This document shows positions 1 through 64,000 of a stretch of 64,000 bases of DNA, piece by piece. Both the position numbers and the translations under genes were made by a program. How positions within the stretch are numbered: position 1 is the first letter of the stretch; the number at the start of each line of letters is the position of its first letter. The notes beneath the pieces are model-generated. The model did not search any database. It was not told the origin of the DNA and worked only from the letters and a program-made list of their open reading frames with translations. Source of the stretch: Catajapyx aquilonaris. Its lineage: Eukaryota. Location of the stretch: positions 1 through 64,000 of the forward strand of contig JYFJ02000634.1 of NCBI GenBank assembly GCA_000934665.2, read 5' to 3'.

Positions 1-214
1 GTGTGTCTGATCAGGAGGAGGTCTATTGTCTGACTCTGGATGGGTTTCTCTCTGGTGATATATCATCTCGCCCGCTAGGCGGCTCTGTATTACAACAATC
101 GACAAGGGGATACCCCCATACATGCTTGCATCGCTGGGACTTTTTCTAAACTATGATAATCATTTCACAAAATATTGTGGACAATATTTAAAAGCTACAT
201 TTGCTTTTTTGCAG

Positions 215-850
215 GATGATAAGAGCAGTAATGATTCAAAACAAGGAGCGACGGGGATGGACGAAACGACCAAGGAACATGGAGGGCCCAGTGGAGGTCG
301 CCATTCGCCTGAAGGATTTGCGAGAAAGGGGGAAGACTCTTCACGTCCATTTGACGAGGACAACTCGAAAGAAACACTCGGCACTGTTGACGCCTTACTT
401 CGTGCAGGCAAATTGACTGATTCTCCGGCAGATAACAAGGAGGTTACACCAAAACTAGGAAGGGTGTTGGGTCATGACTATCAGGACACTCTTGCGAGAA
501 AGAATAACATGGCCTACTCTCTAAGGGAGCAAGGCAAGCATGACGAAGCCTTCCTGGTTTACAGGGAGGTTTTGGATATGAGGGAAAGAGTGTTGGGTCA
601 TGACCATCCGGACACTCTTTTGACAAAGATGAACATAGCAGTGTTGCTACGGATTCAAGGGGAGTACGAGGAAGCGTTGCGTGTTTTCAGGGAGGTTTTG
701 GATAAGCAAGTATATCCGGACACTCTTAGGACGAAGAATTACATAGCAGGGGTGCTACGGAATAAAGGAAATACTACGACGAAGCTTATTAGCAGCCACA
801 CAGGGAGGTTTTGGATAAGAGGGAAAAAGTGTTGGGTCGTGACCATCCGG
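215..850 (+). pseudogene. TPR-repeat protein (kinesin light chain / nephrocystin-3-like 42-aa repeats), copy 1; frameshifted and truncated
   Basis: Acceptor tttttgcag at 214, ATG at 257. Repeats of LGHDHPDTL.TK.N.A..L..QG..EEAL...REVLD. Around 775 the frame leaves the TPR register although the DNA repeat (gggaggttttggataagagggaaaaagtgttgggtc) continues to ~850, then unrelated sequence follows. Confidence 0.7.
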
Positions 851-1284
851 ACCACCCCCCTGCCACTCCCTATCCCAGTACATTTCTCGTCCCCCTGTGA
901 GCTTAGCTCTGCTCCCCCAATGCGAGGGTTTGCCACTGGCGGCGCTAGTCTCAGTCCCCGACTGTCCCCGATACGAGATTCCGAAATACAACACAGCGGT
1001 CCCAGCCCCGGACGCGAAATTCCGGAATCCCAGCAGGAGGCAGGATCAGCGCGTGCAAGAATTAAGTGTTGTAGGGAGGTAGGCGTATACAGTGAAACCT
1101 GTGTATAGCGGAATCGCACGGGACGCCCAAAATTTTCCGTAATGAACAGGTTTCCGCTAAATGCAGATCAAGGACGTTTCTGAGATTTTTTGCTGGTGAG
1201 AAAGAGAGGAAGGGGGGGGAGCAGAAATAAACACTATAGACTATACCATACCTCAATATGGTACACATCACCCCGCATCTCGTC

Positions 1285-1670
1285 CTCGAGTGCACTTCTC
1301 CAGTGCGGTACGGACGATCAGAGTATCTGCGTCTGCATCTGCTTGACATCCAGTGACACCGATCTCCTGGAAACTTTCCATCAAGAGGTCGATGAGGCGA
1401 GCCTTGTTGTGACCATTGCTGAGGAAGTCGCTCTGCTTACTCCCAACAATGGTGTTTCTCTCTAAGACAATGTTGTGGCACAGTCTTCGCGGCGCCTCTG
1501 TTCAGCACCTTTAGTAGTATAAGACGCTCGCTGTACCCGTCGAATACTACAGTGGCAGAAGGGTAATGACGCTCGACATACTGATGGTACGTATCCACGA
1601 CTGCTCCAAAGGTGGCAGGTCGTGGCCATACCACGGCATGAAGCAGGTAACCGCCATCAAGAACAACCCG
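1285..1670 (-). mobile_element. Degenerate XPG/PIN-like transposon protein fragment (Academ-like DNA transposon)
   Basis: VVLDGGYLLHAVVWP...Y..YV..HY..ATVVFDGY, followed in shifted frames by TKGAEQRRR and QADADADTLIVRTALE. This is the motif order I recognise from the XPG-like domain of Academ-type transposon proteins. Frameshifted. Confidence 0.55.
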
Positions 1671-2739
1671 AGGCTTCCTCAATCTCTGTCTCGGTGGCAG
1701 CAGATGAATTGAATACTTGAAGAAGCGTCGGTTTGGCAGTTTTCCGCATAGACACTTCGTCGAAGAGTGCTGAATTACTCTAGTGAATGAATTACTCTTG
1801 TTGTATACCAGCTGTAATAACATTGCAAAATTCGACACCAATCCGATCTTTCTTAAGCCCGCAATTGCAAGTTTGGAGTTATATACGCACTGTTTGCGCA
1901 AAATAAGTCCACGTAGCCTAAACCTTCCGCGGACAACTTTTGCAGGTGGGAGTGAGGTGGCAGGTGGTAGTGACCTTATGACCTCCTGCATGTTAGCAAT
2001 CGTCTGAGCGACCTCGAATTATGCGGAAATGACACCAGCATTGCCATGGAGAGGCAATTTGGAATTTCAAAAAATCTATGACCTTTTTTTCCAAAATGGT
2101 TCCCATTTTGACCCCTCAAGGTCAAGGGTCAGGGTGCTGCTGGTCAATTTGATCGCCTTAGTCTATTGAACGTATGTGCAAAGTGGCTTGCTTTCTGTAA
2201 GAATTTGCAGCATTTTACACCGTTTTTCCAAGTGTACGGCTCAGATTAGCAAGATGGCACTATCATGCACTATCAAATATTTTGACAGTTTTTTAACAGA
2301 TGATCGCACAAATATGCGAGTGATATCGTTGCAAAGGTGGGAATGCGAGGAAACCTTTTCCGTCCTACACATTTTGTCGAGTCTGCTGTGCGTAACGAAT
2401 TATCTTCATGTTTTCAAAAGTGCAAGGCGAAAATTCAAACTTGGCGGGCGTTTTCACGGTGACCTTGACCTGCAGGTGGTATGATGACCTGACAGTCACG
2501 TTGCACATCTAACTCTAGACAATTTAAGAGGAATCCGAGCACAATCGGACGAGTAGTTTCGTTTTTATAGCCAATTCCAAGGCGAGTGTCACTTATGTAC
2601 TTCTTGGGCCAAAAAAAACATGACGCGCACATGGGATTTTTCGGGACTTTCAGTATGTTGCTCAGGACACTCTGTGGGACCCATGTACAAATTTTCAGCT
2701 TGACATTATTTTTTATTGGGTCAAACCCTAAAACTCCTG

Positions 2740-3420
2740 GGCTATATTGACGCCTTACTTCATGCAGTCAAATTGAACGATTCTCCGGCAGATAACAAGG
2801 ACGTTTTACCAAAACTAGAAGGAGTGTTGGGTCTTAACACAAAGGTTTTAGATAAGGAGGAAAAAGTATTGGATCATGACCATCCGGACACTCTTAAGAC
2901 AAAGCACAACATGGCCAACACGCTTCACCAGCAAGGGAAGCACGAGGAAGCCTTGCGGATTTACAGGGAGGTATTGGATAAGAGGGAAAAAGTGTTGGGT
3001 CATGACCATCCGGACACTCTTTGGACAAAGAATAACATGGCCCTCACGCTTCAGCAGCAAGGGAAGCACGAGGAAGCCTTGCTGGTATTAAGGGAGGTTT
3101 TGAATAATCAGGAAAAAGTGTTGGGTCATGACCATCCGGACACTCTTACGACAAAGCACATCATGGCCAACACGCTTCACCAGCACGGGAAGTGCGAGGA
3201 TGCCTTGCGGATTTACAGGGAGGTATTGGATGGGAGGGAAAAAGTGTTGGGTCATGACCATCCAGACACTCTTACGACAAAGAACAACATGGCCAAGACG
3301 CTTCACCAGCAAGGGAAGTACGAGTAAGCCTTGCGGATTTACAGGGAGATTTTGAATATCAGAGAAAAGGACGGTGTTGGGTCACATGACTCATGACCAT
3401 CCGGACACTCAAGACAAAGA
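2740..3420 (+). pseudogene. TPR-repeat protein copy 2 (126-bp / 42-aa tandem units); 5'-truncated with premature stop
   Basis: The start aligns to copy 1 at ~381 (gacgccttactt...gattctccggcagataacaagg). About 3.5 clean TPR units. TAA at 3325-3327 replaces the GAA of the repeat (gag GAA gcc to gag TAA gcc), and the repeat DNA continues degenerate to ~3420. Confidence 0.75.
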
Positions 3421-3507
3421 ATGACTCCTCCTTCCTGACGAATGATAGCATAACTATACACGAGTTATTTACTCAGCAATGTCTAGCATTTGACATCGGG
3501 AAATTGT

Positions 3508-3508
<1 letters not shown>

Positions 3509-3604
<96 letters not shown>

Positions 3605-3657
3605 GAGTAGTAGTATTTTGCTGTTGTTGTTGCTGCTGCTGTTGTAGTAGTAGTAGT
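3509..3657. repeat. Compound trinucleotide microsatellite (ATT)n(AGT)n(TGY)n
   Basis: Directly visible. Confidence 0.97.
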
Positions 3658-4889
3658 ACAATAGTAAGCAAAATGGGATTGCGGGATCGCATTAACATAT
3701 TATCACAAAAAACAATCCCTATGGAGTTGTAAAAAAAGGAAAGTAAGATCTAAGTGACGGATAGAAATTACTGAAACAAGACTGGGCTGCGTAAGATCTT
3801 CACCATATGGGTAAATGTAACCCAGAGATCTTACTTCCGCATTTAAGGTAGTTCTTGAGCTTGGAAACGGAGGGAAGGGGGTGGGGTGTTGAGCCTATGT
3901 TTATACATGGGGCGAGCTGGCCAATACCAACTTCTGCGATTGTAAGACATTTCTGCTAGTATTTCTCTGCACCAGAGTTTTGAGTACGTGTTTCGCGTCG
4001 GATACGTTACATGAAAATTTATTTGGGGGATAATAATTCCCTCGTGCACTTTTGTCCCGGAGAAGAGCAGAAATATGACTGTTCCAAATACCGGGAAAAG
4101 TGCGAGAAATCCGGCAACGTTGCATACGTTGGTAGCCCTTGTCAACAACGTATCGATGTTTCGATGTATCGATATTCCCCCCCAGCGATATATCGAGTTC
4201 TCGACCCCGATTATTACATCGATATTTTAAGGGCGATAGCCCTTAAGTAAGACCGTAGCATAGATTTCAACAATGAATTTCTTCAACATCTTCTTCTTCT
4301 TCTTCTTCTTCTTGTTGTTACGCTTTTTTTATTCGCCCTAACTCAAGTTAGTCGCCGGCGACCATGTTGGGTTCCCCAATGTAGCGCTTCCCTTTTGTAC
4401 CTGTAAAGTTCAGCCTAGTCCGGTAGGGTCGCCACTTATCCGGAGAGTGAAATGTCTCATGGCGCTCTCAAGTGAGCACCCTCTGCAAAACGCGTCGGCA
4501 GGTGATAACATCAGAAGGTAGTATGAGTGTCCGGGGGCTGGCCCGAACCAATGATATACGTTTTTGTATAAATGTAAAAGGTACGAGAGGGAGTCGGCTA
4601 AGGGCAGTCGATTATCATTGTTGAGATCACAATATATTCTTGGGCATGTGACTGAGCAAGTGACTAATGAAATGCTATAAAAATTATTTTTTTAGATTTT
4701 AGAGGGAAACTAATTCCATAGGCGCATTTTACTGGTGTTTCCCTTTCTTTTGATATATATGTTCATTGGGTTATGACCACTTCCACTAACCGAAAGAAAT
4801 TCTCCAAAAAAGGCCTCATTTTCAGCCATTTCCAGATGTTTGTGATTTTCCCCCTCATCATAGTATTGAGAAATATGGCTGAATCTTTA

Positions 4890-5503
4890 TAGGCAGCATT
4901 ATGTCACCCTGTCGGGTGATTTCCGACAAACTCTACCTGTCATTCAGAGAGGCACCAGGGAGAATGAGGTGAAGGCATCCATCAAATACTCCTCCATACG
5001 GAGTCAAGTTCAGACACTGTCTTACTCTTACCGTGAATATGCTGCTGGTGCACTTGAATGGGGACTCAGCAGCCGGTGATTTTGCAAGCTTGGTGTTGGA
5101 AATCGGAAACGGCAGAGTGCCTGAAGAGGATGGCGTAATCCAAGTGACTGATGGACATGGGGCACGTTGTCCACACCTTTGATGATCTATAATTTCCAAC
5201 GTCTATCCTGATTTAGCCACGCTCAGTCTGCAGTCACAGACGTGTCTCTGTGAACGAGCCATTTTGACTTCAAAGAACGATACTGCCGACTACATCAAGC
5301 ATTTTCTCCTACGCAAGTGTCCGGGTGAGGATAGCCTCCACGTGTCAGTTGACAGTGTCGTCAATCCAGATGACGCTGTCCACTATCCGGTGGAATTCCT
5401 GAACGACTCTCTGAATCCACCAGGTCTACCTCCTCACAAACTCTGTCTCAGGCTGGGGTCACCAATCATGCTCCTTCGATATCTGTATCCCCCAAAATTG
5501 TGC
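4890..5503 (+). mobile_element. Helitron RepHel PIF1-like helicase fragment (degenerate)
   Basis: VTLSGDFRQTLPVIQRGT from 4902, then FASLVLEIGNG, ERAILTSKND and YPVEFLNDSLNPPGLPPHKLCLRLGSPIMLLRYLYPPKLC. These are characteristic Helitron helicase motifs, with frameshifts. Confidence 0.88.
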
Positions 5504-5790
5504 ATTCTTCGTGTCGACCATAGCACTTTTGTCTGTTCCTCTGCCTTCTCATATCTTTCTCGTCACTTTGCTTAATATATATATATATATATGTATGTTT
5601 AAAATCCTTCTTCTGACAGTGGAAGTCCGTCGTACGTCCTCATCAAAAGTCCCAGGAGCGATAACAGTTAACAACAACAACAACAACAACAACCCCAGCA
5701 GCAGCAGCCAACAAAGAACAGTTGTCAGGATCCAAATTGGGTGAGGTTCATCAGTTATGTTGTGGAGTAAGGAAAAAAGGAAGGTCCTTT
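5504..5790. repeat. Diverged duplicate of sequence 3' of the SK gene (matches ~19435-19732)
   Basis: Collinear match ttcttcgtgtcgacca...gataacagttaacaacaac...gttgtcaggatc...ggaaggtcctttt in the same orientation. Confidence 0.92.
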
Positions 5791-5794
5791 TTAA

Positions 5795-6847
5795 CCCTTT
5801 GCTGCCTACGGCCATCATATGATTTCCGGAGATTTGCCCTGCCAACTTGGGTCATTTTTCAACGCAAAAAATTTCAACCTCAACGATTTTCTTCAAATTC
5901 GGTGCATTGGTAGCCCACCCCAAGGGATGAAAAACGCACCTATAGTTACCTGATCAAAATGACCTCGTGACCCAATTTTGAGGGGGGCAGAGGTCAAATC
6001 ATAAAATTACGACCTCACCGATTTTCTTGAAATTCGGTGCATTGGTAGCCCACACCAAGGGATGAAAAACGCACCTATAGTTACCTGATCAAAATGACCA
6101 AGTGACCCAATTTTGAGGGGGCAGAGGTCAAATCATAAAATTCCGACCTCGCCGATTTTCTTCAAATTAGGTCCATTGGTAGCCCACCCCAAGGGATGAC
6201 AAACCCACCTATAGTTCCCTGCTCGACATGACCCTGTGGCCCATATTGGAGGGGACCTATGTCAATGCGCCGAATTTCAAGAAAATTTGTGACTGGCACT
6301 TGCAAAGTCTCCCTTGTGATTCACTAAGGCGGGTAGTACGTGTACGCAAAAAATGTAAGTGTGTATATAACCTTGGTATAACCCCCGAATTTCAAGAAAA
6401 TCGGTGAGGTTGGAATTTGACCTCTGCGCTCATCAGAATTGGGTCACGAGGTCATTTTGATCAGGTAACTATAGGTGCATTTTTCATCCCTTGGGGTGGG
6501 CTACCAATGCACCGAATCTCAAGAAAATCAGTGAGGTCGATATTTTATGATTCGACCTCTGCCCCCCTCAAAATTGGGTCACGAGGTCATTTTTATTAGG
6601 TAACTATATGTGCGTTTTTCATCCTTTGGTGTGGGCTACTAATGCACCGAATTTGAAGAAAATCCGGTGAGGTCGAAATTTGACCTCTGCCCCCCTCAAA
6701 ATTGGGTCACGAGGTCATTTTGATCAGGTAACTATAGGTGCGTATTTCATCCCTTGGGGTGGGCTACCAATGCACCGAATTTCAAGAAAATCAGCGAGGT
6801 CATAAAATTTCCGGAAAAGGGGGGAAAAAAACTCCGTCATCAAAGGG
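5795..6847. mobile_element. Non-autonomous TTAA-flanked (piggyBac-like) foldback element with internal ~120-bp tandem repeats in two inverted arrays
   Basis: TTAA|CCCTTTGcTGcC ... GtCAtCAAAGGG|TTAA termini. The unit (aaattcggtgcattggtagcccac...aaaatgacc) is repeated at 5880-6260 and inverted at 6385-6800. Confidence 0.8.
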
Positions 6848-6856
6848 TTAAGAGGG

Positions 6857-7410
6857 CCTGGTGCAGGAAGAGGCGACGCCTCACTGCTGGCTGGCGTCGT
6901 GCTGCTGCCTCAGCACCTTCGTCAGCACGTCTGGGAGGTTCTCCAGGCTGAATGAAGGAGCGACTGACCGCCCTGAAGGACAAGCTGGGGGCTGCCCCAG
7001 CTTGTCCTTCAGGGCGGTCAGTCGCTCCTTCATTCGTGGTGGGGTGGCTGCTCATCTCCGCCTCTATCTCCTTACGTTGACGCCTGCGTCTGGAACGCGT
7101 CAGTTCGCGTTAGTACCACGCCCCAGATCAACGACCCAAATGCATCTTGGCCATGTCTGTGAGGGTGTTGGCGTTGTCCATCAGCTTCCGTTGGTCCACC
7201 GTCACCTTTCGAAGACTGCAAGATTATCAAATCAGGCAACTGGGTCACAGATGACCTCCCAAAGGGGTCACTCACGCGTAGACGGCCAGATTAAACGTTC
7301 CTCTAGTACGTAGTCTAGTGCGTCCTGACCCTGGAGGCGTTGAGCCTGTTCACCAGCTTGGTGTATACAATCATGTAGATAAGCCACGTCTCGCGATGAA
7401 CGTTATTGGC
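6857..7410 (-). pseudogene. SK: Partial SK pseudogene: degenerate copies of exons 10, 11 and the 5' part of the terminal exon, with introns
   Basis: Aligns collinearly with 21971-23410 (AAANNVHRETWLIY, DQRKLMDNANTLTDMAK, ERLTALKDKLG). Contains indels and a mutated donor (aag|atgcat). Confidence 0.92.
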
Positions 7411-9965
7411 AGCAGTGTTAATATGTGTGATGGAACGGGAAAGGACAAAAGGGATTAATTCGCCCTCAGAATATTCCTCTTCTTTTCCAGAAGTTAATCT
7501 TATCACTTGCTGGCTGCTTTGTGACTGGATCAAAGAGAAATCGGGGATTGAGTGGGGATGTTACGAATCAGGAAGATCCAGCCGGGGTTCAATCTGCAAT
7601 TTTCTCTTTCAAACAAACTCATTACCACTTATTAACTTCCTGTTCAGCCTCACATTTATAGGTGATTTTGGACTCGTCTGACCTCCGATAGGTCAGACGT
7701 TGTTATCAACCAGATGTGCTTTATCACTCGACTATTTTTAGTGGAGTCGTGGTAACAACGGATAAATGTGAGTGTATATAGATCGAATATCGGTTGCGAA
7801 CTAGTTTCACGCCTCGTTAGTCGTTCCGTAGGGCGTGACTTATCCATTTTTTGACTCCCAAACTCATGACCTATCCACCCAAATTTTTGACCTCTTTTTT
7901 CGCCCCAGGCTATTTCCTTTCCTTTTTTCACTCACCGCACCACCGTCTTGATATTATCAACTTCTTCCTCCGATGGTTTCCCCCCGGATGGTTAATTCCT
8001 GGAAAATATTCCCTCCCGTTTAATCGCCTATTATTATTACGTCCCTTCAAAATGCCTCGCCACCTTCAACCTCTGACCTCATCCGCCATTATTCAAATGG
8101 CTGGAAAATTACTGATAAATTTAATTCGACAACTATGCATGATTTTAACGGCTTCATTGTTAGAGATTGCCGCCAGTGTATTGGACATAATATTCACAGT
8201 TGCCTTTACTGTCACAACCGATTGGATATGAATATTATTAGCGAATGGCTCACTAATAAATTTATCACCAGAAGCTACTTTCTTTTGCATGTTAAGCACG
8301 TCAGATTAGTGGAAGTGCCCGCCTTCTTTTCTGCAAACTTGACCGACAAACTTGATAAGTACCTTCCGGTGATAAGAGAAGCCTCGAGCACAGTACTACA
8401 ATTGAACTGCATGCTGTGTAGTATTTGCTGATTAAGTCACTGGAAGTGCGACATTCCTAGGATCACTGTAAGTTGTTACAATAATTACTGTGCAATTAAT
8501 CACTAATTAAGTCACTACAATCACAAGGGTAATCGACATGCACACTGTGTGTAATGTATCATGTGAACACAAAATGGAGCCCACTTTTTGTGGGTGGATT
8601 AAAAAATTGACGGTTGACCTGTGACACACACCGCTTCGTTTTTTTCTCCATACGGATGTGTGTGATTGTGCGAATACCCTTGACGCTGACCGTTTTGAGA
8701 CCAATTGAAAAATTCACTCTCAGAATAAAGAGGCACTCTAGCAATGAACTGTTGAAAATGGCACTTGAATATACCACTCAGAGAGCGAAATATGTAAGGG
8801 TTTCTTTAATAATTACTCAAAGCTGTATTTGTTTTAAAACAACTGTAGTCTGTATGGAGGGTGTGTGTCCCCCCCTAGCGAGCCAAGGGCTAGAGTAAGG
8901 GGTAGGAAAATAAATAAAATAAATGAAATAAAAATAAACAACCAAGAAAAATTGCGAAACTCGTTACATCGCAATGAGGCCACACATATCGAGATGCACT
9001 CACTTAAAAAGCATTACCGCATTAAAAACACCAGAAAATAAAGTCAAAACAATTCAGCCAACATGGCACATTCAATTAGAAAGCAAGACTTACCAGTGTC
9101 ATGATTGTAACAATGTGTCCATGCAGTTGCGATAATCCAGCTTGTCACGTAAAAGGTTCACTGAATCACTGGAGTATTAGTTTGAACTTCGATCAAAGGC
9201 AGTGGAAGAAAGGTCCTTCTCCGCACCATTCGCCAATTACATTGTCTGCAGGTTTTGGCAATGGGAAAGGAAATTAGATTAGGACCCAAGAGGTCACGCC
9301 CTTTTCGATCAAAATGTACGCAAAATAATTATTTGGCGAGGTTTGGACTCCAAACATGTGCTGGATGAAAGGGAAAATGTTGGCGAAATAATTCGATCGA
9401 TTTGGGCGACACTCAAATTTTGACCTCCAAAAAAAAAGGTGGAAGGACACTACGCGTCACTTTTTCAGCGAGATGCCGTGCGTTCCTGCGCGTTGGTTCC
9501 GCGTGGGGCTGGGTGACAGCCCGAGGGATGTCAGTGGTGCCACTGATCGAGGCGACGCCCGTCGACGTCTCCTTCATTCCCCACACCACCATCCATCAAC
9601 CAGCTCACCTGTTACCTGCCCAAAATTTCCCATCAAGATCATGGTTGCATGTGGAATTTCACGGTATGGAAAGACGGACCTGCACATTGTGGCGCCCCCC
9701 CCCCCAATCCCCGTACCTTATTGCGACATAACAGTCGTACTCAATATTAATCCCATAAACCATTTGTATGCTGTGTTTTAGTAAATAAGCATGTGTGCTT
9801 ACTAAGAAATATCATTAAATCTGCATTTTTGGCTGCGAAATATTCGTAGAGTAATATAATGAAAGATATTACTCAGAGAATATATTGTTATTTTCACCAT
9901 TTCATCATTAAACTTTCTGAACTTGCAGTGTTCCTGGTGTGGAATGAACAGCTAAAGGAAGGGCC

Positions 9966-10498
9966 ATGGCATCTGAATCCGAGAGGGACAAGAAGTCCTG
10001 GAGCGAGTTGCATCTGGCAGCGAACATGGGAAATTTTCGCATAATCGAAGTCCTCCTTCAGCGAGGTTACGACGTGAACGCGAGGAGCAGCATACTCTAC
10101 AGGACCCTACTCATTTTGGCAGCCAGAATCCAAAACATCCTGACCTGCGAGAAGCTGGTGTCTCACTCCGGATGCGACGTCAATTCGCAGGATCATTCCG
10201 GTGTGTCCGCCCTTCACGAGGCGGCGGAACGAGGCAGCGTGCAGGTGTGTCAACTGCTAATTGACAACGGTGCCAAGGTGGACATCCGGACAGACGATGG
10301 GTTCACTCCGCTGCATATGGCGGCAAAGGCTGGTCAGCTGATGGTGGCCGAGCTTTTGCTGGAGAAGGGAGCTGACCCACTGGCCTTCACCAACGAGGAA
10401 GTGACCCCGTCATTCCTCGCAAATGACGCAGGGTACACGGCTGTATGGAAGATCCTCAAGGATGCAGCGGACAAGGCCCAGAACCAGGGTGGAGCAAG
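9966..10498 (+). CDS. Ankyrin-repeat + eIF2-alpha-kinase-family protein, coding exon 1 (about 4-5 ankyrin repeats)
   Basis: SELHLAA..G, SALHEAAERG, GFTPLHMAAKAG. ATG in gccATGg context after an acceptor cttgcag at 9928. Donor AG|GTAAGG after 10498 (phase 2). Confidence 0.88.
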
Positions 10499-10561
10499 GT
10501 AAGGATAGGATTTGATGAATACGAATGCATTTCATCTCAATCCGATTCGTTCCTTCCACAG

Positions 10562-11513
10562 CAGGATTACTGAGTTGGCCGAAGAAGTGTTCCCTTTGAA
10601 AGAGGGCCATCTGAATAGGGTCTTCAAAGTCTCCCGTTTTTTGGGCTCTGGAGGTTTCGGGTTGGTGTTTGAGGCTCTGGAGGTACCCACGAATCTGACG
10701 TGTGCTATCAAACGCATATGCCTGCAGAGTGCTACAAACAAACCCATGAGGGACGTTCGGGCCCTGATGGAGCTTCAACATAAGAACATTGTCGCCTTCT
10801 ACGGATGCTGGAGAGAACAACCACTGTCCAAGGATCAAGGGGATTGGGACATGAACCATTTCACGGACTTGGTGTGCTCCAGGCAGACGTACCATCCTCA
10901 CACCACCCCCTACCTCTACGTCCAGATGGAGTTGTGCCAGAGGGAAACCCTGGAGCATTACATCTCCAAGAACAGGAACGAGGTGAACCAGCCCGAGTTC
11001 CTGTCCTACTTCCTGCAGATAACTTCGGCCTTGAGTTATATCCACGGAAGGGGCTACATCCACAGGGACCTGAAGCCTTCCAACGTCTTCTTCTCCCTGG
11101 ATGGTGTTGTGAAAGTGGGGGATTTCGGGTTGGCCAAGGAGATCGCGGGCTATTCCATCCGGACGTTGACCCACCAAAGCCACACCGGTGGGGTAGGCAC
11201 CCTGTGGTACATGAGTCCGGAGCAGCAGAGTGGAGAGAAATACGACTACAAGAGTGACATATTCTCTCTCGGGGTAATATTCTATCTCGGGATGACATCA
11301 TTCCCAAGCCAGTTCACCTCGAGCCATCTGGATCGCGCACTCATCAAGCTGAAGGCAGGTTCGGTCACGGTTCCTCCACATTTTGCAGAGCAGAATCACG
11401 ATAGTAGCCAGGAGCTGCTCCTACTGATGTGCAAGGAGGATCCAGAAGAGAGGCCGTCCGCGGCTGACATAGAATATTGCGTAGGAGAATGGTGTGTGCG
11501 ACATACAGCTTAG
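10562..11513 (+). CDS. Ankyrin-repeat + eIF2-alpha-kinase-family protein, coding exon 2 (PKR/PERK-like kinase domain)
   Basis: LGSGGFGLVF, AIKRI, HKNIVAFYGCW, kinase insert, YLYVQMELC, IHRDLKPSNVF, VKVGDFGL, HTGGVGTLWYMSPEQ, SDIFSLG, RPSA. Acceptor ttccttccaCAGCAG; both AGs (10561, 10564) are phase 2 and match exon 1. Confidence 0.9.
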
Positions 11514-14500
11514 TTATCAATATTGTCTTAATCGTTGAAAAATTACATCAAACGCTCTACACGCCTTGGGCAAAAAAGGCATCAATCAGCACTTGCGTTA
11601 ACCGCGCTTTTGGTCAGTTGGTTTGTACCATCCACGCGCATTCTGAAAGGAGGGAAACATCAAAGTGATACCACATTATTTGCGAAAGATCAAGTTGATT
11701 TCACGATAGTAGACATTTGGGGGATTTTACAGTATATCAACCCTTTTCAATTCTTTCAAACTAGTTAGTAATGGGCATTTTTGCGGTAACGAACCAAGGT
11801 TCGGACGATTTTTTCCAACTTTCATTGTGATTTTCCATGCTTGTGGTAAACCTTTGGGGATACTTTTTTTTTCCTATTGAGTTCCAGGTACAGAGGGCTG
11901 AATTTTGCCACAAATCCGACACAAAATATATCATTCGATAGCGCCCGAAGAGCGAGAACAAACACGGTAACGAACCAAAGTTTCGAGGACACACATTTCT
12001 GCACCGGGTTACATTGCGTAATAACTCTGCGAATTCTAAGTGGTTTTGATGGCAGTATAGAGATGCTCTAGAGAGGAAAAGTGCGAGGAATCCATTGGTC
12101 ACCTTGCCGTACCGGTATCTGCTTTTCTTTGCATCGTAGCGCAACAAAACTCACGGTAACGAACCAAGAAAAAAAGTAACGAACCAAGGCGTGCGATTTT
12201 CCACCGTTCAGAACCTTTTCACGGGTAGTATTTGTGAGCTGTTTTACCACTTCAGGGCGTACATAATTAAAACGAGACACATCATGACACTGACCAGTCA
12301 TCAGAGGATTCTCCTGCATTGGTCGATTGAGATGGCTGGGTCGTATGACCTGGTCATCGCTGACTATATCTCATCATGGGACTATGCCGTGATGATTGTG
12401 TATGTTGGATGTAACCTAGTATATGAAAAGCCCGCTGCCTGCCTACACACCAGCCTTTGGGGACCAGGCTGACACAGACACATCAATGAAGTTATGAACT
12501 GACTAGAGGGGAAAACGTTTTACTAATGGTTTATTCAAAATTTATAACCTCTGACCTCTGACCTCTGAGAACAGCCATTTTAGCTGCACCACATTATAAT
12601 GCATATGCATGTGACTGTATAAGGAGTTATAATGTGACCATCTATAAAAATTTACTAAGCCTATAAATGAAGGTATTTGAAAATGGGTCATTTCAGTCAA
12701 TTTTCCAATAAATTCAGACCTGCAAAATTTCAGATAAATGCACATTTTTGGATTTACGGCCTATAAAAAGCGGGAGGCTCTTATGACTGAGAAGAACCAA
12801 AGACTAGCTGCCACCACCTGCCACTTTGACCGCTAGAGACAATTAACTTCCGGACCACCCATCTTGCAGTGGCATTGTAAATAGAGGCAACTGTTTATAA
12901 CTTGAAGGATTCGTGAAAATTTGTTTTCAGCATCATAAATAAGAACTATTGAAGAGCTGCATCTCTCCCCCTTCCTCCCAATAAAATCGGCGGTAGCATC
13001 AGGACATATCCGGATAACACATCGCGCCACTTTGATTTGTAACTTTTTTACATTGAATTTGAAATCAGAGCCCTCTAAAGCCGCCGTAAACTAATTTTGA
13101 CGCTAATACTGTATATCTGTCCAATTCTCTGCACATGCTGCCTGCCATATTGGATCAACCATTTTGATTTATGAATTTCTGACATCGGATCTGAAATCAG
13201 CGCCATTGAAAACCATTACATAAAAATTTCTGCATTATTGGGCGTGGATTTGCTTATTATCTGAGCCGAGATCGGAGGGAGCACGCTCGGCGGCAGGAAA
13301 ATGGCTTGGTTCGTTACCGTCCAAATAAATACATGGAGGCATGGAATTGGGCTGAATCTTGGGACACTGATGTATTACGCGACTCCCACAGAGCTTTCCA
13401 AGTTTGACGCTCCAAATCATTAGCATAAGGTGTGTACAGGAATTTTTTGTAATTTTTGGTAACGAACCAAAGCTTTCGGATGACTCTGGTTAGTTACTGA
13501 AACTGAAGCACACAGAGATCACCCTCCGACAATTTAAGCCCACCAATCGAAAGAGGACATCAAGCTGCATCCAACAGACACACCTGAGAAGTGATCGAAT
13601 GAATGGCAATGCTTGCAGAGGCGCCAAAAGCCGCTCGTGTCCCCAGACACCAAAAGGCCTTTGGCGCGCACAGTTGAACGTATGAGCAGCTGGTGCCAAA
13701 GAACAGCAACACTGGCCAATTTTAAGGTTGGCAATGTTTAGTAGAGATGTTGAGCATCCGATTGGTGTGATCAAATGCGGTATTCAACGAAAAAAATAAT
13801 CGTCGCTTCATGTCCGCTCTATCGCAAAAATGCCGTAATCATTTCCCGTCGTAACGGATACTCAGAGACTAGGCCTAATTATGTACAGTACTGTACAGTA
13901 TATATGGCCATAGTTACTATATTTTTCCGAAATTGTAACACGTTAGAACTTTGCTCTATATTTAGAATTCAATGTTACTGCATGTTTATTTGCTTCACAT
14001 TTTGCCAACTGATCGTGATCCACGGTTCAGTTTGTCGTGTCTTGTTACACCGATACCAGAACTATTAATGTAATTCTTTCTTCATGCCAGGTTGAATTCC
14101 AGTGACCCAGGCCTACCCACTGCTCTAAACTTACGGCAGTTGTTAAAACAGGTAATTAACGTTTTTGCTCCTCTTCCCTTTTTGCTGCCAACTTTCCATT
14201 CTACACAATAATTATTTGCAGATATACGTATTTCAGTCGCCTGCATATTGCAAATGTTAATATCGCTAATCTTGTCTTCGCTGTTTACGAGGCATTTTAT
14301 CTCGCGCAATATCTGCCGAATGATACTGAACTTAAGTGGCTGTTATTGAGAGCAGAGATTATCCGCTCATCGTGTTAACTTCCTTTACCTGTATGGAATG
14401 AAAATATAATGCAGAGTTTTTAACCTATTAGGTACGGTATTTATCAAGATAAACCTTCATTAAGTAAGAATAGTTTCACAAGATATGATAAACCGTACAG

Positions 14501-15148
14501 TGATGGCCTGCCTTACAGGCTCAGAGCGTTTTGTGAAGAGGTGATCATGTTGCGACACCTGTGACCCTTGGCTTGAACTAGGTCGAAAATCTGTCCACAG
14601 GAGCCATTAGCAGCAATGGCACCTCACAAACAGACCGGCTGTTCATGTAGGTTAAACGATACAGAGGCGGCCAGTTTCTACAACCTGCTGCATGCTTTTG
14701 TGCGGCTTTATCTCGTGTCACTTAGGCCTACCGTCCTAATACCGATGGTCCTTACTGTCATTTAGGTTCTTACTGTAAATATCCTATTGTTTTGCTGCCA
14801 CGGCCATCACTATCTTGGCGCCAAGTGCCCACATAATATACCAGTTGCCTAAAAGACAGTAATGGCCATCCTTGCGAATTATAATGTCCTGATCATGGCC
14901 ATTAATATTTTTGTAATGGTGGTCATTACTGTCTTGTAGGCAGTATATTTTGTGCATTTAAATATGCATGCACGCATGAATATGGTGGAATGTGAACGGG
15001 CAAAACCTCTGTTATTAGACAAACAATTTTAAAAATTTGTTGAAAGAAATTCCGAGTATATTCATGTATTACTGAGACCAATACGATAAACTGGCAATAT
15101 GTTTACCCTATTTTGGGCAATTAAAAAGCCACAGTTCTTTTGTAGGAT

Positions 15149-15355
15149 ATGAGGAGTAATGACCGAGAGCAAGGAGCAGCCACGATGGATTATTCAACCT
15201 ACACACATGGATGGTATGATGCTGATGGTGCTCGCCATTTTCCAGTAACAAATTGCAGTCTTAGGAAAACGATTACTGTGGCGGGCTACTTGTTATTTTT
15301 TGCTGTTTTTATTTTTGTTGCTTATTTTATTGCCACTAAAGGCTTGCAGATATAG
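15149..15355 (+). CDS. Candidate small single-pass membrane protein (56-68 aa)
   Basis: Acceptor ttcttttgtag at 15145, homologous to the TPR gene acceptor. C-terminal hydrophobic span ITVAGYLLFFAVFIFVAYFIAT. AATAAA near 15430. Confidence 0.45.
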   Translation: MRSNDREQGAATMDYSTYTHGWYDADGARHFPVTNCSLRKTITVAGYLLFFAVFIFVAYFIATKGLQI

Positions 15356-16994
15356 AGCGAAGGCTCGCGCATAAGGAGCCAGACCTTTCCCCCAAACACC
15401 CTGTAAAGGGTGGCAAGGGGTAACATAAAAATAAATAAATAGAGAGCTCTAATTGTTTCGGCCACTTTACCCTGGTCTTGAAGCAACCCTTCGCACAGGC
15501 CCCACGGTGATCTTATCAATTTCCAGAGTCAAATTCGGGTGAATGACCCTAAATGCGTTGAAATTAATGGAAATAAATAATTGCGACAAGATCCGTTATA
15601 CTTACCTTCAAACAATTGATGGGTCCCGCAATGATGATGACGATCGGTTAAGATGATCTCTACCTAAAAAGTTCAAGCCTCATTATTTGACACCTATTCC
15701 GCCCGCAAACTATAGAGCCAAAATCGTACACCAACTGAGCCTATAAATGCCCCTCTGAATTTAGGAAATGTTTTCGGTACTGTATTACGACATGATGATT
15801 GTGTAAACGATGTCCAAAATATTAAACCTGATTGGTCCCCCGCCGGGCTTCTCTGTAAACGGATCAAAAAATGACATATTGCATAAGCTTTGATGCAATT
15901 TTACTGAAACGTTTCTTGCCCTCTTGTTTCTTTTTTTTTCAGATAAAAAGGTAGGTAGATATCGTACATGAGGACCCGTTGTAATAAATAGTGCACATAG
16001 TGTGAGAGCGAGTGATTATTTTGCTGTAATAAAATTCTCTCACCCGTCACCCCCTCTATAAAAGTAGTGTTGCTGTTGACACGTATATCTCGCAGGACAA
16101 ACCCTACTGCCTGAGTCGATTGATTCTTTTGAACCTGGGATGCATTTGCCTGGCTGTGTACAAGACTCAAGAGAGAAAAGGGAGGAAAGAGCCACGTACC
16201 AAAACAGCACCCAAGAGCCATGCAAAATTCATTCCTCAGGCAGAAAAAATAGAGGTCGCAACTGCGAAACCTCCCAGTGGCAGACGCACATCTGAAAGAG
16301 CGACAAGACCAGAGAGAAAAAGGCTTGTGACCATACCTGACGAAAATATGTAGGTTAAATGCTCACCAATTTTTTTGGTGTAACTGATCCAAAAGGATGA
16401 TTTTGGTTTTAGTCATTTCGTCAGGTATATTTAGAGTAAAACCTGTTCATAACAGACCCAGACACACTGGAGAAACTTGACCTATTGCAGACCTTTTGTT
16501 TAGTCCAATCGAATTTAACGGAATATTAACGAAAAACCCAATTTTTGTGGTACGTTACAGACAGGTCTCACTGCTTGGAAAAGACAGAGAAAGAAACGGT
16601 GGTTATGGAATAGGATTGGTCGCAGTGTATTTTCCACACGAAAAAAACTTCCTATACAATGGGGGGGGGGGGGATAGTGTGAGTCCTGACAAATATTGCT
16701 TATCACTTGCTTCTTTTTTTTCTTCAATATCTTGTTCTGTTGTAGGTTTTGAGGGGAAATAGGGGGGATAGGAAGTGACGAGAAGTATAGATTCCGAAGA
16801 AGATTTGAAGAACAAGGTCGAAGAATATACTCCGATCACCACAACTTCGAACCAGCAGAAAATATCCCTCAGTCGAGTGTGACATAGCACAAATAAGAGG
16901 TCAACATTATATTATTGTTTCTTTGTGAAACAAGTGCGTAATAATGGGAATAAAATAAGTGAAAGCCATGGGATGTAAGCAAAGAGTTCTGCTA

Positions 16995-18392
16995 TCTATA
17001 TCTATATCTATAAATAAGGAAGTTTGTCAGATGTTTGTCCCTTATAGAAATCCTGGGGAAGGCCCCTACACCGCCTTAAATTAGCATATCGGGGGTTACA
17101 TTTTTCAAGGAATTTAATGCCGCATGTTTCAGCTTCCGAAAATGTACCTAACTCCCACAACACGCATATTCCCGAATCTTCTCTCTTCTCGGGCCTTAAC
17201 AATTAACTTACAACAATATATCAATTCAAATTCCCATGGAAATGCCCTTATGCAAGTTCAATACCTAGCAAATTAAACCATCGACGGTAAATTCAACGCA
17301 TGCACCAATTGCGCTAATAATTGGCACCTCACGTGAGTTCGTATCGTATGGTCATTCCGAGATTTTGTGGGATTAGAAAGTAGACTTCCAGACAAAAATC
17401 TTAATCTATATTTTAGTTAGTTTGTTTGGATGCTTGTCCCTTATAGAAATCCAGGGGAAGGCCCCTACACCGCCTTCAATTAGCATATCGGGGGTTACAT
17501 TTTCCAAGGAATCTAACGCCGCATGTTTCAGCTTCCGAAAATGTACCTAACTCCCACAACACGCATATTCCCGAATCTTCTTCCTACTCGCGCTTCAACA
17601 ATTAACTTGCATCAATAATGTTCAATATATCAATTTGCATTCCCATGGAAATGGCTTTTTTTTAAATGTGGCTATTTACCTCCCTGCATCGTACCGCAGG
17701 GAGGGAACCTTTATTTTGTCCTGATGGAACCTTATTGGCGTAGCGCCCGGGCCCGTGGGCAGGGTGACTAAGGTGCAAGTGCAATTCTCAAAGGGTACAT
17801 TTTGTGAACTCCCCGGGTGGATTAGTCTGAGGAGATTCCACCCGAAACGAAGCCAGAGACGGCCCAACTCTGCACGAGATGAAGGACCCGGGACCTTCAC
17901 ACCCGTGGGCGCATTTCCGCAGCTCCACTTCGTATCCCTTACGAAACGCCCTTATGCAACAACACCTAGCAAGTTAAACCATCGCCGTAAATTCAACGCA
18001 TCCACTAATTACGCTAATTGGCCACCTCACGTGAGTTCGTATCTTATGGTAATTCCGGGATTCTGTGGGATTTGAAAATAGACTACCAGACAAAAGTAAA
18101 TACAATGATATACTACAGTATTTACAAATATAACTCTGTGTTGAAAACAAAAATTTCCACCATGCATCTGTACGTACAGTACATTTCTAAAGTTCTTTAG
18201 AGCAAACATATGGAACGAGGTGGGGGTGTGATTGCATCTTATAAGGCCCATTTTAAGACATTTCGAGTTTCGAGTGTATGGAAGGGAAATTTTTACAAAC
18301 AAACACATTTCCTAATATACTGTATAGTGTATATGGACCCCTACATTTACCAGCACCCCAACATACCCGGGCAACGCCGGGTAACCTGCTAG
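16995..18392 (+). mobile_element. Non-autonomous Helitron with internal tandem duplication
   Basis: 5' TCTATA...gtttgtcagatgtttgtcc; 3' hairpin acccgggcaacgccgggt followed by CTAG|T at 18389-18393. Segment ~17030-17395 is repeated at ~17435-18095 with an insert. Confidence 0.8.
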
Positions 18393-18404
18393 TATTATAT
18401 ATAC

Positions 18405-18532
18405 ACCTAGAGGAGGTACTCGGCCTGAAATGTGAGGCAGGCAACAAATGCAGGCAACAATATGACCTCCAACAAGATGGCGGCTGCTTCAGCCTGTCTA
18501 ATGGAAAAGGATAGGGAGTACCTCCTCTAGGT
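18405..18532. mobile_element. Small MITE
   Basis: Perfect 17-bp inverted termini acctagaggaggtactc / gagtacctcctctaggt. Confidence 0.75.
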
Positions 18533-20249
18533 ATTATTTATTATATAATAGCAGAACTCTTTGGATGTAAGTCACATTTTCGTCGCAACTGGTAGTAACC
18601 ATAGCTACTAATAATTAGCTAACTATGGTTACACCCGATTGCGACAAGACTTACATTTGATGGATCCACCCCCTGGATTGCAAAAACAGTGAATATCTAC
18701 TGATATTACGAGTCAAAATGATTTTTTAAAATATTTCAGACCACATAAGTTACAAAAACTTTGCTGGAAATTTAATCTTAATTTTAAGCAATGGTAGTTG
18801 AATGGCAAATTTGAGATTTTAAATATACAGTACTTGTGAAACTACAATTATTGAGGAAAATTTTCCAACAGTCAATCTTATATTTTTATAATAACTGTTG
18901 TAGCTAATAGGAATGAAACGTGCAGTAATTTTTGATTGATATTTTTAGAGCACTGGTAAATTTTACCAGTGGTCTAAAACTAATGAAAAATGACTGCACT
19001 TTTCATTCTCTTCCTATGGTAGATTGAACATAAACAATATTGAAATTTTTGCACCATATTGACTCCAAATATCTCGGATGACTTTCACTCTAGCGTTCAA
19101 AATTTTATTCGTATTATTTTGCACCTTTTCAACCTTCAAATTTCCTTTGCCGCATTTTCTTTCATTATTTGCAACATTTCGCGACACTTGGATTTTCTTA
19201 TGTACAAGTCAAGGTACGAAGTTGGAGTGTCCGGAGATTAGTTTGGAATAAGATCATCAAGAGAGTGAGAGCGAGAGAGATAGTAAAAGGCGCCAAAAAC
19301 AATTCTTCTCTTTCAACCCCCCAGATAAATATTTACCAGGCACCCCCGAAAAAATAAAATAAGAATTATTAGTAATATAATAACAAGTTTGCATGACTGG
19401 CCCCCCCTATTTAACCAGGGAGTCTCAGGTACTTATTCTTCGTGTCGACCATCGCACTTTTCGTGTCTGTTCCTCTCTCTCTGCCTTCTCGTATCCTTCT
19501 CGGCACTTTTTAAATATACATTTTAAAATCCCATTGTTATATTTCTTCTGAAAGTGGAAGTCCTTGTGTCCGTCCTCATCAAATGTCCCAGCAGCGATAA
19601 CAGTTAACAACAACAACAACACTACCACCACCGCAGCAGCAGCAGCCAACAAAGAAAAGTATGTTGTCAGGATCAAATGGGGGTGAGGTCCATCAGTTAT
19701 TTTGTGGAGCAAGGAAAAAAAGGAAGGTCCTTTTCAAAGACTTTTTTTATACCGTACCATTCGAAACTAGTAAATAGTAGTAATAATAATATACGGTAGT
19801 GTTATAATAGTAAGTACGGTATAGTGGGGATTTGGTCCGCAGTTAAAGATTTAGCCAGCAAAACAGCAGGCACTTAAAACAAGGAACCTTCTCTCTCTAT
19901 CACGTCCACTTCTCACCGTACATTTTGTATACGCGCACACGCAACATGAAAAGAAAATTGACGTCGGTGTACCTGCAACTACAACAAGTCCTTTCAAAAA
20001 AAGAAGTAGTTGGTCTACTCACTATTATACCCGTTCGCCTACTTGTCAAGTGCACGTGATTTCTTCTGCCTTTTCGGTATACATTTTGTTTCACAGCACC
20101 GGTTGCATGAAACTCACGTCTAATCCTGATTCGCAAGAAAAAGGGCAAGGTCACTTGGTCAATGCTGACCCCTTCATTTTTTTAACGGACGCAACCTTGT
20201 GAGCACCAAAGTTCGCGCAGCTTGCATGGTTGGCCCTCTCCTCAGCTGT

Positions 20250-20690
20250 GTTACACGAGCCAGTTTACATGGAACCAAATTGAATCGCTTCAGGATAAAG
20301 CGCACTATTCTTGTCATACGGCCACGTTACACGCCACTTTTGTAGCGCTTCCTTTCCAAACGTGTTGATATGATCCGATTAAACTGCTGCAAAGGATGGC
20401 TCAACGAAGAGAGGCATCTCAACACGCTTTATCGTTACACGGCAGCAATGGAGCGTTCTACTTTGCTCTCCTTCCTGAAGCGCTTTAAATTTTAACTTTT
20501 ATATATTTCCCCTTAATTTGAGCCAACTTGGGCTATTTCGGGGGGAGCTCTGACCTACACCATTTTTCCCTTTGTACATAACAAAGAAACAAGCGCTTTT
20601 AATTGTTATCGTGTAACGTGGCTGCAGCAAAAGCTAGAGCGTCTCAAGATAAAACGCACTATCCTTGTACACATGATTTGGTGTAAAGTG
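20250..20690. repeat. Dispersed internally repetitive family (ggagcgcaaagtagagcgctccattgctgccgtgtaa; aaggatagtgcgctttat); other copies ~27215-28080, ~48650-49560, ~50110-50410
   Basis: Shared motifs recur in both orientations at the listed loci. Confidence 0.7.
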
Positions 20691-21662
20691 CGTGTAATGC
20701 GCTGCACTAATTTCCAACGCTACTATTGGGAGGGAACAAAATGGTCGAGGTTTGCGACGTTGCCAGAGCTGCGTGAATGTGGGTGCGCACTAGGTTGCGC
20801 TCGTTAAAAACCTCATCCGTAGCACTGACCTTTCTCTAATGAGCCAGGATGAACTCAGTGCGACCCATTCGTTCAAGTGTGGCCCAACAGGGCTTTGATT
20901 TTATGATGCAAGGCTTTTTTCTTTTCTTTTTTAAAGACATTTCTTAAATCTGTGTTAAAGGGGAGGAGGGAAAGGGGAGGACCACCATTTTTGATTTCTG
21001 AAGTTGTGGACACGCCTGTACCCGGCACGGCCTGGTACACGACCAGGTAATGAAAAGACAATTGGTCATCCCAAAAAAGACACTGGGAAAGAGTCACGCC
21101 CCGACCATCGTCATCATAATAACTCTAATTAATAAAAGGAAGAGGAAAAAAGTGAGGGGGGGTGGGGTGACACACATGTCCTGTGCAAGTGCGTGCGCGT
21201 ATGAACAGGCCTAATAAATATCTTATATACAGTAGAACAATTGATGTTGGTGGGTGTCCTCCCGAGTCCGTTGGTTCATCAGCCCCTGGGCTGACACTAG
21301 TGCAAACACTGTATACAGTACACGTTTTAGGCTGGTGTGCACTACACTACGTTTTCGTTGGAATGGGTGTCTCTCTCAGGTGGGCTCAGGATCATTTTAT
21401 GGAACAATTAGAAACATTTTGCGGGAAGATTAACTAATTTTAAAAAAATTTAGTCAGCAGCACGACTGTCCAGAAGCGGCGCTTCGGGAGGGCTTTTTTG
21501 GATGGTCCTCCACACTTGTTCACTCGCAAAGACATATTAAGAGCACTTGTTTCATTGTGGTGTGTCGTACCCCCCGGTGATGCAGCAACTGCCCCCCAAC
21601 CCCTGCGTATCTTGCGAGCGGCGCCGCGCGTCGGATGCTGACTAGATAAGAAACTCCTGTGG

Positions 21663-22160
21663 TTAGGAGGTGGAGGACCTGGGCGGTAAGGGTGGTGGGA
21701 AGGGCAGGCCGGAGGCGGACGTGGTTGAGGAAGTGGACGGCCCGGGGGCTGCGCTCGGCCCGCGGGCGGGCCCCGGGCTGAACAGCGGGTGCGGGGAGGT
21801 CCAGGGCGGGGGCGTCGGGGTCGGGGATGGGGAAGGGACGCTCCTGGAGTGGGTAAGGAGGCTGGGTTGGGTCAGGCCGTAGGATGGCGGGGGAGCTTGG
21901 GGGGGAGGGGCCAGGAGGGGCGGCGGGATGGCCCCGGGGCCCGCCCCTCCTCCGAGCACGGCCGACTCCGGGTGCAGGAAGAGGCGACGCTGCTCGCTGG
22001 CGTCGTGCTGCTGCCTCAGCACCTTTGTCAGCATGTCTGGGAGGTTCTCCAGGTGATCCAGGGCAGCCCCCAGCTTGTCCTCCAGGGCGGTCAATCGCTC
22101 GTCCACGTGCTCGTGGTGGCTGCTCATCTCCGCCACTATCTCGTACGTCGAAGTCTGCGT
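21663..22160 (-). CDS. SK: SK channel terminal coding exon 12 (coiled coil and Pro-rich tail, stop TAA)
   Basis: Acceptor gcgttccag|ACG. TQTSTYEIVAEMSS...ERLTALEDKL...EQRRLFLHP...HSRSVP resembles insect SK C-termini. Confidence 0.93.
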   Translation of the reverse strand, partial: TQTSTYEIVAEMSSHHEHVDERLTALEDKLGAALDHLENLPDMLTKVLRQQHDASEQRRLFLHPESAVLGGGAGPGAIPPPLLAPPPQAPPPSYGLTQPSLLTHSRSVPSPSPTPTPPPWTSPHPLFSPGPARGPSAAPGPSTSSTTSASGLPFPPPLPPRSSTS

Positions 22161-22219
22161 CTGGAACGCGTCAGATCGCGTTAGTACGCGCTCGACCGCT
22201 TTCAATGACCCCGCCCCAA

Positions 22220-22539
22220 AGACTTTTCTCTCCACAAAAAAAGTATTACAGAACGGCTCTGTCCGTCCGTCTGTCTGTGGGCTGGTATCAGGACCTAAAC
22301 CGCATGAGATAGCGACAAACTGTTTACGGATTCGGATTCAGCGTGACTAACATAGATTTCATGGTCAACTTCCGGTTTTCCGGGCCCACTCTATCCACCA
22401 AGGTCATCTCTATGGCTGGGGGTCATTTGGTTCCATGAAAACCAGAAATGAGACTGACAACATTCCATGTCATTTGTTATCCAATTTGAATTTCCTTGGC
22501 AATAAGAAAAAGTCTACTCGAATCGCGCTAGCGAGATTT
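22220..22539 (+). mobile_element. DINE-1/Helentron-like short element with GTCC/GTCT microsatellite; copies at ~22641-22943 (-), ~30745-31075 (-), ~39690-39890 (-), ~44876-45188 (+)
   Basis: Conserved core ctctgtccgtccgtctgt...cctaaaccgc.gagatagc.acaaac...ttcggattcggattcag...caacttccgg at five loci. The family label is inferred from the GTCY repeat. Confidence 0.7.
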
Positions 22540-22990
22540 ACGATTCACGTGATCGTGGTGGCTCCTCAATCTCCGCCGCTATCTCGCACGTTGACGTCTG
22601 CGTCTGGAACGCGTCAGATGGAGTTCAATGACCCTGTCCCAAACAATATTGGCAAATCATGCGAGCGTAATTCGAGTAGACATTTTTCTCATTACCGTGA
22701 AAATTCACATTTGACAACAATGACATAGAATGTTAGTCTTATTTCCGGTTTCCAATGAACCAAACGACAAGCTGCCCTAGCTTGACCTTGGCGGACAGTG
22801 GGACCGGAAAATCGGAAGTGGCAGGTCACCGGAAGATGGCCATCTAAGGTCCGCTGAATCCGAAAACCCTTTGTCGCTATCGCTTGCGGTTTAGGCCCTG
22901 ATACCTGTCCACAGACGGACGGACGGACAGAGCCGTTCCATACAGGCCTGTTGTTTACGCCGTCACGATTTGAGCCTCGGTCGCACGACC

Positions 22991-23149
22991 AGATGCTTTG
23001 CGACCGACAAAAATGGGCTCTCCTAGGTCCGGTCGCAACGACTGGAGGCAAGCGACCTCCAAACCGACCAAAATAAAGATGGTGGCAAGCCTCCAGTCGT
23101 CCCAATAGGGACCTAGGGCTACCCATTTTTGTCGGTCGCAAAGCGTCTG
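22991..23149. mobile_element. Hairpin MITE 12 nt from the SK exon 11 donor
   Basis: Inverted arms cagatgctttgcgaccgacaaaaatggg / cccatttttgtcggtcgcaaagcgtctg. Confidence 0.75.
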
Positions 23150-23161
23150 TCGAAAACGTAC

Positions 23162-23231
23162 CTTGGCCATATCTGTGAGGGTGTTGGCGTTGTCCATCAG
23201 CTTCCGTTGGTCCATCTTCACCTTACGAAGC
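23162..23231 (-). CDS. SK: SK exon 11 (calmodulin-binding domain, LRKVKMDQRKLMDNANTLTDMAK)
   Basis: cttgcag| ... aag|gtacgt; 70 nt, phase 2 to 0. Confidence 0.96.
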
Positions 23232-23288
23232 CTGCAAGATAATCAAATCAGGCAACTGGGTCAGGAATGACCTGGCAGGGTCACTCAC

Positions 23289-23416
23289 GCATAGATGGCC
23301 AGCAGGAACTTCCTCTGGTGCGTTCTGACCCTGGAGGCGTTGACCCTCTTCACCAGCTTGGTGTACTTGTAGATAAGCCAAGTCTCGCGAAGAACGTTGG
23401 CAGCAGCGTTTTTCAT
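23289..23416 (-). CDS. SK: SK exon 10 (calmodulin-binding domain, [43 protein letters not shown])
   Basis: gcccccag| ... gc|gtgagt; 128 nt, phase 0 to 2. Confidence 0.96.
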
Positions 23417-23474
23417 CTGGGGGCAAAATAGTGAGGAGTGAAGGGGTCAAAGGTCACGTGCAAGTGCGACTCAC

Positions 23475-23585
23475 CCGCTTGGTAAGCTGCGTGTCCATCA
23501 TGAAGTTGTGCACGTGCTTCTCAGCCCGGGTCAGCTCCATCTTCCTGGACACGACCGCCACGAGAAGCGCCGTACACGCCGCTCC
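23475..23585 (-). CDS. SK: SK exon 9 (S6 and start of the CaM-binding domain, [37 protein letters not shown])
   Basis: ttgcgcag| ... cgg|gtgagt; 111 nt, phase 0 to 0. Confidence 0.96.
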
Positions 23586-24139
23586 CTGCGCAAGTCACAG
23601 AGGTCAGAGGTCACGGCGAAAACCAAAGCAACAGAACAGTGTTCAAAACAATAGGTACACCACTACCAACCTAAACGTCGCACACAACTGCATATTTTGT
23701 ATACTCACAGTACGGCAGGGTGAGTGCAGAGCATCTACTACACACAAAGGCGCCTCCTCCTCCTCCTCCCATCTCCTCCTTCCCCCACACCCAACCCACT
23801 GTATGTGTATGTGTGTGCAGGCTAAGTAAACACAGTCATGCACGGAGGAAAACACAGGTAGAACCACCGATTACCAGCGGGGGGAAGCCTCTTTCTAATT
23901 GGCAAGGGCGATTGTTTCAAGTCAGGTAATGGGGAGGGATAACTTCCGAGAGGTCATAGCGCGAGAAATAGAAAGAGAGAGATAGAGTAGATAGAAAGAG
24001 TGAGAGAGAGAGAGAGAGGGGTGAGAGAGAGGGAGGTGGATTAGCCAACGTCTCAACAGAACGCGTGGTTGGGCGGCTGAGGGAACGCGTCTGCCCGCTC
24101 TGGAAGGCGCCCGGTCGCGCGTCGGGAAATCCATCGAAT

Positions 24140-25400
24140 CTGTGATTGGCCAATAACATTAGAAACAGCCCTGATCGCAACTTCCTTAGCCAATAACAGG
24201 TATCAGAAAATAAGTAAGTCGCTATCAGGAATTGGACCATAGCAGTGATTGGTCAAAAACAGCTGCGATCGCAATTGCATCAGCCAATAACTGCTCTCAG
24301 AACCGAAGCAGGTTGGTGTAGTGGATATGGAGTCCGCCTGCTAATCGGGAGGTCCTGGGTTAGAATCCCGGGGCCGGCGACCCTGACCGTGGTTTTCTGT
24401 GGTTTTCCACGGTCCTCCCTGTATAATTCCGGGGTCGTTTCCGTAAAAACAGGCCACAGCCGCTTCCTTCCGTCCCTATCCTATCCCAAAAAGCAAATAA
24501 GATGAAAGCAAAGAGTTCCAGTCAAAACAAAAATTTCCCCCCTAAAGAGCCGCTGGCTGATAACGGGGTATGAATTTATTTGTTTATTTATAACTGCTAT
24601 CAGACAATAACCGGTCTTCTGCTTTAGCTAATAGCAGTGATTGGTCAAAAATGCGATCGCATCTGAGTTAGCCAATAACTGCTATCAAACAATAACTTAC
24701 CCCATCTTGGATTGCCCAATAGAAGTGATTGCTCACTGCGATCGCACCCGCATTGGCCAATAACAGCTCTCATACAATTATTGGTCTCTATCCTAAATTG
24801 GCCAACCAGTGATTGCTGCGATCGCATTAGCTAATAACTGCTATCAGGCCATAACTGCAGCTCTTTTACCGACAACTTATTAACCGATTGCTGATGTTGG
24901 TCAGAAACAGTTGGTGACTAATAATTACTCTCAGGAAATAATAGATATTAGCCAAAACACGATTAGCTAATCACTGTTCTGGCCAAAATCTGCTGGTAGC
25001 CTAACTGCTAGTAGCTAATCACTGTTCTGCAATAGCATTAGCCAATAACAGCTATCAGGCAATAACTCATGCAGCCAGTCAGCTATTTTGGAGATGACTT
25101 ATTAGCCGATTGGTGATGTTGTCCACAATTGGTGACTGCTTTCAATAAATAACAGCTATTAACCATACTGCTAATTTTCACACCCGTTCCTACTGGTCAA
25201 ACTCTATTTGAAATAACAGTTATTATATCATCCTGCTCTGGACAAAACAGCTATTAGCCAGCCAATCACGGCTTTGGCCCATTTCTGATATTAGCCAAAA
25301 CTGTTATAAGCAAACTGCGATTTGTCATAACCGTTATTAGCTAATCACTTTTCTAGCCCTTATCTGCTATTGAACAGCCCAAATAACTGCGATTAGCTAC
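24140..25400. repeat. Degenerate satellite of agccaataactgctatcag / gtgattggtc motifs
   Basis: Many imperfect copies across the span, interrupted by the SINE. Confidence 0.75.
24308..24490 (+). mobile_element. tRNA-derived SINE
   Basis: A box TGGTGTAGTGG and B box GGTTAGAATCC in a tRNA-like head. Body ggttttctgtggttttcc...ggccacagccgcttccttcc is typical of arthropod SINEs. Confidence 0.8.
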
Positions 25401-25707
25401 ACCCCACTTTTTGTTAATCAATTTGGGGCTATGATTAGGCTTAGTCTTGGGTCAGTATGTTCATCCAGTCCGGGGCCACATCGTGGTAGGGGCGGCCCCG
25501 GGGCAGCAGGCGCCTTCCAGAGCGGGCCGATGAGTCGGTGGAAGGGGGCGGTGCAAGCGGCGGCGTGAAAAGAGACGTTTTTTGGGGGCAAGCTTTGAGT
25601 GGCCAACAGTCGTGTGTGGGCTTGTACGGGACAGATTTGGGATGAGTGCAGGTCAAGAGGGGGTTGGGAAGGAAAGGTGACGGGACGAGGTCAAAGGTGA
25701 GACTTAC

Positions 25708-25843
25708 CATCATGCCAGTAGTGACTGCGATGCCCCGTCCGCAGTAAGTGTTGGGCACGATGTCGCCATATCCAACGCTCAGGAAGGTAATGGCGATGAG
25801 CCACATTGAGTTGAGCAGGTTGGCGTGGTCCACGTCATGGTAC
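25708..25843 (-). CDS. SK: SK pore exon 8B ([45 protein letters not shown]), mutually exclusive
   Basis: ctcaccag|G ... atg|gtaagt; 136 nt, phase 2 to 0; GYG selectivity filter. Confidence 0.95.
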
Positions 25844-26517
25844 CTGGTGAGGGCGGGAACGGACACTCGGGGCGTACCCGGGGCAAGAGAGACAGGGGCG
25901 GGCCGAAAAGGGGGGAACAAATGGGAACGGACTAGGAGGAACCAAAAATCAACAACAAACAATCAACAACAGAAAAATGACGCAGCCCTGTTCTTCTGCA
26001 CTGAGGCCCAGCAAGTCAATAAACCGACAACCGACGGTGCTGTATACAGACCGCGAATTTAAAAGGGAAGTGGAAGAGAAGAGAGAGAGAGAGGAAGAGA
26101 GGAAGAGAAAGAAATAGAGACAGAGAGAGCCACAGGGTGGAAGGACATACTGCGACGCCCCTTCGATCCCACCCAAAAAAGAGGTCAAAAGGTCGCGACC
26201 GACCGACGAAGGCCCCGAGATCCGGTTAGAGCCCAGCAGCCAGCGAGAAGCTAGCCAGCCAGCAATGGTTGGGGAGGTCGAGGTAAGGGTGAGGTCAAAG
26301 GTGAAAGGTCTTCGGTGGCAAACGAGCAAGCAGGATGACACAGTACCGGCGCAGGTGCAGCGAACGACAAGGCAATAAAAAAGGCAGTTTTATGACAGGC
26401 GCATGCAGGCCATGGTCACGTCACGCCACGGACGACATCGAGGTGGTGGAGGGGACATCATTTGGTGGGGGATCCAGGTCAAGGGTCAGCCAACGGTCGG
26501 GACGGATGGACACTTAC

Positions 26518-26653
26518 CATCATGCCGCAGCTGACGCAAATGGCTCGTCCGCAGAGTGTGTTTGGGACGATGTCCCCGTACCCTACGCACAGGAAGGTTA
26601 TGGCGATCAGCCACATTGCGTTTAGCAGGTTGGCATGGTCCTCGTCATGGTAC
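26518..26653 (-). CDS. SK: SK pore exon 8A ([45 protein letters not shown]), mutually exclusive
   Basis: cctcgcag|G ... atg|gtaagt; 136 nt, same phases as 8B. Confidence 0.93.
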
Positions 26654-28938
26654 CTGCGAGGGGACGTAGCGGGCCTCCAGATAGACACACACACAGATAG
26701 AGACAGTAGTAGAGAGTAGACAGTCAGAGAGAATTTCACGGATCGAGGAGGACTGTTCTGGAGTCGGGACATCTCAGGAGACGGGACATATACCCCGCAG
26801 TGCAGCACAGCCTCCCAATAAGGAGCCCTTTGTAATGACATCCCATGAAATCAATGCCTGATCATATTCAGCCCCCAAATTGCTCGTTTCATTGCAGGGC
26901 CATCACTATTTTAATGGCCCGCCATATTGGTTTCTTTTTTTTTTTTAGAAAGCAGAAATGGCTGTGCTATCCGCTGCGGAAAATGGGGTTTGTTGGAAGC
27001 AGGGAAATGGAGGGAGGTTCCTTTTTTGTTGTTGTTGGGTGATTGGAGGGGGAGCCTCTTTCCGTGTTTGGTCTGCAGGTGGGCCCCCGATACAAAAGCG
27101 AGTGATGGAAAAAGACCAGGAAGTTGGATCAGAAAATCTCGGGGGTGCAAACACATCATTGGAAAAACACCAGGGTGGCCCCTCCTTCCATCGCCTCCTT
27201 AAGGCCGGATAGACCCAGTTTACATGCGATTTTCAAAGCTATGACACGCTGTTCAACTTGAATGCGCTACATATCCCTTCGGAAGCGCACTATCTGGATG
27301 ATTAGGAACGATTCAGCTACACATGACAAGGATAGTGCGCTTTACATTAAGATCCTTTAACTCTGGTTGGATTTTCAAAGCGAATTTGGATAAATCGCCT
27401 TAAACTCCAATGAGCAGCTGTCCATTCAGAAGCGCACTATCTGACTACTCTTGCATGATCAGGAGATATTCAATTTCACATGACAAGGATAGTGTGCTTT
27501 ATCTTGTGACGCTCTAGCTTTGGTTGGAGCCACGTTACATAGGCTTTTCAAAGCGAATTAGTCTAAATCGCCTTAAACTCCAATGAGTTGTCCATTCAGA
27601 AGGATCTATCTGGATACTCTTCCTTGATTCCGCGTAATTCAGTTTCACGTGACAAGGATAGTGCGCTTTATGTTGAAACGCTCTGACTTTGAGTGGAGCT
27701 AATTGATGTAAAGCGCCTTAAACGACTACCTGTCCCTTCGGAAACTCACTATCAGCATTCTCTTGCCGTTTCACGTCAATTTCGACGCCAATATGACAAA
27801 TATAGTTCGCTTCATATTGGCATGCTCTAACTTTGGTTGGAGCGCATCAGGAAGGAGCGCAAAGTAAATCGCTCCATTACTGCCGTGTAAATGGTAATAA
27901 AGCGCGTCGAATTCAACGAGTGTTCAGATGCCTCTCTCCGTTAATCAACCTCAACCGGTTTGAATCAGATATATCAACTCGTTTGGAATGTCCCATGTAA
28001 CGTGGCTCCATGCCTAGATAATGCGCTTTATTATGAAGCGCTCTAACTGAATGACATGTAAACTGGCTCGTGTAATACAGCTGAGTGGGCCAACCTGTTG
28101 TCATTTGGTGTAAATAGGAGCAGTCATCCAGTCCAGACGATGCCTGTTCAGGTGCTAATGTTGATTAAAGGTTTGATAAAAAAATAATAATTTTCGAAAC
28201 AAATGAACGCCCCCCCCGGAGCAGTGTGAGTGTGTGCTATTAGCGTAACAGTGGTGTCGAGAAAAAAATAAATGTGCGTGTGAATTGGCTAGTGAGGGGT
28301 GAGTGAATGAATTGAATTGGCCAAGCGGGATAAGCCGGCGCATGCTGTGTGAAAGGGGGGGTCATAGGTCGGGTTTAAAGGTCAGTGGACTCTCCTTTTT
28401 TTAATGGGCGGGGATGCTCTTTTTTTTTTTTGATTGAATTGAGACTTACGTGGGTTGGCTCCTGTCGGGGCGGCGCAAACTCTTCCTAACCAGACTATTC
28501 TCTCCCGATCACGGAACTCTGGCTATAGGAAGGAGTCTAGTGTAGTGGTCAGTATATGCGGAGGGTAGGAGGTGGGGTAGGGGGCCCCAGTGCGTCAGAT
28601 GGCGCCTCGGCTGCAATAGTCCTCGGCCGGAGAGAGAGAGACTGGCACGCGCGAATGGACCAGCAGGAGCCTGTTTGCCCTATTAATCAACTGGCCGCCC
28701 TATAGATCCCAATCTATATGATTCATCATCTCTTTCTCTCTCCTGCTGCATGGGAACCGTCAAATGAATCCGGAAAAAATGAGATAAAGGTGATAGCTGG
28801 CTGATTGGTGGGGTGGGTGGGTGGGGGTGTGGGCAGGTGGGTCTAATATCTAAGTTCTTCTAAGTCTTGTTCCATTCATCCGTGTTATGCAACACAACCC
28901 GAGTGGAAGATCTGGGGTGGGGAAAAAAAGGACCATAC

Positions 28939-29206
28939 CTCTCGCACTGTCTGAGCGTCCAGGAGGCGATGATCCAGAGGGAGACCATGAAGACGAGGAG
29001 GACCGTCCCTGGGCAGATGGTCATGAGCGTCTTGAGCACGAATCGGGTGTTGAAGTTGATTCGGTTGAGGGCGCCGATGGAGCGCGAGGAGGCGTCCGTG
29101 AACAGCTTCGAGTGAAGGAGCATCACTCGGCAGATCAGGTACAGGCGCAGGAACATGGGCAGGCTCAGGGCCACGTCCACCGGAACAGACTTGGACCACT
29201 CCGACT
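28939..29206 (-). CDS. SK: SK exon 7 (S4-S5)
   Basis: atttccag| ... ag|gtatgg; [43 protein letters not shown]...WTLRQCER; 268 nt, phase 1 to 2. Confidence 0.97.
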
Positions 29207-29264
29207 CTGGAAATGGGAAAACCATCGGGATCGTTCTTTCCAGTAAAGCATCACGATGACTGAC

Positions 29265-29427
29265 CTGGTGCGTTGGGCTTGTTGGATAGTTTAGTGGTCC
29301 AGATGAAGTAGTGCTCCCCCGGAACAGGATGGATGGCGCAGATGATGAGCTCCAGAGCGATCTGTGCGCTTCTCTGGAGGGTCATGGCGATGCGCCAGTC
29401 GTCCGCACAGTTGTCGATCATAAACAG
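29265..29427 (-). CDS. SK: SK exon 6 (S2-S3 loop, S3)
   Basis: cttgccag| [47 protein letters not shown] ... g|gtcagt; 163 nt, phase 0 to 1. Confidence 0.96.
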
Positions 29428-29751
29428 CTGGCAAGGAAAAAGAAGGGAAGGACACTAGAGGTCAGCACTCATTCTGTTTTATACCACCTCCCACCCACCC
29501 TCCCCATCCTCCTTATTATCTGCGCCCTGAATGCGGAAAGCGTGCCGGAAACGGCCCGCACTTAACATTTTATGTGGCAGTGATTCCTCCTCACACGACG
29601 ACGACGACTATAAATCCACGTCGTCCCTGCTTCTCTCGAATCATCGAGCTATCCCCCCCACCCTTGGATATATATATTACATGGAGACATCCCCCCTCCC
29701 ATAAGGACAGGCGATGAAGAGAACTGGTGCTGGACAAGGGGATTGGCTGAC

Positions 29752-29847
29752 CTGTACTTCCAGAGCGTGGTAGGCGACGATGAGTCCCAGTAGGATGACC
29801 GTCGAGACGGAGATGAGAGTCTTCAGCGCCGTCGACCAAAATGAACT
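29752..29847 (-). CDS. SK: SK exon 5 (S2)
   Basis: tattgcag| SSFWSTALKTLISVSTVILLGLIVAYHALEVQ |gtcagc; 96 nt. Confidence 0.96.
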
Positions 29848-30322
29848 CTGCAATAACACAACCAGGTCAATACTTGCTGGATATATCACGAATTTCTCCT
29901 GGTGTATCAACACACACTCTCTCTCTCTTTAAGGCGAGCCAGACAGATTGTTGAAGGTTGGATCGACTTATCTGGCGGAGCGATTGGGTACACTCCCTTG
30001 CGTAAATAGTGGAGGAATCGTCTGAGGGGTTTGCACAGGTGCCAGCCCCTCCGGAGGTCCATAAGAGAGAAAATGGCTCCGGATTGTGTTTCCCCTTTCT
30101 CCCCTCAAATCGTCCCCCCATCCCAAGGCAAACAGCTTCCAACCAGAGACTCCTATTCAATTATTACGAGTTACGCCCACTCCGCTCCTTGTACTTTACG
30201 CGTGTTTATGCGCTCGTTAATTAGAGGAACGTTGCTCTCCGGAGAAGTGCCCAAAACTTTAGTTCATCCTCATGTTCAAATCGGTCGCTTAAGACCTATC
30301 CGTCCAATTACAGACGAATTTC

Positions 30323-30745
30323 TTTACGAGCGCAACCGAGTGCGCACCACAGTTCGCGCAGCATGCAGGGTTGGCATTATCAATGATAGCTGGTTAGCTC
30401 TCTGTACAACAGGGTGGCTCTAAAGTCTGGATATGTAATTTGATTGTACTGTTGATTGCCAGTTGTGCAAACTCCAAGTGCCAACCCCTTTACTAAATGT
30501 CGACAATCCGCTAGTTGGCACAACTGGCAACCAACAATGCAATCCAATTACCTAAGTATCCATACCGGTACTTTAAGAGTCACCTTAGTGGGTGTACTGC
30601 GCTGCACTTATTTCCAACGCTACGCTCGAGGGAACACAAAATCTTCGTGAAATGGCGCGAATTTTTTGCTCCTCTGGCAACGTTGTTATCGTAACAATGG
30701 AGCTGCGCGAGTGTGGGTGCGCACTCTCAGCTACTCTCGTTAAAA
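30323..30745. mobile_element. MITE family with ~40-bp TIR (TACGAGCGCAACCGAGTGCGCACC...); other copies ~20700-20810, 32318-32460, 40658-41090, 41142-41470, 53505-53800, 53945-54225, 57890-58510
   Basis: Inverted termini and the internal cgtagcgttggaaataag motif are shared among the copies. Confidence 0.78.
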
Positions 30746-32042
30746 CAAGATTGGAAAATCCCAGCGGGATTCGAGCATACATTTTCTCATTGCCAAGGAA
30801 ATTCTAACTGGACAACAACGACATAGAATGTAGTCAGTCTCATTGCTCGTTGCCAAGAAATCAGGGGCACCCGTCTGTAGACTTGGCCTTGGTGAACCCG
30901 GAAAACCAGAAGTGGCCGGTCACCGGAAGTTGTCCACGAACCCTATATAGGGTCCACTGAATCCGAATCCGAAAACCGTTTTTCGCTATCTCTCGCGGTT
31001 TAGGTCCTGATACCTGTCAACGGACAGACAGACGGACAGAGCCGTTCGATATGACTTTTTGTATAGAAAAAGGCTAAAAATCAGCTACACTAACAAACGG
31101 CTTAGGAACCGGACAGTATGGTAGGTCAACTATGGGCAGTATGGTTTGGTCCAGGTTGGGCGACACCATTTTTGGTCTGGACCAAAGAGTCTCCCAGAAA
31201 GTGGCAATATTGCTATGCACGATCATGCTCGGAGATTTATGTCGCATATTTTTGCCAAAATTGCCAAAACAGCTAGAGAGATGGCCCGGGGTGGGTGGAA
31301 GCCCAAAATGGGTAGATTAGTGTGGGGGGGTTAAAGAATGGGGTTACGTGAGATGGTGCATGAAGGGCCCGGCTGCTAATCCCCACTGGGGCAATAAAAA
31401 GCTCCGGTCCTGATGGGAGGTGACCCCGTTGACCCCGCAGCCATCGATCTAACCCAGCCACAGGATCACACCCCTTCACCTCTTCATCCCCCTCGAAACA
31501 GAAAAAAAAGCAAGGAAAATCAAGCCGCAAGGATCCCCCCTGCGCCCCACATAAATTCCTCCCAGATTGGATTAAGGATTACAGAGGGGTAAACTAGCCC
31601 ATCCTCTGGGCATGTGATCGATCCAAATCCTGGTCGTAAAAAAAGCGCGGGAGAATGGAGCCCGAAGTGACCCTGTGAATGAGCCGGCGACAAAGTCACT
31701 CGCTTCCTTCCCTTCCCATCGATTCTCACCTTGTCGATGACACGTCCTTCCTTCCTTCCTTCTCTTTCTACACTATCTCCCTGTGCCATCCCGCCCTTGT
31801 CGTTACGCCTAATTAAACGGAGACAAGTGGGNGGGGGGGGACTCTAGCCCTCCCTGGTCTAATCACCTTTTCACAATTATTACGCTCCAGACGATGCCGA
31901 TGATGATGATGATGATGAGCGACCTTTTGCAAAGGATCACGTAGGCCTATACTATCGGCAGTTCAGCCGGGATGGAAGGAAAGAAGTTTGGTTGTCACCA
32001 GGGATCAGCTCCCTGCAACTACTATCAAGTAGCGTACGTAAA

Positions 32043-32242
32043 GAGTCTCCACCACGCCGGATTTGGCGCTGGCGTCGCTCACTGGGGGCCGGCGGGTTGC
32101 CAGGCTCACTCGGGCTGACGCCCTCTGAACCACCTCTTCCCCCTGTCCGCATATTCGGGCCGCCACAGTCCGAATGCGCCTGGCAACCGTCTGGCCCCCG
32201 GTGTGCGACGCCAGCGCCAAATCCGGCGTGGCGGAGGCTCCC
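32043..32242. mobile_element. GC-rich palindromic MITE
   Basis: Arms ccacgccggatttggcgctggcgtcgc / gcgacgccagcgccaaatccggcgtgg with further internal pairing. Confidence 0.7.
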
Positions 32243-33776
32243 TAAGTACACTACCGGCACCATAAGGAAATGGTGGGAGTTCAGGGGGCTGCATTCGGGT
32301 TATAGTAGGTTAGGATATGAACGAAACAGAGTGCGCAATACAGTTAACGCATTATTAATGATGCGTGGTAAGCTCTCTCAGTATAGTGGATGCACACTGC
32401 GCTGGACTTGTTTCCAACGCTACGCTCGAGGGGAGCAAAATGGCCGACGTTTGCGACGTTGTCAAATCTCTGGATATAGCCTCAGAGGCTACGGATGCGA
32501 ATTATTTTATCTAGTTTTGTCTCATTTTCCAGGTCACACCAGACCAGGTCGTACGAAATAAGCGGCTTATTTATTCCTATAAGCTCTTAGAACAATAACA
32601 TAGCTACAGCAACGCGCTTTCAACTACTTCTGACACTCCACTTGACGACTTGAGACAAGTCCCGATCTGACAATTGGTACAAATAGGGTGCAAAACAGGC
32701 AGTTCCCTCGACAAGAAGTCTTCGGGTGGCCACTTTGGGTTACCTTCCGGGGGTAGGAAGCGGGCCCTGAATTCGGATGAGTCCCTTAACCGCCTGTGGC
32801 CCCGGGTAACAAAATGGAAGCCTGACGAGTTCCGGACAACAAAGAGGACTGGAAGGTCCGCCATTTTGAATTATGCAGCAACGGGGAGGGCCCGGGATAA
32901 GAAAAAGAAAAGAGGAAAAATCCTTCTTCGAGGATGGGAGACAAATATAAAGGAGGAGGAGGAGGGGGAAAAAAAGTCCGGCTAGAAAACAGAGAAAAGA
33001 AGCTGGGTGGGATCGCCTAGTGGTGAGAAACGAGCCTCTTGAGGAAACGGAAGGTGGGGGATAAGAAAAAGGGAGGAATTGTTTAAAAATATATCAATAA
33101 TGAAAAGAGAAAGTGTGGAGTGAAAGGCAAGGCACCGGATAATAAAGGCTGCGGAGAAGCTTCTTCCAGTCCCCGAATTAAAACTTGTGCCGAGAGAGAG
33201 AGAAATGGAGCGGGGGAAATAGCTGATTGGTCCAGAAGAAAGATGGCTCCCTCCGTGTCGGAGCGGAAGTTGGGGAAAGGACGAGGGGGAGAGGGGAGGA
33301 GAGGTGGGGACGAAGTGGGCACAAACCCAAAAAAAGAAGAAGAAAAAAGGTAGTGGGTCGATACAGCGTGTAAGTGTTCGACATAAGGAGATCACTCTTA
33401 AGAATTTGGGCCGCAGTTTACTTTTCTGGAAAGAAGAACTGTTACTTCAATCATGTCAACACTGCTCGGGTCGATCGCGTAGCAGTTACAGATGTAGCAG
33501 TCCAGATATTTAGTGGAGCGAATTTTATCTAACCTACTTAATTTTTAAAATTATAATTGGGCGCAAACTTACAGTCTAAACGCATGCTTTAAACCACGCT
33601 TTTATTTTCCGCTTTTCACCCGACATGCCGGGGCAAAATTGCCTACTCTGCCCAGGGCCAGGAGAAAAGGTGTGGTGTATGTCAGAAAGTCAAAAATGAT
33701 TATAATTACAGCGCCCTCCCTTGGGAACCTCCACTTCCCCCCTAAAAGGGCTCCACCCTATCACGAAGTAAATTAA

Positions 33777-33792
33777 AACAACAACAACAACA

Positions 33793-33843
<51 letters not shown>
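33777..33843. repeat. (AAC)n(GAC)n microsatellite
   Basis: Directly visible. Confidence 0.95.
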
Positions 33844-33844
<1 letters not shown>

Positions 33845-34121
33845 TATTATTGCAAATATCAAAATTTCATGTCGACTTTAAATTCGATTTCAAACTTCGA
33901 CTTAAATTTTGACTTCAGAAGAGCCCTTTAAACTTTGACTTTGACCCTAAGTTTAAAATGTATAGGCTTTAACATTCAAATTAGACATGTAACTTTCACT
34001 TACTGTTTAAACGTATGCTTACACTACTTACCGGTACTGTTAGACTTAAAGCTTAGACTTTAAACTGATATTTTAAGCTTAGGCTTAGACTTGAAATGTA
34101 AAAGTAGACATTTTAAAAAGC

Positions 34122-34409
34122 AGTTACAAGTAGCAGCTTAAGGAGTTACAAGTAGCAGCTCAAGGAGTAGTTACAAGTAGCAGCTTAAAAGTAGTTACAA
34201 GTAGCAGCTTAAAAGTAGTTACAAGTAGCAGCTTAAGGAGTAGTTACAAGTAACAGCTTAAGGAGTATAGTTACAAGTAGCAGCTTAAAGAGTAGTTACA
34301 AGTAGCAGCTTAAAGAGTAGCTACAAGTAGCAGCTTGAAAGTAGTTACAAATAGCAGCTTAAGGAGTATAGTTACAAGTAGCAGCTTAAAGAGTTGTTAC
34401 AAGTAGCAG
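34122..34409. repeat. Minisatellite, ~22-27-bp unit agttacaagtagcagcttaa(a/gg)agt, about 11-12 copies
   Basis: Head-to-tail repeats with no unique spacers. Confidence 0.93.
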
Positions 34410-37214
34410 TTCTTGCAACCAGCAACAGCAGAACCGTTCGAGAAGAGATTTGCATCTGAGAAGCGGTTGTCGACGGCATTTGCAGTAGAGGAGGGATTGT
34501 TGCGAGTAATTCCGACACGGTGCACGTTATTTGGTTGGGAGAGAGGCCTTGCGACGACGTGGCCACATTTCAGCAGGGGATGCGACATCTTGACAACCAA
34601 AATCCTTTTCCAAATTTGTAGAGCAAGCAGCATCCTGGCGACCAAGGCCGCCACTCTGCTGCGCTCCTTTTTCTTTGAATTCGCTCGCCATACTCTTTCC
34701 CTTCTCTTATTTTTATATTTTTTTCTCCTTTCCCCACATCCGGAAGAAGTAATGGAAAGGCTGGTTTGGGAAGCAGACAGTCGTTTCCCGGATATGGGCC
34801 TAATAGGCTCTCGCCTGCCTGCCTGCCTACATCCAAGCTTATCTTGTTCTCCAGGGAAGGTACACATATCTTTTTTCCCTCCGGCGCAGAACAAAATGGC
34901 AGCCAGCTACACAATGTCGTCCCCTAGAGGGGTGTTTGGCACACGTCACTACCGTCGGATCCATGCATCACACATCGCCCTGCCGCATCTGGCAACAGCG
35001 CACAATTTCCCAAGAGGCGCCCCGCAAATAGTCGCGCGTCCAAATTGACTATAGAATTCATAGTTGTCGTGAGGTAGGTCAATCCGTGGGCGGAAACGGA
35101 AGCGGGAGGATGTTACCTGCCCTATCTATCCTTGTATATCGACTTTCGCAAACAGGGCCAAAAGAGCAGGGGGGGAAAGAAAAAGAATTGAGAGTTACGA
35201 GAGGCCCGGTACGTGACGAAACTGGAAGCAAAAACCCTTGTCTGATAGGAAGCCTCCCCAGTTACATCCTCCAATCTAATTTACAGCCCGAGTCCTACAA
35301 AGACTTGTATGTACGTGCCACGTACACCGTGCTTTAGAAGCGACGACGACGAGCTAACTCGTCCGACAAGAATGAGATCTTAACGATGCTCCTGCGAATT
35401 CTAGACGCATTCATCGAGGTAAATACGACCCTTAATTTACGTGCAATTTGCATGATTCACGACGTGAAGGCAGCTGTAAACAACTGTGCAACACCAGGGG
35501 TCGAAATATCCGGATGCAAAGGTGCAATTTGCACTTCAAAATAGTCGAGTGCACTCCTAACCGAGGCTTTGGAGGACTATGTTGGCACTTTTTTTAAACT
35601 TTTTTTAAACATAGCTTAATACAATAATTAAAAATTAAGCACTCTAATTAAGCAATTTGCACTCCAGATGAAAACCTGGAGTGCAAACTTTGCTTCTGGA
35701 CAAAATATAATAGTATTCAAAAATCGACCCTCAGCGCCTCCATTTTATTGGTGCGCATTGCTCGTTGCCATGTCAGGTTCTACACGGTGTGTCAAAAGTA
35801 GGCTACAAGCGTGATACCACAGATATGCGACACAATTCTGAGTCGAAAAGTCATCTGGCATTTTGTCGTAAAAAATTGCGCCGATGCGATCCAAATCGTC
35901 GTTATTTATAGAAATTCTTTTGTACTAAACGAGTCGCTCCGAATAATCCGATATGAATTATTCGTACTTTGAGGTCGTGCAGATACGTTTTCATATTGTA
36001 AGGGTAGATTGATCCGAGTTATTTTTGGAGCAAAAGTGCAGTGCGGATGAATAACGGCGGATTTTTTTTACGGTGCGGTATTGCACCAAATAGTCGCTCG
36101 GAATTCACGGAAATGTCACTCTAATTGTTCGCAAATTAACTGAAAAATTTAATGCGACACTCAGCCATAAACATTCAGACTGACGGTTACAAGTGTAAAG
36201 TATTTCGCGATTAAAGTGTCCCCCCGAATCCTGTGTAACACCCGGTGTGTCCAGGCTGCTTTTTAAAACGGAGCCTGAGGCTCTGAAAGTTCTGGAGTGA
36301 AAAAGTCCGAGGTGCGAATCTCTGGAAAATCCTGGAGGCAGCATATCTTCCAGTGTTCCATTTCCCACACTACCCAACAGAAAAAACTCGTAAATCTCTA
36401 GAGTCCAATCGGCGACCTTGGCCGACAACTTCTTAGCCAAAAAGTCCCTCCCCGATTATTTCTTCCAGCTTTTTCTCCACCCCACTTTTTTTTGTAGCGT
36501 CTCCAGCAACACCTCCAGGAAACAAGTTTGTCTCCAGCAGTGGGTGGAAGTAAAGTGGCGCCATCTGCGACGCTGACACTTTATCTTATTCGCCTCTCGC
36601 CTCCAATTCTAGCCCCAGATAGATGGGAGGAAAAACAAGGCGGGCTGGTCCCTGCTTTTCCAGCAGTCACATTTGGGTCTTCCTGGACACACAATCCGTA
36701 TGACTGAGGCTTTTCCAGGACGGGCTGGATTCCCGGTTAATCCCCGTCCTCCGCATGCACTTATTATGATTCCGGGCTCTTCTCCGGAGGCATCCGCATC
36801 CGACCCAATCCCACGCTGCACTTGCCAAAAGGATTATCGCCGACAACCAATTAAACTTGGCCTCCTCCTCCTCCTCCCTCCAAAACTTGCTCCAGCAAAC
36901 TTTTGGCCCCTCCGCAGCAATAGTAGTATCGCTCCCCCGACTATCTCCCTCCGCATCTAGCCTATCTGCGGTGGAATATCCGCCAGCCCGGAACCAGATA
37001 GAAATGTACCGCAGCTGCAGGCACACCCGGATTCTACGCTTTTTCGACCTACATGTCGGGGGAAGGATTACGTGTTTGGAGATAAGAGACGGCTGGTTGA
37101 TTGGCCATCGTTTCGATAAGTCACTTGCCACGATTGGACGGCCGACACAAACGATTATGACAGACGGGAATGGACCGGGAAAGAACGGAACGGTCTGGAA
37201 CAGCAGGAGAAACA

Positions 37215-37716
37215 CACTGGTCAGATAAGGTCGTATAAAGATGAGGTTATGTATTTACGTTAGGTCCTGTTAAGTTAGGTCTGGTAAAGTTAGTTTAGAG
37301 TTAGATCAGTTCGGGTTAGGTTAATGTGTCAGGTTAGAGTATGGTCAGATTAGGTCAGAAAAATATAAGATCATGTTCGGTCTGGTTAAGTTCAAATATC
37401 AGTTCAGGGTCAGTTTGGTAACGTCAGGTTAGGATCAGATTAGGCCAGATTGGGATCAGATTATGTCGGAATCAGTCAGATAAAGATAAAGTTATGTTAG
37501 GCCTGGTTATGGTTAGGCCACGTTCCGGTTACGTTAAGGTAGGGTTAGGGTCAGATCAGGTCAGATTGGGCCTGGTTAGATAAAGAAAAGGTTCTGTCAG
37601 GTATGGTTAAGTTACGTTATGGTTAGGTCACGTCGGATTCGGCCAGGTTAGGATCAGATCAGGCCAGATTGGGTCAGGTTAGGTAAGGTTTGGTTAAGTT
37701 TAGGTTAGGTTAGGTT
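37215..37716. repeat. Degenerate pentamer array (GGTTA/GGTCA/GATCA), TTAGG-like
   Basis: 5-bp periodicity ending in taggttaggttaggtt. Confidence 0.85.
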
Positions 37717-40700
37717 TGAGGCTGTGTAGTGTTTTTCTAGAACCCAAAACGGCTCAAAATCGTTCGGAAAGTGTGCCGAGTGATTCTGGTTCGATCTTGT
37801 TCGTGGCATGATTGGCCAGGCAAGTTCCATTTGACGCCCGTGTGCCCGCCGACCTGGCCCACCTTATGAAGTGAAAAGCCATCAGGCAAGCGGCATCGGC
37901 ACTCCAGATATTGCCTATTTGATCAATACTCCTTTTCCCCGGGGCCCATCATAAGGCCCATGTAATATGTGGTGCCGCAATGATGGGCGTGAGTGCACAT
38001 AAGATCAGCCCCCCCGATCCTCGGGCACGTGATCCAGACGAATGAATCGGAATTGGGGGGCCAAGGAGGCAGCAAAGGCAGGCAGGGCTCGGCTGGCTTT
38101 CCAAGAAGAGCGAGAAATTCCTCTCTCCAAATGGGCCAAATGAGATCCCGGAAATTCCGGAGTAGAGGAGATGAGGAGGCCCCAGCCAATCAGGGCCAGG
38201 CCTCCAGTCGAGACACGTCATTATTCGGTTATCCATCAAGCCCGCTCCGGGGCGCCAAGGACAAATCACTCGCAAACAATAGGGCATACAGTCCAGGAAA
38301 AGGCAAGCTGACAATAGAGAAAACATCGAATCAATTGAAAAAATATTCAAGGGCGGCTAGATGGACAAAGACACAGTGTCATGGCCACCGATTAGCTTCA
38401 GGCCTTGTAATCCGGACATCTGAATGAGAAAAACTGTCTCATCCATCCATCACTTGTTTCTTCTTCTTTTTTTTTGGGTGGATGGTCCGCAGCGAGATTG
38501 TTGCGATTGGACAAACAAGAGTCGACGTCGTAGTTGGGTCCTTCCCTAAGTAAGCTGGAGCAGCGTGAGAGTTTTGGAATGATCCCCGACATGTGCCAGC
38601 GATCGAGGAATGTTGTCTCTCTTTGAGGTTCCGGCGCCAGAGGCCTGCGATGCTGCCTACTACTTTCTTATTCGTGGGAACTTGGCCAAAACGATTCCGA
38701 GCGGTGTGGCCTTCCTTTCCTTCATGCCAATTTTCCCGCCATTTTGGCGCCCCCTCTTCCACTCTTCTCCCATCCCATCCCATCCCCCCCTGCCCTACAA
38801 CTGTGATGACTAATGGGCCACTTCTTTCTCGCAGAACAACCTCCATCTACATGTACAGTACATCATTCGGAAGGTCCGACCGCAGACGCCGCATTTGCGC
38901 TACTGCATCTATCCATCTTCGGGAAAAAGGATTTCTTGGCAATCCAGATGCTCGTGTGTTTTAAATTGTTGGAACGGCCATATCTGTATTGTATCGCAGG
39001 GTCGAAACAAACGACCTTCGAGTGTTCCCAGCGTTATCATCTTGTTGTTTTTTTCCTTCTTCGAATTATCTCCTAACCAAATAGTTTAAGTGCAGCCATC
39101 GTGCCGTATATATCATTTACTATCGAGGGATGACAACATTGCAATTGAAGCAACAAGGCCGCCAGTTACGCAGTGGGTTAAGTGGAAGGCTGCTGCCTGG
39201 AGTTGGGCATCTCCAACAACATAATGGGCCGGAGTTATGAGACGATGGATTACTTCCTCCAGTCGCGCATGCGCAATAAATCACGTTTGTCTCCGACTGT
39301 GATTGGTGGCTTAATTCCCCGTTTAGTTTTAAACGACTAGAGAGATAACATTGGCCTCCATGTTGCTAACACAACTCAATAAACATTATTAGCATTATCT
39401 CTTATTATAAAAAATGCAACGTTTGTTAGTTTTTTCCAGGTTTGGTAACCACGGTAACGGATGCACAAACGAACTAACCGAACAATTAAAATATGCAAAT
39501 ACACCATCGTCTCCTTAAAAAAAACACGATTGGCAAATCAGACGAGTGTGATTCGAGTATACTTTTTCTCATTGGGCAGCGAGAAATGAGGCTGACAAAT
39601 CCGATACGATACGACACGATGCGATTCTCATCGAACAACAATGGCATTGATTGTCAGTGGCAAGGAGCCCCGATTTAAACGGCAACATGCCTGTAACTCG
39701 ACCTTGGCGGATAGAGTGAACCCGGAAGACCGGAAGTTGACCTTGGAACCTATCTTGGGTACCCTGAATCCGAATCCGAAATCCGTTTGTCGCTATCTCC
39801 TGCGGTTTAGGCTCTGATCCATGTCCACAGACGGACGGACGGACAGAGCAGTTCTATATGACTTTTTTTCGATGAGAAACAGTCTGAAAAGGACCAACAA
39901 AGAAGGGTTGGACATGTTGAGAAAAATATAATATCGAACGGATACAATATATAGGCCAGGGTGGTTTAAGGAGGTTGAGAGAACGACGGAGTTAATAACT
40001 TTTTTTCCCCCGCCTTGTCCACCCAGTGGAGACGGTGGCAACGGCTGTCACGATTCGAAAAGAAGAGTGTCAGACTAGACAAGTCCGCTGGCAATTTGGC
40101 TGCCAAATTCCTTTTTTATTTCTACCCTAGGAAGGAAGGAAGGAAGCTGCAGCATCCGGACACTCCCACTTTCCCACATCTGCTTCGAGTTGGCCTGCCT
40201 TTAAAGTACAGGTGTAACGTCTAAAAACAGAGGTGACCCAAAGAGTGCCGGATTGAATCGAGTGTGTCTCGAGGGAACATGTGGCATTTGCATATAGCGA
40301 CACACACGTGTCGGTGTGTGTGCCAATGCTGCGACAGAGTCAACCGCTTTTGATGTGTGTCCCCCCCACTAGCTCCGAGCAAACAGGAGAGACGCCGACG
40401 ACGCCCTGCTTGTCGGAATCCATTTCCAGCAAGGGAGGAGAAAATGCGTCGGGGGTCCAGCCTGCTGCTCCGTGTCAGAAAGGAAGAGGAGCCTCTGATT
40501 GGCCCTGACTGTTCCGATTGGGCAGCAGCGTGGCGTCGGAGCGATTTAGCGCAAACACCTGGCAAGGACAGGCACGCGCCATTTGACATGACTGGTCGCC
40601 TCACCGCGCCAAGGATGCTCCAGGATCATACAAAATTGTCTTACGGAACTAGTACTAGTACGAGCGCAACCGAGTGCACACCACAGTTCGCGCAGCGTGC

Positions 40701-42090
40701 AGGGTTGGCAATATCAATGATTGCTGGCAACTCTCTGTATAGTGGTGCGCTTATTTACAACGCTACGTTTGAGAAGAAGCAAAATGGCCGACGATTCTGG
40801 AACGGACCTATGCTACATGTGTGAATTAATTTTTGGCTCTTGGGAAATAACTCTGGCAACGTTGTGGTCGGAACAGTGGAATTGCGCAACAAAGTTGCCA
40901 GAGTTACTCTCCAGGGACCAAATTCACACCCGTGGCCTCCGAGGTTCGTTACAGAACTTTGGCAACGATGCAAACGGTCATTTTGTCCCCGTATACGTAG
41001 CGTTGGAAATAATCGCATTGAAACATCAAATATAGAACTATCATTGGTAATGCCAACTGTGCAGGCTGCTCACTCAATTGCGTTCGTACGAAAATCCTTC
41101 TATAGCTAGTAAACATAAAAAGGTGACTATAGATAAATTTTTTACGCGCTCAACCGAGTGCGCACCTACTCTCGCGCAGCTCTATCGTGCCGACAACATG
41201 GCTAGTTACTCTCCAGGAGCCAAAAATTTCTTATGTTCGTTCCAGTCTTGGCAACATCGCATATGTCGGCACTCTTGTCCCCCAATCGTAGCGTTGGAAA
41301 TAAGTTCTGCGTAGTATACCCACTATATTTACTTATTTATTTTCATACATCGTGACCTGGCGGAACCTCATGCTGGGGGGCAGTACACCATGGACATGGA
41401 GAGCTTATCGTGGATAATTTTAACATAGCACGCTGCGCAAACTGTGGTGCGCACTCGGTTCCGCTCGTACAAATGTTATGCATAGTTTGGGAACATAAAA
41501 TCGTGACTAACGTTTCCTAATGCGATCCGAGTGTTGCCAAGACACTTTCCGGACAATAATATTTGAGTTGCGCCGCCTGCGTGGGAGATGTTGTCGCGAG
41601 TGGATACATAGTGCGGCTGCCCGACTACTATAATGTAGTGTGGGTGTGTGGTGCACAACTAGTATGAGGTGCGAAAATAACCTCTGGCGGACACACACAC
41701 GCACGGAGGGGCTTGGGGCTTGCCAACATCGGGTCCGCAGGAAGGAAGCATTGCAACAACCCGGTCGTACTACAGGGTCGTGCAGTGCCCCAATTGAGGC
41801 GATAGAAGTGTCGTAAACAGTATCCGGCGCCACAGTCATCAGCAAAAAGTGCAGGTTGCGCCTGGACGCCTTTACTAGTATCTGTAGCGGGCATCTGCAT
41901 TCGTCATGATCCGCATCAGCCTCATCAGAGCGATTGCTGCAGCACCACCACCTCCCGAATGTTTACGGCCCACCCACTCTAGTCTCCCCTTGGGAACGCA
42001 GCCAATCCACATCGGAATCGGACCCTTCATACACACCACCACGACACTCAACCGTCCATTGTAGAATTTTTGTGCACAATACTTAACCGG

Positions 42091-42192
42091 AGGTTAGGTT
42101 AGGAAAGGTTAGGAAAGGTTAGGATAGGTTAGATTAGGTTAGGATAGGTTAGGATAGGTTAGGTTAGGTTAGAATAGGTTAGGTTAGGTTAG
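42091..42192. repeat. Interstitial (TTAGG)n-like array
   Basis: aggtt repeats with variants, 25 nt from the SK exon 4 donor. Confidence 0.9.
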
Positions 42193-42217
42193 CAGTTTGA
42201 GCATAAGAGAAGCTGAC

Positions 42218-42375
42218 CTTAGTGTAGACTCCAGCGCTGGAAAGCTCGTTCTCCATGACCATGACGACGATGCCGAACATCCCGATGACCAGTGCGTAGT
42301 CGCTGATCCTCTTTCTCTTCTCGAATAGGGCCTTCCTCCTTCCCAGCCGGTAGCCCACGTTGGGCTTCTGCTTGC
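42218..42375 (-). CDS. SK: SK exon 4 (pre-S1 and S1)
   Basis: cattctag|GC ... aag|gtcagc; [52 protein letters not shown]; 158 nt, phase 1 to 0. An in-frame alternative acceptor lies 30 nt upstream (cgtag). Confidence 0.95.
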
Positions 42376-43835
42376 CTAGAATGCACGGCCGGCAACCGTT
42401 TAAGTCTACGGGGCGCAGCTAGTCCAATTAGACTCTGCCTCTTTGCCCATACATTCTTGTTCCAACTCACCGACCTCTCCAAGCTCAACAGTGTTACCAG
42501 TAACGAGCGAGGGAAGAGAGGGGAGAAAGAGAAAAAAACACACACAACACACAAAAACGACAACAACAAACACTTGATAGTTGCATAGCATGCACAATAT
42601 TTAGTACCACGCTCAAAACAGCCATTTTGGATCCATCCACTTCGGAACAGCGACAGCCATATTTGATCCAACCCATGGTGACATTTATAGCGAAAATGTG
42701 ACAAATCGCAATAATTGAAGGTTCTAACTGGTCCATTAGCAACTCCCTTCAATTCTTTCTCTACTTGCTCTATAATCGGATCGGCTTAAAAATTTAAAAT
42801 GACGTCATTGACATGCCGGATACAAAATGGCCGCTGGGTCGGAAAATATTTTAACGTCATCTATGTAGGCTTTACCACAGCAACTTGGGGGAGGAAGTGG
42901 CTTCATTTCAATAGTTTACAAAAATAATGCCGATCTAGCGGACATTTTGCATCCAACCTATGGTTATCCTATGGGACATTGAAGGAAACCCTATAATTTA
43001 TAATTTATAAAATTTAAACTGACATCGTGTTTATAGCGTAAACCTTGCCATGGCACCTTGGTCATAAAGAGTGGCCTCATTTCAAGCGTTAAAAAATCAT
43101 ATTTTCCGACCTATCGGCCATATTGTATCCAGCTATCTCCCCCTGCCATTTTGGATCCAGACAAATGTTCTGGGGGCTATCTTGGGCCATTTTGAATCCA
43201 ATGGAGGTCACGTTGGAATTTAGGGCGAATAGAGTGCGCGAAAGGACTGGAGAAGTGTCTTCGTCCTTAACAAGGGGAAATGTAAGTCTTTTTCGGGGTC
43301 GGTGGAGGGTATCGGAGCGATTCCTTTGGAGCCAAGTCCTTCTCTTAAGGAAAAGGTGTGGGCAAGCGAAAGAATAAAGGGGAAAGAGGGGGGTGGTGGG
43401 ATGGAGGAAAAGAATGCGATTCGAGTAAGGCAAGTCTGCCAATTTCCGGGCTCTGCTGCTGCTTCGTCTTTCTCCGGGACGGAAAAATAAGGTTACGTAA
43501 GGCCAAGAATAAGGGAAGAGGAGGAGGAGCCAAGCAGCAGACTATTTCATTTGGCATAGCAGGCAGCTGAGACTCCGACCCAATTAAACTACTTCCGCCA
43601 CAAACCTTCCCCACACTGCGACACTTATTGCTGTTTATTACTCATCAAACACCTGAATGCCGCGCAGGAGGTCGCAAAAATGGGTCGGTCGACACTTGTC
43701 TTGTAACTTTGGAACAAAACTCTGTTCGTCGCTAATCATACGACCTGAACCTGTGTTTATTCGTAATTGCTCGTCATTTCGCACATAGTTATATAAAACC
43801 TGGTTATATTAATTGAAACGAAAAATTTCGTTCGG

Positions 43836-43945
43836 TGCTGGACATTATGCTGTTGTACTGGTGGCGCCACGAGCCGTTGGCGCATTAGCTATCAGTGCAA
43901 ATCGCCCTCTTGCCGCCAATGGCTCGTGGCGCCACCAGTACGACA
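43836..43945. repeat. Palindromic element (MITE-like)
   Basis: gtactggtggcgccacgagccgttggcg / cgccaatggctcgtggcgccaccagtac inverted arms. Confidence 0.7.
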
Positions 43946-46169
43946 CCATTAATGGCCAGCACTGCTAAATTTACAAAAATTGTAAATACTGCGTGGTAAA
44001 TAATTCCTATCGTGTTAAAATTGCGATAATTAATATATAATATCGCATATTAAATGTGGCAATAAAATCGTGATTGACACTGCAATTATTGTAATGCAAA
44101 AATTATTGCAAATTTAAAATGCGAAGGAAATGTCCGTCGCATGATCCTATACATGTACGTAATTGTACTTAGTTAATTAATGGCTGTTCTTAATGATCGG
44201 TTGTGATGCAACAGGCCCTAATATATCAAGTCTTAATCATGCCTTCAAACGACAACAAAAACCACGTAAGTAACCATCAACTTGTCGCGCTGAAAGTGAT
44301 TGACGGCTCTAGTTTGATCCGCGACACGTCATGAAATGTGCAAAAATGACGTCGGGAGATGCCAATTTGCAAGCAGAGCATGATAGTGCTGGGGGAGACC
44401 CTGGGAATCCTGGCACGTGGAAAAAAGAATTTCGCGACACTTTTTTTTTCTGGGTTGCGAAATGTCTCCACTGGCTGGTCCAGGGTGCCCGAAATAAATA
44501 CGGCCCAATTACTCAACCTGTCATACTTGGCTCGCAAACGAGACATACATGACGGCGGTAATGAGGACCAATCAGCGCCCATCCCTTGCTCTCCCTTTTT
44601 TTATATACATTAATGGCAAGCGGGTAAAATTCCGGAGTTTGGTACCGCCATTAAAAAAAAAATCTGGGTCGTTTCGAGCGAGGGAAATGAGAGCGCTTCA
44701 AGTCGAGATAAGAGATACGCAGATAGCATTTAAAGAGAGAAGCACTCACTGCGAGTGGGAAAACTATTGTTAACAACAGTTGATAGATTCCGAACATGTT
44801 GGGTCGATTCTAGCATAGCACCTACTTCCATTAGCCGATATCGTACGGTAACTGTCAGCACTAATAACTATTAACTTAAGACTTTTTCTCATAAAAAGTC
44901 ATATAAAAAATATCTGTCCGTCCGTCTGTGGACTGGTATCAGGGCCTAAACCGCGAGAGATAGCTACAAACGGTTTTCGGATTCGGATTCAGTTAACCAG
45001 CAGTAGGTCTTACGGTCAACTTCCGGCTTTCCGGGTTAACTCTATCGTCCAAGGTCGCGTTTTCTTTGTCACTTTGGCGACGAGAAATGACACTAACGAC
45101 ATTCCATGTCATTGTTGTCCAATTGAGTTTCCTTGGCAAATTGAAAAGTCTACTCGAATCACGCTCGCATGATTTGCCAATCTTGTTGTTAATTATCTAG
45201 CAGCGAAGTCCGTTCTTCGCACGCTGTTTCCGTGGTAATGTAATCAACAACTATCCCCCTTTTTTTTGATCTGGTGGAAACCAAACTTGGGCAAACAAAC
45301 CAACCGACAAACTTTGCATTTTATAATGTAGATGATGATGTGTGGGTAGTACTCGGTTTGTTAGAGCTACCAAAATTTGGCGAATCGTTAAGGAGGAAGG
45401 GAAAAGAAGGTCGCTTTAAGCGAAGATAAATAGATAAGTAGTTAAAGAGAAAAAAGGCATTTGGTGTAAAACTAATAGCTAATAGCAGCTGTTTGCTGAA
45501 CCTAACCTAACCTAATTTCGGGTGGATTCCACCATAGCGGCTAATTATAACGGTGTGGTCATCCGCTTTGTAACTTTTGGGAATAACTGGCTATTTTAAT
45601 TAATATGCGGGCTTTGTTGGCGTTTTTAGAAGGGAAAAAGGAGGTCGCTTAAAGTGAAGAAGATAAATAGATAACATTTAAAGGTAGGGAAAAAGTTGGG
45701 TGGAAACTGCTCTGGGCGAACTAGAGAATAAAAAAAAAGAGAGAGTTGGTGGGTATATATCGACTTTAAGTGGAAGGTGGGGGAAGGTTGGGAGGATGGG
45801 AGGCAAATGCCAGGCAGCACTTAGGGAATGGGGACCTATCCACTTACTTAGTATGAAGGAAGAAAAGGAGGAGGAGGAGGGGCAAAAAAAAAAAGAAAGA
45901 AGATGGCGAAGGAGGCTTTCTCCGCAAACACGCCAAGGGAATCGACATTTTAAATCGCAAACCGGACCCTTGCTAGCCAATTCCTGGTCCCTTAACAAGT
46001 TGGCTACACTGTCCTGTAGGGAATGGCATGCTGACCATACCACACAAAATGTGGATCAGTCGGTGCGTATTTGAGGCCGAGTTATGTTTTGAGCGTGGGT
46101 GTGGCACCGCTTATAAAAAGAAGGTTAATTAGGAGCGCATGCACGTATAAGTAGGTGACCTGGACTGAC

Positions 46170-46323
46170 CTAGTGACCTGGGCTTCTCCTCGGTGTATTT
46201 GGGGAAGTCGGCGTGGACTCCGACCAGGGCCAGTCCGGCTTCTTCGCCGTCCTTGGCCGCCTCCTTCGAGCCCTTCTCCTTCATGGCCGCCGGGATGGAC
46301 AGAGTGGACACGGGTTTGCGCAG
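46170..46323 (-). CDS. SK: SK exon 3 (N-terminal, LRKPVSTLSIPAAMK...EEAGLALVGVHADFPKY)
   Basis: ggtacag|CTG ... tag|gtcagt; 154 nt, phase 0 to 1; resembles the insect SK LRKPVSTLSIP motif. Confidence 0.88.
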
Positions 46324-49300
46324 CTGTACCGGTCACCAATCACCAGTCACCAAACACCATCACAAAATGGGGGGTCGCACGTTAGCTGGACACTCTTTCC
46401 CATCCGCCACTGACCATCATTCCAACACACTCCATCGCACCTTCTCATCTAGGCACTTTTGCTCCTACGCAACTCGTATCCGGCTACGACTATCGTTCGA
46501 GTGACGTCATCTGGCCTTGAAAACGCATTTCGTAGACGTAGCCTAATTGTATGGTTCGTATTCATCATATATAAACATATCCTGTATTTTTCTAAGCAGA
46601 AATGAGCTTAAAGCTCGGCTGATATAAAGTGGCAGTGTGAATGAAGCTTTGAGCTACGTCTACGAGTGTGAACATTCGCCAGCTACGTCCACGAGCCCAA
46701 TCGTAGTTTTTGCTGCTTTACATATCAACTTTAGCATATTGCGCCCTGTTTTGCTCAGCAGAATTGAGCTTCAGTGGCATTGTGAATGAAGCTTTGAGCT
46801 ACGTCTACGAGTGTGAAGCTACGAATCTCAACCCACGACGTCACTCTTAGCCAAGCAGATTTCGCCCAGAAAATGCGATGGATGCAATATATCCCCCCCC
46901 CCCAACAACTCCAGTCCCTCCAATCCATGTAACACATTACAACCAGCTCATTCAACAATGCAAGCACAACAATCAGGGGTTTGCCATCAACACAAACACG
47001 TGCTGCAGGCTACGACCGCATGCTTTTTTATACACCCTCTACATGTATAGCATTAAAAAAGGTGTAGACCGTTCCCCCAATTATATTCTAGTAAGTTGGG
47101 TTAGTGACCTGACCTGGTCCAGTGCAGCACTTTTTTTCGCGAGTATAGCAACCTACGATCTTGATCCTAGACTGGTCAAGAGTCTTCGTGACTGGACAGT
47201 GGACAGTCGTGGGTTGGGAAGAGGGGGACAGGAAGACATATAATCATCCAGGCGTGTGCAGCTGCTCTCCGGAGGAAATGGGCCAATCAGCTAGCGAAGG
47301 AGTTGGATATATAGGATAGGAAGCAAGGTCGCATCTGCCCTTCCAGGTCACGTGTGTACAGTGTTAAATACGCACTTTGTTCACACATAGAATAATAGAC
47401 AGTTATTTTACAACTACGTGAACTTGACTGCCAAAATTTGTCAACACTGCCCGGCTCGCGACCCCACTTGGACATAGCACGATATGCCACAACCAGATGG
47501 CACGCATGTAGGGACAAAGTCACGCCTAGCCAATTCTATGCTCACTTTAAACATCGATTTGCACGGAAAACGAAGGGTTTCGAAACCAATTTTTTCGATC
47601 GTAGATAATGAGCCAATACCAATTGGAATGATTCCAGAATATTGTAGAGGTCAACAAGTATGCATTCCCCCATTCAACCCAATATCGGCAAAATGCTTAA
47701 TGAGAATCTGTTTTTTTTAAACGTACTATTGGCATCTTGCTGTTTGTCTTCCTGTTTGTTCCGCGCGCATAAATGGGTAGACCTTGGAATCGGCAACGTC
47801 GCATGTGAATGTGCCAGCGACACACTGTACTAAAATGTGTCCGTGCACAGTTGCCAGGACGTTACTCCCGTACACTCGCTGCTTATTTAACACGTACAGT
47901 ACACAGTTCAAACAGTAAGACGCAAGGTGCCAACTAATCTTAAATTGGTGCGATTGTTGTCACTTAAACTGCTGTTGGAAAAATTGTCCGTGGGCAAATA
48001 ATACCTGAGAGTCCGCGGGGCCATGGCCGACGACGGGAGGCGTCGGGGGCGTCGCGAGGCCCGCTGGCAGGCTACTGAGACTCTGGCGCCAGTAGCCCCC
48101 CTCATCCTTCCCTCTCCTCCATAACTCAGCGCATGCCCAGTGGCCTCGACGCCTCCGACGCAGCTGACGCTCCCCCCCCCCCTCTTATTTAATTGTGTGG
48201 CCTAAGCTCCTCGTTTGTCCCCCACCGATGACCATGTGTGTCCGGTGCACGCGCTTGTCCCACCTGGACATATGGGCCCCACCCTTCCCTCCAAAAAATT
48301 GTGGGTGCCAGCAAATAACAAGCGAGTGCACAGAGGCAGCCAAATAACCCTCTCCTGGCCCGCCTTCTTAAAAATAAAAAGAGGAACAACAATGCATGGT
48401 CGTATGCATCACCCGACACCGCCCATGCTTGTCCCGCCTGTCCGCATCCATCATCAGGGGGTAACCCGACGCCCCTCATTGGCTAACCGACGGTTTATCC
48501 CGCTTTCACCGTCAGATGCGCCAAGCATAATTTGTAGGGTGTGGATTACACAACGGGGGATTTTTTTTGGCTTGGAAAATCACCTACCTTTTACGTCGTA
48601 CGTGTCAGAGCTTCGGGAATTAACGGAATCCTACCAATCGCTTCTTACAACCAAGTTACATGGACATTTCGTAGCGCTTCATTTCAAAACGTGATGATAT
48701 AGCCCGCTTTCGAATGAGAGATCCAAGTCAGCAGATGGTGCGGTTTAACGCGCTTCGACGGAGAGTGGTCGTATATCAACACTCGTTCAATTTTGAAGCG
48801 CTTTATTGATCGTGTCGAGCAGCAATGGAGTGCTCCTACCTGAAGAACTTTTAACTGGTGCCATGTACGTAACGTGACTCAGACAACTTACTTATTTATA
48901 CTCGTCTAGCAGTCTGGCATCAGTTAAAAGCGCTTCAGGAAGGAGCGCTCCATTGCTGCCGTGTAACTCGTGTAATGCGCGTAATTTCAACGCGTGTTGA
49001 GATGCCTCTCTCCGAGACACGTTACATGGCACTTTTGTAGCTATTTCTATCAGACCGTGTTGATATGGCCCCCTTTCGGTTGAGTTACGCGATTCAACGG
49101 AGAAAGTCATCTCAACGCGCGTTATCACGAGTTACACGGCAGCAATGGAGCGCTCTACTTTGCGCCTCATCCTGAAGCGATTTAAAATGATGCCATAGAA
49201 GGGGATCCCCATATTTACAATCGTCTATGAGCCACGTCATATGACACCATCAAAAGCGCTTCAGGAAGGAGCGCAAGGTAGAGCGCTCCATTGCTGGGTG

Positions 49301-50471
49301 TAACTTGTAACGTGGCACCTAGACGATTGTAAATATGTAGGAGCCACATTCCACGGCAAAGTTAAAAGCGCTTCAGAATGAAGGAGCGCAAAGTAGAGCG
49401 CTCCATTGCTGCCGTGTTACTTGTGATAAAGCGCGTCAAAATTCAACGCGTGTTTCCGTTACACGGGCTTCAACCTGTTTGAGGCGGGTTAAAGCCTGCT
49501 GCCTTGTAATTCTCGACCGAAAGCGGGGCATATCGACACGTTTTGAAAGGAAGAGGTAGAAAAGCACCATAACGTGGGTGACTGAGCAAAAGTTTAAGCA
49601 GCGAACATGATCGGCTGTGAAAGGTATTACCGCTGCTTCCCGGAGCGAATTAACCTAATTGCACGCCCTCTTTTTATCCCACCAGAATATGAGAGAGGTT
49701 GATGGAGCAAGAATGTCTGGTTGGAAAGGGGAGCCAGTCTTGCGCAACAATGACGCGGAACGAAAACATAAAGAGGACTAAAAATGAGGCACACGTGCCC
49801 GAGTTTTTCTTCTCCAGCAGCCAACCGAATGGACCTTAAGGGACCATTCACACTGCGGCGGAAACCCAGACCGGATCAAAACCTTGGCGCAACAAACTCG
49901 ACAAATTATTCACCAGCTTCTTGTTTGTTGCCACCTTCGCTCCTTTTCTCTCTGCGGCAATGCAGGAGAACTTCGCTGTCGCAGTGTAGTTACACAGTCC
50001 TACTTGGCAATTTGGCAGCTAGGCCTGAGGTCGTCCAGCATTATTATACTGGTGACAAGTTTCTAAAAGTTTGATAAGTATCGATATAATGCGCCTTAAC
50101 AGATCGATATGTCCTGTTACATGCCCCTTTAGAAGCCCAGTTAAATTGTACTGTTGTATTCGGCTCAGCGTGGCTAGAGCGTAGCTTTCTGCAGACTTAG
50201 AGCCGCGTTACATGGCACCAGTTAAAGGCGCTTCAGAAAGGAGATCAAAGTAGAGCGCTCTGTTGCTGCCACGCTGTAAAGCGAAAATTCAACTCATGTT
50301 GAGATGCCCGAAGTAGGCTCACTAGTCTGCTGCTTTGTAACTCCCTACAGAAAGCGGGCCATATCAACACGATTTGAAACGAAGCGCTACAAAAGTGTCC
50401 TGTAAAGTGGCAAGGATGAAGCGATTCATCCTGAGACGTCCCATAGTATAGGGATACACCACGTTCAGAAC

Positions 50472-50638
50472 TCTGCCGTCCCAAGGAGAAACGCCCTAAC
50501 TGCAAAACTAGCAAAGGTGAGAGTCGCATGCAATGTCCTGCACTAAACCCTCCTGAGTCAGGGAGGCTTAGTGCAGGGGATGCACACGACATTTCTACTA
50601 GTTTTGCAGTTAGGGTGTTTCTCCTTGGGACGGCAGAA
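50472..50638. mobile_element. Palindromic MITE
   Basis: tctgccgtcccaaggagaaacgccctaactgcaaaactag / ctagttttgcagttagggtgtttctccttgggacggcaga. Confidence 0.78.
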
Positions 50639-51770
50639 CTGCTTTATGCGATTGAGCGGGGTGTACCATATGTTTCGGCATGAGAAATAGTACTTTGGTC
50701 GGGAATGGCTGTTTCTTTTAAGTTGCGGTTACACAGGAGAGGGTTAACATTGTCGAGGTGTGAGGTTGTGTGTGGTGAGGTGCCGCTAGTTTCTTCCTAT
50801 GTTAACTAGGTGGCTCTAGGTGAATCTAGGCGGTGCCAGTGAGTGAGAAGACGTGTGATGGAAAAAAGGGAAGAAGAGACAGCCAGAGTGGGTCATAGGT
50901 CAGGTGAGTAGAGGTAGACGCATAGGCCAGCAGGTGAGATGGTTAAGACAGAAAAGAAGATAGAGAGAGAAAGGTGCTGACCGTCCGGACGAATGGTAGA
51001 GGGCATGACGGGGGCGCGACGGTTGCGGCGCTTCCGACGCCTCCGACGCCAGCGACGGATGCTGAGGCCGAGGTGGAGGCGTCGCTGGTGGCGTCCGTCA
51101 GAGAGCGCTTCAAGTGCGCCCGACGAGCTTGCGACAGACTCTGAGGGTTCAGCAGCAGCCCGCCCTGTGTGTGTACATGCAACGTGTGTACCGTACACCG
51201 CCTCCTTCACCAAAAAACCGCGTCGCTCATCCAATCAAAAAAACCCTCCCGCTAGCTAACAAACTCTACTCTCTGTCTACGCTACTATCTACTCTAAACC
51301 ATGTCCAGTGCGCATCTAACTACGGTACAAATAGATTTTATAGTGCTCATTAGCCGGTTAGATGAAAATAGGACATGATCGTGCACACGTCTCTTTCCCG
51401 CTGCTGGGCGCCATTGTGATGTCTCCACCTATATCTCAAAAGTGGTCCGCAACGGCCAATAAGAATCCAATGTTGTTAACAAAGAAGACGAGAGGGTGAA
51501 GAAATGGTGAAACGTATCGCCATCAACATATATCCGACGTTCATGCGTGCGTTTACGCAATGCGTATAGAGAAGGGGACAGCAAAAGACAAGTGAATGGA
51601 AAGTTGCAGGCGACACAGCAGCGAGATTACCAGAGACAAGGGGAAGAGAGAAAAAGGGGGCCTACGTTACGTATACCAACACGTGACGAGTAGTAGATGT
51701 GGTAGTAGTAGAAGTAGTAGTAGTTTTAAGTAGACGGCTGGAGGGGAAAATCACGTACCCAACCTCCTAC

Positions 51771-52134
51771 CTGCTTGAACTGCCTGATGGCGCCATTGAC
51801 TCGCATGGAGTCAGCGGCGATTCCAGCGATCCCATCGCCGGGTTCGCGAAGCTGCCTGAGCGAGGAGGCTCCGCCCACCCCAGCGACGCTACCGACGCCA
51901 ACCCCTCCGGCTGCGGCGGCGGCTGCAGCTGCCGCCACAGTGGACGCCTGGTGGTGGCAGCACAGGCACGACGCTTCGGGTTGGGAGTGCTGCCTGATTA
52001 TCCGCACGTCGCGTGAGGACGAGTCGCACCCGAGCGCTGGGGCTCGCACGGAGTCGCGCGACGGCGCTCGAGACAGGGACGTCAGGAGCGGGGCTGCCAG
52101 AAGAGCCTCGCAGCGGCAGCACCGAATACTGTCC
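51771..52134 (-). CDS. SK: SK exon 2 (long N-terminal isoform; IIRQHSQPE ... DGIAGIAADSMRVNGAIRQFKQ)
   Basis: ttttgtttcag|G ... cag|gtagga; 364 nt, phase 2 to 0; joins LRKPV as in insect SK long isoforms. Confidence 0.85.
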
Positions 52135-52609
52135 CTGAAACAAAAGGAAGTTGTTCTGGTCAATCTGGCAACTCCGATTGGCTTATGGCCCTGAATTGAG
52201 CGTTGCAATGCCCACTGAGGGGCCCTTGTGCGCAGTGAGGGCTAGAAGCTTTAAGTGTTGGTCGAAGCAGGGTTGCTCACTCCACTTGCAAGTGTACACC
52301 TGTGATTGCTCGTACTCCCTGGTAATCATCAGTAATTAATCGTACAATCACTCCATATTGCACCAGATTACGCGTGATTACGTTACTGATTGCGAATCCT
52401 ACAAGTTATGCTGTATAGTCATTAATGATTCTCTGCGATTACGCCATTATTGGTGATTACTCGATGTTTGATTGCGAGTGATTAATTTTGATTACATATG
52501 GTAGCGTAAACATGATTAACAATTTTAGCTGATTACGTGTAATAGATCGTGGTAACTGACAAACAAGGTGTACACCTTACAGTGTGGTAGTTAACCTTTC
52601 GTTGTATAC

Positions 52610-53166
52610 CTGTGGTGTTGGTGCAGGTGTTGAGCGTGCGCATGGGCGTGTGCATGCTGGTGTCCCTGATGGCGTCCGCCGGAGCAACAGCAGCAGGCAG
52701 AAGACGATAGCTCTGCGACGCCGGCGACGCCTGCCGACGCCACACCTCGCCGGCAGTGCAACTCGATGTCCGGGACGGACCTGGCTCCCTCAGTGGCCAC
52801 GCTCATCTCGGACGGCCTCAGCGACAGGGCGTCTCGAGCGTCTCGGGCGTCTCTTCCCGGCGCTCCGATGAGGCCGATCATGTCCAGACAGACGTTTCCG
52901 CCCCGGTCGACGCCATCGACGCTCCCTCCAGCGTCGTGGCATCTTTGGTCCTCTTCATCGTCGTCCACATGCGATTCGGCCCTGATGAGAGGCGTCGACG
53001 CCGTCGCCACTGTGCTGGGCGCGGGCGTCGCCACCAGCGGCTGAGTGGCGTCGTCTGAGGCGTAGCCAGAGTTCCCCTGCGGCGGCGTCGAGTCGCTGTT
53101 GGGCAGCAGCGTCTCGGTGGAGTCGGCGCGCGTCGGGGGCGTCTGCGGCGTGCTGGAGGAACTCAT
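52610..53166 (-). CDS. SK: SK first coding exon (long N-terminal isoform); exon probably begins at 53280 with 5' UTR
   Basis: Acceptor ctgcgcag at 53281, in-frame TGA upstream of ATG 53166. GC-rich ORF of 557 nt ending ag|gtatac (phase 2), compatible with exon 2. Confidence 0.7.
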
Positions 53167-56100
53167 GCCTGACGGACGCCGAACCGACGCTCCCTTGCTG
53201 GACGACGCGACGCCCCCGACCACGCCGACCACGCCCACATGCTTCGAAGCCACTCCGACGACTTCTCACTCACACTCCACCTGCGCAGAAGCAGTGCACA
53301 TGTGCTCAGTGTTTCAAAGCCATCAAGTCACGTGCTGACCGTGAATTATATTCAAGCAGAAAATAAAGTCACGAACATATATACAAAGCATTATGTACAA
53401 CTTGGCTACACTGCCCGGCCCTCCTCCCACTAGGACGTAGTACGATATATGCCACTCACAGCTGGCTCTGCCCACTACTGCTTAGTAGTACTACACATAT
53501 GATTTTTTACTGTCGCAACCGAGTGCGCACCCACCCTCGCGCAGATCAGCGTTTCGACGACAGCGTTGCCAAAGTTACTCATCGGAGGTCAAACAATAAT
53601 TCTCACCCGCAACCTATGAGGTTAGTTCCCGAGTTTTGGCGACGTCGCAAACGCCGGCCAAGAGTAGCGTTGGAAATAAGAGCAGTGAAGTTCATCCACT
53701 ATACAGAGAGCTTACCAGATATCATTGACAAGCGCTTCTTATGCTATGACCTGACCATGTTTTCTTTTTGTAAACTTTGGTGCGCACTAAGTTTCACTCG
53801 TAAAAAAAATCGTATAATTATGTACATGCAAGTAAGTGATGAATCACCTTGGTCAGACACAGTCTGGCCTAGCCAATTATACTGCATATAACATACTGAA
53901 ATATGTCGCACGTCCTAAGTACAATATAGTATAGGTGAATTTGTTTACTAACTCAACCGAGTGAGCACCCACACTCGCGCAGCTCCATTGTTCTGCCATA
54001 GGTACTCCCCAGTTGTAGCCTCTAAGGTTCGTTCCAAAGCCTATTGGCAACGTCGCAAAAGTATATTGTTATCTCCCCAAGCGTAGCGTTGGAAATAAGT
54101 CCAGTGTGTTTACCAGCACACCCACTATACAGAAGGTTTACCAGCTATATAACCTATCATTGATAATAATTCCAACCATTCAAGCTGCGCTAACTGTGCT
54201 GCGTATACTCGGTTAAGAGCGTTAAAAAATTCATGTAGCTATAGGAGCGATTTGATGGGCCGACAGATGGCACGATTCACTGGACCGCGACTAGTGCCAT
54301 CTGTGCCCCCTTTTGTGCGGTCTGGTAAACTAAACCTATGGTTATCCACAGATGGAGTAAGCGTGGCTAATGCGGTAACAATGTTCTTTCCAGCGCGGGG
54401 ATTTCCGATCCTAATTATCCAGACCGGTCCTTCCTGACATGTAATAATCGCAATTAGCCCTTTTTGCAATCCGGCCAACCCCCGCTGCAGAAGAAAATCG
54501 GATTAAATCGCATTAGAGCCAGCTCACCGGCCCACTGGGGGGCTCCAGCGATTCGATCCGGATCCTCCCCAAAAATTTGGCAGCATCCAATATTTTGGAC
54601 CAAATCATGGATCACGGGTGTATAGGGAGGCAGGGGGACACCCGCAAACATATTGCAGTTAATTACCCAGCGGTTTTTCCGTGTAAAAATCTGCAGTGAT
54701 AGAGTCGGAATTAATTACTCCGACGTCATTCAAGATGGCGGCCTAATAATTATTATGAAATGGCATGGATGCAATTGCAGCACCAGGTAATTGAATTGCA
54801 CGCAGGTAATTGCACTGGAGGCATGCGAGTCCCCCTAGGGACCAGAGCGCAAGTAATCACTGAATGTAAACAGCCCCAAACAAATGAAGGGGGTTTATGG
54901 CCCGCATAATTAACGCATTGCAACATGCAACAATGCAGCAAGGTGTACTATCGCCCACTAAAAGAGATAGGGGAGCCCTTCAAATAATATTGTCTCTCGT
55001 GTAATAACAACAATCGCAATTATTGTATAATTAAGTACAGTACTGATGCGATAATTATTGTGACAAGGCATGTTAATCGAAACCTACATAATTACACCGT
55101 CACAAATTAATATTGTAACTACCTATCAACGTGTTCCTCATTTTCAAACAAATCGTGATTAAGTTGGCAGCCCTGATGGTCACACGATCCCATTCAGCCA
55201 CTTCTGACACCATTATCCTGATTGGCTAACTGTCTCAAGCAATTCTGCCAACAGTCTCGGTCTCGGTGGGGTAAGGTTGGCAATCCTTGATGGCCACGAT
55301 TCGTCCAATCCTGACAGCTCATGCCCCTGATTGGCTAACTGACTCAAGCAGCGCTGCCAACCTGACTTTTTTCGTGTAAGAATCCGCACCTTTGCCCCTT
55401 GGCAGCGTGATTTGATCGATCGCTCTTTTTTTTTTTGATTGATCAGTCTTAATCAGATGATCCCTTCCGTGTAAAGGCTGTCGTCCAATCTGAGGAGTTA
55501 GAGCCCCAGACCTGTCCAAGAGTGTATTTGGCGCTAATTGGTTGAAGCGGGAGAAGGTAGTCCAATGTAGTTACCTGCGCCAGTAATTATGATCCGCTCC
55601 GGAGGCGGATGAGTCCCGCTGTCTAATTGGGCGTGACCCTGCCGCGACCTCACTAATAATGTAGGTCACCGCCTGGCACAGTAGTACGATAGGTGACAAT
55701 CAGCATTTTTAAAAATAAAGCGCGATTGCGATAGTCGTTTCCATACATTGTGCACGATTGCAATTTTTTTCTGATTCCGATTCGCTATTATTGGCAAAAA
55801 AAATATGCAGAATTTGCAAACGAGTCGGAATCAGATGGCTTCACAACTCTCACCACAGCGGATCAAATATTGCAAGTAAAACGTGTCCAAAATGTTGCAA
55901 TTTTTTGCAAAATATGCTGATAATTGCAGATTCGATGTCGCGACTTACATAAAACGCTAAATGCCAATTAAAAAGTGGGATCGATAGTTTTTAGGCTTGT
56001 GTCGCGTTACATACACCGATAGCGAAAAAATTCGCTTTGCAAATGATCTGTCGTCAACAGCTATCGATCACCGGGTGTGCCAAATGAGCACTTTTGCAAA

Positions 56101-56805
56101 GTGCAAAATTCAAATGGATTTAATCCGTTAACTGCAGTAGTAATTAAAGCAAGTTTGTCCATTAGAATCTTTGGAGGGGGAGGTGGGGGGAGTTTGCTAA
56201 CAAATGGAAGCGTTGGAATGAGACACTGCAAATATTTGGCCGAGGGATTACTGCCAAAAAACCATGCTCCTTCCAGCCAATTTTCGCACTATGGCCCAAC
56301 AAAAAAAGGTGTCCCTTTATATCTTTTTTCCATTTTTTTTTCATTGCGAATGTGTCTGGCCTTTTTTTTTGCAGAGTGGAGCATCGGAGCAAGACACGTG
56401 CTGAAATTGCACGCCAATTTTAGGATTCTGCACGGGTGGCCACTTCTGCTCCAGACCAATATTGCATTCGGGGAGGTATATTTTTGGCAACAGGCTCCGC
56501 TCCACTCTCAAGCTTCTAAGAGAGAAGAAAAAAAGGCTGCCCACATTTGGCCTACAAGCCTTATTATTTTGCTATTCGCACAAAAAAAACCAAGCAATAT
56601 CAGTCCTAATTTATGCCAAAGTGCTTTTTTCGCAAATGTTATTACAGCAAGTCTCTCATATGCAGTTTGTTCAAAGTGAAATTGGAAGAAAAAAAAATCT
56701 CGAACCACTTCGGGTGGATCTATTGGAATAAACTACAGGTACATATTGGTGGCATTATTTATTTATCTATTTATCTATTTATTTATTCAATTAATTAATT
56801 AATTA

Positions 56806-56990
56806 GCTAGCCGCGGAGCCCGTTCTTCGCACGGCTAGTTTTGTAATCAATAACAGCCTATCACTGTTTGTTGATGCCCTGGTATAAACCCTGTTGACAT
56901 GGACAAACAAACAAACAACCACCTGGCCATGGTAACCCCTTTGTCATGGACAAAGTAACTAACTTTCCCTTATGTGATGTAAGATTTATT
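56806..56990 (-). mobile_element. Short Helitron-like element (related copy ~45195-45330)
   Basis: CTAG next to a cccgttcttcgcacgg hairpin, and a caaacaaac...aacttt segment shared between the two loci. Confidence 0.5.
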
Positions 56991-57997
56991 TATTTATTTA
57001 TTTATTCATTCATTCATTTAATTGTCATTGACTAGCAACCGAACAGACTTTCCCTTATATGTAAGATTTACCGTATTTATTTGTCATGGACAAACAACCG
57101 AACAAACTTTCCCTCTATGTAAGATTTATTTATTTATTTATTTATTTATTTATTTGTTTATTTATTTGATTGTTTATTTGTCATGAACAAACAACCAAAC
57201 ATACTTTCACTTATTATTGTATATGTACAGTATACCCTACAGTATACAAGGGAAAGTTTGTTTAGTTGTTTGGTTGTTTGTTTGACATTGTGCAGAATTT
57301 GCAAGTGCTTAAACATGTCATTCATACTTCTGGCTAAGTAGTAATTACTTTTGTCCAAAATAATTAGGAACGATCACAGAGCAGATATTTTCACAAAAAA
57401 TGGCCCGCACAAGAGTAATAATTACACGAGCACCGTGTGCTGCGATAATGTTTTTGCAGCATATGCGTCCTAATTACTCTTATTAGATAAAGGTTCCTCC
57501 CCAAGGTTATGCCACCGGTTATACGACACAAACTTCTGGAGTTGAGGACCGGTCCCAGCTTGATTATTATTCGCAGTCACGAGGAGAAGCTTTTTTGCAT
57601 ATCGCGCAATTACTCATCCCCCCCCCCCTTTTTCCCCCGAAGTATCGCACTTGCTAGCCCTCATTACTATCAGAGACCTAATTATTTCCAACCCTCTCCA
57701 AGAGGATAATGCGCTCTATCTTTTTTACCGATCGTGTGTACTTGGGAGAGTGCTAAGCGGAAAATAATTATGACTCTTCGAACTAGGTTAGAAGCTCGTA
57801 TCGGAAAACACTGCTTCGTAAATTTCATTGTTAACAAGCAAAACGATGGCAACGGAACTCCTCTAACATTTGCCAATTTTTTTAAACAAACCCAACCGAG
57901 TGCGCACCTTCATTTGCGCAGCGCCATTGTTCTGACCACACGTTGCCACAATCACTCCCCAGGGGCTAAAATATATATATATTTCACACCCATACCA

Positions 57998-58328
57998 GGG
58001 AGCATATACTACATAAGAGGCGCAAACTACTGTCGGCGGCGCCTTTGATGTCCGCGTCTCTCTGTTTGGGGCCGTTGCCAAGGCTGGCGGCCATTTTGAG
58101 GTGTGGGCAACGCCAACGAGGTATCTTTGATGGTTTTGGCGGCCATGGCAACTACACGGCAAGAACACGCGCGAATCGAAGATGGCGGACCCTATTTTTG
58201 CCTGTACCCTATTTATACCCCGTTGGCGTTGCCCACACTATGAAATGGCCGCCAGCCTTGGCAACGCCAAAAACAGAGAGACGCGTAAATCGAATGAATG
58301 CGCCTCTTATGTAGTATAATATGCTCCC
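57998..58328. mobile_element. MITE nested in a copy of the 40-bp-TIR family
   Basis: gggagcatatactacataagaggcgca / tgcgcctcttatgtagtataatatgctccc inverted termini, with internal inverted repeats. Confidence 0.72.
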
Positions 58329-61300
58329 TGCCAATACCTTCTGATGTTCGTTTCAGAGTTGGCAACGTCGCAAACGTCGGCTACTTTCCCTCCATGCGTA
58401 GCGTTGGAAATAAGTTCAGTGCTTATTTACGAGGGCTCAGCCACTATCATTGATAATTCCAACCGCGAACGCTGAGCCAAGTGTGGTTCTCACTCGGTTA
58501 CGTTCGTAAAGAAAATGAACTAAAGGTATAGTGCCAACTGCATTAATTACAAAATCGGATGAACAGTTTGCAATTATTTCATGTTGGTAAAACCACTTAG
58601 AGGTCAAACGTGTTATGTGATGTTGTTAATACAATTATTAGAGAAATTAATAAACAATAACGTTTGGTTGACATACCAGAGGTTTCGTCATTATAATTAT
58701 AGTCAACCTACTCAAAACTAACACGGCTTGTCATCAAAAAACCAATTTGCGTTGGCAATTTCCTGCAACTCGTTATAAACTCTTAACTACAACCCTCTTT
58801 ATCACGAAACAAGTGCTGGAAATAAAACTAGACCCAGTTTCGCCCCCCCCCCCCTCCCTTTCCCTCCTTTTTTATGCTTCAAACTTTTATTATTATTATT
58901 GGAGGTCAAATCCGGCGATTTCCAGCATGCCATCAGTTTTTGGTTTCCTCTAGTGTTGTCTCCACACTAAAGTGGCCTCCAAACTTATTATAGTTCCAAA
59001 ATACTCGTTTCCACCAAACCCAAAAAATTAGTGACAAACGGGGTGCAATTTTCGTCCCACTGCTTACTGCTGTAGTACTGCTTAGTTAGCAGTAACTTGT
59101 AACTATACCAGTGGGACGAAAATTCGACCCAAGATGTCCAAGTCTAATGCGCGGGGGCGGAGGGGGTTGCATTGATTTATAATCAAAATAATTAGGCTAC
59201 CCAGATTTAAAATAATCCAGATTATATTCAAAAAATTATCTACTTCAAATATATGAAATTTAGGTTCATTCTAAGTACCATACCGTATATGAAGTTTCAG
59301 AATTATGATGTTTATGTCACCAATTTTGGGATTGGGTCCGGAACGGGTCCGGAATTAATTTGGACAAACAGACAGGCAAAAAAACAAACAAACTTTTCCT
59401 TAATTGTACATATAGTGTAGAATTATTATGTTAATGCGACCAATTTTTGGTAATGGGTCCGGAACGGGTCCGAAATGAAATGGGACAAACAGACAGACAA
59501 ACAAGCAAACAAACTTTATCTGTTATATAAATAATTGTAATCTTACACATAAATAAAAGGGAAAGCTTGTTGGCTAGTTTGTTTGTCTGTCTGTTTGTCC
59601 CATTTAATTCCGGACCCGTTCCCAACATTCACTGACATAAACATCATAACTCTAAAATGTCATACATTTAAAACTAATCAAAATTTTGTACATTTTTATA
59701 TAAATCGAAACTTATTGGAATACAATCTGGCGTATTTTTTGAATCGTGGGTAGTGGACCCATCTAGCGGTGAGAAGAGCCGATCAGATTGAAGTTGAGCT
59801 GACGAGGTGCTGCCATCTGGCCGTCTGCCTGGACACTATGGCGTCGTGAGCGTCGCGGCGCCCTGCCGGCTATTGATCATGACGTGATGCGGCGCAAAAA
59901 CAAGGGGCTCTTTTTCTCATAGCAGACCTTGCATTCCAAGCACAACCCTGCACTAGGTTGCACCTGTTCGTCCCCCCCAACAATACACCAACAATGCACT
60001 GCACCTGCGCGGATATATGTACCGATCCTAGCACACAATCTGTTTATTTACACATGATTCAATCCGTCGGTTGTTTTTATGCCGACGGAGCGTCGTGAGC
60101 GTCTCTTTCCGTAAAAAAGGGGTCTCCCGAAACAAGCCTTATCCAGCCCTTATCCATATTTCATCGGATCCATTCTGTGACGCAACTGCGTCGCTTTATG
60201 AACACGTTTATTGAACGGTTATTTCCGACCACCCGCCTTCTACGTGTGTCATCTATGAATTCCTATACATCTACTATAGTTCAATCAATTTTTTTGTACT
60301 TTTGCATGAGGAGAACACAAGAAACTACTCTTGCTTTAGTTGTAGTAGTGTAGGCCAACGCGTAGGAAACTGTACCAAGTTACTCCTACTTGAGTGTGCG
60401 AACAGGTGTGTTTAAAGTTAGACAGCGTCTCTGAATACTGTTCTTATAGACTCGACAATTAATTTGATAAGGGGGTCCGACCCAATCCACTCGCAGCACC
60501 CGTGTTCTTATAGACTATGAGGTCCCGAGGTCTCCGAACCCGGATGGGCTGAACCGGATTTAATCGCAGGTGTAAATCAAGCGTGACAAGCGTTTAAAGA
60601 CCGCAAAGCACGTAAGGGCTTATCGTCAGCTCTACTCTTCATAAGACTGGATCAAGCCCAGAACATTTAGTCCGGCAGAGTACCCACAAAAGCGAGGGGG
60701 TCAGCCCCGAATGAATATTAGAAAAGGCCTGGAGAAGGCTTAAATAGTTTTCCTCTCCTTGAGCCAGGTTCGCGTGCGGATTTGGAACAAGAGTTAGTCC
60801 CTGGCGAATAACAAGGAAGCCCACGATTGGTCCTAATAAATTAGCCAGGGTCCAATCAGAATGCGAGGAAGCAGCACGCTCTGGAAATTAATCAACGTTG
60901 TGAGATTCAGGTCGAGGCATTTAAATGCGCCTTTTTTGTGCGGCTCCAACTTGCTCAGACCCCCAAATTCAATATTCGCGGATTTCACCCAGGCTAGGCT
61001 GCTGGAGAAGGAGGATTTTGCGGAATATCCGATCTTCATATCGCTTGGCTCTCGCTTTTTTTCTTCAGTTCAACCCTGCTAATGCATTCTTTTCCCTTAG
61101 GGAAAAAGCTGAGGAAAAAAGAAACCTGGTTGCCTAATTTGCCTAAAGTGGCCCTCCCAGCAGAAGCGGCAGGTATTTTGGAATTCGCCAAATATTTCCC
61201 TCTCCACTGCTGTAAATAATCGCAAAAAGCAGCCGCTCAAAGGACGGGGAATTCTCACAACTTGTCTGGCTTGACACGCTGTTTAGCCCTACAAAAATGT

Positions 61301-62200
61301 GGGATTCGAGATGTCATCGCGTAACTTCAATTCATTACAACCTGGATTATAACGAGAATTATTACACCACACCCAAATATCATTACTTAACAATTTTTAA
61401 ATAGCGAACGTTTATAATATTTGTGTATAATTTCTGTTTTCATTCGTTGCCAAATAATACATGAAAAAAATCGTCAATTTTGGTGCAGTTTTCGGACTTT
61501 TCCCTCAGCGGCACATAAACCATCACTGTGCAACTCTCAGTAGTGCAGAAGTGGGTTAGGTAGATGGGGCAAACATCTGGAACAACTTTCTGCTTTATAT
61601 AATATGCGAGATTTGCTATAGTAATTAAATGAGATTGTCGTTTCATGGGGCAAAATTCAATCATGAGCTATACCGACAGCAAGTTTTTCCCTGCTAAATA
61701 TTAGCTAAAGATATTCTTTCTCGTTTGGACCACCGTCTGTTTGTTCCGTGTTTGTTGGAAGTATTGTTGCTTTTAAAACAATCCCGAAGGTCTCGTGCTT
61801 ATAACAGTGCAAGTTGAAAGACCATTGGCGGGACTGTGCTACTGAATATTTTAGCAGCTGTATTTCTCCGCCATAATTTGGGGGCCTCGGGTTCACTTAG
61901 CCAGTCATTTTCGGAGCTTATCGCTTATAAATAACATAACGCGTGCGCGTATACCACAGTACTTGTATGTCCTATACGTATGCGCCGGATTTTTTTTATA
62001 GCTCGCCATCATCATTATTACTTGGGCCAGAACAATGAACCAAGCATGTCGGAATAACACTCAATAACTTGTTTTAGAAATATGATAAAAGTATTCAACA
62101 TGAATGTTAAAATGATTAGTCACGATGAAGAATACAAATCGGATTATTATGACCTGCAACTGACAAGTTATGCAGTTTACAATGACATGCTACGATTATA

Positions 62201-62407
62201 CAGGGTGGTCCAAGTTCAAGTGTCGTTTTATAACGGCGATTAATAGCAGTGATTTTGCAATGACGTAGCAGCGACGCGTAAAATGTCCCACTTCGGCGCA
62301 TCTTCGGCGCAATCGAAGTGGGCAATTTTACACGTCGCTGCTACGTCATCGTTAGGCGCTTCTATTAATCGCCGTTATAAAACGACACTTGCACTTGGAC
62401 CACCCTG
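62201..62407. mobile_element. Tc1/mariner-type MITE (TA|CAGGGTG ... CACCCTG|TA)
   Basis: Long near-perfect inverted arms cagggtggtccaagt.caagtgtcgttttataacggcgattaatag with TA flanks. Confidence 0.85.
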
Positions 62408-64000
62408 TATAACAAAACTGATTTTTTTTTGCAGTAATATCTGGTTAAACCAAACGCTTTAAAAAATAAGTTCCTTTATGTAGCCATCGTTAGTGAAAGT
62501 GCTCGTTTCGCTTTTAAAAGGCAAATCTAATCCCGCTAATATTATGATATTTTGGCGACATCCGCTGTGTTCAAATTAAACAGTATATACGTGGCGGTTA
62601 GTTATTTCTGTCCCTAACTCGATTGTTTTTTAAGAAGCTACATTTGCACCGCTATTTTTAGAGAACGTCCGAATTATTGGCCGCTAATATTAGATCGAAC
62701 GAGTTTACCATTTTAAACCAAAGCAGGAGTGTGGGCTATATGGGGAGCGGACCTCGGGTGCTACTGGGTCAAACGAGGTCACGAAAATAGAGAGGCTGCG
62801 AATTGAACGCTTGAAATGGACATAATATTTTGAACGCTTCGAAAATACCTACAGAATAATCCCCTATTCGTGTTGTGTATATATGCTGCACGTGTTGTAC
62901 AGCCAAACGGGGGTGTAAAATCAGTTTGAAACAAATATTTGCGCAAATATTTATCTCCCGCTTTGAACCCGAGCCAATCGCGTATTTATCCTCCCCACAC
63001 AAAAAAGAGAGCATAAAACCCGGGTTAAATTTAGACCACATGGAAATATTTCTCTCGCCCATTGAACTCCAAGCGACGGGCAGACACAAAGCTGACCATT
63101 TCGACCACCGGTAATTCGGGATGGCCCGACCTCAAATCCTGGTCGCTGATTGGGCCAGTGGCCAACAGCGACAAGGTCACCAGGTCACTGGCGAGAAAAG
63201 GGTGTTAAGTACCGAGCTACGTTGCCAAAGGTCGGTCCCAAAGATAGGACCAGTCCACCTGAGAGGAACCGGGTGCTCCGCTACTCGGCCGAGTTGAGAT
63301 TTTTTTTCATCTTAGAGTTTCCGCAGTATGTGAGAGGCAGCAGATGGCGGCTCATTTGGAGAGTAGGTAAAGCAGCAGAAGCAGCAGGCCCAGCCAACCT
63401 GCATGCCTACCTCACACAGATCGATGCCATCGATTCCAGGCCCCCAGCACCAACTCTCTCTATACCCCTGGCCAGGAAAAGCAGTTTGAGCCAGGAAAAG
63501 CAGTGTTGTAAAAGACAAAAGATATGTGCATCCAATGGTTCGGCCCCATTACACGACAGCTCATCCGACTATTTCCAGGGACCTTCTCATGGCAACCCTC
63601 GAAATAGTTTGGATTCCACAGGATCTGGCAACAAGTGGGGGGCTATCAGTCTATAAAAAACAACAGCGCTATCTCTCCATGTCGCGGTAATAGCTACCGG
63701 CATGCGGCTCATTAATTAATTAGCGGGGAAGGGACTGGATTCCAACCATTGTTATTTAGGTTGAAGGGTTTCGGGTTGCCATTACCCCAGGGCATGGACA
63801 CGCCCTGTCTCGTTACATATTTTTAAACAAAAATTAAATTCGCGGCACGGAGTTGACACTAGGGAGAAAAAAAGGGGTGGGGCACATATGTTGCAGAAAA
63901 GCTATAGTCCTTCTTAGTTGATAAGCAGCTACAGGCGCTGCCATTTGGCTGGTGGCGGTCTCAGCAGCGTGTATGTTCCATTCACGAGTAGTTGAGATCA

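What the first reader, a model, noticed from the sequence alone, without database searches (positions are those of the whole stretch)
9966..11513. Ankyrin-repeat / eIF2-alpha-kinase-family fusion gene: a candidate non-canonical stress or immune sensor kinase
Seen: the two ORFs listed separately join in frame through a 63/66-nt GT-AG intron (AG|GTAAGG ... CAGCAG|). The product is an intact 493-494-aa protein of about 4-5 ankyrin repeats plus a kinase with eIF2a-kinase hallmarks (kinase insert, LYVQMELC, HRDLKPSNVF, HTGGVGT..YMSPEQ). Established: HRI, PKR, PERK and GCN2 use heme-binding, dsRBD, lumenal and RWD/HisRS sensor domains, not ankyrins; ANK plus a kinase fold is the layout of RNase L, where the ankyrins bind 2-5A. 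Inference: a lineage-specific ligand-gated translation-shutoff kinase, possibly a functional PKR analogue in an invertebrate. I cannot tell from sequence alone whether this architecture is already described.
Basis: partly seen in the sequence, partly recalled or inferred. Interest (0 to 1): 0.85.

Follow-up and report, generated by a model that had tools for sequence, protein, structure and literature searches.

The report
Ankyrin-repeat eIF2-alpha-kinase-like gene, arthropod
An arthropod genome carries an intact two-exon gene that joins five ankyrin repeats to a very divergent kinase of the family that shuts down protein synthesis under stress, a domain combination I could not find elsewhere, but nothing yet shows that it is expressed or what it phosphorylates.

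Summary
Exon 1 (9966-10498) and exon 2 (10562 or 10565 to 11513) join in frame across a 63/66-nt GT-AG intron. The product is a 494/493-aa protein with no internal stop.

- **Domains:** exon 1 is ankyrin repeats (Pfam Ank 5e-32). Exon 2 is a protein kinase (Pkinase 2e-47).
- **Family:** the best sequence matches among solved structures are PERK, GCN2 and PKR. The best structural matches are the same three.
- **Coding signal:** GC3 is 0.68 in the coding sequence, against GC 0.41 in the intron and flanks.
- **Host:** an arthropod, judged from the neighbouring SK-channel gene.
- **Architecture:** no relative above 48% identity appeared in 1.84 billion representatives. None of the 269 nearest kinases carries ankyrin repeats.
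- **Phylogeny:** the kinase sits on a very long branch, on the PERK side rather than the PKR side, and is otherwise unresolved.
- **Residues:** catalytic residues are kept. Three positions that matter in eIF2-alpha kinases deviate: Asp for the alphaC Glu, no N-lobe dimer salt-bridge pair, and a 5-residue insertion before helix alphaG.

Verdict: a real, probably active, lineage-specific ANK-EIF2AK-like kinase. Expression, eIF2-alpha specificity, ligand gating and any immune role are untested.

The parts
9966..10498 (+). Exon 1. Start codon at 9966-9968, then five ankyrin repeats (residues about 12-170) and the start of a short linker. It ends with the first two bases of a split codon.
   Evidence: ORF. 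Pfam Ank 5.3e-32, Ank_2 6.3e-31 and Ank_4 1.1e-26. 33-residue periodicity. GC3 0.684. No hydrophobic segment: the maximum 19-aa Kyte-Doolittle mean is 1.28.
10499..10561 (+). Intron of 63 nt, or 66 nt if the second AG at 10563-10564 of the tandem CAGCAG acceptor is used. The donor is GTAAGG and the acceptor follows a pyrimidine-rich tract. The donor itself creates the in-frame TAA that closes the exon-1 ORF.
   Evidence: Sequence. Frame check. It is the only consensus-like in-frame pair among 10 candidates. GC 0.409 against 0.54 for the CDS. Splicing itself was not observed.
10562..11513 (+). Exon 2. A linker of about 20 residues, then a complete Ser/Thr kinase domain of eIF2-alpha-kinase type with a kinase insert of about 30 residues, and a stop at TAG 11511-11513.
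   Evidence: Pkinase 2.1e-47 over residues 21-302. PERK 1.3e-47, GCN2 2e-38 and PKR 8.6e-38 among solved structures. AlphaFold2 model with pLDDT 82.8 and pTM 0.85. Foldseek best match is PERK at 1.1e-21.
10710..10712 (+). Catalytic lysine (K49 of exon 2, in the AIK motif).
   Evidence: Invariant column in the 65-row alignment A1. Codon read.
10752..10754 (+). Asp (D63) at the alphaC position where at least 90% of 65 aligned relatives have Glu.
   Evidence: nearly invariant E63 column; 13 of the 14 other rows have E and one has L. Codon gac read.
11061..11129 (+). Catalytic loop HRDLKPSN (H166-N173) through the DFG motif (D186-G188).
   Evidence: H166, R167, D168, K170, P171, N173, D186 and G188 are invariant columns in A1. 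Codons read.
11295..11318 (+). alphaF-alphaG linker (T244-T251). It contains a 5-residue insertion relative to the other 14 aligned eIF2-alpha-kinase-type domains.
   Evidence: Alignment. In the model, alphaF spans 229-243 and alphaG spans 252-263, with local pLDDT about 70.

Best explanation
This is a real, spliced, protein-coding gene of an arthropod. It encodes a soluble cytosolic protein of 493/494 residues: five N-terminal ankyrin repeats, a linker of about 25 residues, and a C-terminal kinase domain of the eIF2-alpha-kinase (PEK/EIF2AK) family.

**Shown**
- The open, correctly phased two-exon structure.
- The two domains.
- The eIF2-alpha-kinase-type sequence and predicted fold.
- Retention of all catalytic residues and of the activation-loop Thr.
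- Absence of a signal peptide or membrane segment, and of dsRNA-binding, lumenal, RWD or HisRS-like domains.

**Inferred**
- The kinase domain descends from the PERK side of the family and has evolved fast.
- It lost PERK's lumenal and membrane parts and gained ankyrin repeats as a new regulatory module. This parallels the way fish PKZ carries Z-alpha domains where PKR has dsRNA-binding domains.
- The ankyrin repeats most likely bind a protein partner (of the host or of a pathogen), or hold the kinase in check. Engaging the partner would concentrate or release the kinase domains so that they autophosphorylate on the activation loop.
- The most likely substrate is still eIF2-alpha Ser51, which would give a local shut-off of translation.

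This last step is the weakest. The N-lobe dimer salt-bridge pair is absent, the alphaC Glu is Asp, and the alphaF-alphaG linker is lengthened. Activation geometry and substrate docking may therefore differ from the canonical four kinases.
For: **Gene model**
- Searches support the two-exon structure.
- Coding signature: GC3 is 0.68 against 0.41 in the intron and flanks, and it is the same in both exons.
- The longest ORF is 334 codons, against at most 246 in 2000 shuffles.

**Domains**
- Ank 5.3e-32 and Pkinase 2.1e-47.

**Family**
- PERK, GCN2 and PKR are the top 18 solved sequences, and the next family is 33 bits lower.
- Scored per domain, the nearest of 1.84 billion representatives have the PERK layout: a kinase with a long insert at the C-terminal end of a roughly 1000-aa protein. 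Examples are P0145 at 186.5 bits and the Tenebrio molitor cluster that its source names eIF2-alpha kinase 3, at 178-180 bits.
- Foldseek ranks 1 to about 40 are all PERK, PKR or GCN2.
- The beginning of the insert resembles the PERK motif.

**Catalytic competence**
- K49, H166, R167, D168, N173, D186, G188, G211, T212 and Y215 all sit in invariant columns of 65 rows.
- The activation-loop HT..VGT..YMSPEQ is kept, as in PERK.

**Localisation**
- No membrane segment and no other Pfam domain in either exon.
- No other domain in 69 flanking ORFs between 3.3 and 21.9 kb, apart from repeat and SK-channel fragments.

**Maintenance**
- The branch is 1.8-3.3 substitutions per site, yet the 1.5-kb frame is intact. 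This argues for long-term purifying selection.

**Context**
- A published table of vector arthropods lists PERK and GCN2 as present and PKR as absent in every genus shown (PMC7917218, Table 1 passage read).
- A swap of sensor domain within this family has a precedent in PKZ (PMC7137213, abstract in the listing).
Against: - **No expression evidence.** No RNA run could be listed, and no orthologue or paralogue is available, so dN/dS was not possible. No genome is held, there is no second copy in the window, nothing above 48% identity, and only generic bacterial-type kinases in metagenome and viral contigs.
- **Placement outside PERK and PKR.** With bacterial kinases as outgroup, the trees place the window kinase outside the clade of all sampled PERK, PKR and other eIF2-alpha-kinase-like rows, with support 99/94. 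That position is prone to long-branch attraction.
- **Incomplete sampling.** No GCN2, HRI or unrelated eukaryotic kinase could be included, because the long hits I hoped were GCN2 turned out to be bacterial multi-kinase proteins. Membership in the family rests on similarity scores and fold ranking, not on a complete tree.
- **A discordant lead.** The language-model look-up put PDIK1L and MOS clusters first, not eIF2-alpha kinases. It is a lead only, but it does not agree.
- **Dimer salt bridge absent.** The pair called 'strictly conserved' (R262-D266 in PKR; PMC6467004, passages read) corresponds to H and V here.
- **alphaC residue changed.** The alphaC Glu is Asp.
- **alphaG region altered.** The eIF2-alpha kinases owe their special alphaG to a reduced alphaF-alphaG linker, and Thr487 is highly constrained (PMC11556786, passages read). 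Here the linker carries a 5-residue insertion and is 8 residues long in the model.
- **Unstable neighbourhood.** The gene lies between two copies of a degraded segmental duplication, in a repeat-rich stretch. Such settings also produce non-functional chimeras.
Confidence: 0.45

Rival explanations
1. It is a functional ANK-kinase that has left the eIF2-alpha pathway. The kinase domain, though derived from an eIF2-alpha kinase, now phosphorylates other substrates that the ankyrin repeats recruit. It would then act as a signalling or scaffold kinase in the manner of other ankyrin-repeat kinases.
For: - The branch is very long, and the domain is excluded from the sampled PERK+PKR clade.
- There is a 5-residue insertion in the alphaF-alphaG linker, the region that gives eIF2-alpha kinases their substrate-docking alphaG (PMC11556786).
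- The N-lobe dimer salt-bridge pair is lost (PMC6467004).
- The alphaC Glu is Asp.
- The catalytic residues are intact, so it is probably still an enzyme.
Against: - The P+1 and activation-loop region and subdomain IX remain closely PERK/PKR-like.
- A Thr or Ser is available at the alphaG N-terminus under either of two plausible alignments.
- The overall fold ranks eIF2-alpha kinases first.
- No alternative substrate can be named.
Confidence: 0.3
2. It is a non-functional or never-expressed chimera. An ankyrin exon and a kinase exon were brought together by duplication or retroposition in an unstable, repeat-rich region, and the ORF is open only because the event is fairly recent.
For: - No orthologue, paralogue or transcript was found.
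- Otherwise near-invariant positions are substituted.
- Degraded duplicates of SK-channel exons, a Pif1 fragment and tandem and inverted repeats lie within 4 kb upstream.
- The whole kinase domain sits in one exon, as a retrocopy would.
Against: - The divergence from every known relative is large (at most 41% identity over a full domain, branch 1.8-3.3), yet both exons are open.
- The splice sites are consensus-like and in phase.
- All catalytic residues are kept.
- GC3 is equally high in both exons and drops to the flank level in the intron. Old pseudogenes do not look like this.
Confidence: 0.15
3. There are two separate products. The intron is not removed, giving an ankyrin-only protein of 178 aa that ends at the TAA at 10500-10502, and, from a separate start (for example the ATG at 10515), a kinase-only protein.
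For: - Each ORF is open on its own.
- An ATG lies near the start of the second ORF (read).
- Splicing was not observed (one search listed no run).
Against: - The stop that ends ORF 1 is itself part of a near-perfect donor, AAG|GTAAGG.
- A pyrimidine tract with a CAG acceptor follows 63 nt later in the right phase.
- The 63-nt stretch has flank-like composition.
- Two cistrons 12 nt apart on one strand are not a usual animal gene arrangement (general knowledge).
Confidence: 0.07

Closest known systems
PERK (EIF2AK3)
   Same: It is the closest kinase domain by sequence (mouse PERK kinase domain at 1.3e-47, and per-domain best hits) and by fold. Shared features are the beginning of the kinase insert, the HT..VGT..YMSPEQ activation loop and the HRDLKPSN catalytic loop. 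A clade of PERK plus this kinase is not rejected (p-AU 0.177).
   Different: There is no signal peptide, lumenal domain or membrane segment. The kinase insert is about 30 residues instead of some hundreds. The alpha0 motif with the dimer salt-bridge pair is absent, the alphaC Glu is Asp, and there are 5 extra residues before alphaG. The N-terminal ankyrin repeats are new. It is not a PERK orthologue.
PKR (EIF2AK2) and fish PKZ
   Same: The size and layout match: a short N-terminal sensor module, a linker, and a C-terminal eIF2-alpha-kinase domain with a short insert, in a cytosolic protein. PKZ shows that the sensor module of this family can be exchanged (PMC7137213, abstract in the listing).
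   Different: There are no dsRNA-binding or Z-alpha domains. The kinase lies on the non-PKR side of a 98/91 split, and PKR+window has p-AU 0.055. Ankyrin repeats bind proteins as a rule, not nucleic acids (general knowledge).
RNase L
   Same: N-terminal ankyrin repeats are followed by a kinase fold, so the order of domains is the same.
   Different: RNase L is not among the 60 best solved matches of the ankyrin exon, nor among the listed matches of the kinase. There is no KEN or ribonuclease domain in the gene or its surroundings. The kinase here keeps all catalytic residues. That RNase L has a pseudokinase of the IRE1 type is recalled knowledge.
Ankyrin-repeat kinases such as ILK, TNNI3K, RIPK4/ANKK1 and DAPK1 (names recalled, not from a call)
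   Same: Ankyrin repeats and a protein-kinase fold sit in one chain, with the repeats serving as a protein-docking module.
   Different: The kinase domain here belongs to a different family. No such kinase appears among the best solved matches. The one ANK-plus-kinase protein met in the searches (P0286) matches the window kinase at only 37 bits.

Membership tests
eIF2-alpha kinase (PEK/EIF2AK) family | The kinase domain is most similar in sequence to PERK, PKR, GCN2 or HRI, rather than to other kinase families. | tested here: met
   PERK 165.6 bits, GCN2 135.4 and PKR 133.3, then NEK7 100.7. HRI scores only 97.9, over a partial stretch; the best per-domain hits of 1.84 billion representatives are PERK-type.
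eIF2-alpha kinase (PEK/EIF2AK) family | The predicted fold is closest to solved eIF2-alpha kinase domains. | tested here: met
   Model with pLDDT 82.8. Foldseek ranks 1 to about 40 are PERK, PKR and GCN2, and the first other family (Nek7) appears at rank 42.
eIF2-alpha kinase (PEK/EIF2AK) family | There is an insert between strands beta4 and beta5 of the N-lobe. | tested here: met
   About 30 residues (roughly 85-115 of exon 2) lie between the strands at 78-84 and 116-121 of the model. They align with the insert region of the PERK and PKR rows.
eIF2-alpha kinase (PEK/EIF2AK) family | The domain groups with the family, or one of its four subfamilies, in a phylogeny. | tested here: inconclusive
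   It falls inside the clade that excludes bacterial kinases (100/100) but is sister to all sampled PERK, PKR and other rows (99/94), on a long branch. PERK+window has p-AU 0.177 and PKR+window 0.055. Without the outgroup it sits in a polytomy on the PERK side. No GCN2, HRI or other eukaryotic kinase families were in the tree.
eIF2-alpha kinase (PEK/EIF2AK) family | [quoted passage not shown] | tested here: not met
   In the alignment all 6 PERK-type rows have S-R-Y-x-x-[D/E]-[F/Y] before the glycine loop. The window has G-H-L-N-R-V-F, with H and V at the two positions.
eIF2-alpha kinase (PEK/EIF2AK) family | The alphaF-alphaG linker is reduced, alphaG is extended, and a constrained Thr is present (Thr487 in PKR; PMC11556786, passages read). 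| tested here: inconclusive
   There is a 5-residue insertion relative to the 14 other rows. The linker is 8 residues in the model, at pLDDT about 70. A Ser (S248) or a Thr (T251) could take the Thr role, depending on the alignment. The intended control model of mouse PERK failed (pLDDT 32).
eIF2-alpha kinase (PEK/EIF2AK) family | The catalytic residues are intact. | tested here: met
   K49, HRD (166-168), N173, DFG (186-188) and G211-T212 are in invariant columns, and R296 is kept in a column conserved in at least 90% of rows. The exception is D63, where at least 90% of rows have Glu.
eIF2-alpha kinase (PEK/EIF2AK) family | The protein phosphorylates eIF2-alpha on Ser51. | not testable with these tools
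   This needs a kinase assay or the yeast growth-arrest assay.
PERK (EIF2AK3) orthologue | It has a signal peptide, a lumenal sensor domain and a single membrane span N-terminal to the kinase. | tested here: not met
   The only Pfam families are Ank and Pkinase. The maximum 19-residue hydropathy is 1.28.
PKR (EIF2AK2) / PKZ | It has N-terminal dsRNA-binding or Z-alpha domains. | tested here: not met
   There is no dsrm or z-alpha hit in either exon, whereas 10 of the 26 top relatives scanned have dsrm.
RNase L | It has ankyrin repeats, a pseudokinase and a C-terminal KEN ribonuclease domain. | tested here: not met
   The ORF stops 13 residues after the kinase's conserved RP motif. No further domain was found in 69 flanking ORFs. 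RNase L is absent from the listed matches.

The most novel reading that the evidence does not exclude
Arthropods have no PKR. At least one lineage may have built a fifth kind of eIF2-alpha kinase by placing a PERK-derived catalytic domain under the control of ankyrin repeats. The repeats would recognise a protein cue, such as a viral or microbial effector or a host guard protein. The result would be a protein-sensing rather than nucleic-acid-sensing translation shut-off, activated through a dimer geometry that does without the canonical N-lobe salt bridge.
Probability: 0.15. Interest if true: 0.8.

Novelty: new variant of a known kind. Interest (0 to 1): 0.5.

Why it matters
The four eIF2-alpha kinases are defined by their sensor domains, and each new sensor (such as the Z-alpha domains of fish PKZ) has revealed a new input into translational control. 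A cytosolic member of the family governed by ankyrin repeats would add a protein-recognition input to the integrated stress response. It would do so in a phylum for which a published survey lists no PKR (PMC7917218).

It would also test how far the activation and substrate-docking surfaces of this family can drift while function is kept. Here the dimer salt bridge is absent, the alphaC residue is Asp, and the alphaF-alphaG linker is longer.

If the gene turns out to be unexpressed, or to have another substrate, it is an ordinary case of lineage-specific domain shuffling.

Tried and rejected
- **Whole genome:** none is held for this window, so no paralogue count was possible.
- **RNA evidence:** no RNA holder was listed, so read laying was not used and the junction stays unverified.
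- **Earlier findings of the scan:** nothing by place, sequence or words.
- **Ankyrin exon against long proteins:** the search was swamped by giant ankyrins. The one ANK-plus-kinase hit, P0286, is unrelated in its kinase (37 bits).
- **Metagenome and viral contig scans:** 80 loci and 1 locus, all at 28-35% identity. They were picked up through the generic DFG motif and were not used further.
- **Search for GCN2 among the long hits:** the 10 long proteins scanned are bacterial multi-kinase proteins. The trees therefore contain no GCN2 or HRI.
- **Protein-atlas look-up:** the nearest clusters are named PDIK1L and MOS. It gives no alignment and was kept only as a caution.
- **Control structure of mouse PERK kinase domain, folded without an alignment:** pLDDT was 32, so it was unusable and the alphaF-alphaG comparison with a control model was not made.
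- **Complex prediction (ankyrin exon against kinase domain):** No result exists.
- **Bacterial promoter/terminator scan:** irrelevant for a eukaryotic gene.
- **Literature:** five full-text searches and a term search inside the EIF2AK evolution paper PMC5851622 (0 occurrences of 'ankyrin') found no description of an ankyrin-repeat eIF2-alpha kinase. The library lacks most subscription journals, and InterPro/CDART could not be queried, so this is not proof of absence.
- **Viral or contaminant origin:** considered and rejected, because of the spliceosomal intron, the host-like GC3 and the single weak viral hit.
- **Larger gene joined to the upstream TPR ORFs:** considered and rejected, because an in-frame stop lies 21 nt before the ATG and 6.6 kb of repeats lie in between. 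An upstream exon cannot be strictly excluded.
Full report
**The observation**

The window holds two adjacent ORFs on the + strand, 9948-10502 and 10509-11513.
- The first Met of the upstream ORF is at 9966, in a GCCATGG context. An in-frame TGA lies at 9945-9947.
- The upstream ORF ends in AAG|GTAAGG. The stop TAA at 10500-10502 is therefore part of a near-consensus donor whose GT is at 10499-10500.
- Sixty-three nucleotides later, a pyrimidine-rich run ends in a tandem CAG|CAG acceptor.
- Joining 9966-10498 to 10562-11513 or to 10565-11513 in a script gives 1485 or 1482 nt, or 494 or 493 aa, with a single terminal stop.
- Ten GT..AG pairs in the junction region keep the frame open. Only these two have consensus-like sequence on both sides, and AGGTAAG occurs only 4 times in both strands of the window.
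- The putative intron has GC 0.41, like the 2-kb flanks (0.415). The coding sequence has GC3 0.68, GC2 0.39 and GC1 0.55, and GC3 is the same in both exons (0.684 and 0.676).
- The longest ORF of the region is 334 codons, against a maximum of 246 in 2000 shuffles.

**The domains**

- Exon 1 matches Pfam Ank (5.3e-32, four stretches), Ank_2 (6.3e-31) and related ankyrin models. It shows five 33-residue units.
- Its best solved relatives are designed ankyrin-repeat proteins and ankyrins. RNase L is not among the 60 listed, so the repeats are generic.
- Exon 2 matches Pkinase at 2.1e-47 over residues 21-302.
- Neither exon has a hydrophobic stretch that could span a membrane: the maximum 19-residue hydropathy is 1.28 and 1.24.
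- I scanned 69 further ORFs of 70 aa or more between 3.3 and 21.9 kb. None carries a domain that could belong to this gene.
- The product is therefore a soluble protein made of ankyrin repeats, a linker of about 25 residues, and a kinase.

**The kinase family**

- Against all solved chains, the 18 best distinct sequences are PERK (1.3e-47, 165.6 bits), GCN2 (2e-38) and PKR (8.6e-38). The next family, NEK7, scores 100.7 bits, and HRI 97.9 over a partial stretch.
- HMMER read 1.84 billion representative proteins and found 936 with E of 1e-30 or better. None was above 48% identity.
- The very top of that list consists of gene predictions that fuse two or more PKR-type kinases. Ten of the 26 scanned have dsRNA-binding motifs.
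- Scored per kinase domain, the closest are PERK-type proteins. P0145 scores 186.5 bits, and the Tenebrio molitor cluster that its source names eIF2-alpha kinase 3 scores 178-180.
- A partial Lottia gigantea protein scores 173 bits at 41% identity.
- An AlphaFold2 model built on a 65-row alignment has pLDDT 82.8 and pTM 0.85.
- Its Foldseek matches at ranks 1 to about 40 are all PERK, PKR or GCN2.

**Phylogeny**

- From 438 kinase-domain stretches in the fetched proteins, I kept the 116 that cover the query from residue 45 or earlier to residue 280 or later.
- A quick tree of these plus the window sequence places the window on a long branch (1.8). A careful tree of a 42-row subset that I chose gives the same placement.
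- In the careful tree the window lies inside the clade that excludes bacterial kinases (100/100).
- It is also sister to all sampled PERK, PKR/PKZ and other invertebrate rows (99/94). The program flags this join as a possible long-branch artefact.
- Holding the window with the PERK rows costs 10.2 log-likelihood units (p-AU 0.177). Holding it with the PKR/PKZ rows costs 8.9 (p-AU 0.055).
- I named both groups after seeing the first tree, which weakens these tests.
- Without the bacterial outgroup, the window falls on the non-PKR side of a 98/91 split, in a polytomy with PERK lineages, on a branch of 3.3.
- No GCN2, HRI or unrelated eukaryotic kinase was available. The long hits that I hoped were GCN2 are bacterial multi-kinase proteins.
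- The tree supports 'not a PKR, possibly a fast-evolving PERK derivative'. It cannot by itself prove family membership.
- A language-model look-up gave PDIK1L and MOS clusters first. I treat that as a caution.

**Residues**

In the 65-row alignment the window keeps every invariant catalytic column: K49, H166, R167, D168, K170, P171, N173, D186, G188, G211, T212 and Y215. It also keeps R296. Its activation loop and P+1 region are PERK-like. Three things deviate.
1. D63 stands where at least 90% of rows have the alphaC Glu. In the 15-row alignment, 13 of the 14 other rows have E.
2. The alpha0 motif before the glycine loop reads G-H-L-N-R-V-F in the window. In all six PERK-type rows it reads S-R-Y-x-x-[D/E]-[F/Y]. 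A review calls the corresponding salt bridge (R262-D266 in PKR) strictly conserved and needed for dimerisation and activation (PMC6467004, passages read).
3. The window has five extra residues between alphaF and alphaG relative to all 14 other rows. In the model, alphaF spans 229-243 and alphaG spans 252-263, leaving an 8-residue linker at pLDDT about 70.

The eIF2-alpha kinases are said to owe their extended, rotated, substrate-docking alphaG to a reduced alphaF-alphaG linker. Thr487 at its start is among the few highly constrained sites (PMC11556786, passages read). Either S248 or T251 could fill that role here. My control model of mouse PERK failed, so this point stays open.

**Host and surroundings**

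- On the minus strand, exons of a small-conductance calcium-activated potassium channel run from about 52.0 to 21.9 kb.
- One exon is 94-99% identical to arthropod proteins, and every species-named hit in the listing is an arthropod.
- Over 591 aligned residues, the best of the 120 fetched proteins is that of Folsomia candida, at 74%. The host is an arthropod, not close to any of those species.
- The ANK-kinase gene lies downstream of that gene, on the other strand.
- It sits between two copies of a degraded duplication. Direct repeats at 5.6-7.3 kb match 19.5-23.3 kb, and decayed copies of the channel's last exons lie at 7146-7449.
- It also lies near TPR_12/TPR_10 ORFs at 59-3327.
- There is no second copy of either exon in the window.

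**Relatives and prior knowledge**

- No ankyrin family is listed for any of the 120 proteins, nor found in the 26 proteins scanned.
- A local phmmer search with exon 1 found ankyrin repeats in 0 of the 269 kinase relatives fetched by then.
- Only the best 150 of 936 strong hits were visible, so a more distant ANK-EIF2AK protein could have been missed.
- Five full-text searches and a term search in an EIF2AK evolution paper (PMC5851622) found no such architecture.
- Subscription journals and domain-architecture databases were out of reach.
- A review table lists PERK and GCN2 as present and PKR as absent in all vector arthropod genera shown (PMC7917218).

**Interpretation**

- Most likely (0.45): this is a maintained gene for a cytosolic, catalytically competent kinase of eIF2-alpha-kinase descent. 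Ankyrin repeats have replaced its regulatory module. They would control kinase clustering or release through a protein partner, and the likeliest output is still eIF2-alpha phosphorylation.
- Next (0.30): the same protein with a changed substrate.
- Then (0.15): an unexpressed chimera.
- Last (0.07): two separate products.

The long branch combined with an intact frame, intact catalytic residues and an even codon signature argues against decay. The three deviating positions argue against assuming canonical activation and substrate docking. It is a new variant of a known kind. Its interest is moderate until expression, conservation and substrate are known.

Noticed in passing
window 59-1108 and 2704-3327 (+): There are two ORFs with kinesin-light-chain-type TPR repeats (TPR_12 5.3e-46 and TPR_10 1.4e-43 in the second). 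The second holds three tandem 126-nt units at 3000-3377. They are probably exons of a TPR-repeat gene of the kind that is expanded in some invertebrates.
   Followed up: partly
window about 21900-52100 (-): A small-conductance calcium-activated potassium (SK) channel gene has exons spread over about 30 kb. Two neighbouring stretches (26509-26700 and 25669-25866) both align to the same pore-region residues of the Folsomia protein. This may be a pair of alternative exons.
   Followed up: partly
window 5600-7450 versus 19500-23300: Direct repeats of 82-90% identity are spaced 14-16 kb apart. Decayed copies of the SK channel's calmodulin-binding and C-terminal exons lie at 7146-7449 (-) (CaMBD 1.5e-5). 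The ANK-kinase gene lies between the two copies of this segmental duplication.
   Followed up: partly
window 5186-5572 (+) and 5859-6805: There is a fragment of a Pif1-helicase 2B domain (6.1e-7), followed by an array of about 135-nt units in direct and inverted orientation (arms up to 232 nt, 93% complementary). It looks like the remains of a mobile element.
   Followed up: no
window 10410-11297 (-): A 295-aa stop-free frame lies antisense to the kinase exon. I take it to be a by-product of the sense strand's codon composition, but it was not searched.
   Followed up: no
window 1437-2018 (-): A 193-aa ORF with no Pfam match lies between the two TPR ORFs. Its origin is unknown.
   Followed up: no
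proteins P0122-P0127, P0130, P0139, P0141 and P0146: Many top database 'proteins' are gene predictions that string together two or more dsRBD-kinase units, probably from tandem PKR or PKZ genes. Where a species name was looked up it was a vertebrate (the frog Ascaphus truei for P0130). Their summed scores put them ahead of the true nearest domains, so ranking by whole-protein score misleads here.
   Followed up: yes
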